DNA from: Prorocentrum cordatum
Taxonomy: Eukaryota
DNA length: 54,647 nt
Direction: 5' to 3'
Assembly: GCA_963575745.1 (NCBI GenBank)
Contig: CAUYUJ010000222.1
Location: 62,001-116,647, forward strand
The translations under genes and the position numbers were made by a program. The notes under the pieces are model-generated. The model worked only from the letters and a program-made list of their open reading frames with translations. It was not told where the DNA came from and made no database searches. Positions 1-54,647 of the stretch are shown piece after piece. The number at the start of each line of letters is the position of its first letter. Position 1 is the first letter of the stretch.

Positions 1-568
1 ACCGAAGAGGCAAGGGTGCAAGGGTACACTTGGGAAGGTTACCCATCCTCACTGTTGCTGTCGACTGTGTGGGAGGGCCCAACGCCCTGGCGAGCCCGAT
101 CGGCCACCCCTCGGTCCGTGCCTGGGGCGCTACACAGCCGCACACCTCGCGGCAGACCGTCCCCGCCAGAGGTCCACTCGCCACGCCTCTCCTCCCCTCC
201 CGCCCCTCCGCTCCTCCCGCTGCGCAGGCATGGCAGTGCGCACTCGGGACGCTCTGCCAGGCCCCCCTGGCCGAGCTTCCCTGCACGAGCCACAGAAGGG
301 CCGCCGGCATCGCGCACGCGGGCCGGGCGTGCACAAGTGCCTCCCGCGGTGCCAGTGGACCACGCCGCCCCCTCCTCTCTCGGAGATGGAGAAAGGAGGA
401 TGGAGGAGGAAGTGAGCAGGAAGGAGCGAGCTGGAAGGAGGGAGCACAAAGGGCGCAGGGTGTACCACTGCAGAGACCTGCGAGAATCGATCCAAGCCTG
501 CGCTGCATGAATAGGCGATCTTCGATGCGGCCCGAGTCCGCTCTGTGTAAGCACCGCCTGCTATCGTT

Positions 569-707
569 AGGTCGGGCATGTCCTCCCACATGCGGATCTT
601 GGAGGACAAATGAAGAGTAGTCCAAACAAATCCAGAACCAGTCTACAATAATCCAAAATCGTCCCCATACGATTGGTCGACTATTTTTGAATATTCCTCC
701 GACTTGA
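569..707. mobile_element. MITE family A (TIR TYAGGTCGGGCATGTCC), internally deleted copy, 8-bp TSD
   Basis: Starts TTAGGTCGGGCATGTCC and ends CCGACTTGA; TGCTATCG is directly repeated on both sides; homologous to 801-956 and 2321-2468. Confidence 0.7.
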
Positions 708-800
708 TGCTATCGCGATAACTCTGCACAAGGAGTGACAAAGGCCGCAAGGAGGGCCAGGGGGGGAGCGGAGGGGGGAGCGGGCGGGGCATGCTATTCT

Positions 801-956
801 TAGGTCGGGCACGTCCTCCTACAGGCGGGTTTGGGAGGAACAGTTGAAAATACTCAAATAGATCATCAACAATAGCCCGAAATGGTAGAAACATCGTCCC
901 CGCCTGTTTCTACTAGTTTGGAATATTCCTCCTGTAGAGGGACAGGCCCGACTTAA
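801..956. mobile_element. MITE family A copy
   Basis: TTAGGTCGGGCACGTCC...GGACAGGCCCGACTTAA inverted termini; flanks TGCTATTCT / TGATATTCC resemble a decayed 8-9 bp TSD. Confidence 0.7.
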
Positions 957-1604
957 TGATATTCCCCCCACCCGCCTGGATGGAGCAACAAGGTGCAGCT
1001 CGCTCTTGCCAGGGCCTTGCAGTCGCTCGGACGTCCATGTATTCCCTGTGCATTCTTCGATGTCGCGCGTGCTTCTTCTGCCGGATGCTCCAGGATGCTC
1101 CTCGATGGTCCTCGCCGAAGGAAAAGTGCACACGTCCAAGCGATGCCAAGTCTTGCCAAGCCACCTGCCTGACGTAGGCCCGTGGGCTGAGAGGCAGGCG
1201 CAGACGGGACCCTGGCGGAGTGCCACCAGACGGAGACCAACCCGAGCGAGAGCCGAGAGAAGAAAACACATCGCTGACAGACGCTGAGCGCACGCCACAG
1301 AATGGACGCTGTGCATCGCACAGCCCAGATACGGTAAAGTGATCGCTGCGAAAGGACGTTCAGCGCCCACACGGCCCAGAGATGGCAGCGGCGAGCAAGC
1401 TCGTGCCTGGAACGTTCCCCGATAACTCAGCTGCAGCCTGCACCCTCGGTGCCGAGGGTGGCCACGAGGGAGACTAGTTTAGACCTGAGCCTGCGGCAGT
1501 GCGAACGACGGAGAAGCTCCGGCCGAGACAGAGAGACAGAGACAGAGAAAGAGAGAGAGAGAGAGAAGCAGAAACACACAAGAAGAGCGTGGGCACTGGC
1601 CCTA

Positions 1605-1789
1605 CCCAGACCCCCGACGTCATGATTTCTTCATGACGTCGACCCCCCGAGGTCTCGACCCATTCCCCGGGACCAGTTTTTCGTCCTGAGTCGTTTTCTG
1701 ACGGTCCCGAGGGCCGGTAAGGGCCCCCAAAGGCCAAAAAGATGAAAAACCTCCCGTCGTGATTTTTTCATAACTCGAGGGGGTCTGGG
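1605..1789. mobile_element. 185-bp MITE with TA target duplication (Tc1/mariner-type)
   Basis: TA|CCCAGACCCCC...GGGGGTCTGGG|TA. Confidence 0.65.
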
Positions 1790-2003
1790 TATCCAGGAAG
1801 GGCCACAACCCCGACAGCAGGGGCCGCACCCCCCCTCGCCTCCCGGCGGAGGCCCCTGGCCGAGAGGCCGCCAGCCGTGGCCCCCGCCGAGAGGCTCGGC
1901 CGGGCGGGGAGAGCGCAAGCCAGCACCCGGAGCCTGGCGAGGCGCGCGCTCCGACGCGCTGGCAAGCGCACCCCACAGCGGACCGTCGCCCCCTGGCCGG
2001 TCG

Positions 2004-2178
2004 TTGGGCGTGGCTTAATAGGGGGGTCACACATGGGGGGGTCAGAAAAGGTCCCCTGTCGTGCCCCTTTCGGGCCCCTCCGGAGCCCCAGGGGGCTCGT
2101 TTAGGTACCGTTTGGGTACCTTTTCGGACCACCCGCGGCACCCCCCCATTTATGACCCCCCCATTATGCGGCGCCCAA
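2004..2178. mobile_element. 175-bp MITE with 5-bp TSD
   Basis: GGTCG|TTGGGCG...CGCCCAA|GGTCG; the imperfect inverted repeat extends about 40 bp (AAT(A/G)GGGGGTCA..ATGGGGGG). Confidence 0.7.
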
Positions 2179-2281
2179 GGTCGCAGCACAGCGACGTCTC
2201 CAGGGCCCTGGGGACACCAGGAGGCACCGGCATCGCCACGCCTCGGACCTCTGCGGGGGTGCACCCTGGCAGAGACCCCTG

Positions 2282-3230
2282 CTCTCTGGGCCTCTGCTGG
2301 GGTGCATCCTGACTGTAGTTTCAGGTCGGGCATGTCCTCCGGAAGGCGGGTTTCGGATGAAAATTCAAAATAGTCCAACAATATTTTTAAATAGTAGAAA
2401 AATAGTTCCCAGACTAATCTTTAGCTATTTGGGGGTATTCCTCCTGTAGAGGGACATGCCCGACTTACCTATGATTTCGGGGCGAATCCAGCGGTGGCGA
2501 CGAGGGCCTCACATGAGGCCCCCCCAAAAGGCGAAAGTGAGGCAAAGAAGGCGGTACGGCAGATTCAGGCGGCGTCGGCGCGCGCAACAAATTTTGACTT
2601 CGTGTCGATCGCTCAACCTTGCATCGACTACGGCCCCGATCGTGCAAAGCTGAACTCCGTCGGGCCCTGTGGCGTTGCCGTGCCGCTCGGTGCCCCCGCG
2701 CCGCTCTACCGTGCGGAAGCCAACCTGGAACGCCTTCGCCAGCGTCGCCAGCGCGCCATCGCCGCATGCACCTACCCGACGGGCTTCTTCTCCTCCTCTC
2801 ACGGTCGCGGAGAGACCTGCGGCTGGACTCTGAGGTGCCAGGTGCGCCCCTCGCTGAGCGGCTGCGTGGCCAAGCGAGAGCCTCGCAGGCCGAGGGGCCA
2901 CCACAGGAAAATGCCGGGCGGCCTCCCGACCGGAGCCCACTCGCAGCCCGCCAGTCCACCCTCTCAGAGGCCAGGGTCCCTCGGGCACCAGCTTTCGGAA
3001 CCAGACGGAGGAGGATGGACGCAGGGGCGGGAGGAGGGAAGGGGGGAGAAATGATGTTGCATCTTCGAAGGACCTTCTCTGTCCCGTCGCGCCCCTGCCA
3101 GCGTCGAATCCGTGTCGAATACATCTCGGACTCGTCGAATCCGTGCCGAATCCGTGTCGACGCCGTGCCGAGTCCGTGCCGAATTCCGTCAGATCCGCGT
3201 CGAGTCCGCGACGAGCCCACGTCTGGCACG
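2282..3230 (+). repeat. Dispersed non-coding repeat, copy 1 (copy 2 at ~33070-33640; short third copy at ~39770-39870)
   Basis: Shared blocks GATTTCG(G/A)GGCGAA(T/C)CCAGCGGTGGCGACGAGGGCC and GAGACCTGCGGCTGGACTCTGAGGTGCCAGGTGCGCC, plus an 11-bp GTCGAATCCGT subarray. Confidence 0.8.
2321..2468. mobile_element. MITE family A copy inserted in a dispersed repeat; GT-AG-compatible borders on - strand
   Basis: TCAGGTCGGGCATGTCC...GGACATGCCCGACTTAC; decayed TSD CTGTAGTT/CTATGATT; an empty homologous site is seen at ~33101-33170. Confidence 0.75.
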
Positions 3231-4467
3231 GGAAAAACGCCGATGACGGGGACAGGCGAGGTCCCCCGTGAAGGGGTGGCAGAGGGAGAGGCAGCAGAGG
3301 CGGAGGCGGAGGCAACCATCATCGTCACGCTCGTCCTGCTCCAGCTGCTCTTCGTCCGCTTCGACCTGCACCTGCTCATCCTCGCCCTCTTCCACCATCC
3401 CTCCTCCTCCTCCTCCTTCGAGTTCTCCAACTCCTCTATTCTCCAATCCTCCACCTCCTCCTTCGAGCTCTCCTCCTCGGCCTTCTCCCAACCTTCGACC
3501 TGCCGTTCTACTCGTAATCTTCCTGGTCCGCCTCCTGCCTTGCCTCCTGTTCGCCCTCACTCCGAAAGACGATGACGACAATGACGATTGACGAAGGCGG
3601 GGTGTAACAAACTCCGCAGTCCTCTTCGCGCGTTGTCTCGCCTCCTTGACCTGGCCCTCGAAGATGCTAACGATGTCGTCCTCCATCTCCTTAGGATGCA
3701 TGATCGGGCGATATGAAACTGGCAAGCCTGTTGCTCGTCGATCGCCTAAGTACGTCCCAGCGGGTGACTGCACAATTTTGGGACCTCGTTTCCCGAGGAT
3801 GGGGCCTCTAGGGTCCCAAGGCCGTGCGGTGACGGACCGTGCGGTGAGGTCTCCTGGGAGCTCGAGCCACCGCAAGTTCTGTCACCGCACGGTGCTGACA
3901 GCCCCAGGCGATGGCCGATCCGCCCGCTCGGGTGCTGCGGCCCTGGCCCGAGGTGCTCCCAGCGCCCAGGCCCTCCAGGCCGTCGGGGCCTCCCCGGGGC
4001 CTCCCCGGGGAGACCCCGGGCCGTGGACGCCTGTGGTAACCCCCGACTCGTGGCGCTCGTGCGGGGGAGATCTCGCGCCCTCGCCCGCTTCCCATGTGGA
4101 CGCCCGGGAGGGGTATGTACAGGAAACGCATGAGCACAATATGCCCGACGACAGATGAAGCCCCAAACCACCAGCGGCCACTGCTGGCCAGGCAACCTGC
4201 CACCTCAAGTGGGCACCGTCCGCGGCGACGCCGACGGCGAGTCGGCGAGTCCTCCTCAGAATTAGCAGGAGCTGCTGTCGGCCGTTGTGCCAATTCTTTC
4301 CCTACCCATTCCGACCGTCTCGGACTCCCAGAACCTGGACAATCGCGGAGCACCGACGAAAATGCCCGAAGACCTCGGACCCCCCCCCAGGGAAGCAGCC
4401 GCGCCGGCGCACCGCGCAGCGTCCTTCCTCCTCCTCCTCCTCCTCCTCCTCCTCCTCCTCCTCCTCT

Positions 4468-6149
4468 CACCTGAGGCAGGTTAAGCCGAACCTTCGCTCG
4501 AGCCACATTCGCGGACCGTTGTCGGCGATGGTGGCGTTTCTGCTGGACAACGGCTGGGACCTGCAGTCCGCCATCTGCTGGGCCATGCCGCCCACGGAGT
4601 CGGGCGAGGTCATCGAGTGGCAGTTCCCTGACACGGCGTGGACGGGCTTCGTGGATGTCGACGCGCCGAGAGAGCTTGTGAGCGATTTGAGTAGTTCTAT
4701 ATATCGTTGCGCAAGATTTACCAGCAGTTCTCCAACATCCCGCACGGCAACCGCATGGAGGAGGTGCTCAGCATGGTCGTCACGGGCGGCAGCTGGGCGA
4801 GAGATCGGCGAGTTGACGCAGCGGAGTCAAGGCGCTGGGTTTGTCACGCCTCTGCCCGAGGTGTGGGCAGGAGGCCGAGACCATGTTCCACCGGGGCTGG
4901 AGCTGCCCCAAGAACGTGGGACCACCAGCGTACGTTGGCTCGCAGGACTTGCTCCCGCAGGCCTACAGCAGGTACGACAGTGAGCAGTGCTACTGGTTGC
5001 GGGGGTTGCTGCCAGCCAGGTGGACCGAGGTGACATCACCGCAAGAGCGTGAAGAATGGCACGTGTCGGGCGCAGCGGCAGGTAGTCTCGAAGGTCTCCC
5101 GTTCGGGCACGGTACCGAGCAAAGGCCACTGTGGTTTTTTGCTGATGCCAGTGGCGGCGCCGACTCGGCCGACAACAGGTTCAGACGCGTGGGCCTGGCG
5201 GTCGTCAGCGTGAACAATTTCGAGCCCCTGGTTCTCGATGGGACGGTGTCGGGGGTCTTCCAGGGGCACGGCAAAGTGTTCCCAGGGGGGAGCTGTTCGC
5301 GCTGCTCATCGCCGTCAGGATGTCCAGCGGGTGCGTGCACTTCGTCACGGACAGCAGTGGAGTTGCAGACGGCTGGTACTCGCATAGGTGCGCCTCTCCC
5401 AGCGGCAAGGATGCCGATCAGTGGAACAAGATCGGAGTGGCTCTGGCTGGACGCAGTCAGGCTGAATTTGTTGTGTTGTTTGCGAATTCGCATTTGTCGC
5501 CGACACAAATGATTCCAGGAGCTGCGCCGTGGCAGTTGATTGTTGGCAACGCGGCGGTTGACGAAATGGCGGAAGGTGCGGCACGTCGAGTCAGGCTTGC
5601 CGAGACCGAGAGACATCGTGAACACAGGTTCGAGAAAAAGGTGTGTCAGATAAGTTTGAGACTGATCAGAACTACACTTGATGCTCGGGGGTCCGAGGGC
5701 GAACTGGTGCAAAAGACAGACCGCTGAGAAAAAAAACGAAGTGTGTGAACCATCGCCTCCCCCTGCCGCTTCTGTGTGCATGCAATTTGCCACCAGCCAC
5801 GTTCTTGATGACTGGCCAGCGTTGTAAGAATTAATTTAGCTCTTCTTCCCAGGCTGACAAGGCCCAATGTATTCCTCTCAAAATGTTAGACCCGCTGCTG
5901 TTGATGGTAGGTTCCGTGTGTTGCCGTCGGGGGTTTAATTACATGCAGGGGGGGCTGGGTACACAGTACCTACATAATGCTTCTGCACCAATCCTTGAGG
6001 CTCTGGATTCGCTCACAGTGCGGGCATAGGAGACTGGGTCGCTGAATATTAAAATCGGATCGAATCCGATCGATGGCCGCAAAGCCGATATGTTCGCTCG
6101 TAAGCGCTCGCAGTTCGCTTCGGCTCGCACCTCGAATGTTCTCACTCAC
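4468..6149 (+). mobile_element. 5'-truncated, frameshifted LINE: post-RT region, zf-RVT-like finger, RNase H, C-terminal Cys motif, (TCC)n tail
   Basis: Spread across frames: RGPLSAMVAFLLDNGW; CPRCGQEAETMFHRGWSC; RNase H motifs FADASGG, QSVPRGEL, FVTDS, NSH, GNAAVDEMA. Collinear with the 16895-18600 element; (CCT)n on both sides. Confidence 0.9.
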
Positions 6150-6224
6150 TCCTCCTCCTCCTCCTCCTCATCCTCCTCCTCATCTTTCTCCTCCTCCTCC
6201 AACGCCTGGCGGCCACCCAGGATT

Positions 6225-6444
6225 CGCACACACACATACACACACGCACGCACACACACGCACGCACGCTCGCACGCACGCACGCACACACACACACACA
6301 TACACACACACACACACACGCACGCACGCACGAAGGCATGCACGCATGCACGCACGCACGCACGCACACATATATGTATATATATAAATAAAAATAATTC
6401 AATACATCAATACATTTTATGTATATACACACTATTATATTACA

Positions 6445-6492
<48 letters not shown>

Positions 6493-6545
6493 CATACACG
6501 CACGCACGCACGCACGCACGCACGCGCGCGCGCGCGCGCACGCAA
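6225..6545. repeat. (CA)n/(GCAC)n microsatellite
   Basis: Directly visible. Confidence 0.95.
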
Positions 6546-6559
6546 GCACGAGCCTCGTC

Positions 6560-6900
6560 GGCTCTCTTGGACAGTTGGAAGCTCGAAAACGCGAGAAGCC
6601 AAAAACATTGAAAAAGCAATGCACACCGACGATGTTTGCCTCTTCGGGCCGTCCCGGGACCCCTCTTGGACTCTCTTGGGGTCTCTTGGAGGCCACCTGG
6701 GAGCCTCGAGAACCGTCGGAAGGCTGACTTGGGGGCTGCTTGGGAGCGTCTTGGGCCGTCCTTTCGCATTCTGGGGGCTCCTGGGAGGCGTCTTGGGCCC
6801 TCCGGAGCGCTGTGGAGGCTCCCCGGAAAGGCCAGGGGAGCGGTACCGGGAGCGTCCCCGAGAAGTCACGGGGAGGTGTGGGACCTGAGGCCGGGGGCGG
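6560..6900 (+). repeat. Dispersed repeat family with ~10-11 bp periodic TCTTGGG/CCCAAGA motifs
   Basis: Inverted homolog at ~47880-48640; related pieces at ~9480-9780, 35560-35690 and 36780-37310. Confidence 0.7.
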
Positions 6901-7114
6901 GCGGCATTCATTCACATCATATCTAGGGGGCGCCCCTCTCAAGGCCCCTCCCTCCTTCTGCGCCTCTGCGCCGGAGACCGCCGAGACACGAGTCTGGCCT
7001 CTCTTGGGATGTGCAGTGATGGGCCCAAGCAGGAGGGGGGCCGAACAGGGGGGCCAAACGGGGCCAGCTGCCGCGCCGCCCTTCCACTTCAGGGCCTCTG
7101 TCCGTGGCTCTAGC

Positions 7115-7269
7115 TGAATGATCGATCGACCACGGAATTGATGTACCCTGGAATTGAACATTTGCCCCTTCGGGACAAGTACTTGTTTCGGAGGGGCAAA
7201 AATGCTTGCCCCGGAGAAGCAAATTCTCAATTCCAGGGTCAATCATTGGCAAGGTCGATCGATCGTTCA
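7115..7269. mobile_element. 155-bp MITE, ~7-bp TSD
   Basis: TGAATGATCGATCGACC...GGTCGATCGATCGTTCA; inner IR ACCCTGGAATTGA/TCAATTCCAGGGT; flanks CTCTAGC/CTCTACC. Confidence 0.7.
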
Positions 7270-7413
7270 CTCTACCAGGCATCCTCTACAGGGGCATTGT
7301 TGCGTCTTTTTTGAGCCTCCGAGGAGGACGACGAAAGGCAGGCTGTGCAGTAACGGGCTCCGAGAGAGTCGCGGACGCCACAGCGCGCGCACGGGAGCTG
7401 CCAGGCAGCCGAC

Positions 7414-7528
7414 TTGGTGGGGAGTTGAAAAGTCCCCCCCCCCCTCTGGAGCGAACATGTGCCCTGAAGGAGCAACTCGGGGGCGAATGTTTGCTCTTAG
7501 GGGGGGCACACGTTCAACTCCCAGCCAA
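7414..7528. mobile_element. Small fold-back/MITE-like element
   Basis: GGGAGTTGAA...TTCAACTCCC with inner GAGCGAACAT/ATGTTTGCTC inverted pair; no TSD found. Confidence 0.5.
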
Positions 7529-7810
7529 ATCTATCGAAGGGGCCCCGAGAGACACAATGACAACTGAATCAATTTGAGGAAATCCCGTATTTTCTTGTAT
7601 GTTCTGGATTTCCTCTCCCACTCGTTTCCAGGATGTCCTGAATGTTCGTGTATGTTCTACGTTTGTTCCCGACCATCCTGTCGTGTTGGGTCCTCGTTTT
7701 GACGAGACAGCGCCCCGCGTCTCACCTCACATCACCTCCCGCTGGCCCCTCCCTCCTCCCACTCCTCCCTCCTCCCATTCCTACTTCTGCTCGCCGCGTG
7801 TCCACCATGT

Positions 7811-9105
7811 CGGCGCATCCCTCCAGAGGATTATGGCCCCAAAGGGAGCTCCATCGAAAGCCCCAGCGGCAGGGTGTGCATGCGTCCCCCCCCCATGTCG
7901 GCACACCCCTCACGAGGATCGTGGCCTCCTCGGGAGCTCCACAAAAGGCCCCAGCGGCAGGGTTTGCATGCGTCCCCCCGCTGATTTCTGCACACCCCTC
8001 ACGAGGATCGTAGCCCCATAGGGAGCTCCACCGAAGGCCCCAGCGGCAGGGTTTGCATGCGTCCCCCCGCTGATTTCTGCACACCCCTCACGAGGATCGT
8101 AGCCCCATAGGGAGCTCCACCGAAGGCCCCAGCGGCAGGGTTTGCATGCGTCCCCCCGCTGATTTCTGCACACCCCTCACGAGGATCGTAGCCCCATAGG
8201 GAGCTCCACCGAAGGCCCCAGCGGCAGGGTTTGCATGCGCCCCCCCCCCCCCCATGTCAGCACACCCCTCCCGAGGATCGCGGCCCCGCAGGGAGCTCCA
8301 CCGAAGGCCTCAGCGGCAGGGATTGCATGCGTCCCCCCGCCCATTTCGGCATACCCCTCACGAGGATCGTGGCCCCATAGGGAGCTCCACCGAAGGCCCC
8401 AGCGGCAGGGTTTGCATGCGTCCCCCCGCTGATTTTTGCACACCCCTCACGAGGATCGTGGCCGCATAGGGAACTCCACCGAAGGCCCCAATGGCAAGGT
8501 ATGCATGCGTCCCCCGCCCATTTCGACACACACCCCTCACGAGGATCGCGGCCCCATAGAAAGCTCCACCGAAGGCCCCAGCGGCAAGGTTTGCATGCGC
8601 CCCCCCCCATGTCAGCACACCCCTCCCGAGGATCGTGGCCCCATAGGGAGCTCCACCGAAGGCCCCAGCGGCAGGGTTTGCATGCGTCCCCCCCGCCCAG
8701 TTCGGCACACCCCTCACGAGGATCGTGGCCCCATAGGGAGCTCCACCGAAGGCCCCAGCGGCAGGGTTTGCATGCGTCCCCCCCGCCCAGTTCGGCACTC
8801 CCCTCACGAGGATCGTGGCCTCCTCGGGAGCTCCACCGAAGGCCCCAGCGGCAGGGTTTGCATGCGTCCCCCCCGCCCAGTTCGGCACACCCCTCACGAG
8901 GATCGTGGCCCCATAGGGAGCTCCACCGAAGGCCCCAGCGGCAGGGTTTGCATGCGTCCCCCCCGCCCAGTTCGGCACACCCCTCACGAGGATCGTGGCC
9001 CCATAGGGAGCTCCACCGAAGGCCCCAGCGGCAGGGTTTGCATGCGTCCCCCCGCCCAGTTCGACACACCCTCACGAGGATCGTGGCCCCATAGGGGGTC
9101 CACCG
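7811..9105 (+). repeat. 89-90 bp tandem minisatellite, about 15 units, inside a composite element (~7670-9160)
   Basis: Unit CACACCCCTCACGAGGATCGTGGCCCCATAGGGAGCTCCACCGAAGGCCCCAGCGGCAGGGTTTGCATGCGTCCCCCCCGCCCAGTTCGG. Confidence 0.95.
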
Positions 9106-10537
9106 AGAGCGGTACCCACAACGCGGTACTCATAGCTGCATATGGTTGGGTCATTCGCCAAGATACTGGAAGGGGCCCTGGTATACACAAATAAATACAC
9201 ACAACTAACCGGATTCCCCATAAGTCCCCATATGTTCTGGGTTCGCGTCTTCCCCACCACTTTCCATAGTTTCCAAAAATTTCCTGGGAATCGACGACGA
9301 ATTGTGTCTTTGTGTTGTTCCCCTCCTGAAATAGTGTTGGTGCCTGTGTCGAGTTGTTCCTCCTAGCCATTCCCAGGCGGAGCGAGCGCGCTCGGGAGGG
9401 GTCCTCCGGCCGCGCCTCGGCGTCCAAAGCGCAGGACAGCGCATGCTTTTGGGAGCGCCCCGCTCTTCGGTCTCCCCGGCCATCGATGATGATCACCCCA
9501 AGACCATCCGAAAGGGCTTCCAGGCAGTCCAGGGGAGCCCCATGACGGAACAGCAGGGACCCAAGATGGTTTACTAGAGCCCCGTGACGGCCCCAAATGT
9601 CCCCAAGACATCTGCCGAAGCATTCCAAATCGTGACCAGGGAAACCGCGGTTGGAGGAAGGGTGGCCCGAGGAAAGCCCAAGAGGCCCCCAGAGGACGCC
9701 CAGGAGGCCCCAGAAGTCCTTCAGAAAGATTGAACAACTTTTGTGAGGCCCCCAAAAGGAAAAAAGGCTCCGAAAAATGAGCTGGGGAAGGTGGGGAAGA
9801 ATGCGCAGGGTACGGCGAGAATGGGAACACAGAAGCATGGAGGGAAGATAATGAATAACATTATTATAACAGCGATGTCGGGCAATGCGACAACGATTTA
9901 TCGCTAAATCGTCTTTTTGACGTTCCTGCCCTTCCGCCTGCATGCCAAACTTCAAGGGCCAAGGTGCATGGCGAGAAGCGCCAGTGCAGTCTTGTGTGTA
10001 GAAATATAAACGCCTCCCCAGGCCGAAAGTTTTCCCCCTCGGACTAAAATCAATGGATCCAATGGGGTCCCTTTTTTTCCGGGTGCGCGACAATTTCGGG
10101 GATCGAATTTCTGTGTTGCGCGGATCCAAATTTCCTTGAGTGAAAAATCCATGGGTGCATTTATTTTCTAGACCCAGAGCAAATTGGATCCGCGGGGCAC
10201 CGCACGTGAAGCATCATGCTATCCGCGGAGCTGTGGATCTGCAGACTATATACGGGGAGAGGGGGGGTCTTCCCAGGACGGAAAGGGGAAGGCAAGGGGG
10301 AAGGGCACGAAGGGGGGGGAGGCAGGGTAGAAGGGACGGGAGAAGGGAAAAGAGAGGATGAACAATCATGGAGGAGGGGGGGCGAGGAAGGAAGGGGAGG
10401 AGGAGTGAGGAAGGATGCGGAATGAAGAAAAAGGGAAGAGGATGCGGGGGGAGGAAGGGGGAGGTGGGAGGAGGAAGGACACGGAACATGAGGACACACA
10501 CGCACACACGCACACACGCAAAGTGTCAAGATCGGAA

Positions 10538-10690
10538 GCTCGAGCGCCACAGTTGGTCGGGCCACATTCCTCAACTCCTTCCATAACACGTATTTGCTCG
10601 AGCGCTACAGCGGGTCTGGCCATTTTCCACAATTCCCCCCCATAACATCAAATTGCTCGAACGCTACAGCGGGCCTGGCCAACTCCCGCA
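10538..10690 (+). repeat. ~58-bp tandem repeat, 3 diverged units
   Basis: GCTCGA(G/A)CGC(C/T)ACAG...GGCC recurs three times. Confidence 0.7.
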
Positions 10691-11100
10691 TCTTCTCCCA
10701 CGACTTGAGGCTGAAGAGGAAAATCTTTCGGCCTGCGTAATTCGATTCCATTTCATATCTATCTACAACCCAAAACCCCCCAACCCGAAACCGGACCCCC
10801 GAATCCCAAGCCCCCGGGGCCCTCTGGACCCCCCGGATCCGCGGCCCCCGGTTAGGAACAAAAAAAACATACCAGGATGTTGTTGTTTGTTGGCTTTCCT
10901 GCGCACCCTCTCTCATCTGTTGCGCCACTTGGGCAGCCTGCCCGACTGGCCGCAACTGGCGATATTCAATCTGCATGCGAAGATGCTGATGAGGACCCGG
11001 GGTCTCCGGAACCTCCGCGCAAGCTCGAAAACGTGAGCGTGAGATAGATGTCAGACCACTGGAGGCCTCTCACTCTCACGTCTGACTCGCGACGCCGCGC

Positions 11101-12009
11101 CCACTCCGCCGCCGTGAGCGGGAGCTCGTTCTCGCCGGCGCTGCGGCGGGAGCGGGTGGCAGCAGCGGCAGCGGCCGCGAGAGCCAGCGCGCCAGCGGCC
11201 GCGCCCGCCAGCGGCGCCGGGGAGCTCGCCCTGGAGGAGACGGCCTTGGCGCCGACGGGGAACGCGCGAAGACGGCCCTCGCTCGCGTCGCCCTCCGCCT
11301 GCTCAGCCAGATCGCCGGTCTCGAAGTCGAAGACAAACTCGCTGCGAGGACGTCCGCGGGGTCGTCGGGGCACTCGTGCACGTGCACCTTGGCACCGTCG
11401 GCGGCGTCGTCGCCGGACTCGGCGTCGTCGTGCGGCGGGCCGCCAGGCACAGGCCAGCGCCCGCGTTCTTCCGCGCGACATTGCCCAAGAGGTCCCACTT
11501 CTGGTTGCCGACAGAGTTGAAGTTGGACGCGTCGTCGCGGCAGGTCCACAACTGGATCTCCGCCTCGCCGCTGGCCTTGGCGTCCGCCTTGATCTGATCC
11601 AAGGTCTGGCGCTCGCAGCCGTGGCGGTTGCAGCCCTTCGCTGCGTCGTCGAGGTCCGCGGACGGGTCGCAATCCGCGCGCGTGACCGTGATGTCGTCGC
11701 ACGCCTCCGCGTCGTCCTTGGAGGCGCGGCCGGCAGCCTTGTTCATGGCGCGGCCGCCAATGAGCTCGAAGTTATGTTCTCTTCGCTGTGGCGCGTCCAC
11801 ACGTGGGCGCGGGCGCCCTTTTCCATGGTGGGCGGCCCCCGGCGGTCGCGCCCCTCGCGGTCGCAGCCCTTCTCCTCGTCGTCGAGGGGCGCGGCGTCGT
11901 CGCACTCTGCGCGCGTGGCCTTGATGCCCAAGCACTTCTTGGCATGCGGGCTCACGACGTTGTTGGCGGCGGCCAGGCCGACGAGGGCGACGGCGTCTTC
12001 GCGCTGCGC
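11101..12009 (-). pseudogene. Processed pseudogene copy 1: secreted/membrane ricin-B (QxW beta-trefoil) lectin-like protein
   Basis: Frameshifted pieces AVALVGLAAANNVVSPHAKKCLGIKA, KGARAHVWT, HNFELIGG, IQLWTC...GNQKWDL, GLCL, DGAKVHVHEC, C-terminal AGAAAGALALAAAAAAATR. Relative to copy 2, start ATG>GCG and stop TGA>TGG; no introns. Confidence 0.75.
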
Positions 12010-12389
12010 GGCTCTGCCGCGGCAGTCGGAGGCGTCGATGAGCGCCGGACCTGCGGCCGAGATGCTTGAGACAAAGGAAAGGTTGCAGCTCTCTGAACAA
12101 CGGCCCCTTGCGCCCAAGCCAGCGCTGATTCAATGAAAATGTCGCCCTTCACCTCTAATCCTGCTTTGCTCTGGCGCCGTTTTTCCGCGCCGCGCGCGGG
12201 GGCGCGAAGCCCTCCGCGAGCGGGCGAAGGCCGCCCGCGTGCACGGCGCGAAAAAAAAAACATACCCGAGCAAAACGCGATTTGAAACGAAGGGCAACAG
12301 CTCCTCCGACACTGAGGCCTCTATCACGAACGCCACCCCTGCGCGCGAGTGCGAGAGGCGCGAAGAATCCTTTCACGGGATTTCGAACC

Positions 12390-13020
12390 AGCAGCCCTCG
12401 AAAGCGGCGACAGCGTCGCAGATCGCAGCCCCCCAGGGACGGCGAGGTCTCGCTCGGACCCCCGCGGTGTCTCAGTCCGCAGGGCCCACCGGCAGCCCTC
12501 GGAAGTGGCGACAGCGTCGCAGATCGCAGCCCCTTACTGTAGGGGCGGCGAAATCTCGCTCAGACCCCCGCGGCGCCTCAGTCCGCAGGGCCCGCCAGCG
12601 GCCCTCGAAAGCGGCGACAGCGTCGCGGATCGAAGCCCCCAAGGGAAGGCGAGGTCTCGCCCGAGGGAAGGCGAGGTCTCGTTCGGACCCCCGCGGTGCC
12701 TCGCAGGGCCCATCAGCAGCCCGCGAAAGCGGCGACAGCGTCGCAGATCGCAGCCCCCCAGGGGCGGCGAGGTCTCGCTCAGATCCCCGCGGTGCCTCAG
12801 TCCGCAGGACCCACCGGCAGCCCTCGAAAGCGGCGACAGCGTCGCAGATCGCAGCCCCCCAGGGACGGCGCGGTCTCGCTCAGATTCCCGCGGCGCCTCA
12901 GCCCGCAGGACCCGCCAACAGCTTTCGAAAGTGGCGACAGCGTCGCAGATTCACTCGGATCCGCGGTGGGTGCCCTCTCTGCTGGCATCCCCAGCAGCCC
13001 TCGAAAGTGGCGACGGCGGG
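12390..13020 (+). repeat. ~100-106 bp tandem repeat, 6-7 units
   Basis: Core CAGCCCTCGAAAGCGGCGACAGCGTCGCAGATCGCAGCCCC recurs at ~12393, 12493, 12599, 12717, 12818, 12918 and 12995. Confidence 0.9.
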
Positions 13021-13299
13021 AGGCGGGGGGAGAAGGGCGCGCGAGCAGTGCTCTATTTAAAACGAATGCCCCACCAAGGGGGGTTGGGACAAAAAAAAGA
13101 TTTGGATTTTGTCATTGGCTTTTCCTGCGCGTCCTCTCTCGTCTGTTGCGTCACTTTGGCTGCCGGCCCGACTGGCCGCAGCTGGCGATCTTCAAACTGA
13201 TAATGGAAATTATGATCAGGATCCAGGTTCTGCGGAACCTCCGAGCAGCCTCGACAAACATGAGAGTAGTTCTATGTCAGACCATTTGAGGCCTCTCAC

Positions 13300-14376
13300 A
13301 TCACACCGGAAACAATAAAATATACGTAGCACCCCGCAGATGCGGACAAGAGTGAGTGGGCAGCGGGGACGTCAGCAGTCTGCGAGACTCTGGGGAAGCC
13401 CGCCGCAGGCGCTGATTTTTTGGTTGGACCAACGTTGGTAGGCCGCGGGTGGGTCGCGAATGGGTCGCCGTTGGGTCGTCCTTGGGTCGCGGGGTGGGTC
13501 GTGAATGGGTCGCGGATGGGTCAAGGGGTGGGTCGCGGGCGGGTCGCAGGGGCGGGTCGCGGGGCGGGTCGCGGGCGATGGGCGACGACGCCGACGACGA
13601 CGACGACGACGGCAACAACTACCGCGCAACAAGCAGGAGCCTCACCGATAATCTGCAATTCAGCCACGCGCCCATGGACAACGAATGACCGCTCGGCCCC
13701 TCCACTCTAACTCTATATCATAAAATAAGCGGGAGGCGAAGAAACCAACCTGGCGCAGTAACTGGCGCATCAGAAGAAAAGGATTGAAAGAAACAAAAAA
13801 AAAGGCGGCGAGGCAAAACAACGAATGCAAATCGCCCCCCCCCCCCCCCCATAAAAAAAATCGGCGGCGAATCGTATTGCAACCAGTGCGAAGTCGTTCT
13901 GGCGGGCTGCATCCGGCAATGTTTTAAAAAGGTTACAACAATACTGACAAACAAATCTGGACTCAAAATGGCCATTACGAGAACGCGGAATACTGCGAGC
14001 GAACGGACGGGGCGTCAAAACCAAGCAACAATAACATTCAGACTTGTTCATATGAAACGAGAATGCAAGTCATGCGACCTTCTCAAAAGAAAACTACTCG
14101 AAATCCCTGGAAGACCACGCCGTGCAACGCGACCCCCCAAAACAGACTTGCAATTCTATCAAACAGCGCTCGCCGCGCGACGCGGACTGGCCACGCTGAT
14201 CAAATCCCAACCGAGCGACGCATTTCAAGCCGCCCGCGGGCGCGACCGCAACCGCAACTAAACGACAATGAAACGGCGGCGGGTTCGCCGGCCAAAACCG
14301 GCGCGAGGGGGCGGCGGCGGAGGGCGGGGGGGCGCCCTGTCAGCGCTGCAGCGGGCGCCGAAGAAATCGTAGTGAT
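13300..14376. mobile_element. 1077-bp non-autonomous insertion with 8-bp TSD (hAT-like TSD length)
   Basis: CCTCTCAC|ATCAC...GTGAT|CCTCTCAC; the paralogous empty site GAGGCCTCTCACTCTCACGTC is at ~11062-11082. Confidence 0.8.
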
Positions 14377-14411
14377 CCTCTCACTCTCACGTCTGACTCG
14401 CGACGACGCGC

Positions 14412-15269
14412 TCACTCCGCCGTCGCGAGCGAAAGCTCAATCTCGCTGGCGCCGCGGCGGGCACGGATGGCCGCAGCAGCAGCAGCGGCCGCGAGAGCCA
14501 GCGCGCCAGCGGCCGCGCCCACCAGCGGCGCCGGGAAGCTCGCCCTTGAGGAGACGGCCATGGCGCCGACAGAAAACGCGCGAAGACGGCCCCCGCTCGC
14601 GTCGCCCTCCGACTGCTCGGCCAGATCGCCAGTCTCGAAGTCGAAGACGAACTCGGCGAGGTCGTCCGCGGAGTCGCTGGGGCATTCGTGCATGTGCACC
14701 TCGGCCCTGTTGGCGGCGTCGTCGTGGTGGGCCGCCAGGCACAGGCCAGCGCCCGCGTTCTTCCGCGCGCCGTTGCCCAAGAGGTCCCGCCTCTGGTTGC
14801 TGAAGGAGCTGGAGTTGGACGTGCCGTCGCGGCAGGTCCACAGCTGGATCCGCCTGGCCGCCTGCCTTGGCGTCCGCCTTGATCTGGTCCAGTCTGGCGC
14901 TCGCAGCCGTCGCGGTTGTAGCCCTGCGGCGCTGCGTCGTCGAGGTCTGCGGGCGGGTCGCACTCCGCGCGCGTGTCCTTGATGTCGATGTACAGCTCCG
15001 CGTCGTCCTTGGAGGTGCGGCCCGCTTGTTCATGGCGCGGCCGCCGATGAGCTCGAAGTTCTGGTTCTCTTCGTTGTGGCACGTCCACACGTGAATGCGG
15101 GTGCCCTTCCCCATGGTAGACGGCTCCTGGCGTTCGCAGCCCTTGCGGTCGCGGTGTCGTCGCGTTCTGCGCACATGGCCCTGGTGTCCAAACACTTCTT
15201 GGTACACGGGCCCACGACGTTGTTGGCGGCGGCCAAGCCGACGAGGGCGACGGCGGCGACGCCCTGCAT
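14412..15269 (-). pseudogene. Processed pseudogene copy 2 of the ricin-B lectin-like membrane protein
   Basis: GCC-ATG start; MQGVAAVALVGLAAA signal-like peptide; KKCLDT; KGTRIHVWTCHNEENQNFEL; IQLWTC; GLCL; GAAAGALALAAAAAAAAIRARRGASEIELSLATAE-stop; several frameshifts. Confidence 0.78.
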
Positions 15270-15634
15270 GGCTCTGCCGCGGCAGTCGGAGGTGTCGATG
15301 AGTGCCAGACCTGCGGTCGAGATGCTTGAATCAAGGCAAAAGTTGCACCTCTCTGAGCAACGGCTCCTCGCACCCAGACCAGCACTGACTCAGAGAAAGT
15401 TTCGCCTCATTTCAAATCCTGCTTTGCTCCGGTACCGTCTTCCCGCGCCGCACGCGGGAGGGCGAAGCCCTCCGCGGGCGGGCGCCCACATGCACGGCGC
15501 GGAAAAACATACCGGAACGAAACGGGATTGAAAGCAATGGGCAACACCTTCTCCGAAACTGAGGCCTCTTCCAGGAAGCGGCGTGGGCACACGCTCCACA
15601 AAAAGGCGCGCACCGGTAAACCGCGCGGAACATA

Positions 15635-15812
15635 TGCATATGCATGAGTGTATGTATGTATGCATGTATGTACGTATGTATGTATGCATGCATGTATGTA
15701 CGTATGTTTGTATGTATGTATGTATGTATGTATGTGTGTATGTATGTATGTATGTTTGTTTGTTTGTTTGTATATTTGTATGACTGTACGTGCATATATA
15801 TATATATATATG
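15635..15812. repeat. (TATG)n/(TA)n microsatellite
   Basis: Directly visible. Confidence 0.95.
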
Positions 15813-15829
15813 TAAATACAGCTGTTCGT

Positions 15830-16055
15830 ATGTGGCTCTCGCCTTAGCGCCCCCGCACACTCGCCGTATAACACTGCAGGAGTTGATGGATTGAGGGCGG
15901 ATGGTCTTCAAACTGTAGCTCTCGTCTCAGCGCTGCGTGCATTCGTTTTAGGCACTTGCAAGAATTTCACGGACTGAGGGCGGTTCCTTTTCAAAATGTG
16001 GCTCTCGCCTTAGCGCCGCGCGCAGTCGTTTAAAACAATTGCAAGAATTCCACGG
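15830..16055 (+). repeat. ~83-bp tandem repeat, ~2.7 units
   Basis: GT(G/A)GCTCTCG(C/T)CT(T/C)AGCGC and TGCA(A/G)GA(A/G)TT recur three times. Confidence 0.75.
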
Positions 16056-16894
16056 GTTCCCATGATTAACGCCCCAGAAACGCTTTTGTGGAACGAAACA
16101 AGAATGTCAGGTAGCAGCAGTTTTGTTGATTCGCGGTGTTGAAGTCCCAGGACTGGCGGTCTGGAGCGATTCAGGGTCGTCGAGACGCAACACTCAGGTT
16201 GATCCGCGGCGTCGAAATTCAGAGAATGGCCTTGTGGCACGTTCCAGCATTTTCAGACGGTTGTTTGCCAATGAGGCAATTCACTCAGTGGAATTGTATC
16301 CTCGTATGGGCCTATGAAGAGGGAGCTTGGAAGGAAGGTTTACTCCAACATCGTTGGTGAACCTTGGGTTTGCACTGGTCCCGCTCCTCGTCCTCGTCCT
16401 CCTCTTCTGTCTCCTCGAATTCCTCACCCTCTCCTTCTATTGTTCCTTCTCCGTTTCCTCCTCCTCCTCCTCCTTTTCCTCCTCTACCTCTTCTACCTCC
16501 TCTACGTATTCCTCCTCCTCCTCCAATTCTTTCTCCTCCTCCTCCTCCTCCTCCTCCTCCTCCTCCTCCTCCTCCTCCTCCTCCTCCTCCTCCTGACAAA
16601 CACCACAAGTTCCACGTACAAGAGCAGACTGGCGTGACAGAGCCAGCGGCAGGGCACCCTCGTTTCCGGTGGGCCCCGCCCCCCGGGCCTGCTGGTCCTC
16701 GGACTCCACCAGAGGCACGTGGCGGCGGGTGTTGTCGGAGTCCCTGGCGTAGCAGGGAGGAGGAGGAGGAGGAGGAGGAGGAGGAGGAGGAGGAGGAGGA
16801 GGAGAAGGAGGAGGAGGAGGAGGAGGAGGATTGGGAACATTGGGGTAAAATGACAACGTAGGTCAAAACAGTGCCCAGAAAACAAGTGCAGAAC

Positions 16895-18330
16895 TTACAA
16901 TATCAAGAGGGGCCCAAAGCCTCCCGCACCGCTTTGGGGGGGCCTCCTGGGTGAGGGGTATTCGCCTCGCTCGATGCGGGCCAGGTTCTGTCTGCCCTTG
17001 GCCGAGGGTTCACATCGAGGGGCAAGCTGCCGTGCATCCGTCGTGCACGTCTTCCCGCATTGGGTGCAGAAGATAAGCATGAATTTCCGCCAGAAATGGA
17101 GCCGATGGGTTTCGTGGAAGGCTTTCCCCCCCACGACCCGCGGGCCCGAATAGGGCGAGAACTCCTGAGTTCCACCGCCCCTGCAGGGAGATTCACAAAC
17201 CTGGAAAATCGAGTCCTGGTTGGCAAGCAAATCGCACCTCCTGCACCAAAACTTCGGGCCCGCACGGGCCCACACGTGAGGCGAGTCCCGAAGCGAGCGA
17301 GCGAGCCTCGGGAGCGCAGCCTCGCCTCTGCTGGTGGGCTGCCATTCCGCGGTCCATGGATCCGCGAGGATGCAACACGCAAGGGCTCTCCGCGCACGAC
17401 GACGGATCAGCGAGGCCATGGCATCCCGCTCATCAGTGCACGGCACAGGGGAAACTACATACTGAGACCAGGCGCTCTCGGCCATGAATCCAGCCAACGA
17501 CCCTGCTGATTCATTACCAAACATACGAAAAATCTGCTGCACAGTCGGGACAGACACCTGATCGAGCTCTACATGAGAGGGCGCCCAGACTATATCGATC
17601 ACACCAGGTCCTCGGGAGGCGACAGCCTTCAGGATATCGGACCAGAGATCAGCGTTCGAACCCAACACCCAGCTCGACACTCCAACACGCTGAATTCTGC
17701 TCCAAGTATCCACCAGAGGCCTGTGATCGGTGACAAAGCGCAGATTACTAGAAGACACAGTGAGCGCCATGAGAAACGCCAGGAGCTCCGCGCGAGGCAC
17801 AGACTGCCTTCTGCCCTCGAGAGTGGGCCCACGTCCCGCGGAGGGCTCCCAAGACGATCCGACTGGAGTGAGGCCCATGACCCCCGCCCCGACTCTGCGA
17901 CGCCGAGGGTCGCTCGAGAAACGACCCCCCGACCCATCGCCGAAGATCGTCACGAAACCTTCGGCGTCGCGGGGAATCAGGTCGAAAGATCCAAAATCTA
18001 CAACCGTAGGGGGGAGAGGAGCGAAGGAGGGCACGGTCTCACTCACTCCAGGCACTCCTCGAAGCCAAAATCCTGGATATGCCTCATGCTGCGCTTGTGC
18101 CTCAGCATGCAAATGCTGGGAATCATCGAAATCCTCATGCTGGGTGTTAGCGGAGCATTCCCACACTCTGTGGAACAGGGACTCAGGTTTCTCATGGCAC
18201 CGAGGACACAAGCTGGGTACCACGTAGCCTGCATCCCTCAGCCTCTGGCGAGGCCATTGGCCTCCACTCACCACCACGAGGTTGAGCGCCACCTGGCCCT
18301 CGCCGTTGACATGAGCGAGCCGATCAACTT
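16895..18330 (-). pseudogene. LINE ORF2 C-terminal part: zf-RVT-like CCHC finger, RNase H, two Cys clusters
   Basis: CPRCHEKPESLFHRVWEC; IFGDGSGG, QSVPRAEL, FVTDH, WAPSHV, GNESAGSLA (last catalytic Asp appears replaced by Gly); FWCRRC, FHETHRL, IFCTQCG. Confidence 0.9.
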
Positions 18331-18399
18331 CACGATGAATGTGCATCATATGCACCTCTGGCCAAGTCTTCGCCCGCTTCATGATGTCCAGCGGCAGCC

Positions 18400-19994
18400 C
18401 ACAGCAGAGAATCCACCGTGGCTTCCACATCTTCCAGCAGGTCCGTGAAGTCGGGGCTGAAGTCAGAGAAGGCCTCATCATCGCACGACGGGATGGCCCA
18501 AACATGAAGCTCAGACTCCCAACTCGTGGGACTGTGCGGAATCCAACCAAGATCCATGAGCGTGGCAATCGTAGCACCGATAGGGCCCAAGACGACCCTC
18601 CACCGTCGAGTACCTGCCAAACGCAACCGAGATAAAATCTTGCCCCAACTTAGAGCAATCCGAGCATGAAGATCAGGATGCTCTCGCCGCAACTTTAGCC
18701 AAGCCGCCAAATGTTCACGACGAATGACCTTAGCAGGGCCACGCCTCCCAAGGGCTGCTGCAATAGAAGACGTGAGACAACGACCAGGACCAGAGCCAAC
18801 CGCACTCTGAGCCGCCTGTCGCCTCAACTGCACCAAGAGATGACGAGGGATATCATACGCTTGATGAGCATAAGTCCCCTGCGGCTTCGCCCCAGTAGGC
18901 CACAGCGCACTGGTGACCTTGCGGGGCCTGGCATGCTTGCGCATACGACGAATAACCGTGGCCCGCGACTTGGCTCTCTTGACACGATCCAACGCTTTGT
19001 GTCGGGAGTAGTACCTGCCAGCAGAAGCATCCATCCCCAGATCCACAGCATGCCGAACTGCAGCGACTGGGACTCCCGCACGCCGATGCCCATTGCTGAC
19101 CTTGAGGGACAGGGAACCTGACGAGGAGATCACCGCAGTCGCGGGGCGAACTGTCAGCCCAGCAGCACCGAAATCGCTGCGCAACCCACACCCAGACTCC
19201 ACCAAAAGGTCGCCAGCAAGACTCTCTGGGCCTTCAACCCTCAGCACGGTGTCGTCCACAAAGGTGCGCAGCATGATTCGGCCTTCGAAGCGCTGCTGGG
19301 CTTGCTGAAGAATTGGCCCTAAGAAGGCCTTCGCAAGTCGCCCACCATTCAATGAGCCAGCGACAACACTGCGTCGCGGCAAGATCTGCTTGCTAATAGA
19401 GTTCTGGTCCTTCAGGTGGCGAGGAGCCATGAAATTCTGAATCTCAAGAGCCAGAACTTGAAGAGGAAACCCTTGCTGCAAGGCTGAGACACATAATAAT
19501 GAGAAAGGCAAGCTGCCGTAGAACTTCTCCAGATCCAAAAGAAGCGTCGACAAGGCGACCCCCATCTCGCGGCAACTCTCATCCATGCGCGAGCGGGCCA
19601 GCGCAGCCTGCAGCGCCGACGAACCCCGAACAGCAGTGTCCCAATGCTCCTCCAGGGCTTCGCTCCAATTTAGCGCGCGCTGGCTTCGCAAGCGGGCCCG
19701 CAACCGTGCAAAGTGAGGCAGCAACCCCAAGATGCGATCCCCTCCTCTGGGTTTCGGTAGAATAGGAGCAATGACAATGAATATTTGCTGCGGCCACAGA
19801 CAACGAGCTTCAACAGCATGGAGTAATCCGATCAGTTCAGCTTTGGCTGGCCCTGGCAGTCGCTGCAACTCGATGGGCCCCAGGGAACCCACTCCCTTGG
19901 CTTTCTTAGCGTTGGGGCGCGACAGAACAGCCTCCAAAGCCTCAGGGGTGGTGTCCTCCAGCGGACCAGACCGAGCCCTGCTTCTCAAGTACAT
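18400..19994 (-). pseudogene. LINE reverse transcriptase domain
   Basis: ILPKPRGGDRILGL, LLLDLEKFYGSL, RSVVAGS, RTFVDD (19251-19262), DLGMD. Confidence 0.93.
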
Positions 19995-20999
19995 GAAACC
20001 TGCCCGAACTTTGTTGAGATCAGCTTTGGGATCACTCCAGATGTCACTTCATTCATCAGCCCGCAAGTCCATCATGCTGTTGGGCGTGGCGTAGATATCA
20101 TTGCCTCGTATGGGCTCCGCAAGCTTGACCTTCTGGTCTCCCTTCGCATGGCGGTGTAACACTCCAGGGGAAGACTTCCACACTTTCAATACCCACGCCC
20201 TCTGCGAGCCTTGGCGAGCGCTTGGCCGAGAGCTCTAGATCGATATTTGTCGGCGGCCTCCATGAGCGCCTGGAGCTCATCGCCGTCGGCATCGGCGATG
20301 CTAGAAACAGCGCCAAACCATCCAGCCCAATCGCAATTGGGACCCTTGTCAAAAGGATAATCAACGCCAGAAGCGGCCTCAGCAACTCGCCAAGCTTACC
20401 CGCGCACAAATCCAACTCTTGATCCTTCCCAGCTCTATGGAGCAGCACATACCTGCGGATAAGCGCAGTACGAAGCTCCCACCATTCCAGGTGCTGGTCA
20501 CGAAGATGTGCACGCCCAGGAGTCGATCGCGACCGAGACCAACTAAAATCGCATCCACCCGCTCTCCCACAAAACTTCGCACGATCTTCTTCCGAAACGT
20601 CGTGGTGCAGCATCGTGGCGTTCCCAACAGCTTGAATCCACTCACCATACACAATAGAGAGCGTATCACGAGTCTCAGGGTCAGCATCCGGCACAGTATG
20701 AGGACGCTGCGCGGGCCGCCCTTCGCAAGGCTGGGCGCGAACTTCACGCCAAAGGTCCAACGGGATGGCGAACGGCGTCGAGTCGATGGGGCGACCCTCC
20801 CCCTCAGGGTACAGCTCGTCGAAAGCATCTTGAAGGACTTCGGGTAGCTGCTCACGTCGCTTATGTTTAGTCTCGCTAATCTTCCTCTGACTCTTACTAT
20901 CGGGGTCTGGCTGCCGACGAGGTCTGGAGACAGTGTGCAACGGCTTGGGGATCGACAGCGTGCGAATCCACCAACTGACCTTACCCGCCTTCAATGACA

Positions 21000-21680
21000 T
21001 GGAGCGACCTGCATGCGTCTTCCATGGAACGTGCGGCACGATGTTAACACGAAGCGCATCAGCAACTTTGGTGGACGCGATCACGTAGTCAATCAGGGTG
21101 CCAGAACCTCTGTTGCACGTGACGTGCCCGTCGATGGGTAACTTCAGCTGTCCACCGAGCTTCGCAATCCAATCTGCGGTGTCCCATTCAGCAGGGGTAA
21201 CATTCCAGTCGCCAACAAGAATCCAAGGATCTCTGATCAATTCCAGAAACCCAGCCAAACGTACTAAGGTCTTCTCACTATCGCCTCTCAACTTGTGACC
21301 AGGGAGAAGGCAACACGCCACCACAACAATATTGCCAGCTCTAGTGTGCCAAAAACCAGGACAAAAGCCTCGAAAGGGGTCTTCGACTCTGGAGGTAACG
21401 CCAGCTGTGCGCCAATGCTCGAAGCTGGTAAGAGAAGTCGTCTTACGAGTAACCAACCATTCTCCTCCAGAGGTGCCATGCGCCGATCTGCCTGTAAGGA
21501 CAGAGGGAGTAGCAAGAACTCTCCATCCATCTTTACTCATATCCGCAACAGCACGAGATAACCGGTCGCCCCTCATATGCGTCTCAACTATGCCCAGGAT
21601 ATCATATTCCTCGGCCTGACCACGAAAGAAACCTTGGGTTACAGGGCCCCACTCAGAGACGTTCGCGAAGAAAATCTTAC
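21000..21680 (-). pseudogene. LINE apurinic/apyrimidinic (APE/EEP-fold) endonuclease domain
   Basis: IFFANV, ILGIVETH, TSGG, WILVGDWNV, TC..GTLIDYVI, PWKTH catalytic motif series. Confidence 0.92.
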
Positions 21681-21883
21681 TGTCCGTCTTGATGGTGTGC
21701 TCATAAGTCTCCGCCGCTGTCGAAATCGGCGAGGTAGAGGTACCATCTACCATACTATTCCCCAGAGCTGCCACAGCCGTAGTGCATGATGTGGGGTTTC
21801 CCAGGGATGAGGCACCCTGGGCGGCCGAGGACGTACAGGTCGTACTGGTACTGGTAGTGCGTCCATGCCAGGTCGGCTGCCGA

Positions 21884-22345
21884 TCAGGAACGAGACCTCG
21901 CAGAAGCGGCTCCACTAGAAGCAGCAGGCCGAGGACCGAGGCCAGCAGTAGCCTTGCTCTCGACCTTGACCCTCGCCTGGGCCAACGCAGACTTGACCTG
22001 CTCTTTGACTGCCGCCTCCTCCACGGTGGGCTCGGACAGGTCATCGGTCGGTGAGGGGGGGGCGGCGGTTGGCGCGGCAGTATCCTCGGCGCCAGCCTCC
22101 GCCCCAGTCCCAACGGCAGCGGCACCCTCTTCGTCGAGCCTGGAGCGCTTGGACGGCGAAGCCCTGATCTCCTTGGCCCTCGCCGCCGCCTCCTGGACCG
22201 TCGCCTGCAACTTGGCAACCTCCTCAACCTTGGCCTTGATGTCGACCTCAATCTTTGCGAGCTGCGCCTTCGCCTCGCCGTCAATGTCCGATAAGTCCGT
22301 GAAAAGGGACTCGTCGTAGGCGAAGAGAATGCGCTTGCCGTCGGG
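21884..22345 (-). pseudogene. LINE ORF1 C-terminal coiled-coil/low-complexity part
   Basis: DGKRILFAYDESLFTDLSDIDGEAKAQLAKIEVDIKAKVEEVAKLQATVQEAAARAK...RSRS-stop, just upstream of the APE domain in another frame. Confidence 0.65.
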
Positions 22346-23035
22346 AAGGGAGGGGCGAAGGGAGGAGGAGGGGCAGGGAGCAGAGGTCGGGAGAGTGAAG
22401 GGGATGAGACACTGGCCGGGATGCGGCCCTCATACTCTGCACAAAGGCTGGGCCTGGCGGGCCGCAGGCCTACCGAACGGAAAAAGAGCAGATCCGACAG
22501 CCTCAAGTCACGGCAGGCCTGCTTAAGAGCAATCCGAAAGTGCCGAAAGCAAGCCCAAGCCTCGCCAGACTAGCGCGACATCATTGAGCCGCACTCCAGT
22601 GAAAAACGCGTCTGTAAAAACACTTGGCCACATGCGCCTCGACAGCACACGTCATGGACACACGAACCTGGCGAGGAGCTACAACTCAACTGATACTCCA
22701 ACATGACTTACATACGCAAGCTGTTGCAATATGCGTGTGTCACTGCCACGATGTGTTCCGTGTGATGTTTCCCTTTTCCTGTGCGTGATTCGATTATGTG
22801 TTTTGCGTTTCATTGTTCCTATGGTGTACACGTCGGTCGGAAGAAGAAGAAGGTAATATCATGAATTGGGAATGCAGATCAATAATATTCGGCTCAAGCC
22901 CTCTCAAATAAACACAGAACGCAGCGAAAGCATATCGATTCCCAACATAGGAAGGCGCTAGAATTAGATTGGGATCTGGGAGTCTAAAAATACCGACCTA
23001 CTTTAGGAGACCGACGGTTACGTTTCTCCCACGCC

Positions 23036-24100
23036 TCCCTCCTCCCTCTCCCTCCTACCCCGCCGATTCCTCCTCCTCCTACTCCTACCCTCCTCCTCCT
23101 CCTCCTCCTCCTCCTCCTCCTCCTCCTCCTCCTCCTCCTCCTCCTCCTCCCTCTACCTGCTCCTCCCTTTACCTGCTCCTGCTCCTGTCACCCGCGCACA
23201 CGGCATTGCCCGCATTTCCTGCGCTCCCGTTGCTTGCATGCCTGCGCTGCTTGTACCGCGGGCCTCCACCTTCCTGGGGCCTGTGGCGGGCGCTCCCACG
23301 TGCCCTGCCCACTCGCACAATTGTGTGTCCTCCTCCTCCTCCTCCTCCTCCTCCTCCTCCTCCTCCTCCTCCTCCTCCTCCGCCCCCCCTCCTCCTCCTC
23401 CTCCTCAACCTCCTCCTCCTCCTCCTGCTCCCCCTCCTCCCCTCCTCCTTCGCCTCCTCCCCTTCTCCTCCTCCTTCCTCCCCCCTCCTCCTCCTCCTCA
23501 ACCTCCTCTTCAACCTCCTCCTTCTCTCCCCCTCCTCCTCCTCATCCTCCTCCTCCTCCTCCTCCTCCTCCTCCTCCTCCCCCTCCTCCTCCTCCTCTGC
23601 CTCCTCCTCCCGACGGTGGCGGCGGAAGGGGCCTGCTGCCCGCCCTAGAGCGGAGAGGTACCACAGCGCCCGGCCGCTCTCGCCGCGTGGCGGCGCCGCC
23701 CCTGGAGCGGCACGGGCGGCCGCCCCGTGAAGTGGCGGTCCGTGCCGATGGCCCACCATCTCTTCCGTCTCCTCCGTCCCCTGCGTCTCCTCCTCCTCCT
23801 CCTCCCCCTCCTGACCTTCCCTCTTCCTCCTCCTCCTCCTTTTTCTCGTTGTCCTCCTCCCCCTCCTCTTCTTTCCTCCTCCCTCCTCCTCCTCCTCCTC
23901 CTCCTCCTCCTCCCCCTCAGCAAACCACAGCGAACCCGAGTCACCAAACAGGCCGACGCTTAGATGTGCGCCTCCTCCTCCCCTTTTTTTTTGTGCGGAC
24001 TGTTATCATGACGAAAGGTGGCGGCCTTGCCTCCTCCTCCTCCTTTTCCTCGTCCTCCTCCTCCCCCTCCTCCTCTTCCTCCTGCTCCTCCCCATCGTCC
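23036..24100 (+). repeat. Interrupted (CCT)n tract
   Basis: Directly visible. Confidence 0.95.
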
Positions 24101-24274
24101 TGATTATCCTCCTGACCATTCCTCCTCCCCACCAGGCCTGTTCTTCTTCTTCGTGTTTTCCAGCCATCATGTGGTGTTGGTTTCCCGTTTTGAAGAGACA
24201 ACGCCCCGCGTTGTTTCCCCACCTCTCCTCGTCACCCCTTCGTGTTCCCACCCGTGCCTCGTCAATTCGCATGT

Positions 24275-24427
24275 CCCCATCGCCATCATCTTCATCAGCA
24301 GCAACAGCACCATCATCAGCAGCAGCATCATCACCAGCGCAATCACCAAATTCACATTCATCATCATCAGCATCATCATCACCAACATCATCATCACCAT
24401 CATCATCCCCATCCCCATCCCCATCAC

Positions 24428-24471
<44 letters not shown>

Positions 24472-24673
24472 GCATCGTCATCGCAGTCATCATCATCATC
24501 GTCAGAATCGTCGCCGCCGCCGTCGCCGTCTTCGTCACATCACCGCCACCGTCATCACCATCAACAACGACAGCAACACAACATCATGGATCACCGACAT
24601 CACCATCACCATCACGAGCAGCCTCGTCGTCATCACCATTACAATTATTATCACCATTACTTTCACCACCACC

Positions 24674-24707
<34 letters not shown>

Positions 24708-24834
24708 GCCGTAGCACCAGCATCAGCCCCACCATCACCATCACCATCACCATCATCACCATCATCATCAACATCATTAGTATCGTCACCACCATCACCA
24801 TCACCATCACCATCACCATCACCATCACCATCAC

Positions 24835-24896
<62 letters not shown>

Positions 24897-24905
24897 GCAT
24901 CATCA

Positions 24906-24938
<33 letters not shown>

Positions 24939-24960
24939 TCGTGATCGGCATCATCATCCT
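24275..24960 (+). repeat. (CAT)n/(CACCAT)n microsatellite
   Basis: Directly visible. Confidence 0.95.
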
Positions 24961-25010
24961 CAGCATGACTATTCCCATCGCCGCTACCATCGTAATCATC
25001 CGCGCCAGCA

Positions 25011-25693
25011 TCGGCACACCCCTCGCACGTTTCGTGGCCCCATCTGGGGGCCTCACCAAAGGTCCCAACGGCGCCACCCGCATGCGTCCGACCCACCCAG
25101 CTCGGCATACCCCTCACGAGGACCGTGGCCCCAGAGGGAGCTTCACCGAAGGTCCCAACGGCGCCGCCCGAATGCGTCCGAACCATGGGTTTTCGGCACA
25201 CCCCTCACGAGGATCGTGGCCCCATAAGGAGCTCCACCGAAAGTTCCAGAGGCGTCACCCGCGTGCGTCCGACCCACCAATTCGGCACACCCCTCACAAG
25301 GATCGTGTCCCATATGGAACCGCACCGAAGGTCCCAAGGGCGACGCCCGCATGCGTCCTACCCACTCATGTCGGCATACCCCTCACACGCTTCGCGGTCC
25401 CATAGGGAACTCCACCGAACGTCCCTGCGGCCGTCCTCGCGCGCGCCTCCTCCGCTCATTTCGGCAAGCCCCTCGCACGCGTCGTGGCTTCACGAGGAGT
25501 TCAACCGAAGGTCGCAGCGGCCGTCATCGCGCGCGCCCCCCCTACAACCCGCATGCGGTACCCGCCACATGTTGGTACACCCCTCACGCGGCTCGCCCGT
25601 CTCACGCGGCTCGCGGCCCCATAGAGAATTCACCCCCAGATCGTCCCGCCTGCCCTGCGGTACTCACAGTTGCGTATGGTTGGGTCCTTCGCC
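25011..25693 (+). repeat. Diverged second array (~7 units) of the 90-bp minisatellite plus shared 3' tail
   Basis: CACACCCCTCACGAGGATCGTGGCCCCATA core; tail GCGGTACTCACAGTTGCGTATGGTTGGGTCCTTCGCC matches 9123-9159. Confidence 0.85.
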
Positions 25694-25944
25694 CGGACAT
25701 GACAGGAGACACTAAAAATGAGAGTTGGCGCCCTCGCCTCTTCCCCCCCCACGCTCCACGCGGTCTCGGCTGGAGGCAAATCGCTGGGCGACGGGGTATC
25801 TGCCCAACCCTTGTTCGTCGGTGCACCCGCCTTCGGGCCAGCTTCGTCCCATAAAAAGGAAACTGGGGGGGGGTCAATTGTCTGCCATTGCGGCCCGCCT
25901 GCGTGCCGTGTGCACCGCGCAATTCCTGGACCCATGGCTCCATG

Positions 25945-26867
25945 ACTCCTCCTCCTGCTCGTTCTCCTCCTGCTCCTGCTCATGCTCCTCTTCCTCCTCC
26001 TCCTCTTCTCCTCTTCCTCCTCCGCATCCTCTTCCTCCTCCTCCTCCTCCTCCGTCCCCTCATCCTCCTCCTCCTCATCCTCCTCCTCCTCATCATCATT
26101 ATCTTCACCTTCTTCTTACTATCATTAGTAGTGGTGTCCGCGTTGTTGGTATTGTTAGTCTCGTTATTATCGTTATTTAAAGCAGTACAATACTTACTAT
26201 CATTATTATTATGATGATCATCATACTATCACTATCAACATTCGTAGTATTGTTAGTAGCGTTATGCTTATGATGATTAATATTCGTAGTATTATCGATA
26301 CGAGTATGAGTGTTAGTGATGTTCGTATTGCTTTTCTTGTTCGTATCATGATTAGTTTGATTGCTCTGCTTCTACCTCATCATAGTCCAGTTCCTCTTCC
26401 TCCTCCTCCTCCTCCTCTTCCTCCCCCCTCCCCCTTCCCTCCCCCACCACCTCCTCCTCCTCCTGTTCCTCCTCCTCCTCCTTCTCTCCCTCCTCCTCCG
26501 TCTCCTCCTGTTCCTCCTCCTCCGCCTCCTCCTCCTCGTCCTCCTCCTCCTCCTTCTCCTCATGCCTCCCGCCTCCTACTTCCTCCACCATCCTCCGCTT
26601 CCTCCTTCTCAACCTCCTCCTCCTTCTCCTCATCCTCGTCTGCTTCCTCCTTCTCGTCCGCCTCGTTCTCCTCGTCCTCCGCCTCCTCCCCCTCTTCCTC
26701 CTCCTTGTTGTCCTCCTCCTCCTCCTACCCCCCACTCTCCCTCCCCCCTCTCCCCCTCCTCCTCCTCGCTCCTCCTCCTCCTCCTCCTCCTCCTTTCCTC
26801 CTGTCCTCCTCGCCTCCTCCTCCTCCTCCTCCTCCTCCTCCTCCCTTCCTTCTCCTCCTCCTCCTCC
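25945..26867 (+). repeat. (CCT)n tract with an AT-rich (ATT/AGT) interruption
   Basis: Directly visible. Confidence 0.9.
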
Positions 26868-26889
26868 TCCGTAGCCATGTTGGCTCGAG
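26868..26889 (+). other. Genomic relic of the dinoflagellate spliced leader
   Basis: TCCGTAGCCATGTTGGCTCGAG versus canonical DCCGTAGCCATTTTGGCTCAAG (20/22). Not followed by a GT donor, so not an SL RNA gene. Confidence 0.9.
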
Positions 26890-28100
26890 ATGCATGCACA
26901 ATTGAGGCTCTGCGCCTCTGTGCCTGACTGGATACCGCTGTCACCGCGGCAGGTAAGGCCTCCTGTCTCTCGTGTTATGGCCTTGCGCGCGGGCGGTCCC
27001 TGGCGCAGCGGCCGCGGCCAGGGCAGTTGAGCATGGCAGCCCGACTCCAAGCAGCAGGGCAAAAAGAAGAAGAAAGCGAAGGACATCTCCTACGTGGTTT
27101 GCAATCTGTGTAAACACTGCGAGTATGTACGTCACGGCCATTGCGCTTGCAATATGTGGCGTGGCGCTTACGTTTCGGATGGTCGGGTGCTGGTCAACCT
27201 CCTGGCGCTGATGCTTGGGATCGAATTTGCGGAGTGGCTCATGGTGCTGCTGCTGTGCCTATGCCTCCCCACCTTCTTCAAGAGCTGGAGCGTTGGTCTG
27301 TTCAGTATCCTGCCCTCGCTGGCGTTGCACGCGACGCTGCAGCACCGCTCGCGCCAGAGGTTTGTGAGTACACTGAAGGGGAATCGGATCGATTGGCAGC
27401 GCTGGAGCAAACGGAGCTCGCCAAACTCGTTGAGGACGCCACGACCGCCTCGCTTATCAGGAGGTGCAGTGGCGGCTCGACCGCTACAACAAGGCGAAGA
27501 TCGCCATGGAGGAGATGCAGAAACGAAAAAACATCGAGGCAGAGCATAATCTCGAGGTGGCTCGCATGGCGACGCGCGAGGCGGATGCTCAGAAGAACGC
27601 CCTCGATGTTGCCGCGATCAAGCAGACGACGCGCGCGGAGGCGGACGACCGGCGCGGCCAGCGGGAGCAGGCCGCTGCAGACCAGAGGTGCCGTGCAAGC
27701 TGGTGCAGGTGATGGTTGGCTCTTCTTTGAGGTACGCCTGCAAGCGCGCGCTGCTGCGATAGGCGTGATCTATCTCATCCCTAGCATCGGCGCGTCTGAA
27801 GAAATGCGTCTCGGCTTCGCGCGGTTGCTGAGTTTGTCCGTGGGCTGTCGGTCCCATGGTTCCTGGTGTCAATGTTGGCTGATTTCCTGGGAGATGCTGG
27901 TGTCTTGGAGCTTCTGCCTGCTCGCGTCCTGGCCCGCAATGACGCGGACCTTACTTGTGCGACGGGTGAAACGATGATCGATGACGTGCTGTGTTCTCGT
28001 CGCCTGTTCCCGTACCATCGAGTGTCTGCCGACCTCCGATCCCCATTCAAGGCCCGCGCGCGCTTGAACGACATCCCCCTGGATTTGGAGGCCCTGGTGA
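26868..28100 (+). mobile_element. 5' part of a degenerate, internally deleted LINE: SL, ORF1 (Zn finger, coiled coil), C-terminal half of APE endonuclease
   Basis: ATG at 26977: MALRAGGPWRSGRGQGS*AWQPDSKQQGKKKKKAKDISYVVCNLCKHCEYVRHGHCACNM. Coiled coil at 27464-27690. Then IGVIYLIPSIG..NASRLRAVAEFVRGLSVPWFL..LTCATGETMIDDVLCS..SPFK, which aligns by eye with the APE domain at 21000-21360. Confidence 0.7.
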
Positions 28101-29014
28101 CGAGGTCGTCTACACGCAAAACGTCGAGATTTCCAGCGTGCGCCTGGCCCTGGTCGCGGCCGCTCGGTGCAAGTGGAAGCTCCAAGCTCTAGAGGTGAGC
28201 ACGGCATTTCTCAATGCCCATCTTCCTCCTGAGGATGGTCACATCGTCGTTCGTCCTCCCAAGCTCTTCGTCGATTTGGGCTTCGTAGGGCCAGACGTGC
28301 TATGGGTTGCAAACGAGGGGATCTATGGGCTGCGGATTGCCCCCAGCGCTAGGGGTGCCAAGCGCGACAGCGACATGAGGGCCAGGCAATTCTTGGTCGA
28401 CGGCGTGCCCGCGAAGCTGGTCCGGAGCAGGTGCGACCCCGGTGTCTGGATGGTGGTTGCTGCGGCGGAGCCGAAGCTGGAGTCGGACCGCTTGCTGCTC
28501 GGTCTTCTTCTCGTCTACGTTGACGACTTCCTTTGCTTGGGTCCTTGCGGAGTTTTGGGCGAGCTGGAGTCGCTGTTGAAGGCAACCTGTACGCGCTCGG
28601 TCCAGAGCCGGATCGGCTGGGGAGAGCCAGGGAAGATGCCCTACCTGGGGTTGGAGAGCCGATCGTGCACCGGGCCCCTATCTGAACTACATGCTCGCCA
28701 AGTGGGCTCTGGGTGGCGCCAGCGGCGCGCGCGCCATCGCGCTCGAGCCAGTTCCGCGCCCTCGCGCGCCAGAGGATGGCGACGCTGATCCAGCAGCCGC
28801 CCGCGCGGCCCAGCGGATGGCAGGAGGATTACCGTGGCTTGCTGCGAGGCCGCGCCCTGACGTGTATCTCGCGACTTCGCGTCTCAGCAGCTCTGCCTGC
28901 AGCCATCCCGAATGGGCGCCGCGGCTGGGCAAGCGGCTTCTGCGGTGCTCCATCGGCGCTCGTGGCTCTGCCCCGGTGATCGGCCGGGGCCTCGACGACC
29001 CCAGCGCAGGGCTA

Positions 29015-29190
29015 CAGTCGGGGCGTGGACCTAAGGAACCCTAAATAAGGAACGAGGCCCCTACTTTCCATAAGTTAACCTTCGATGTCCTGTCGAAAAC
29101 ATAAGGAAAGCCTGAGGCAAGCTGTGAAACACTTAAGGAACGCGGAGCCCCTCCCCAACCAAAAAGGTTCCTTATTCAGCGCCCCGACTG
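29015..29190. mobile_element. 176-bp Tc1/mariner-type MITE family B, copy 1
   Basis: TA|CAGTCGGGGCG...CGCCCCGACTG|TA. Confidence 0.9.
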
Positions 29191-29278
29191 TACGCCGAGA
29201 TGACCTCCATCGGCTTGGACGCGCTCGCGGGCGCCAGCGTCGAGGCGGAGACTGCTCAGACAGGAGCGGCGGTCTTCT

Positions 29279-29451
29279 TAAAACAGGACTAGGATCGGGA
29301 TAAATCGCTCCAGAGCGTTCCGGAGCGCTCTCAGAGCGTTCCGGAACGCTCTGGAGCGGCCGCGGCGCCCAATACATCCTCCAAACCCGCCGATTCTCAG
29401 AGATTTCGAGTTATCCCGATCCGATGTTGTCCCGATCTTCGCGTCGTTTTG
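29279..29451. mobile_element. 173-bp MITE with 5-bp TSD
   Basis: CTTCT|TAAAAC...GATCGGGATAA...TTGTCCCGATC...GTTTTG|CTTCT; removal restores copia RNase H AVFCGG. Confidence 0.8.
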
Positions 29452-29605
29452 CTTCTGCGGTGGCGCTTTGATCGACCCGGCGGAGGCAGAAGCAGCCGCA
29501 GGTGGCCCGCAGCACCGCTGGGGCGGAGGTCGCGGCCCTGAACATGTGCGTGACGATGCTGGAGGGCGCGGAGGCGACCATGGCCAGCATCGCGTTCGGC
29601 ACATA

Positions 29606-29781
29606 CAGTCGGGGCGTGGACCAAAGGAACCCAAAATAAGGAACGAGGCCCCTATTTTCCATAAGTTAAACTTCGATTTCCGATCGAAAGCATAAGGAGG
29701 ACCTGACGCAAGCTGTGAAACACTCAAGGAACGCGGAGCCCCTCCCCAACGAGAAGGGTTCCTTCCTCAGGGCCCCGAGTG
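29606..29781. mobile_element. MITE family B, copy 2
   Basis: TA|CAGTCGGGGC...GCCCCGAGTG|TA; removal restores the copia frame (FGTYGSTPTLWG). Confidence 0.9.
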
Positions 29782-30176
29782 TATGGCTCTACGCCGACGC
29801 TCTGGGGTGCTAGCGCTGCCAGCCTCTCCTCGTCGCCGAGGGGCAGGGCAGGCGGCGCACGCGTGCGCTTGCTGATCGAGCCGCAGCGTTGCGCAGCCAA
29901 GGTCGGCATGGCATGGGCACGCCGCTGCTCAGGAAGGCCCCCTCGGAGGAGCAGCGGGCCGACGGCTCGACCAAGGTGTTCGCTGCCGCCGTGCTGGGCC
30001 GCACCCGCGCCCACCTCGGCCTGCAGCGGAGTGGCGAGCTGCTGGACCGTGCCGCAGCGGCTGCTGGCGCGCGCCGCCTGCAGCCGCCTGCGTGGCGGAG
30101 GGATCAGCGAGCATCCTCGCGCGCCTTCGCTGTTGACCTGCAAGATTGGCTTCGGGGCCATGCCGCCCCGCCGCAT

Positions 30177-30372
30177 TCGGGTTGGGCGAAAGGGGGGGAT
30201 AGCAAGGGGGGGGTTGAGAGTCAGCTCGCGCAGCTGATTTTCCCGGCGCCTCCCTGCGCCAGAGGCGGCTATGCATCGAGTAATGGGCCCCTCGGTGAGG
30301 CCGAAACAAGCTGCATGCAGCAAATTTCGTAACCCCCCCATTTCCCAATCCCCCCCCTTTCGTCCGGCCCGA
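30177..30372. mobile_element. ~195-bp MITE-like element
   Basis: TCGGGTTGGGCGAAAGGGGGG...CCCCCCTTTCGTCCGGCCCGA; flanks CGCAT/CACAT are a possible 5-bp TSD. Confidence 0.55.
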
Positions 30373-31600
30373 CACATCGAGTGCACGCGCCCGAGCCTGG
30401 GGCCATGCCAGTTTCTCTCTTGGGGCGCTGCGCGCCAACGCTTGGCATGACTGCGGGTGCCCCGCGAGCCGCGCTCGCATCGCTTCGGTGCCCGCCCCCG
30501 CCGTATGAGCGGCGCGGCGGGCCGGAGAGGAGCGTGGGCCGGGGGGCTTGCAGGTGTTGTGATTCTGGGGGATGCCAGCCCATCCTCGTAGTTCTGGTGC
30601 GAGTTCCGCAGAGAGGGACACGCATATAACGAAGTTGTCCCGTCTCACGCTGCGTACTGCCAACGGTGACCCCCAACGCCCATGTTCGTTGCTGTCGTAT
30701 GGTGCGGAGCGTGAGGCATAGCATAGCACAGCATGCAGCAGAGGATAGGCCTGCACAGCCAATATACTGGTTTGTCTGGGCGAAGGGTCGAAAATTGGCT
30801 TAACTGTTTTAACGCCGTCTTGTGTGATGAGTGAGGCATAGCACCGCAGGGTGAGGACATGGGCCCATCATTCGCTCGGTACTGGCCCATGCGTTTATTT
30901 TTGTGTGGTTCGTAAACTTTGGCTCAAGTTTGGTGCGCTGTGTGGAAAATGATCCATCAGCGTGCCGAGGCGCGTGAACGAGATCGCCTCTTCGTTCGCC
31001 TCGCCATCTCGCTAAGCACCCTACTGAGACTGAAACTCCGACTGCCCATACCACCCCACCAAAACCACACGTTGCCGATGTCGCCCTCGCAGGTCTTCCG
31101 ACTTCTCAGGGGGCAGGCAGCAGGGCGATACATCCTAGACGTGCATTGTTCCCCCCCGCCGGATGAGATTACAGCAGCAATGGAGGAAGAGATGGGAGCG
31201 CCGGCCGGGCACGTAGCGCTCCAAAGGAAAATTCCCCCCCTAGGGTAATTTTCTTTAAACTCCCATGTGAATCACCCTCCCCTCACCACTCGCCCGAGCT
31301 TCTACTGGCCTGGGTCAATGCAAACCCGGGTCAGTCAGGATCCCTCGCCATCGCTCGGACGCCCATTCCCTGTGCATGGTTCGATAGTTCGTGCTCGTAT
31401 ATTTTCGCAGGACGACCCAAAGGGCTCCTCGATGGCCCTCGCCGAGAACAAAATGCACACGTCCGAGCGATGCCAAGATCCTGCAGGATACTGCGCGCCA
31501 GTCCAGGTCAGTGCAGCAGTGGCTTGGCAGGATCCTGCGAGATCCGGCGCTCTGGCTGACCCCCGCTTGCCGCTTGCGCTGGCCCCCGTCTCTGCCAGCT

Positions 31601-31700
31601 GTAGGCCGGGCATGTTCTCCTGCAGGCGGATGTTGAGGGAAATGTGAAACATAGCCGAACAAATACTATCAAAACACAAGCATCAAAAATAGTCCATCCA
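31601..31700. mobile_element. Left half of a diverged MITE family A copy
   Basis: GTAGGCCGGGCATGTTCTCC..GGCGGAT..AAAAATAGTCC resembles 569, 801 and 2321; right TIR not found. Confidence 0.5.
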
Positions 31701-31947
31701 TCATCCCCTGACCATTTTCTGACTGTGCTTGAGTTGAGCAAGGACCGACCGTCCCGGCATTCCTATAGTCATACCACGAAATGCTCTTAGAACCCAAAAA
31801 TGTTCTAAGGACAAAAACACTGTTCTTAGAACATAAACCCGAGGTGCTAAAACGGCACAGACCCCGCCAGAAATGCTCTGAGAACATTTCGTGGAAACCA
31901 CAGAACGTTCTTAGAACATTGTTTGGTGGGGCTACAGGCGCGCCTGC

Positions 31948-32085
31948 GGGGAAAACACACACACACACACACACTGTGGGCAAACAAACAAACACTGTGG
32001 GAACACAAAACATACACAGTGTGTGTGTGTGTGTTTTCCCACAGTGTGTGTTTTGTTGTGTTTTTTGTGTGTGTGTGGTTTCCCC
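31948..32085. repeat. Fold-back element built of (CA)n/(TG)n arms
   Basis: GGGGAAAACACACAC...GTGTGTGTGGTTTCCCC. Confidence 0.65.
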
Positions 32086-33069
32086 ACGGACGCTTCGCCA
32101 CTGCCTGCTTGCGCGCTCCTCCTGCAGAAGGGGGGGCACGCCCGACGCACAGGCCGGCCCGGCGGGGCGCGGCCGGCGCTCCGCAAACCCCGGGCCTGCA
32201 GCAGAGCCGCTGAACCCCCGCGGCGGCGAGGAGCACCGTCCCCAGCGCCTGGTCAGCGGGATCGGGGGGGGGGGGAGGAGGAGGAGGGAGGAGGAGGAGG
32301 AGGAGGCGGAGGAGAAAGAAGGAGGAGGGCAGGAGGAGGAAAGGAAGAAGGAGGAGGAGAAGGAGGAGAGGATGGAGGAGGAGGTGGAGGGGGAGGGTAG
32401 GGGTGGGGGAGGAGAGCTCGTGGCGGGATTACGAATGGGGGGGGGGGGGGGTGGGGTGGGGCGGAGCCAAATGGGGGCAGCGAGGGCCCCAGCGCCGCAG
32501 CAGGAGCTGCGACCGCAAGAGAGGGGAGCAAGAGGTGGCCTAGACATAAAGACTCTCGGAGGGCCGCGCGGAGCTCTCGGATCGGCCCTGGGCCCCCCCT
32601 TCCCTGGCGCGCGGGGCGCGCCAGGAGCGGCGCCGGAGGCGCCGCCAGGGGGCTTCGGCGCGGATCCGAGAAATCCGCGCGAACCTCGGAATTGTCATGT
32701 TTATGTCATTTGTTTGTTCCCCTGCACAAGGAAGCCTTCCGCGAGGCGCCCAAGCCTGAGACCTTAAGACGCTCGGTGATCTTCGGCGTGGGGGCGTCAC
32801 GCTTTCCACGGCGAAGCCATCAGAACCCGAGGAACCCAGGGCACCCTGGAGGCGAGCAAGGGTTTTTCTTGGCATGGGCTTCCACTGCACTCTCGGGGGC
32901 CATGAGAGCGTGTGTTTTATGTTTCGCGATCGCGGCCGTTACCAGCCCTGGCCGCTCCCCCCCCTCCCCCCCCAAGCATTCCAAGACGGCGCCCGGGCGA
33001 CACGTGACGTCACCAAGCCCCCCGCCCCCCGCCCCTCGGTAACGCCCGCTGTCGCACAGAAAGGAAAAA

Positions 33070-33640
33070 CTTGGGATACCAAAAGGTACTGATACCGTTG
33101 CTCTCTGGGCCTCTCCCGGCGTGCGTTCTGGCCAGGATTTCGAGGCGAACCCAGCGGTGGCGACGAGGGCCACCCGAGAGGCCCAAATAGGCGAAAACGA
33201 GGCCCGGGTTGCGGTATGTGTACCTGTTCCTCCCTTGAAGGTCGCAGTGAGACCTGCGGCTGGACTCTGAGGTGCCAGGTGCGCCTCTCGCCGAACGGCG
33301 GTGTGGCCGAGCGGAAGCCTCGCAAGCCGAGGGGCCACCGGGGGAAAATGCCGGGCGGCCTGCCGGCCAGAGCCCACTCGCAGCCCGCCAATCTCCCTCC
33401 GAGTGCCAGGGTCCTGGAGCCCCAGCTTCTGGAGGGTAATGGAGAGAGGGGCGGGAGGAGGGAAAGGGGGGCGACATCATGTTGCATCCTCGGGGGACCT
33501 TCTCGGTCCCGTCGCGCCCCTACCTGCGTCGAATCCGTGACGAACCCATGCCGGACTCGTCGAACCCGTGTTGAACCCGTGCCGACTCCGGGCCGAACTC
33601 CGCCGAAGTCCGCGCCGAGTCCGCAACGAGCCCACGTCGG
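33070..33640 (+). repeat. Dispersed repeat copy 2 (homolog of 2282-3230, lacking the MITE A insert)
   Basis: Collinear shared blocks with 2282-2530 and 2803-3230. Confidence 0.8.
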
Positions 33641-34210
33641 GCGCGGTGGCCTCCTCCGACAAAAGACCCTTCGCCGAGGGAGACCGAGGGAACGGCCGCG
33701 ATCAACTGCGCGAGGGGCACTGGCCGCGCGGCGGCATGCGCGGGGCCGCGGCCGAGCCGCGGCCGCCGGGCGAGGCGCGCGCGCCGACGCCGCCGCGCGT
33801 GAGTGCCCCCGGAGCGCTGGGGGCCGCGGGGGGCGCCCGGCGCGGGTCGGCGCTCTATCGAGCAGAGATACACGTGTGCCGCAAGCCCCCGAGCGGCCCC
33901 CAGGAGCAATCCCCAAGAGGTAACACCAAACACTGCCCCCAGGGGGCTCCCCCGTAGCGCTCGTCGTCGCGCTTCGTCGTCGTCCGTCGTCGTCGTCGTC
34001 GTCGTCTGTCGTCTGTCGCTCGTCGTCGTCGACGAGGTGGGTCTTACGCGAGCGTGGCACCGCGGCGCTGCGCGCGGCCCTCCGCGTGCGCCGTTTCGGG
34101 GGGCGGGCCGGCGCCGCGCGGGGAGGCCCACAGAAGGGCTCTTATATGGCGCGTCGGACCGCGCCGACGTTGTAGACCGTGGCGCTCTTGGCGCGCGACC
34201 CATTCTTCTG

Positions 34211-34554
34211 TGAGAAAGACGAAAACCCACCCCCCACCCCCAATCCCGACGCCCCACCGCCCGAGCCCGCTCTATCCGGGGGCGTCAACGGGACTGGGGG
34301 CAAATGCGCGGGTGGTTTTCTTCTCCCGTATCCCCGAAAACCCCACTCCCCACCCCAGTCCCGACCGCGACCCCCCAGATCGTGGGTTCGGAAATGGGTC
34401 GGGACTGTGGGGGTGGGGGTGCGGTTTTCTTATGTCCTGGACCGCCGTGAATAAAACCCACGCCCCCTACTCCCCAGTCCCACCCCCCGTCATCAGGGTT
34501 TCGGAAATGGGGGTTCGGAGACTGGGGGTGGGGGTGGGTTTTTCGCTTTTCTCA
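34211..34554. mobile_element. Fold-back element with ~40-bp TIRs and internal inverted subrepeats
   Basis: TGAGAAAGACGAAAACCCACCCCCACCCCCA...TGGGGGTGGGGGTGGGTTTTTCGCTTTTCTCA. Confidence 0.65.
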
Positions 34555-35039
34555 TTTTTTTTTGCGCGGGGCAGGCACGGCCTGGTGTTTCCTTGCGCCG
34601 CTCGCAGGAGGAGCGGCCTGAATTTCCCGGAGTTCTGCAAGACTTTTGGATGCTCGTTCTGGGGACCTTCCTGGAGCCACTCGCTCCACTCGTGCGTCGA
34701 AGCTGCGTCGAACGTCAGTCGAGTTGGGTCGACCCTGAGTCGAACCTGAGTCGAACCTGAGTCGAACTTGCGTCGAACTTGAGTCGAACTTGAGTCGAAC
34801 TGGGGTCGAACAGATCCGTTAGGTGGGCTCCAGGAAGGTCCCCGAAACGAGCATCGAACAAGACCGCTGCATCCCGTCGGGCCTGGGCCAGGAGGGCAGC
34901 CGTCAGGGCCACGAGGCCCTCCGCCGGCCGGAGCAAGCCGAGCGTCCGGGGAGCCCCCCCCCCCAGGAGGCGCAAAGAGCAGCAGACGAGCACGGAGAGA
35001 GCACGAGGGCACCCTTCCCGAGCCGACCTCGATCTTATA

Positions 35040-35216
35040 CCGTCGGGGCGTTGACCTAAGGAACCCTAAAGAAGGAACGAGGCCCCCTTTTTTCCATAAG
35101 TTAAGCTTCGATTTCCGATCGACAGCATAAGGAAAACCTGAGGCAAGCTGCAACACAGTTAAGGAACGCGGAGCCCCTCCCCAACGAAAAGGGTTCCTTC
35201 TTCAGGGCCCCGACTG
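35040..35216. mobile_element. MITE family B, copy 3
   Basis: TA|CCGTCGGGGCG...GCCCCGACTG|TA; internal sequence matches 29015 and 29606. Confidence 0.9.
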
Positions 35217-35721
35217 TACCTCGGTCCGACTGCATACAGCTCAGCACAGGCGGGAGAGAAGACTTTGCAGCAGCGCTTCCCCGCCTCCGCCTCTGCCTCC
35301 GAGGCCCCACAGAGAGGGCCACGCTAGCAGCACGCACCTTGCACTGCACGCGCGTTGGTTCCAGGACAGGAGTCATCGTGAGCCCACAAAGGACGTACGC
35401 GCCCAGCCGCGTACACGAATACGCCCCCCCCGATCCGCGAGAAAAGCCTCGTGGTACGAAAGCTCGCGCATGGCGCACTTTCGAAAGCAGTACGGATTCA
35501 CGTGCTACGCGTACGCCCCTTTTTCGCTCCTGAGGTCGTGGGCTGGCCGCCCAGCGGCCCCATGACCCAAGAAACTCCCAAGATGCCCCAAGAGGCGCCC
35601 AAGGGGGACCCGAGAGGGCCCAAGGGGCCCCCAAGACGCTCCCAAGAGGCTCAAGAGGCCACCAAAAAGCACCAAAAGACGCGACTCCGATTTGGGGTTT
35701 TCTTGTCCGGAAGAAAGATTA

Positions 35722-36123
35722 CTCTGCTTTTCATTGCATTGCATTGCTTTACATTGCTTTGCATTGTTTTGTGTTGCTCAGCTCTGCTTTGATTTGGACT
35801 GATTTGCATTGCTTTGCTTTTGCAGTGCTTTGCTTTGCATTGATTTGCTTTGTTTAACCTTGCATTGCTCTGATTATTTGATTTGCTTTGCTTTGCTGTG
35901 TTATGCTCTGCCTTGTTTTGCTTCACGTTGTTTCTGCTGTGTTTTTGCTTTGCTTTGCTCTGCCCTGTTTTGCTTTGATTTGCGTTACTGTGCGTTGCTT
36001 TGTTTTGTATTGCACTGCCCTGCATTGTTTTGCCATACTTTGCTTTGCATTGTTTTGCATTCATTTGCTTTGCCTTGCCTTGCTTTGCTTTGCTTTGTTT
36101 GCTTTGCTTTGCTTCGCTTTGCA
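35722..36123. repeat. Degenerate (TTGCT/TTGCA)n pentanucleotide tract
   Basis: Directly visible. Confidence 0.9.
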
Positions 36124-38029
36124 TGAAGAAAATGGTAGGAGTAACATCGTGGGGGGCCCTGGCCTCGCCCAAATATTTTTGTTAAGGGAACATCATGGGC
36201 GAACCCTGGCTTCGCCCAAATATTTTCTGTTGAAGGGTAAATCCTGGAGGAACCCTGGCTTCGCCCGAAGAAACTTGTTTGAAGAAAACATCCTCGGGGA
36301 ACCCTTCCGGGGAAGGTTCCTCGGGAAACCGGGCCGAGCACTTGCGCGGCACAAGTCACCAATCTTTGGGAATCAGTACGAACCCCATTTAGGCAATGCC
36401 TCGTTGGGGAAACAAGGGTGCAAACGAGACAACAACAATCACGACAGATGAAACAAAAAGCGGCCCAACGGCGGCCAAGAGCAAACCGTGATGCGTTGAA
36501 AAGATGAGCCGAAAAGCGGCGTTTCGAAAACACATGCAACGACAAAAACAAGTAAGCATCCAAACCTCGAGTGCCAAACACGAAGGCCCTGTAAGGCGGT
36601 TTCGCGGAAGGCGCGAAGCGATTGAACCCGCCGCAACCCACCGCCGCAACCCGAAGTGTTCTGACGCCCGGCTGCGCTCCATCCCCCTGTTCCGGCCCCA
36701 AAACGGCTTCCAAACGGCGTCCAAGACGAGTTCGATTTTCACACCGCTTCCAATACACTTTTCGAGCGCATGTGGGCTCTATTTGGGCTCCTTCGGGGCC
36801 CCTCTTGGGCTCCAAAATCAACTCCTGGGGCCCTCAAGAACGCTTCTTGGGCTCAACCACGCGTACAGACTGGAAACCTCAAAAATGTAGCCAAACACAC
36901 CACCAGTTTGGGATGATTTTCGCCTCGCCGAAGATCGCCTGGACGCCTCTTCTGGCTGACTTCCGGGCTCGCCTGGTGCATCTTTCAGCGTGTGCACTTC
37001 GACACCGTCTTTGGACACGCTCAGGAAACAATTTTGGACGATAGCGGGCTCAACTTAGGCCCCCAATCGGGGCCCAAAACGGCCCAGAACCGGCCAGGTT
37101 TTTACCGGAAGACGGACGGGGCTGCGGTCCCATGCTGGGATGCTCGCGCTTGGGTCGTCCAGAAGCCCGCCTTTGCCGCCTCGGGCTCGTCTTGGGCCCG
37201 TTTTGGGCCCTTTTCCGGGCCCTATTCGGCCTTCCTTGGCGCCATTGGGGCCGTTTCCAAGGCGTCTTTGGCTGGTCTTCGGCGCCGTTCTGGCTATCTC
37301 TGGCCTCCTACAATCTAGGCATCCTGGGGGCGACCATCCGGGCCACCCATCGGGAGAACAATAGAAAAACCATCGGGGCTGCCACGACGTCAACCATCCG
37401 GCTCAACGACACACATCGGAGCAAACAGAGGGCCAATCATCCAGGCAGCCATCGGGCAAACCATCGGACCCGCCATCGCCCCAGCCATCGGGGGCATCAT
37501 GGGGACTACCATCCCGGCCACCCATCGGGATACCCAAAGAAAAACCATCGGGACCCCACGATGTCACCCATCCGGCCAAACGAACGCACACGGGCGACAG
37601 AACTGCGGGACAACACCACAGACAACCTCGGGGCACAGGCCGCCCACCAGGCCAGAATGCTGTCCATGTTTATCCAGTCTTGCAGCTGCCTCGCCTCATC
37701 CGGCGAGAGCAAGAATGGGCGGGCGGTGAACGCGAAGCGTCTTGAATCCGCCGCAACCCGAAGGGTCCTGAATGATGTTCATAATCCGCTGGCCTCCTTG
37801 TGGGGCCACCAGGCTGTAGGACGAAGGTTTGCTGTTCCGTGCACCAGTTCCAGCTTCCAGTTTCCATTGTTGCAGTTTTGTTTCTTGCTGTGTATTGTTC
37901 CTCGTTGATGGACCGCGCGGGGGGGGGAGCCGAGAAGGAACCGAGTTACCACGCCCGAGTCGGGTGCTCTGAATTCCTGGGGGGGCGTGGGACGCGTAGA
38001 AATACGTGAAACTCGCGCCCCCGAAGCCA

Positions 38030-38430
38030 CAAACCCTCGTACATTACACCGTACTCGCGTCCCCGAAGCCATAGACCCGCGCGAATTACACAATGTTCGC
38101 GTCCCCGAAACTATAATCCCGCGCACAAGTACGCCATGCATGTGTCCCCGAAACCAGAAATCTTCGTAAATTACGCGGTACTTGCGTCCCCGAGGCCATA
38201 AACATTTACAAATCACGCGAAACTCGCGCCCCCAAAGCCATAAGCTTTTGCAAATTACGCAATATTCGTGTCCACGAAGCCATACACCTGCGTCAATGAC
38301 GCAATATTTTCAACCCCGAAGCCATACATCCTCGTAAAGTACTCTAGAATCGCGTGTCCGAAGCCATACGCCCTCGGACGTTACTCAATATTCGCGTCTC
38401 CAAAGCCATAAACCTGTGTAAATTCTAGAC
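38030..38430 (+). repeat. 42-bp tandem repeat, ~10 diverged units
   Basis: Core TCGCGTCCCCGAAGCCATA recurs about every 42 bp. Confidence 0.85.
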
Positions 38431-38588
38431 GCTTCGCAGTCCCGGACACGCCTGTTGCCGCCAGACCATTGTCGCGCGGCCGCCGACCAACAAGAAGTAT
38501 CCCCAGCAGCCCATCCAGAAACGATGCTCAGGAAAGCTGACGGAAGAAAGGAAGAAGAGACGCACATAGTGAACCAGAGCGGGCAGCA

Positions 38589-38620
<32 letters not shown>

Positions 38621-38679
38621 GGAGGAGGGAGGACGGCGACGACGACGACGACGCAAGAGCGCGCGCGCACGCTTTTGTT

Positions 38680-39125
38680 GAAAATCCGTGTTGCGAAACC
38701 TGGTGTTTTTGTAGGTTTTTTTGACACACGATGTTGAATTCCTTCCGAAGCCGATGGGTTTTGAAGGATTTCGGCATACGCGCGCGACGACGCGCGCGTC
38801 TGCACTTCGTCCCATTGTTTGCAAAGGATTCTCGCGACGGCACACGCGCAAAGGCGTTCGACAGATTTCGACATGCGCGCGCGAAGCCCGTTTGATAGCA
38901 TTTTGTGAAAATCTTGGAAAACCTATGGATTTCTTAATATTTCGCAAGAGCTCGCGCGTAAGCTTTTTTAGCAAACCAGTGTTGCGACAACCTGTGTTTT
39001 TGTATGTTGCTTTGGAAACTCGATTGCGAAATCCTTCCGACACCGAAGGTTTTTGGAGGATTTCGGCATGCGCGCGCGACGACGCGCACGTGTGCACTTC
39101 GTCAATTTGTTCGCAAGGGATTCGC
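38680..39125 (+). repeat. Direct repeat pair, ~150-bp homology with ~290-bp period
   Basis: GTGTTGCGA..CCTG.GTTTTTGTA...GGATTTCGGCAT(A/G)CGCGCGCGACGACGCGC...TGCACTTCGTC occurs twice. Confidence 0.8.
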
Positions 39126-40127
39126 AAAAGAGTTTTAGGTTAGAACAAAAATGTCCCCGCGAATTGTTCTTTATAGAGGGAACCTCAGGGGGAGCGATAC
39201 CGGCCCCCCTGGGATAGTGTAAATTCATATTTCGGATGGACATGTGGTCATACTCATATATGGTTTACATACCCGAAGGGGGGGGGCGGATAACGCCAGG
39301 GGAGGAGGGGGGGGGGTAGAGTCCATTCTCTTTCCAGGAAGGAGAATCCGCCTGCTCGAAACGGGCGCCAAGAAAAGCCAAGATCCACTCCATCGGGGGT
39401 GGGAGGGGGGGGGGGAGCGAGGGCCCGCGCCGATCGGCAGAAGCAGGAGTAAAAAACGCTCACAGCGCAAACGCTGCTCGGGGAAGTGCAATCCACCCTT
39501 TTTACACACACGGATGCGCGGCAAGGATGCGGGGGCCTTGACGGGCCGTGTTAGCGCGTTCCGAACGAGCCTGGCCAGCGAAAGCCGCTTGGGATGGACA
39601 GGAGGGGAAGGCTGCAACGGGAACCTTGGAAAATGGTTAATCCTTCCTATGCGGGTCGACTCTATAGCTGCGGGAAGTCCGCCTGTGACTGCAACACTTC
39701 ACTCTACTCGAATCATCGTCCTTCTCTTCCTCCAACCTCCTGTTCACCCTCCTCTTCTGGTGTGCTGCTGGGGGGACCAGAGGTACCCATACCGCTACTC
39801 CCTGGACCTCTCCCGGGGTGCGTTCGGACCAGAACTCCGAAGCGAACCCAGCCGTGGCGACGTGAGCCCTCCAGGACGAGCAACGGCATCGCTACCCTCT
39901 CCCACTCTTATGTGCAGCCTGGCACGGTCGAACAAACAGCCGCTGGGCCCAGCGCAGCGAACACGCCGGCCAGCGGCAGGATCCAGTTGGTCGGCTTCTT
40001 CTGCGGAGAGACGAAGTGGGGGGTGAACGTGCGGCGTTCCTCGGGTTGCCTCTCGACCAGCTGGGGCTCCTCGAGGGGGCGGGGTCGGAGGGTGACGGGC
40101 GGGGGCTCGACGGGGTCCCATACATAA

Positions 40128-40649
40128 ACTCCTCCTCCAGCTCCTCCACCCCCTCCTCCTCCTTCTCCACCTCCTCCCAACCGACCTCCTCCACCTCCTC
40201 CTCCTCCTCATTCTCCTCCTCCTCCTCCTCTCTCTCCTCCTCCTCCATCCTCCTCCTTCCTGCCTCTCTCCTCCTCCTCCTCCTCCTCCTCCTCCTCCCC
40301 TCCTCCCTCCTCCTCCTCCTCCTCCTCCTCCTCCTCCGCCTCCTCCTCTTCCTCCTCACTCCTCCTCCTCTCACCTCCTCCTCCTCCTTCCCCTACCCTT
40401 CACTCTCCCCTCCCCTCCCCCTCTGCCTCCCACCATCCTCCTCGCCCTCCTCCTCCTCCTCCTCCTCCTCACCACCACCACCACCACAACCACCACCAAC
40501 ATGATCATCATGATCATCATGATCATCATGATCATCACGATCATCACGATCATCATGATCATCATGATCATCAGGATTATGATCATGATCATGAGCAGCA
40601 TCATCAACAACAGCATCACCATCACCATCACCATCACCATCACCATCAC

Positions 40650-40718
<69 letters not shown>

Positions 40719-41330
40719 AATCATCATAATCACCATCATAATCAGTATCACCACCATCATCGTGATCATGACCATGGTCATGATCATCATCATCAGCATC
40801 ATCATCAGCAGCATATTCATTATCAGCAGCATCATCATCACCGTCATCACCATCGTCCTTCTCTTCCTCCACCTCCTCCTTCCCCAAAACCTCCTCCTCA
40901 ATCTCCACCTCCATCTCCACCTCCACCGCCTCCACCGCCTCCCCCGCCGCCTCCTCCTCCTCCTTCGCCTCCACACCCTCCTCCTCCGTTTCCTCGTCCT
41001 CTTCCTCTTTCTACTCATGTTCCTCCTGCTCCTCCACCTCCGCCTTCTCCACATCCTCCTCCACATCCTCCTCCACGTCCTCCTCATCTTTGTCCTATTC
41101 CTCGTCCTCTTCCTTTGTCTCTTCCTCTCCCTCCTCCTCGTCCTCCTCCTCCTCCTCCTCCACCTCCACCTCCAAGTCCACCTCCTCCTCCTCCTTTTCT
41201 TCTGCGTCGTCTAATTATGAAGAGTATCATCATCATCATCATCATTAGTATTATCAGTATACTTATTAGTATTAGTATGTTTCTTGTTCTAATTATTTGT
41301 CTTCTTCTTCTTCTTATTATTATTATTATT
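40128..41330 (+). repeat. Compound (CCT)n-(CAT)n-(CCT)n-(ATT)n microsatellite
   Basis: Directly visible. Confidence 0.95.
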
Positions 41331-41879
41331 ATTCCCTACCTAGGCTCTGCCTAGAAGGGTTCTTACTCTCTTAGCTTAAAGGGGCCGGGCAGTGTAAAGC
41401 GCCCCGGGCGGTTCCCCCAGTCCCCGCCACGCGGTTCCCCCCAGTCCCCTGGGAGCTTTAGCTTTAGCTTTAGCTTAGCTTCAGCTTAGCTTTAGCTTAG
41501 CTGTAGCTTAGCTGTAGCTTAGCGTGTCGCTTAGCTGTTCGCTTAGCGTTTAGCTTAGCTTTAGTTTAGCTTTAGCTTAGCTTGAGCTTAGCTGTAGCTT
41601 AGCTTTAGCTTAGCTTTAGCTTAGCTGTAGCTTAGCTTTAGCTTAGCTGTTGCTCAGCTTTAGCTTAGCTTTCTGTCTTAGCTGTGTAGCTGTTGCTCAT
41701 CTTTATCTTAGCTTTAGCTTAGCTTTAGCTTAACTTAGCTTAGCTGTGGCTTAGCTTTAGCTTTAGCTTTAGCTTAGCTTTAGCTTAGCTTTAGCTAGCT
41801 TTTTAGCTTAGCGTTACTGTTCTACTAATGCTGCTTTTCCTAGGGGTTCCAACTCCCTAGGTAGTGTCGCACTGGGAAT
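41331..41879. mobile_element. Microsatellite-cored non-autonomous element, copy 1 (HINE/DINE-1-like architecture)
   Basis: Head ATTCCCTACCTAGGCTCTGCCTAG, core (TTAGC/TTTAGC)n, tail CTAGGTAGTGTCGCACTGGGAAT; flanked by (ATT)n. Confidence 0.7.
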
Positions 41880-41899
41880 AATTATTAGTATTATTATTT

Positions 41900-42832
41900 A
41901 TTCCCTACCTAGCTCTGCCTAGAAGTTTCCTTACTCTCATAGCTTAAAGGGGCCGGAGCAGTGGAAAAGCGCCCCGGCGGGTTCCCCCGTCCCCTGGGAG
42001 CGGTTCCCCCAGTCGCGCCCCCTGGGTTCACCCAGCTTAGCTTTGCTTAGCCTAGCTTAGCTTAGCTTAGCTTAGCTTCGCCTAGCCTAGCTGAGCTTAG
42101 CTTAGCTTAGCTTTGCCTAGCCTAGCTTAGCTTAGATTATCTACTCTAAGCTTAGCTTAGCTTGGTTTAGCCTAGCCTAGCTGAGCTTTAGCTTAGCTTA
42201 GCTGACCTTACCTTAGCTTAGCTTAGCGCAGCACAGCATTAGCACAGCCTAGCATAGCATAGCATAGCATATCATAGCATAGCGCAGCATATCATGTCAT
42301 ATCATAGCATAGCGCAGCATATCATAGTTTCGCATAGCATAGCACAGCATTGCTTAACATAGCACAGCGCAGCATAGCATAGCATAACACAGCATACCAT
42401 ATCATAACATAGCGTAGCATAGCGCATCATTGCATACCATAGCATAGCATATCATAGCCTAGCATGTCATAGCATAGCGCAGCATGTCATATCATAGCAC
42501 ATCCTAGCATAACATAGCATAGCGCAGCATAGCATAGCATAGCATATCATTGCTTAGTATAGCACAGCGCATCATACCATAGCATAGCACAGCGTATCAT
42601 AGCATAGCATAGCGCATCATACCATATCATATCATAGTATAGCATAGCATAGCACAGCCTAGCCTAGCCTAGCATAGCCTAGCATAGCATGTCATGCCAT
42701 AGCCTGGCATAGCAGCATACCTAGCGTAGATGTAGATGTAGATGCAGGTGTAGATGTAACTAAAGCTGTCGGTGTAAATGTATATGCTGCTTTCCTAAAT
42801 GCTCCAACTCCTAGGTAGGGTCGCACTGGGAT
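41900..42832. mobile_element. Copy 2 of the same element, core (CTTAG)n then (CATAG)n
   Basis: Head and tail match 41331-41450 and 41828-41879. Confidence 0.7.
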
Positions 42833-42859
42833 GCTTATTAGTGTTATGGTAAAAATTCA

Positions 42860-44017
42860 TCTTCCTCTTCCTCCTCCTCATCCTCCTCATCCTCTTCCTC
42901 CTCCTCCTGCTCCTCCTCCTCCTCCTCCTCCTCCTCACTACCTCCTCCTCCCCCTCCTCCCCTCCCCTCCTCCTCCCCCTCCCCCCCCTCGCCCTCTCAC
43001 CCCCGCCCCCCACTCCCCAACCTCCACCTCCGCCTCCACCTCCGCCTCCTCCTCCTCCTCCGCCTCCCCTCCTCCTCCTCCTCCCTCGTCCGCTTCCTCT
43101 TCCTCCTCTCCTCCTCCTCCTCCTCTCTCTCCTCCTCCTCCTCCGCCTCCTCCTCCACCTCCTCCTCCTCCTTCCCCTCCCTCTTCCCCCCCTACTCTCC
43201 CCCTCCCCTCCCCCTCCTCCTCGCCCTCCTCCTCATATCCTCCTCCTCCTCCTCCTCCTCCTCTCCTCCTCCCCCTTGCCTCCTCTTGAGTTTCGTGGGA
43301 GTAGTATGCGCCTTCCTCTTCGTCTTCGCTCTCGTATTCGTAGTAGCTGTTTCCTCCTCCTCCTCCTCCTCCTCCTCGCTCCTCCCTCCTCCTCCTCCTC
43401 CTCCTCCTCCTCCTCGTCATTTCCTCCTTCCGCCCTCCTCCTCATCCTCCCTCCTCCTCCCTCCCCCTCCTGCCTCCTCCTCCTCCTCCCTCCTCCTCCC
43501 TCCCTCCCGTCTCTCCTCGTCTAACTCCTCCTCCTCCCCTCCTCCTCCTCCTCCTCCTCCTCCTGTTCCTCCTCCTCCTCCTCCGTTTTCTCCTCCTCCT
43601 CCTCCTCATACCGCAGCCTCCCTCTTCTTCATCCTCCTCCTCATCATTCTCCTCCTCCCCATCCCCCTCCCCCTCGCCATCGTGTGGTCCCCTCATGTTC
43701 TCTCCTGTGTCATCCAGTTTCCCCTGTGTTTCCTCCGTTCCTCTAGTTCCATCCCCTCCCCTCGTTCTCCCTCCCATCCCCATCTCCCTCCTCCTACTCC
43801 TCCTCCTCCTCCTCCTCCTCCTCCTCCTCCTCCTCCTCCTCCTCGTCCTTGCTCTCCCCCTCCCCCTCGTCCTCCTCCTCCTCATCATCCTCATCCGCCT
43901 CCTCATCCTCCTCCGCCGCGTCCTCCTCCTCCTCCTCATCATCACCATCACCATCACCATCACCATCACCATCACCATCAGCATCAGCATCAGCATCATC
44001 ATCATCATCATCATCAG

Positions 44018-44070
<53 letters not shown>

Positions 44071-44255
44071 GCATCATCATCATCAGCATCATCATCATCA
44101 GCAGCATCATCATGATCATGATCAGCATCATAATCATCAACAGCATGATCATGATCATCATCATCATCATCAGCATCAGCATCATCATCATCATCATCAT
44201 CAGCATCATCATCATCATCATCATCATCATCAGCATCAGCATCAGCATCAGCATC

Positions 44256-44286
<31 letters not shown>

Positions 44287-44711
44287 GCATCATCGTCATC
44301 ATCATCACCAGCATCAGCAGCATCATCATCATCAGCATCATCATCAGCAGCATCATCATCAGCATCATCATACACATCCTCATCCTCATCGTCATCCTCA
44401 TACTCATCCTCATCCCCATCCCCATCCTCATCCTCATCCTCTGCATCCTCATCCCGACCTCACTCTCATCCTCATCATCACCATCGCAATCACCATCATC
44501 ATCAGCAGCATCAGCATCAGCATCAGCATCATCATCATCATCATGATCACCATCATCATCATCACCATCACCATCATCATCATCGGCATCGGCATCGGCC
44601 TCGTCACCAGCATCAGCATCATCATCAGCATCATCAGCAGCATCATCATCATCGTCATCGTCATCGTCATCGTCATCAGCATCAGCATCATCATCGTAAT
44701 CGTCATCGTCG

Positions 44712-44742
<31 letters not shown>

Positions 44743-47460
44743 CATCATCGCCATCATCATTATCAGCATCATCATCATCATCGTCATCATCATCAGCATC
44801 ATCCTCAGCATCATCATCATCAGCAGCACCATCATCAGAATCATCATCATCATCATCCACCTCCTCCTCCTCCTCCTCCTACCCCTCCCCCCCTCCACCT
44901 CCTCATTCTCCTCCTCCGCCTCCTCCTCCTCCTCCTCCTCTTCCTCTTCCTCTTCCTCCTCCTCCTCCTCCTCCTCCTCCTCCTCCACCTCCTCCTCCTC
45001 CTCCTCCTCTTCCTTGCTCTCCCCCTCCCCCTCCCCCTCGTCCTCCTCCTCCTCCTCCTCCTCCTCCTCCTCCTCATCCTTCTCCTCCGCCTCATGCTCC
45101 TCCTCCTACTCCTCCTCCTCCTCCTCCTCCTCCTCCTCCGCCCTCCTCCTCCTCCTCCTCCTCGTCCCTCCTCCTCCTCCTCCCTCCTCCTCTCCCCCCG
45201 CCCCCTCCCGCTCCCCCCCGCCCCCCCTATTGGAACCCGTGTTCCTCCTGTTGCCGCCTTTTCCCTCCGGTCCTCCTTTCCCTCATTTTACTCCCGTTCC
45301 TTCTCCTCCTCCTCCTCTCCTCCTCCTCCTCCTCCTCCTCCTCCTCCTCCTCCTCCCTTTCCTCCTCCTTCCGCCCTCCTCCTCCTCTTCCTCCTCCTCC
45401 CCTCCTCCTCTTCCTCTTCATCCTCTTCATCCTCCCCTCCTCCACCCCTTCCTCCTCCCCCTTCCTCTCCCCCTCGCCCTCCCCCTCCTCTTTTCATCGT
45501 TTTCCCATGTTCCCCTGTTCCACCTTCGTCCTTACGTCACTTTCATCCCGGGCCCTCCGTTTCGCCGTTCCTCCCCCTCCTCCCCCCTCCTCCTCCTCCG
45601 CCTCCTCGCTGGCCTCCTCCTCCTCCTCCCTCCTCCCTCCTCCTAGTCTCCTCCCCTCCTCCGCCCCCCTCCTCCTCTCCCTCTACCTCCTCTGCATCCT
45701 CCTCGGCCAGCCCCCCCCTCCCCTCCCTCATCCGCCCCTCCTCCCCTCTTCCCTCCTCCTCCTCCCCTCCTCCGCCTCCGCCGCCTCCTCCTCTCGTCCT
45801 CTCCCCTCGTCCCCTCTCCTCCCCCTCCCCCTCCCCCCCCCCTCCCCCTCCGCCTCCGCCTCCGCCTCCGCCTCCCCCTCCCCCTCCTCTTGTTCAGCGT
45901 GATCCTCCTGCTCCTCCTTTTCCTCAGTGTCGTCCTTTTGCCGCGTCCTCCTCCTCCTCATCATCCACCTCTTCTTGATGGTTTTATGCTGCTTCTTCGT
46001 ACTATTAGTGTTCGTTTTCTTCTTCTGACGATGCTTCTTCGTATTAGTTGTCTTCGTATTATGTTTATGCTTAGTATGCGTGTCATGCTTCTTATTATTA
46101 TGATTATAAAAATGTGCCGTCGTCGTATTATTAGTATTATCATTATTATTAATACTATTATTCCTCCTCCCCCTCCTCGTCCTCGTCTTCCTCCTCCTCC
46201 TCCTCTCCTCCTCCTCCTCCTCCTCCTCCGCCTCTTCCTCCTCCCCCTCCTCCTCCTCCTCCTCCTCCTCCTCCTCCTCCTCCTCCCCCTCCCCCTCCTT
46301 CTCGTCCTCCTCCTCCTCCGCCTCCTCCTCCTCCTCTTCCTCCTCCTGCCAGCCAGCTGATCCGCTGGACGTGGAGTGCGTGCGGTTCCTAAACGCCGAG
46401 GATGTCATTCCTCGTCCGCGGGGGACCTGGTGGGCCTCCGAGACCCCTCCAGGGGCATCTCGGGGGTGTGTCCCCTTACTGTTTTGGGATGTCTTGCGAC
46501 CTGGACAAGGGCGATGCGCCAGGCCGCAAAATTGCATGCCGCGCTTCAGGAACCTCCCCAGCGCGGCGTTTGTGTCGTCCTTGGCCTTGTCGGCCAGGCA
46601 GAGCCATGGGGCACCGAAGGGCGAAGGAAAGCAATGATAACCTGGAGGCCGCGCCAGAAAATCGCAGGACGCGGGAAGGCAGCCACCCAGACCCGGAGCC
46701 GCGCGCGCTGTCAATGCTGTTGTACACAAAGGCCGCGCATGGGACCGCGGCCTGGGAAAGCGGGTGCTCACGCTGCACTCATTCTCCTTGTCTCAGGCGA
46801 GCCTGGATCTCCTCCTCTCATAAAAAACCCCGGAACGTTTTTCGGCCTGCATATCCTCCTCCACCTCCTCCTCCACCTTTTCGTCCTCCACCTCGTCCTC
46901 CAACTCCTCCTCCTGCTCCTCCTCTTCCTCCTCCTTCTCCTCCTATTCTTTCTCCTCCTCCTCCTCCTCCTTTTCCTCCTCCTCCTCCTCCTCCTTTTCC
47001 TCCTCCTCCTCTCCTCCTCCTCTTCCTCCTCCGCCTCCTCCCCTCCTCCTTTTCCTCCTCCTCTCCTCCTCCTCCTCCCCTCATTCCCCTACTCTCCTCC
47101 TCCTCCTCCCCCTCCTCCTCCCTCCTCCTCCTCCCTCCTCCCTCCCCACTCATCCTCCTCTCCTCCTCTCCTCCTCCTCTCCCCCTCCCCTCGTCCTCCT
47201 CCTCCTCCTCCGCCCTCCTCCTCCTCCTCTCTCCTTCCTCCTCCTTTTCCTCCTCCTCATTTTTCTCCTCGTCCTCCTCCTCCTCGTTTTCCTCCCCCTC
47301 GTTCTCCTCGTCGTCCTCCTCCTCCTCTTCCTCCTCCTTATCCTCATCATCCTCCTTCTCCCCCTCCTCCTCCTTCTATTCTTCCACCTCTTCCTCCGCA
47401 TCCACCTCCTCATCGCCCGCCTCCTTTCCGTTCCTCCTCCTCCTCCTCCTCCTCCTCCTC
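42860..47460 (+). repeat. Long compound (CCT)n/(CAT)n/(CAG)n region with a ~500-bp complex island at 46350-46852
   Basis: Directly visible. Confidence 0.95.
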
Positions 47461-47879
47461 TATCTTCCATGCGCCCGGCTTCCTCTTTGCGTTTGTCTCT
47501 CCATTCTCGTTCGCGCGTCCCCTCCGCGTGCGAGCGGGATCGTTCTCACCGCTTCCGACAAAGAACATTCCCTTGCGACTCCAGCGGCCCAATATATGAA
47601 CCTCAGACAACGGCAGGAGGACAGCAAAGAGAGAGAGAGAGAAGGAGATAGCGAGGAAGAGAGAGAGAGAGATATATAGAGAGAGAGAGGCCGACAAATC
47701 CGCCGACCCTGTCGGTGTGTGTGAGGGGCTTGTTCGTTCAAGTCGTCATCTCCGTTATTCGTTGGTCGTCGTCTCTGTCACCCCCTTTTGCTGCCTCCCC
47801 CCTTTCCCTGGGCTCGTCGAAGCTCCCCCCTTTCCCAGGGACCTCCTCAGCGCGACAGCAACGTCGTAATCGAGTCGAA

Positions 47880-48640
47880 GGGAAGCCCCTTCCCTTCGAT
47901 CCCTCCCCCGCCGGGTGGGGTGGGCTGGGGTGGGGGTCCCGGGGGGGCGGGGGGTCAGATGCGACGCCCCCTCTGGGAGTTCCGGAGCCCCCAAAACACC
48001 CAAGACGGGCCAAGAGTGCCCCAGGAGGCCCCAAAGACAGTCGAAGAGAACCCCGAATCGCCGAACGATCTGTCCAAGACGCCCTGACGGCCCCCAAACG
48101 GCCCAAGAGGCCTGCAAAGCGCCCCAAGAGGACTCCAGGAGCTTTCCCACGAGAGCCCCAAGAAACAACATTCATGGATGTCCCGTACGTGTTTGAAAGA
48201 TTGTTGGCGTTCTTGCCTTTTCCGCTTCCCGACGCGCTAAGACGGCCCAAGAGGCCCCCAAGATCGCCCCGAGACGGCCCAAGAGGCCCCCAAAAGGGCC
48301 CCTTAACGGCCGAAGAGGGCCCCAAGACGGCCCAAGACGCCTCCAAGACGGCCGAAGAGGCCCCCAAGACGGCTGCAGGAGAGCGCCCAGACGGGGGACC
48401 CGAACGGACATTTTGAGCTCTCAGCCCCAAGAGGCCCCCAAGAGGCCCCGAAGAAGCCCCAAGAGGCCCCAAGAGGCCCCAAAAGGCTCCCAAGGAGCCC
48501 CCAAACTGCCCCAAGACAGCCCAGGAGAGCCCCAAATTGCCCAGGAGGCCTCCAAGAGTGCCTCGGGACGGCGCAAGAGGAGCCCTGGACGGCCCAAGAC
48601 GGCCTCAAGAAAGCCCCAGGCTGTCATTAAGAAAGCCTCT
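47880..48640 (-). repeat. Dispersed CCCAAGA-periodic repeat (inverted homolog of 6560-6900)
   Basis: GGCCCAAGA(G/C) motifs at ~10-11 bp spacing; the 48170-48240 block is homologous to the reverse complement of 6570-6640. Confidence 0.75.
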
Positions 48641-49406
48641 GGCCTCCTCCTCCTCCTCCTCCTCCTCCTCCTCCTCCTCCCCCTCTGCTCCCCCTCCTCC
48701 TGCTTTCCTCTGCCTCTTTCTCCTCCTCTTGCTTCTCCTCCACATCCTTCTCCCTCCTCATCCTCCCTCATCCACCTCTTCCACCCTTCCTTCACCTCCC
48801 ACTCATCCTCCTCGCCCTGCCCCCCCGCTCTCGTTTTCATTTTCGTCGTTCACAGGGTCGGCGGCACCGGCCGCAAGGCCTTCGCAGTAGACAAGGGGAC
48901 TTTGCTGTCGCAGCGGCGGCGATCGCTTTTTGTTGACGAGGGCAGGCGCCCAGCGCAGTCGCGGGCGCCCGGGAAAGCGCCAGTCATCCCATCGCCTTCG
49001 GGAGCCGCCCGCGGCCCTGCGCAGCGACACGTGCAAGATCCGCCGCGATGCCCCCAGCCGAGCGCAACTCACCAAGAAGAAAGAGCGCCTACCCGCGCGC
49101 CGGCAGCCGCACCTTCCACGCCGGGCGTACACAACACAGCACGTCCGCAGGCGTCGCGGCATTGGCGCTGCACAAGAGGCAGACGATCTGGCCAGGCCCC
49201 TGCCCGAAGGCGTGCGGCAACCACGAGCGCCCTGCGAAGAAGGCAGCGAGCAGGGTGCCTGGGCGACCGGGGCCGTCTGCACCGCTGCGCGGGCGGCGGC
49301 GGCGGCAGAAGCGCGCGTCCAGCGGGCGCGGCGTCCGACGGCGCAGAGGCCGCGCGCGCCTGGGCCCCGCGGCGCACACCCCGCCATCGCGAGGATGAGG
49401 AGCAGC

Positions 49407-49437
<31 letters not shown>

Positions 49438-50176
49438 GAGAAGGAGGAGGAGGAGGAAGGAGGAGGAGGAGGAGGAGGAGGAGGAGGAGAGGAGGAGGAG
49501 GAGGAGGAGAGGAGTGAGGAGAGGAGGAACGGGAGGAGGAGGAGGAGGAGGAGGAGGAGAGGAGGAGGAGGAGGAGGAGGAGGAGTAGGAGGGTTGCGCG
49601 CTGCGCGGCAGCATCCGCGCTGCGCAGCCCCCAGCGAAGCTCTGGCTCCGGGCGGCGGGCGCGCGCCCACGTCCGCGCGGTCGACCTGCTTGCGCCCAGC
49701 TCCTTCGTGGGGCGTAGGGCAGCAATCTGTCTTCCTCCTCGCTCTCCTCCTCCTTCCTCTCCTTCCCCTCCTCCTCATCCTCATCTCATCCTCTCCTCCT
49801 CCTCGCCTCTTCCATCCTGCTCTCCCCTCTCCTTTCCCCTCCCCCTTTCCCTGTTCCGCCTCCACCCTCTCCTATCCTTTCTATCCCTCCTCCTCACCTC
49901 CTCCTCGCCTCCTCCCTCATCCTCGCTCCTCCCCTCCTCGTCCTCCTCTCCTCCTCGTCTTCTCTCCTTCCCTTTCCTCCTCCTCTCCCCGTCCCCTCCA
50001 CCCACTCCCCCTCCCTTCGCTTTCTCCTCCCGTCCCCACCCCCTGCCCGCCCCCCTGCCGGCTCCATGCCCCCTCCTCTCATCCTTCCTCCTCCTCTTCA
50101 ACTGCTCCTCCTCCTCCTCCTCCTCCTTCTCCTCCTCCTACTCTTCCTCGTCCTCCTCCTCCTCGTTTTCCTCGTT

Positions 50177-50224
<48 letters not shown>

Positions 50225-50442
50225 CTCCTCCTCCTCCTCCTCCTCCTCCTCGTCCTCCTCGTCTGCATCCTGTTCCTTTTACTTTTCCTCCTCCTCCTCC
50301 CTCCTCCACTTCCTCGTCCTCCTCCTCCTCCTCCTTGCCCTTTTCCTTATCCTTCTCCTCCTCCTCCTCGTCCCATTATTTTCCCCGCGGAGGTCCTGTG
50401 GGGCCTGCGGAAATTGCGTCTGCTGGGTAATCGGAGGCTCTG

Positions 50443-50522
50443 TAGGCCGGATATCAGAGACTTGTGCCGTAGGCCGGATATCAGAGACTTGTGCCGCAGG
50501 CCGGATATCAGAGACTTGTGCC
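50443..50522 (+). repeat. 27-bp tandem repeat, 3 near-identical units
   Basis: G(T/C)AGGCCGGATATCAGAGACTTGTGCC x3. Confidence 0.95.
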
Positions 50523-50719
50523 TGGGGAGCCGTTTTTTTGCGACGGTAGGATCGCCTGCCGATTCTTCGCCCACACTTCCCGCTCAATCCTCACATTGCT
50601 GCTGCTATGTTCGCGCTCCATATGTAACACATTCCTCCTATGTTGCTCCCCCTTGTCGTCCTCGTCCGTCTCCTCCTTCTCCTCCTCTTTCTCCTCCTCC
50701 ACCCTCCTCCTTCTCCTCC

Positions 50720-50750
50720 GCATCATGAGCAGCATGATCATCATCATGAA

Positions 50751-50812
<62 letters not shown>

Positions 50813-50819
50813 GCATCAG

Positions 50820-50860
<41 letters not shown>

Positions 50861-50863
50861 GCG

Positions 50864-50908
<45 letters not shown>

Positions 50909-51142
50909 CCATAATCACCATCATAATCAGCATTATCATCATCGTCATCAGCATCATGATCATCATTAGCATCATCATCGTCATCATCATGATCATGATC
51001 ATCATCATCAGCATCATCCTCATCGTCATCAGCATCATGATCATCATCATCGCCATCATCATGATCATCGACATCAGCATCAGCATCATCATCATCAGTA
51101 TCATCAACATCATCAATATCAGCATCACCATCGTCATCATCA
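50720..51142 (+). repeat. (CAT)n microsatellite
   Basis: Directly visible. Confidence 0.95.
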
Positions 51143-51399
51143 AATTCCTCCTTCCTTTCATTCTGCTGCCCTCCGAATCCCGCTCGACATCCATTTCCGC
51201 CCCCCCCCCACACCGACCCACCCCCTTCGTCGAATTTGTCACGTTCCTACTCCCATGTCACAATTCAACTACGAGTCGTGATCACATCTCATCATACTTT
51301 TCTCTCCTCCTCCTCCTCGTGCCCCTCATCTTCTTCCCCACCGTTCCGTCTTGCGCCATTCCTCCTCCCCTTCCTCCTACACAGCCTACGACCACATTT

Positions 51400-54647
<3,248 letters not shown>

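Follow-up and report, generated by a model that had tools for sequence, protein, structure and literature searches.

The LINE group described here ends, as is well supported by comparison of its sequences, in a (TCC)n tail of the same sense as the element. That LINE insertion also prefers TCC tracts is a suggestion, drawn from two of three 5' ends in a sample of three copies. The copies lie in a window (the whole stretch of DNA that was analysed) of 54,647 nucleotides, and the counts at the two flanks, three of three 3' ends and two of three 5' ends, come from this one window and one further contig. An earlier note had proposed that a LINE group in this DNA targets TCC repeats, lays them down, or does both; the tail has stood up, and the targeting stays at the level of a suggestion.

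A profile built from 31 full-length relatives (1553 positions) was used to search the whole window at E<=10. It matched three LINE copies and nothing else:

4467..6148, + strand: LINE copy 1, 5'-truncated and decayed, with the end of the RT region, a CCHC motif and RNase H
4465-5694, + strand: coding remnant of copy 1, profile positions 978-1393 of 1553, E from 3.8e-8 to 1.2e-34 (hmmsearch)
16831..22342 (minimum extent), - strand: LINE copy 2, with a near-complete ORF2, from Pfam, the profile and the ORFs
26890..28057, + strand: LINE copy 3, cut off at its 3' side, with a 5' UTR, a coiled-coil ORF1-like region and an APE remnant
27803-28057, + strand: APE remnant of copy 3, profile positions 125-213, E=4.2e-9

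Copy 1 has one frameshift near 5225, and from the end of its coding remnant to 6148 it consists of a decayed C-terminal domain and a short 3' UTR. It is 33-34% identical to copy 2 (tblastn), and there is no nucleotide similarity between the two. Copy 2 matches the profile over 16946-21669 (- strand, positions 3-1541 of 1553), and its ORF2 runs in the order APE, RT, CCHC, RNase H and Cys-rich C-terminus. Two frameshifts split this ORF2 over three frames (20101-21752, 18333-20048 and 16898-18649); relatives in sequencing run X1 have two extra letters at 18350/18351, the point where the frame of copy 2 changes. From 16811 to 22507, contigs of the same run indicate that the family has multiple copies, and identities among its relatives go up to 99%, so that young copies are probably present. 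The run is a weak match to the window (share 0.12), with no cover in bins 16600-16810 and 22508-22718 and with the repeat skipped, and no RNA run was among the matches listed. Upstream of ORF2 lies an ORF1-like coiled-coil frame (21887-22330, - strand), and the 3' UTR is 64 nt long. The APE remnant of copy 3 aligns with the APE of copy 2 (BLASTP, E=0.001), the 5' parts of these two copies gave low-complexity matches only in tblastx and blastn, and downstream of copy 3 there is a copia-type RT fragment (RVT_2 in the next frame).

Judged from their protein matches, the copies are shown to belong to an APE-type LINE superfamily that is L1-group-like and resides in a dinoflagellate-type genome. 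The APE domain of copy 2 was recognised by Pfam PF03372 Exo_endo_phos in frame 20101-22569 (E=1.9e-6; 28.3 bits, the cut-off being 24.5), and the endonuclease part of the family profile (positions 3-388) matches 20386-21669. The RT frame of copy 2 alone gave no Pfam RVT_1 match even at E<=5, and no PDB chain in a single-sequence search. Its family comprises 2729 cluster representatives at E<=0.001, and the family profile matches human LINE-1 ORF2p (E=1.5e-15), which is the closest solved protein, RNase HI (E=1.2e-11) and the R2 protein (6.3e-5). The RT is of the non-LTR type by virtue of this profile of relatives and of the FVDD motif in the copy 2 RT frame. When eight relatives were scanned at E<=0.001, RNase_H was matched in five, RVT_1 in five and Exo_endo_phos in four; all three domains were matched in three relatives and none in one. 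Self-BLAST shows no repeats flanking copy 2, so there are no LTRs, and the 5' truncation of copy 1, which begins at position 978 of 1553, and the 3' tails of copies 1 and 2 are further LINE characters. Two slight pointers to a clade were obtained, an Atlas row named Tx1 (score 0.87) and a zf-RVT match at E=0.021, which is below the Pfam cut-off. An alignment-based search of other contig sets found one related locus, L001, in metagenome contigs, and none in genome or viral contigs. Copies 1 and 2 and L001 represent lineages with only 31-44% mutual amino-acid identity.

At the 3' ends, the sense strand of the element continues into TCC repeats:

6149..6200, + strand: imperfect (TCC)n at the 3' end of copy 1, 17 units, 85% matches (TRF)
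16756..16830, - strand: (TCC)25 tail of copy 2, which reads GGA on the + strand, 97% purity
6135..6144, + strand: AATGTTCTCA, an exact AATGTTCYCA word 4 nt before the copy 1 tail
16832..16841, - strand: AATGTTCCCA, an exact AATGTTCYCA word 1 nt before the copy 2 tail

A sense (TCC)n tract follows all three definable 3' ends, those of copies 1 and 2 and that of L001, in which a tract of eight units lies 32 nt past the stop. L001 has 40% amino-acid identity, and its tract precedes 210 nt of flank or 3' UTR and could thus be internal. Since copies 1 and 3 lie on the tract-rich strand, the orientation of the tail is put to a real test only by copy 2. It had been noted that this LINE, on the opposite strand, ends in (TCC)n of its own sense with the polarity flipped, and this is borne out by the (TCC)25 tract, which is one of only three TCC clusters on the minus strand, compared with 30 on the plus strand. 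Runs of S, P or L, sought at the ends of 152 predicted relatives as signs of read-through into the tail, were not found, a result that is uninformative, and no target-site duplication is readable.

Both tails are preceded by the word AATGTTC(T/C)CA, as had been observed before; the matches are exact, at distances of 4 nt and 1 nt. Conservation of the word, which had been put forward as a check, fared less well. When pairs of 40-mers were drawn at random from the window, nine of ten positions agreed in 2.8% of 3000 trials (p ~0.03), the word is absent before the L001 tract, and a third exact site in the window (31879-31888, - strand) has no adjoining tract. Searched as a DNA pattern of word plus tail, viral contigs gave 0 matches and genome contigs gave only L002, from a bacterial MAG, which we rejected as a chance match with no LINE homology. 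Nor did the 3' ends fold into a conserved stem-loop better than shuffled sequences (z of +0.83, -0.43 and +0.43). The common word is weak evidence.

The 5' ends are more varied:

4426..4466, + strand: (TCC)13.7 that abuts the truncation point of copy 1, 100% matches (TRF)
26392..26870, + strand: long (TCC)n array, imperfect, with its end exactly at the start of copy 3 (TRF, sequence)
26869..26889, + strand: DinoSL relic heading copy 3, 19/21 bases, 0 matches in 100 shuffles
22345..22385, - strand: CT-rich patch with no more than (CCT)3, putative 5' junction of copy 2

Two of the three 5' ends, those of copies 1 and 3, abut a sense (TCC)n tract exactly, and copy 2 has no clean repeat there. The protein homology of copy 1 starts at 4465, in the last bases of its 5' tract, and its BLASTP alignment to a relative (P0001) begins at residue 117, which corresponds to nt 4507. 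Copy 1 thus has the repeat at both ends, as the earlier note had it, pure at 4426-4466 and 85% pure at 6149-6200. The statement that a third copy starts at a TCC tract also held: the array at 26392-26870 is fused to a DinoSL relic whose first bases merge with the repeat. A DNA copy of the 22-nt DinoSL is treated as the accepted mark of a reverse-transcribed, trans-spliced mRNA in the relevant sections of PMC8045281, PMC6050394 and PMC5585692, the first of which supplied our reference sequence. Such a relic heads copy 3 only; copy 1 is truncated, and copy 2 gave no significant DinoSL match (its best local score was 15, and shuffles averaged 17). For copy 2, the place that had been described as a CCT-rich 5' junction is a CT-rich patch with only three perfect CCT units and no TRF row at score 30, and is a candidate junction. 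The 5' end itself is to be placed between about 22342 and 22507, if not farther out. One run X1 contig loses its match at 22342, but coverage persists in the bin 22297-22507. The upstream flank at 22570-23060 is unique, with an antisense tract beyond it. A near-length search found no relatives of the copy 2 ORF1 at E<=0.01, so ORF1 cannot fix this end.

How often would tracts adjoin LINE termini by chance in such DNA? The window is very rich in simple repeats, with 107 perfect (TCC)>=4 tracts on the plus strand and 6 on the minus strand. Even so, only 5.45% of plus-strand and 0.53% of minus-strand positions lie inside a sense tract or within 5 nt of one, and the joint chance of four such tract-adjoining termini is about 1e-6. 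LINE termini adjoin three of the 30 plus-strand clusters and one of the three on the minus strand. The idea that LINEs account for the huge CCT load is not supported by this count: 29 of the 33 clusters have no adjoining LINE, and the multi-kb TCC arrays at 40-47 kb have no LINE homology by the profile of 31 relatives. SINE-like or UTR-only seeds were sought beside the remaining 29 clusters, whose 60-nt upstream flanks have no non-repeat word in common. The preference for TCC would be a bias and not an absolute specificity, and most TCC tracts in the window are left unexplained by it.

What kind of element would leave these junctions? On balance, we lean towards a LINE with a (UCC)n-terminated RNA that primes on the GGA strand, favours TCC tracts as landing sites and is able to seed further tracts. 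The transcript would end in (UCC)n a few tens of nucleotides past ORF2, in the place where L1 has poly(A). In target-primed reverse transcription the nicked bottom strand would pair with the 3' end of the RNA, so that a (UCC)n tail would favour priming on the GGA strand of (TCC)n. Insertions would then come to lie within TCC microsatellites, always in the same orientation, a pattern to which copies 1 and 3 conform. Because the tail travels with the RNA, an insertion primed elsewhere would still lay down a new tract, and copy 2, with (TCC)25 on the minus strand amid plus polarity and no clean repeat on its 5' side, may be such a seeding case. Read-through into the downstream target, RT slippage or a combination of the two could renew the tail. 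In a leader-capped RNA, the first bases of DinoSL, D-C-C (D being T here), would fit the repeat and might allow a seamless 5' junction primed by microhomology.

A tail might be all that is needed. If (UCC)n arises from RT slippage or is encoded at the 3' end, with no preference for TCC, the 5' abutments would reflect local tract density or later expansion of a seed. Copy 2, with its long pure tail and no clean 5' repeat, would suit this reading, as would the short tract of L001, which comes after a 3' UTR, and the plus strand that holds copies 1 and 3 is extremely TCC-rich (30 clusters and the 107 perfect tracts). We nevertheless think it unlikely, since it has to accommodate two exact 5' abutments, each with a chance of about 5% when termini inside tracts are included, and one of these belongs to copy 1, in the first 23 kb of the window, which are TCC-poor and contain about 200 of the 2475 tract bases.

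Slightly less likely still, in our estimate, is that the specificity would reside in the endonuclease, as has been proposed for Kibi and Koshi, the APE cleaving (TCC)n and the tail being the part of the target downstream of the insertion, recovered through read-through transcription, with no pairing between RNA and target. Copies 1 and 3 would be accounted for equally well by this and by the pairing model. The discussion of target choice in PMC4494074 has the endonuclease as its main determinant in non-LTR elements, and describes Tx1-clade families in (TC)n, (TTC)n, (TTCC)n and (TTTC)n. It is copy 2 that sits badly with endonuclease specificity, having 25 units on its 3' side and none comparable on its 5' side in surroundings of opposite polarity, a one-sided tract that is explained more easily by a tail borne on the RNA.

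Non-LTR RTs, that of R2 for instance, are known to jump between templates, and an RT that jumped, on completing the first strand, to the (UCC)n tail of another LINE RNA would copy the 5' tract from RNA and not from the target. The order of tail, truncated body and tail that such a chimera would yield is the order seen in copy 1. We consider it very improbable, given that no LINE 3' UTR or terminal word lies upstream of the 5' tract of copy 1, and that copy 3, which is leader-capped, adjoins an array of 480 nt, a length that the observed tails do not approach. Passive accumulation of LINEs and TCC tracts in repeat-rich DNA under low constraint, with no mechanistic link, is hardly credible: the abundance of simple repeats in the window, and the Drosophila Waldo-A/B elements, for which PMC3812793 reports passive accumulation near CA repeats, would favour it, but the junctions are exact and go beyond mere nearness, the strand of the tract flips together with the element, L001, though only 40% identical and from another source, has its sense tract 32 nt past the stop, and the joint chance given above is minute.

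Priming of a (UCC)n-ended RNA on the GGA strand, the reading that we prefer, can be taken further, to a version that we regard as doubtful. Here the RNA would be TCC-compatible at both ends, through U-C-C in the leader and (UCC)n in the tail, and would home into (TCC)n microsatellites by pairing at both junctions and seed tracts elsewhere. It would help to build the strand-asymmetric TCC load, and it would be the machinery of leader-tagged retrogenes.

Dinoflagellates have huge genomes in which simple repeats and leader-tagged retrocopies abound. To our knowledge, the enzymes and rules of dinoflagellate retroposition are poorly known. If the preferred reading is true, it provides a concrete and testable rule for where dinoflagellate LINEs land, and explains why they are without poly(A). 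It would tie the birth of microsatellites to retrotransposition far from the animals in which such LINEs were described, and in annotation TCC tracts would flag the ends of elements.

This is a known kind of LINE behaviour, and what is new is the repeat unit, TCC, and the host group, the dinoflagellates. Short-repeat 3' tails are carried by LINEs of the CR1, L2 and UnaL2 types and by the I factor, which has (TAA)n. The likeness to these elements is that a sense short repeat replaces poly(A) directly after a short 3' UTR. Their tails usually have few units, and we know of no report of them as landing sites. A conserved 3' stem-loop, typical of stringent-type LINEs, was not found here in the shuffle test. 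In human L1, the poly(A) tail pairs with the T-rich nicked strand and so primes reverse transcription. The copies described here resemble L1 in the logic of tail-target pairing, as proposed, in APE-RT architecture, in 5' truncation, and in the tail-borne seeding of microsatellites, likewise proposed for these copies, that is treated in part of PMC3812793. They differ from it in the proposed (UCC)n in place of poly(A), in the RNase H domain and in the proposed trinucleotide microsatellite target.

The closer parallel is with microsatellite-specific LINEs of animals, such as Kibi, Koshi, Waldo, Mino and Dong. APE-type LINEs specific for (TC)n, (TTC)n, (TTCC)n, (TTTC)n, (AC)n, (ACAY)n and (TAA)n are listed in the pertinent sections of PMC3812793 and PMC4494074, and the latter takes the same repeat at >20% of flanks as its criterion. 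The vertebrate LINEs Kibi and Koshi, and those of crocodilians in (TTCC)n and (TTTC)n, all of the Tx1 clade (Kojima & Fujiwara 2004, as cited in PMC4494074 and PMC3812793), are described there as APE-type elements in pyrimidine-rich microsatellites, in fixed orientation and with the repeat on both sides, as may be the case here, and with a CCHC motif after the RT in ORF2, as in our copies. TCC is not among the units reported in those accounts (ACAY, AC, TC, TTC, TAA, TG, TTCC and TTTC). Their hosts are animals, in contrast to the dinoflagellate-type genome here, where ORF2 has RNase H and one copy has a spliced-leader relic.

Among dinoflagellate elements, SymbioLINE-Dnmt and further LINEs of Symbiodinium (de Mendoza et al. 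2018, PMC5890265) are reported with the same combination of Exo_endo_phos, RVT_1 and RNase_H, and are stated to be without poly(A) tails. The passages of that paper on these LINEs name TSDs and conserved UTRs, and no microsatellite tail or target. A search of the literature, with subscription papers and bioRxiv supplements outside its scope, found nothing that ties dinoflagellate LINEs to microsatellites or to TCC. Unlike SymbioLINE-Dnmt, the elements described here have no DNMT ORF1, their ORF1 being a coiled-coil frame. The comparison extends to the DinoSL-relic retrocopies, as they are portrayed in the sections cited above: copy 3 likewise starts with a DNA copy of the spliced leader, but the retrocopied RNA is here the LINE itself and not a host gene, and it is joined to a TCC array.

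What separates a retrotransposon that carries TCC repeats from one that happens to lie beside them, in a window of ~60% GC with many simple repeats? A profile HMM, made from 31 full-length relatives (1400-1800 aa, all of that length among 152 retrieved proteins, namely the 150 listed out of 2729 cluster representatives plus the relatives P0001 and P0002), was run on the window's six-frame ORFs of at least 30 aa, and LINE homology emerged at three sites, with no other match at E<=10.

LINE copies and adjoining features (window positions)
4465-5694, + strand: LINE copy 1, profile positions 978-1393 of 1553; 5'-truncated, one internal frameshift
6149-6200, + strand: TCC-type tract, 85% pure, which the 3' end of copy 1 enters
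16756-16830, - strand: (TCC)25, 97% pure, the tail of copy 2, directly after its 3' UTR
16946-21669, - strand: LINE copy 2, profile positions 3-1541; whole ORF2 across three frames
26869-26889, + strand: relic of the dinoflagellate spliced leader (DinoSL), 19/21 bases; sole match in the window, none expected in shuffles
27803-28057, + strand: LINE copy 3, profile positions 125-213; part of the endonuclease domain

The first frame of copy 2 matches Pfam Exo_endo_phos above the curated cut-off (E=1.9e-6). The RT frame has diverged so far that neither Pfam RVT_1 nor a single-sequence PDB search gives a match, though it has 2729 cluster representatives as relatives at E<=0.001 in a library of 1.84 billion proteins. 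A profile of relatives matches human LINE-1 ORF2p (E=1.5e-15), RNase HI (E=1.2e-11) and, less strongly, an R2 protein (6.3e-5). In a Pfam scan of eight relatives (E<=0.001), RNase_H was found in five, RVT_1 in five, Exo_endo_phos in four and all three together in three; one, P0011, had no match. On the Pfam matches, the profile matches and the alignment, copy 2 is an APE-type LINE that encodes RT, a CCHC motif, RNase H and a Cys-rich C-terminus, and its family is large and very diverse. The DinoSL relic suggests that the host is a dinoflagellate; Symbiodiniaceae LINEs are described as abundant and highly diverged (PMC8045281). Two frameshifts interrupt the ORF2 of copy 2. Four contigs of the sequencing run X1 have two extra letters at 18350/18351, exactly at the RT-to-C-terminal frame change, which by frame arithmetic restore the frame, so the frameshift there is private to copy 2. 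Relatives thus keep the frame at this site, and copy 2 is a recently damaged member of a multi-copy family, with eight X1 contigs matching at 99% identity or more and 34 at 95-99%. Directly after the copy 3 remnant lies a copia-type RT fragment (28111-28371, +, in the frame 27985-28785; Pfam RVT_2 at E=3.3e-7, narrowly missing the cut-off), which probably belongs to a second element that truncated copy 3.

The strongest single point for the association is polarity. Perfect tracts of at least four TCC units number 107 on the plus strand and six on the minus strand of the window, and TCC clusters 30 and three. The tail of copy 2, a minus-strand LINE, is exactly one of those three minus-strand clusters, and the tract is therefore part of the element and not background. 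It follows a stop codon at 16895-16897 (-) and a 64-nt 3' UTR. Sense (TCC)n, read on the element's own strand, is found at all three definable 3' ends, those of copies 1 and 2 and of L001, a 2805-bp metagenome contig (40% amino-acid identity, profile positions 761-1540) that was the only outside relative compared at the DNA level. L001 has its stop at ~2536 and sense (TCC)8 at 2571-2595. A terminal-motif-like word, AATGTTGCTCC, lies at 2750-2765, 155 nt past (TCC)8; if this site were the true 3' end, (TCC)8 would be UTR-internal. Protein identity among the three lineages is 31-44%, and no nucleotide similarity was found between copies 1 and 2. The proposal of the earlier note that a LINE group lays down (TCC)n as a tail is thus well supported, and we hold with high confidence that the sense tail is a family trait.

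The shared terminal word AATGTTCYCA fared less well. It is exact at both window tails, at 6135-6144 (4 nt before that of copy 1) and 16832-16841 (1 nt before that of copy 2), but in 2.8% of 3000 trials a 9-of-10 match arose between two 40-mers drawn at random from the window, and no word of this type directly precedes the L001 tract. The window's third exact AATGTTCTCA, at 31879-31888 (-), has no adjoining TCC tract; it sits within a cluster of GTTCTAAGAAC-like palindromic words (31800-31920, -). None of the three 3' ends folds better than shuffles. The word may be a terminal motif, as a weak and unproven lead.

Does the family also land on TCC repeats? Copy 1 homology begins at 4465 by profile HMM, the end of a perfect (TCC)13.7 at 4426-4466; BLASTP alone reaches back to nt 4507. 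The region containing copy 3 is headed by the DinoSL relic, a feature the earlier note does not mention, which sits exactly at the end of, and fused to, a 480-nt TCC array (26392-26870), the first leader bases merging with the repeat, and the third copy does start at (TCC)n as claimed. The claimed CCT-rich 5' junction of copy 2 (22345-22380) is a CT-rich patch that has only three perfect units and no TRF row. Upstream of this patch lies unique sequence, the tract that comes next (23068-23166) runs antisense to the element, and no spliced-leader relic was found on this side. Over copy 2, 228 X1 contigs (80-99% identity) cover 16811-22507, the next bin being uncovered, and one ceases to match at 22342, so the 5' end lies at ~22342-22507 or further out. 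Sense (TCC)n thus stands at two of three 5' ends, those of copies 1 and 3. A LINE that has only the tail, with no landing preference, would accord with copy 2, which lacks a clean repeat on its 5' side; the junctions of copies 1 and 3 would then reflect the high local TCC density or later growth of short seeds, against which stands a chance of only ~5% for each. The family probably prefers to land in TCC tracts, at moderate confidence given the few junctions.

The mechanism we infer is target-primed reverse transcription, in which the RNA 3' end must pair with the nicked strand. In L1, poly(A) pairs on a T-rich nick. For a (UCC)n RNA tail the partner would be the GGA strand of a TCC tract, and insertions would then lie within TCC microsatellites in a fixed orientation, with repeat on both flanks. 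The tail would be maintained via read-through into the downstream target half, slippage, or both, and an insertion primed elsewhere would still leave a tail, as in copy 2. In a leader-capped RNA, the leader's first bases match the repeat, which would permit a seamless 5' join. Specificity could instead be set by the endonuclease, or the junctions could be template-jump chimeras. Coincidence is dismissed by the strand of the tracts, which follows that of the element, and by a joint chance of ~1e-6 for four such termini: positions inside or within 5 nt of a sense TCC tract make up 5.45% of the plus strand and 0.53% of the minus strand, and just ~200 of 2475 tract bases fall within the first 23 kb, where copy 1 is located.

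That such LINEs explain the CCT load, as the earlier note suggested, is not supported in this window. LINE ends adjoin three of 30 plus-strand and one of three minus-strand clusters, and the TCC-rich multi-kb arrays at 40152-41197 and 42896-47462 (plus strand only), have no LINE homology by profile HMM. The 60 nt upstream of the remaining clusters have in common only degenerate TCC-like words. The copy 2 tail does show that seeding of a new tract of opposite polarity is possible. Polarella has ~19% of its genome in (TTG)n, another trinucleotide, and the account cited (PMC7245778) states no link to LINEs; heavy trinucleotide loads thus occur in this group in any event. Other repeats in the window are an 89-91-bp satellite family in two arrays 16 kb apart (7805-9106, 14.6 copies; 25011-25537, ~4-6 copies), a (TCA)n array with a 15-bp CATCATCAGCATCAT period (24284-24966), a (CACG)n/(CA)n array (6227-6550) and tandem repeats of 219/101 bp (12431-12950).

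Microsatellite-specific APE LINEs described in animals include Waldo (ACAY), Mino (AC), Kibi (TC), Koshi (TTC) and Dong (TAA) (PMC3812793); crocodilian Tx1 families lie within (TTCC)n and (TTTC)n (PMC4494074), and the RLE-type Togen in (TG)n (PMC4640811). SymbioLINE-Dnmt elements are said to be without poly(A) tails (PMC5890265). Our literature search found no paper linking dinoflagellate LINEs to a microsatellite, and TCC, unlike those units, is absent from the targets described in these accounts. The behavior is thus already known in kind, and what is new is the TCC repeat unit and the host group.

Follow-up and report, generated by a model that had tools for sequence, protein, structure and literature searches.

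In this study, we analysed a 54,647-base stretch of Prorocentrum cordatum DNA (the window) and found that positions 26868 to approximately 28085 are probably the dead 5' portion of a retrocopy, produced from the trans-spliced mRNA of a Prorocentrum-type LINE and inserted into a (TCC)n microsatellite. The copy opens with a DNA-encoded dinoflagellate spliced leader (SL) that abuts the microsatellite directly (Table 1). Three observations are new: a (TCC)n-SL junction that recurs in register, (TCC)n tails at the 3' ends of a neighbouring LINE family used as a comparator, and an association between SLs and microsatellites in environmental DNA.

Table 1. Features of the window discussed in the text (window coordinates)
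Feature	Position	Strand	Details
Imperfect (TCC)n microsatellite	26392..26867	+	TRF 26392-26870: period 3, 160 copies, 73% matches
DNA copy of the dinoflagellate SL	26868..26889	+	20/22; 5' end of retrocopy
Leader (5' UTR), 87 nt	26890..26976	+	contains CAGGTAAG at 26950-26957
N-terminal coding block	26977..27183	+	tblastn: P0008 1-80 42.5%, P0013 1-74 40.5%, P0011 2-27 46%
Conserved block 'VPMPPHLLQELERWSVQYPAL...DRLAALEQTELAK'	27192..27443	+	68-72% identity to P0008 and P0013
Charged, alanine-rich, coiled-coil-like block	27437..27688	+	P0011 110-157 59%, P0014 38-122 51%
Degenerate piece, probably the C-terminal third of an APE-type endonuclease	27803..28063	+	motifs PWFLV..LADF, TCATGE-TMIDD, SPFKARA
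Internal piece of a Ty1/copia RT	28111..28371	+	Pfam RVT_2 E 3.3e-7, profile 55-136 of 244
Comparator LINE, other family, 5'-truncated	16831..22345	-	APE, RT-like and RNase H-like ORFs
3' end of the comparator LINE	16756..16841	-	AATGTTCCCAA, then ~24 TCC units (read on the sense strand of the element)
3' end of a second remnant of the comparator family	6135..6205	+	AATGTTCTCACTCAC, then (TCC)n tail

A spliced leader heads the copied sequence

The (TCC)n tract upstream of the SL is 479 nt long and passes without a gap into TCCGTAGCCATGTTGGCTCGAG at 26868-26889. Compared with the dinoflagellate SL reference sequence, as printed in the SL passage of PMC7245778, this segment carries G for T at 26879 and G for A at 26887. 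The last TCC unit of the tract is indistinguishable from SL bases 1-3. A search with the SL 21-mer, allowing up to three mismatches, returned a single match in the 54,647 bases, at 26869-26889 with two mismatches, and none of 100 shuffled sequences contained any match. The first-pass annotation had described a (TCC)n run leading directly into an SL at 20 of 22 positions, and the sequence itself, TRF, and the shuffle control all bore this out.

The segment following the SL, ATGCATGC (ATGCAT), does not start a GT intron. Because ATGCAT stands where environmental SL RNA genes have their GTA... intron, the SL at 26868-26889 does not belong to an SL RNA gene. Downstream of it come 87 nt and then, on the same strand, the ATG at 26977 at which the coding region of a protein family starts. 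With one SL present in approximately 109 kb of two-strand sequence, an SL would fall within 100 nt of this ATG by chance approximately once in 1000 cases. The in-register joining of the (TCC)n tract to the SL would, for a single copy, arise by chance in one case of three. The segment 26868-26889 is an SL at the 5' boundary of copied sequence, as in the DinoSL-relic retrocopies of dinoflagellates. Because the copy starts with an SL, its RNA template was trans-spliced; the location of the SL at the very start, 87 nt before a conserved start codon and directly on (TCC)n, further indicates that this template was a full-length trans-spliced message.

The (TCC)n-SL junction recurs, and neighbouring LINEs carry (TCC)n tails

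We compared the junction with contigs from one low-depth DNA run (X1). Two X1 unitigs, covering 26852-26883 and 26854-26886, exhibited word depths of 49.1 and 95.8, whereas the element body at 27414-27672 had a word depth of only 2.1. Both high-depth unitigs consist of the TCC repeat and most of the SL, joined without gaps in the register observed in the window; they stop inside the SL, and each shows a single-letter difference from the window in the SL portion. A third unitig (depth 4.5) carries other sequence behind the SL. Given depths of 49.1 and 95.8 against approximately 2 for the body, the (TCC)n-SL join recurs tens of times in the X1 genome. The high-depth junctions could head retrogenes instead of LINEs.

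The window also contains a LINE of another family on the opposite strand (16831-22345), with a Pfam Exo_endo_phos match (E 1.9e-6) and the database relatives P0005-P0007. This comparator carries no SL at 16831-22345 and, being 5'-truncated, provides no test of the SL claim in either direction. Its 3' end is informative in another respect. On the forward strand of the window, 29 tracts are TCC-type and 3 are GGA-type, and the tract at 16756-16841 is one of the three; it was therefore brought in by the element and does not reflect the surrounding sequence. The same family has left RNase H-like remnants at 4773-5571 (tblastn) and a second 3' end at 6135-6205. The two 3' ends are 88% identical over 66 nt (blastn), and the 3'-end motif occurs at just these 2 sites in the window, with 0 expected. 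A (TCC)n tail was present at both of the two 3' ends of this family in the window, the family being different from that of the SL-headed copy. The proposed link between the SL-headed copy and a TCC target was thus strengthened by the recurrent in-register junctions of X1 and by the (TCC)n tails of the comparator family.

Some spliced leaders abut microsatellites in environmental DNA

Scanning environmental contigs with the SL identified at least 126 loci with at least 133 distinct occurrences. The matches listed comprise 27 SL RNA genes, 4 SLs at contig ends, and 102 embedded SLs. All 27 SL RNA genes among them exhibit the arrangement SL+GTA...GCCTTTT. A fixed rule defined a simple repeat as having a period of 1-5, and it was applied to the embedded SLs with at least 22 nt upstream (n = 101 among the matches listed). 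The results revealed that 12 of these 101 abut a simple repeat, the units including CAT, CT, GT, CA, AT, and GGGT, against 121 of 17,863 random positions (0.68%) in the loci among the matches listed (binomial p 6e-12). Simple repeats adjoin none of the 27 SL RNA genes among the matches listed.

Two loci, L066 and L070, are the only (CA)n cases with a long downstream sequence among the matches listed. In both, the same repeat returns on the same strand 3.2-3.4 kb downstream, where it is preceded by AAAAA. L066, with only 19 nt upstream, was added by eye and lies outside the 101. This arrangement is the signature that a polyadenylated RNA carrying the leader leaves on entering a microsatellite by target-primed insertion. 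Among the matches listed, the 50 environmental SL loci that extend 900 nt or more past the SL encode no relatives of the LINE proteins, and none of 74 ORFs downstream of environmental SLs contained an RT domain.

The copy is a decayed member of a dispersed protein family

The 87-nt leader, the start ATG, and the Lys-rich and Cys-rich stretch proposed in the first-pass annotation were confirmed: the alignments of P0008 1-80 and P0013 1-74 (tblastn) both start at the ATG at 26977, which is the conserved start of the family. The N-terminal block contains the Lys-rich run KKKKKAK, then the Cys-rich VVCNLCKHCEYVRHGHCAC, and a worn, zinc-ribbon-like CxxC...CxxC motif at 27097-27174. It is interrupted by an in-frame TGA at 27028-27030, where the relatives have W. 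The conserved block at 27192-27443 lies in a different frame, with a frameshift near 27185-27192, and the charged, alanine-rich block at 27437-27688 lies in a third, with a frameshift near 27437-27443. After the latter block, approximately 150 residues of P0014 are missing through a deletion. With one in-frame stop, two frameshifts, and an absent internal block, the copy is dead. The coiled coil of the earlier description survives in part: the alanine-rich block matches its relatives at 51-59%, and its coiled-coil character is a likeness only.

An exhaustive HMMER search (phmmer) with the 287-residue frame 27114-27974 identified five representatives (E 2e-18 to 5e-14, 59-70% identity), and a follow-up search added P0013 and P0014. 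The family is represented by seven distinct database proteins encoded on different contigs, all of them unnamed proteins of Prorocentrum cordatum. Identity to the window copy is 51-72% over most blocks and 41-46% at the N-terminus. These findings establish a dispersed, multi-copy family of which the window holds a decayed copy. Among environmental contigs, 596 pattern matches yielded no confirmed relative of the family. An Rfam search returned nothing relevant, its one weak match (GABA3, E 0.6) being below threshold and at chance level.

The family probably belongs to a LINE

The segment at 27803-28063 has the motif order of an endonuclease (PW.LV..LAD, TC..G..ID, P.K). By blastp, it is 27% identical over 104 aa to the APE of the neighbouring LINE (E 0.001-0.004 in databases of 2-5 sequences); hhalign gave E 9e-4 with a probability of only 22%. 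The profile check proposed in the first-pass annotation had a mixed outcome: with a four-sequence APE HMM, the segment was the best non-self match among 910 window ORFs (E 0.016), whereas an HMM built without the LINE of the window gave it E 1.1. Its atlas neighbours carry endonuclease families, all with scores below 0.9. Pfam had no match to the piece at E<=1, a phmmer search of the PDB had none, and a word-indexed homologue search scored 0 of 2843 candidates. The upstream half of the supposed endonuclease (27681-27857) yielded nothing with hhalign (E 0.29). GGE and FFSN motifs noticed there by eye were dropped on that result. The endonuclease fragment announced earlier has weak support from borderline blastp, hhalign, and HMM matches and is left unsupported by Pfam, the PDB, and the HMM that lacks the window LINE. 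As for the resemblance to the LINE at 16831-22345, no DNA or protein similarity passes ordinary thresholds.

The copy at 26868 to approximately 28085 has no RT domain. Directly downstream lies the Ty1/copia fragment, whose RVT_2 match (30.6 bits) is just below the Pfam cut-off of 31.6; it does not belong to the LINE and shows where the copy ends, at approximately 28085. The 109 ORFs over 27.9-40.3 kb yielded only this copia piece, and tblastn with LINE proteins found no match downstream of the copy. The copy has lost its 3' part, and the 3' two-thirds of the element is missing; the element's own 3' end and any target-site duplication went with it. Repeats and broken elements are interspersed throughout the region.

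The LINE identity of the family is suggested by its N-terminal region, which is homologous to the LINE protein P0006 in two collinear places: P0010 4-81 matches P0006 130-210 (E 2e-6, composition-adjusted), and P0013 47-70 matches the zinc ribbon of P0006 at 6-31 (E 0.021). P0006 is 46% identical to the APE-bearing LINE of the window. In P0005-P0007, a CxxC...CGKCG zinc ribbon is followed by a Lys/Gly-rich stretch, a coiled-coil-like region, and then the endonuclease. A comparison of the family profile with the LINE alignment profile yielded nothing (E 0.75). We therefore regard the region 26868 to approximately 28085 as a probable 5' fragment of a LINE, judged from sequence comparison; given the borderline APE piece, the missing RT, and the negative profile comparison, it is filed as such and not as a verified member.

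These same results bear on the strongest alternative, according to which the copy is a retrogene: a multi-copy cellular gene encoding a zinc ribbon and a coiled coil would have yielded a trans-spliced message that was reverse transcribed in trans and ended up in (TCC)n, and the endonuclease-like piece would be unrelated debris or chance. All seven database relatives are short models (63-345 aa) with no recognised endonuclease or RT and no Pfam match, the APE evidence is borderline, and the ORFs behind the environmental microsatellite SL copies, among the matches listed, are non-TE; each of these points favours a retrogene. Against it stand the two collinear matches to the N-terminal part of the APE-bearing LINE protein P0006 and the position of the window's best non-self APE match, which follows immediately on the strand of the copy. 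In addition, the C-terminal 'VPWFEVRALR' of P0014 resembles 'GWLFFEVRLQAR' at approximately 27700-27735 by eye, shortly before the APE-like piece and in an interval (27681-27857) where hhalign found nothing. On balance, we consider the retrogene origin unlikely.

How the leader was acquired

An SL at the head of the copy could also have been inherited. An ancestral element may have captured the SL once, after which it was copied as an ordinary 5' UTR from transcripts starting at or upstream of the SL, in which case its presence tells little about the expression of present-day copies. The two changes in 22 SL bases and the age of the copy favour this explanation. However, the SL lies exactly where the flanking repeat stops, which is what an RNA starting with the SL would produce, and no second, relic SL and no relic array is present within 26890-26976: the best local alignment of this leader to the SL scored 10, a value that 83% of 2000 shuffles also reached. 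We judge single capture followed by inheritance to be improbable, more so than the retrogene origin. Lastly, a chance SL-like string or a remnant of an SL RNA gene beside transposon debris, to which a patchwork of repeats and broken elements lends some colour, is scarcely credible in view of the 100 matchless shuffles, the lack of the GT intron and of the downstream motif present in the 27 environmental SL RNA genes among the matches listed, and an SL whose strand and distance are right for the conserved start codon.

Discussion

A LINE message that begins with an SL and is inserted into (TCC)n could arise as follows. Target-primed reverse transcription would place the element in a (TCC)n/(GGA)n microsatellite so that its sense strand coincides with the TCC strand. 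The nicked (GGA)n strand could serve as the pairing partner of a (UCC)n tail at the 3' end, such as LINEs of this genome can carry. At the 5' end of the element, the cDNA terminates in GGA, the complement of the UCC of the leader; pairing of this GGA with the TCC terminus of the top strand could set the register, and the three shared bases, TCC, may act as microhomology at the 5' junction. Such GGA/TCC pairing would yield an in-register join in the window and, at high depth, elsewhere in the genome. More speculatively, the new copy may lack a promoter of its own and be transcribed from outside by read-through, its transcript being spliced again to a fresh leader; the pyrimidine tract and an internal or terminal AG of the old leader look like a usable splice acceptor. 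A leader free of relics would fit splicing at the terminal AG of the SL or descent from a master copy. After insertion, the copy decayed through a stop, frameshifts, and deletions, and a rearrangement probably removed everything beyond the endonuclease and left the copia RT fragment adjacent.

We tentatively extend this scheme to a general cycle, as a possibility that we do not favour over its alternatives. Dinoflagellate LINEs might be tied to trans-splicing, which supplies the 5' UCC..., and to a (UCC)n 3' tail, such that both ends match a (TCC)n/(GGA)n target, which the element enters with a set orientation and register. The repeat would grow with every insertion, and the pyrimidine tract and AG left behind would allow the next read-through transcript to be spliced. 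The same machinery, acting in trans, might generate the SL-tagged retrogenes, which constitute more than 20% of the genes in some species, with the microsatellite target differing by lineage.

Dinoflagellate genomes are rich in SL-tagged gene copies. In its account of retroposition, the review PMC6050394 treats the type of element responsible, and hence the reverse transcriptase, as unknown and favours copia. The combination of a leader-tagged LINE, tagged copies in microsatellites with a 3' A run, and LINE tails of the same repeat points to a LINE-type, target-primed insertion instead of copia. The signature of SL, microsatellite, and A run can be counted in any assembly. Insertions of this type are also suggested as a source of the very long TCC-type tracts in the Prorocentrum cordatum genome.

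Slamovits and Keeling are said to have described DinoSL-relic retrocopies in 2008. As in those retrocopies, a DNA-encoded SL here heads a sequence copied from a trans-spliced mRNA. Such 'recycled' cDNAs and retrogenes of dinoflagellates are treated in passages of PMC7245778, PMC12014239, and PMC6050394. The cases in those passages are copies of host genes, whereas the message in the window was probably that of a retrotransposon, and no truncated relic follows the SL at 26868-26889. More broadly, the passages on SL retrocopies in PMC7245778, PMC8045281, PMC12014239, PMC6050394, PMC3229502, PMC3942190, PMC10666404, and PMC11453091 concern host genes and mention neither LINEs nor microsatellite junctions. 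A full-text literature search found no statement of a dinoflagellate LINE beginning with an SL; the supplementary repeat tables of the genome papers may list these families.

CRE, SLACS, and CZAR are elements that insert at a fixed site in SL RNA genes by means of a restriction-like endonuclease located C-terminal to the RT. The passage of PMC4640811 on target sites counts SL exons among the targets of non-LTR elements and describes NeSL. The window copy shares with all four the physical linkage of a non-LTR retroelement to SL sequence. In contrast to the fixed site inside an SL RNA gene used by CRE, SLACS, and NeSL, the SL in the window is complete, is not followed by an SL RNA intron, and has (TCC)n upstream; its endonuclease, if present, is APE-type. 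The distinction from these elements drawn in the first-pass annotation therefore holds, given the missing SL RNA intron and the (TCC)n flank.

The R1-clade elements Waldo, Mino, Kibi, Koshi, and Dong reportedly target microsatellites (Kojima and Fujiwara, 2004). The window copy may resemble such LINEs in having entered a simple repeat with a fixed orientation and, to judge from the neighbouring family, in a tail composed of the repeat unit; at the SL-headed copy itself, the 5' (TCC)n flank is present and the 3' flank is lost. Another microsatellite-targeting non-LTR retrotransposon, the (TG)n-specific Togen, appears in the corresponding passage of PMC4640811. These elements are not known to involve an SL, whereas in the present system the 5' UCC and the 3' (UCC)n tail could both match the target.

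L1Tc and ingi are likewise LINEs in hosts that trans-splice their mRNAs. According to the abstracts of PMC1874656 and PMC8190864, L1Tc of trypanosomatids has an internal promoter, Pr77, and its transcripts are unspliced. The trypanosome LINEs escape trans-splicing by means of an internal promoter, whereas the element in the window was copied from a spliced RNA.

Spliced leaders encoded in environmental contigs

The scan of environmental contigs for DNA-encoded copies of the 22-nt dinoflagellate spliced leader (SL) revealed several perfect SLs on AT-rich contigs, which reached 118 kb among the matches listed. A similar AT-rich stretch ending in TTTTTA lay upstream of each SL on these contigs, and each SL was followed by a different gene. 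The ORFs downstream of the SL included DNA polymerase beta-type domains at locus L047, a RecQ helicase at L061, an FtsJ methyltransferase at L017, and DUF4116 repeats at L043 and L065. This pattern resembles what would be expected if large DNA viruses, or alternatively a host of AT-rich composition, wrote the host leader directly 5' of their own genes.

On the GC-rich contig of locus L075, an ORF downstream of the SL encodes the major capsid domain of large DNA viruses. L075 is a possible case of viral DNA inserted into the genome of a dinoflagellate. Loci L066 and L070 carry SL-headed units of approximately 3.2-3.4 kb with same-strand (CA)n repeats on both flanks, and AAAAA stands immediately 5' of the 3' (CA)n repeat. 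In L070, an ORF of 801-806 aa begins directly after the SL; this ORF had no Pfam match.

Features of the window and of SL-bearing environmental loci
Feature	Position	Strand	Description
Multi-SL AT-rich loci			L002/L003, L017, L018, L043, L045-L047, L053, L061-L063, L065, L069, L101, L110; environmental contigs
L075 SL	6001-6021	-	DNA-encoded SL, GC-rich environmental contig
L075 ORF	250-2238	same as SL	Capsid_NCLDV, E 5e-17; 3.8 kb downstream of SL
Repeats between TCC tracts, window	24284-24966 and 25011-25537		long (TCA)n / 15-mer CATCATCAGCATCAT array; 90-91-nt tandem repeat
LINE 3' end, window	16756-16841	-	AATGTTCYC then (TCC)n tail
LINE 3' end, window	6135-6205	+	AATGTTCYC then (TCC)n tail
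Candidate LINE piece, window	7142-7564	+	LINE endonuclease HMM, E 0.036-0.079

Repeats and LINE remnants in the window

The two LINE 3' ends share the same terminal motif and tail on the sense strand of the element, and the tail of the minus-strand LINE is one of only three GGA-type tracts on the plus strand of the window. A weak match to the LINE endonuclease profile among the 910 ORFs points to a further plus-strand ORF that may be another worn LINE piece. The 90-91-nt repeat between the TCC tracts is present in approximately 4-5 copies. Within the 87-nt leader of the SL-headed copy, positions 26950-26957 read CAGGTAAG, which has the textbook form of a 5' splice donor and lies 20 nt before the start codon.

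Sequence variants of the SL

The second SL change of the window copy (CTCGAG) occurred in none of the environmental matches listed. The CCATGTTGG variant, with G at leader position 12 (window 26879), was also present in environmental DNA, in 3 of the 139 SL matches listed (L071/L091 and L096), two of the three being from the same sequence; as quoted in PMC7245778, this variant had been reported earlier for one Polarella transcript.
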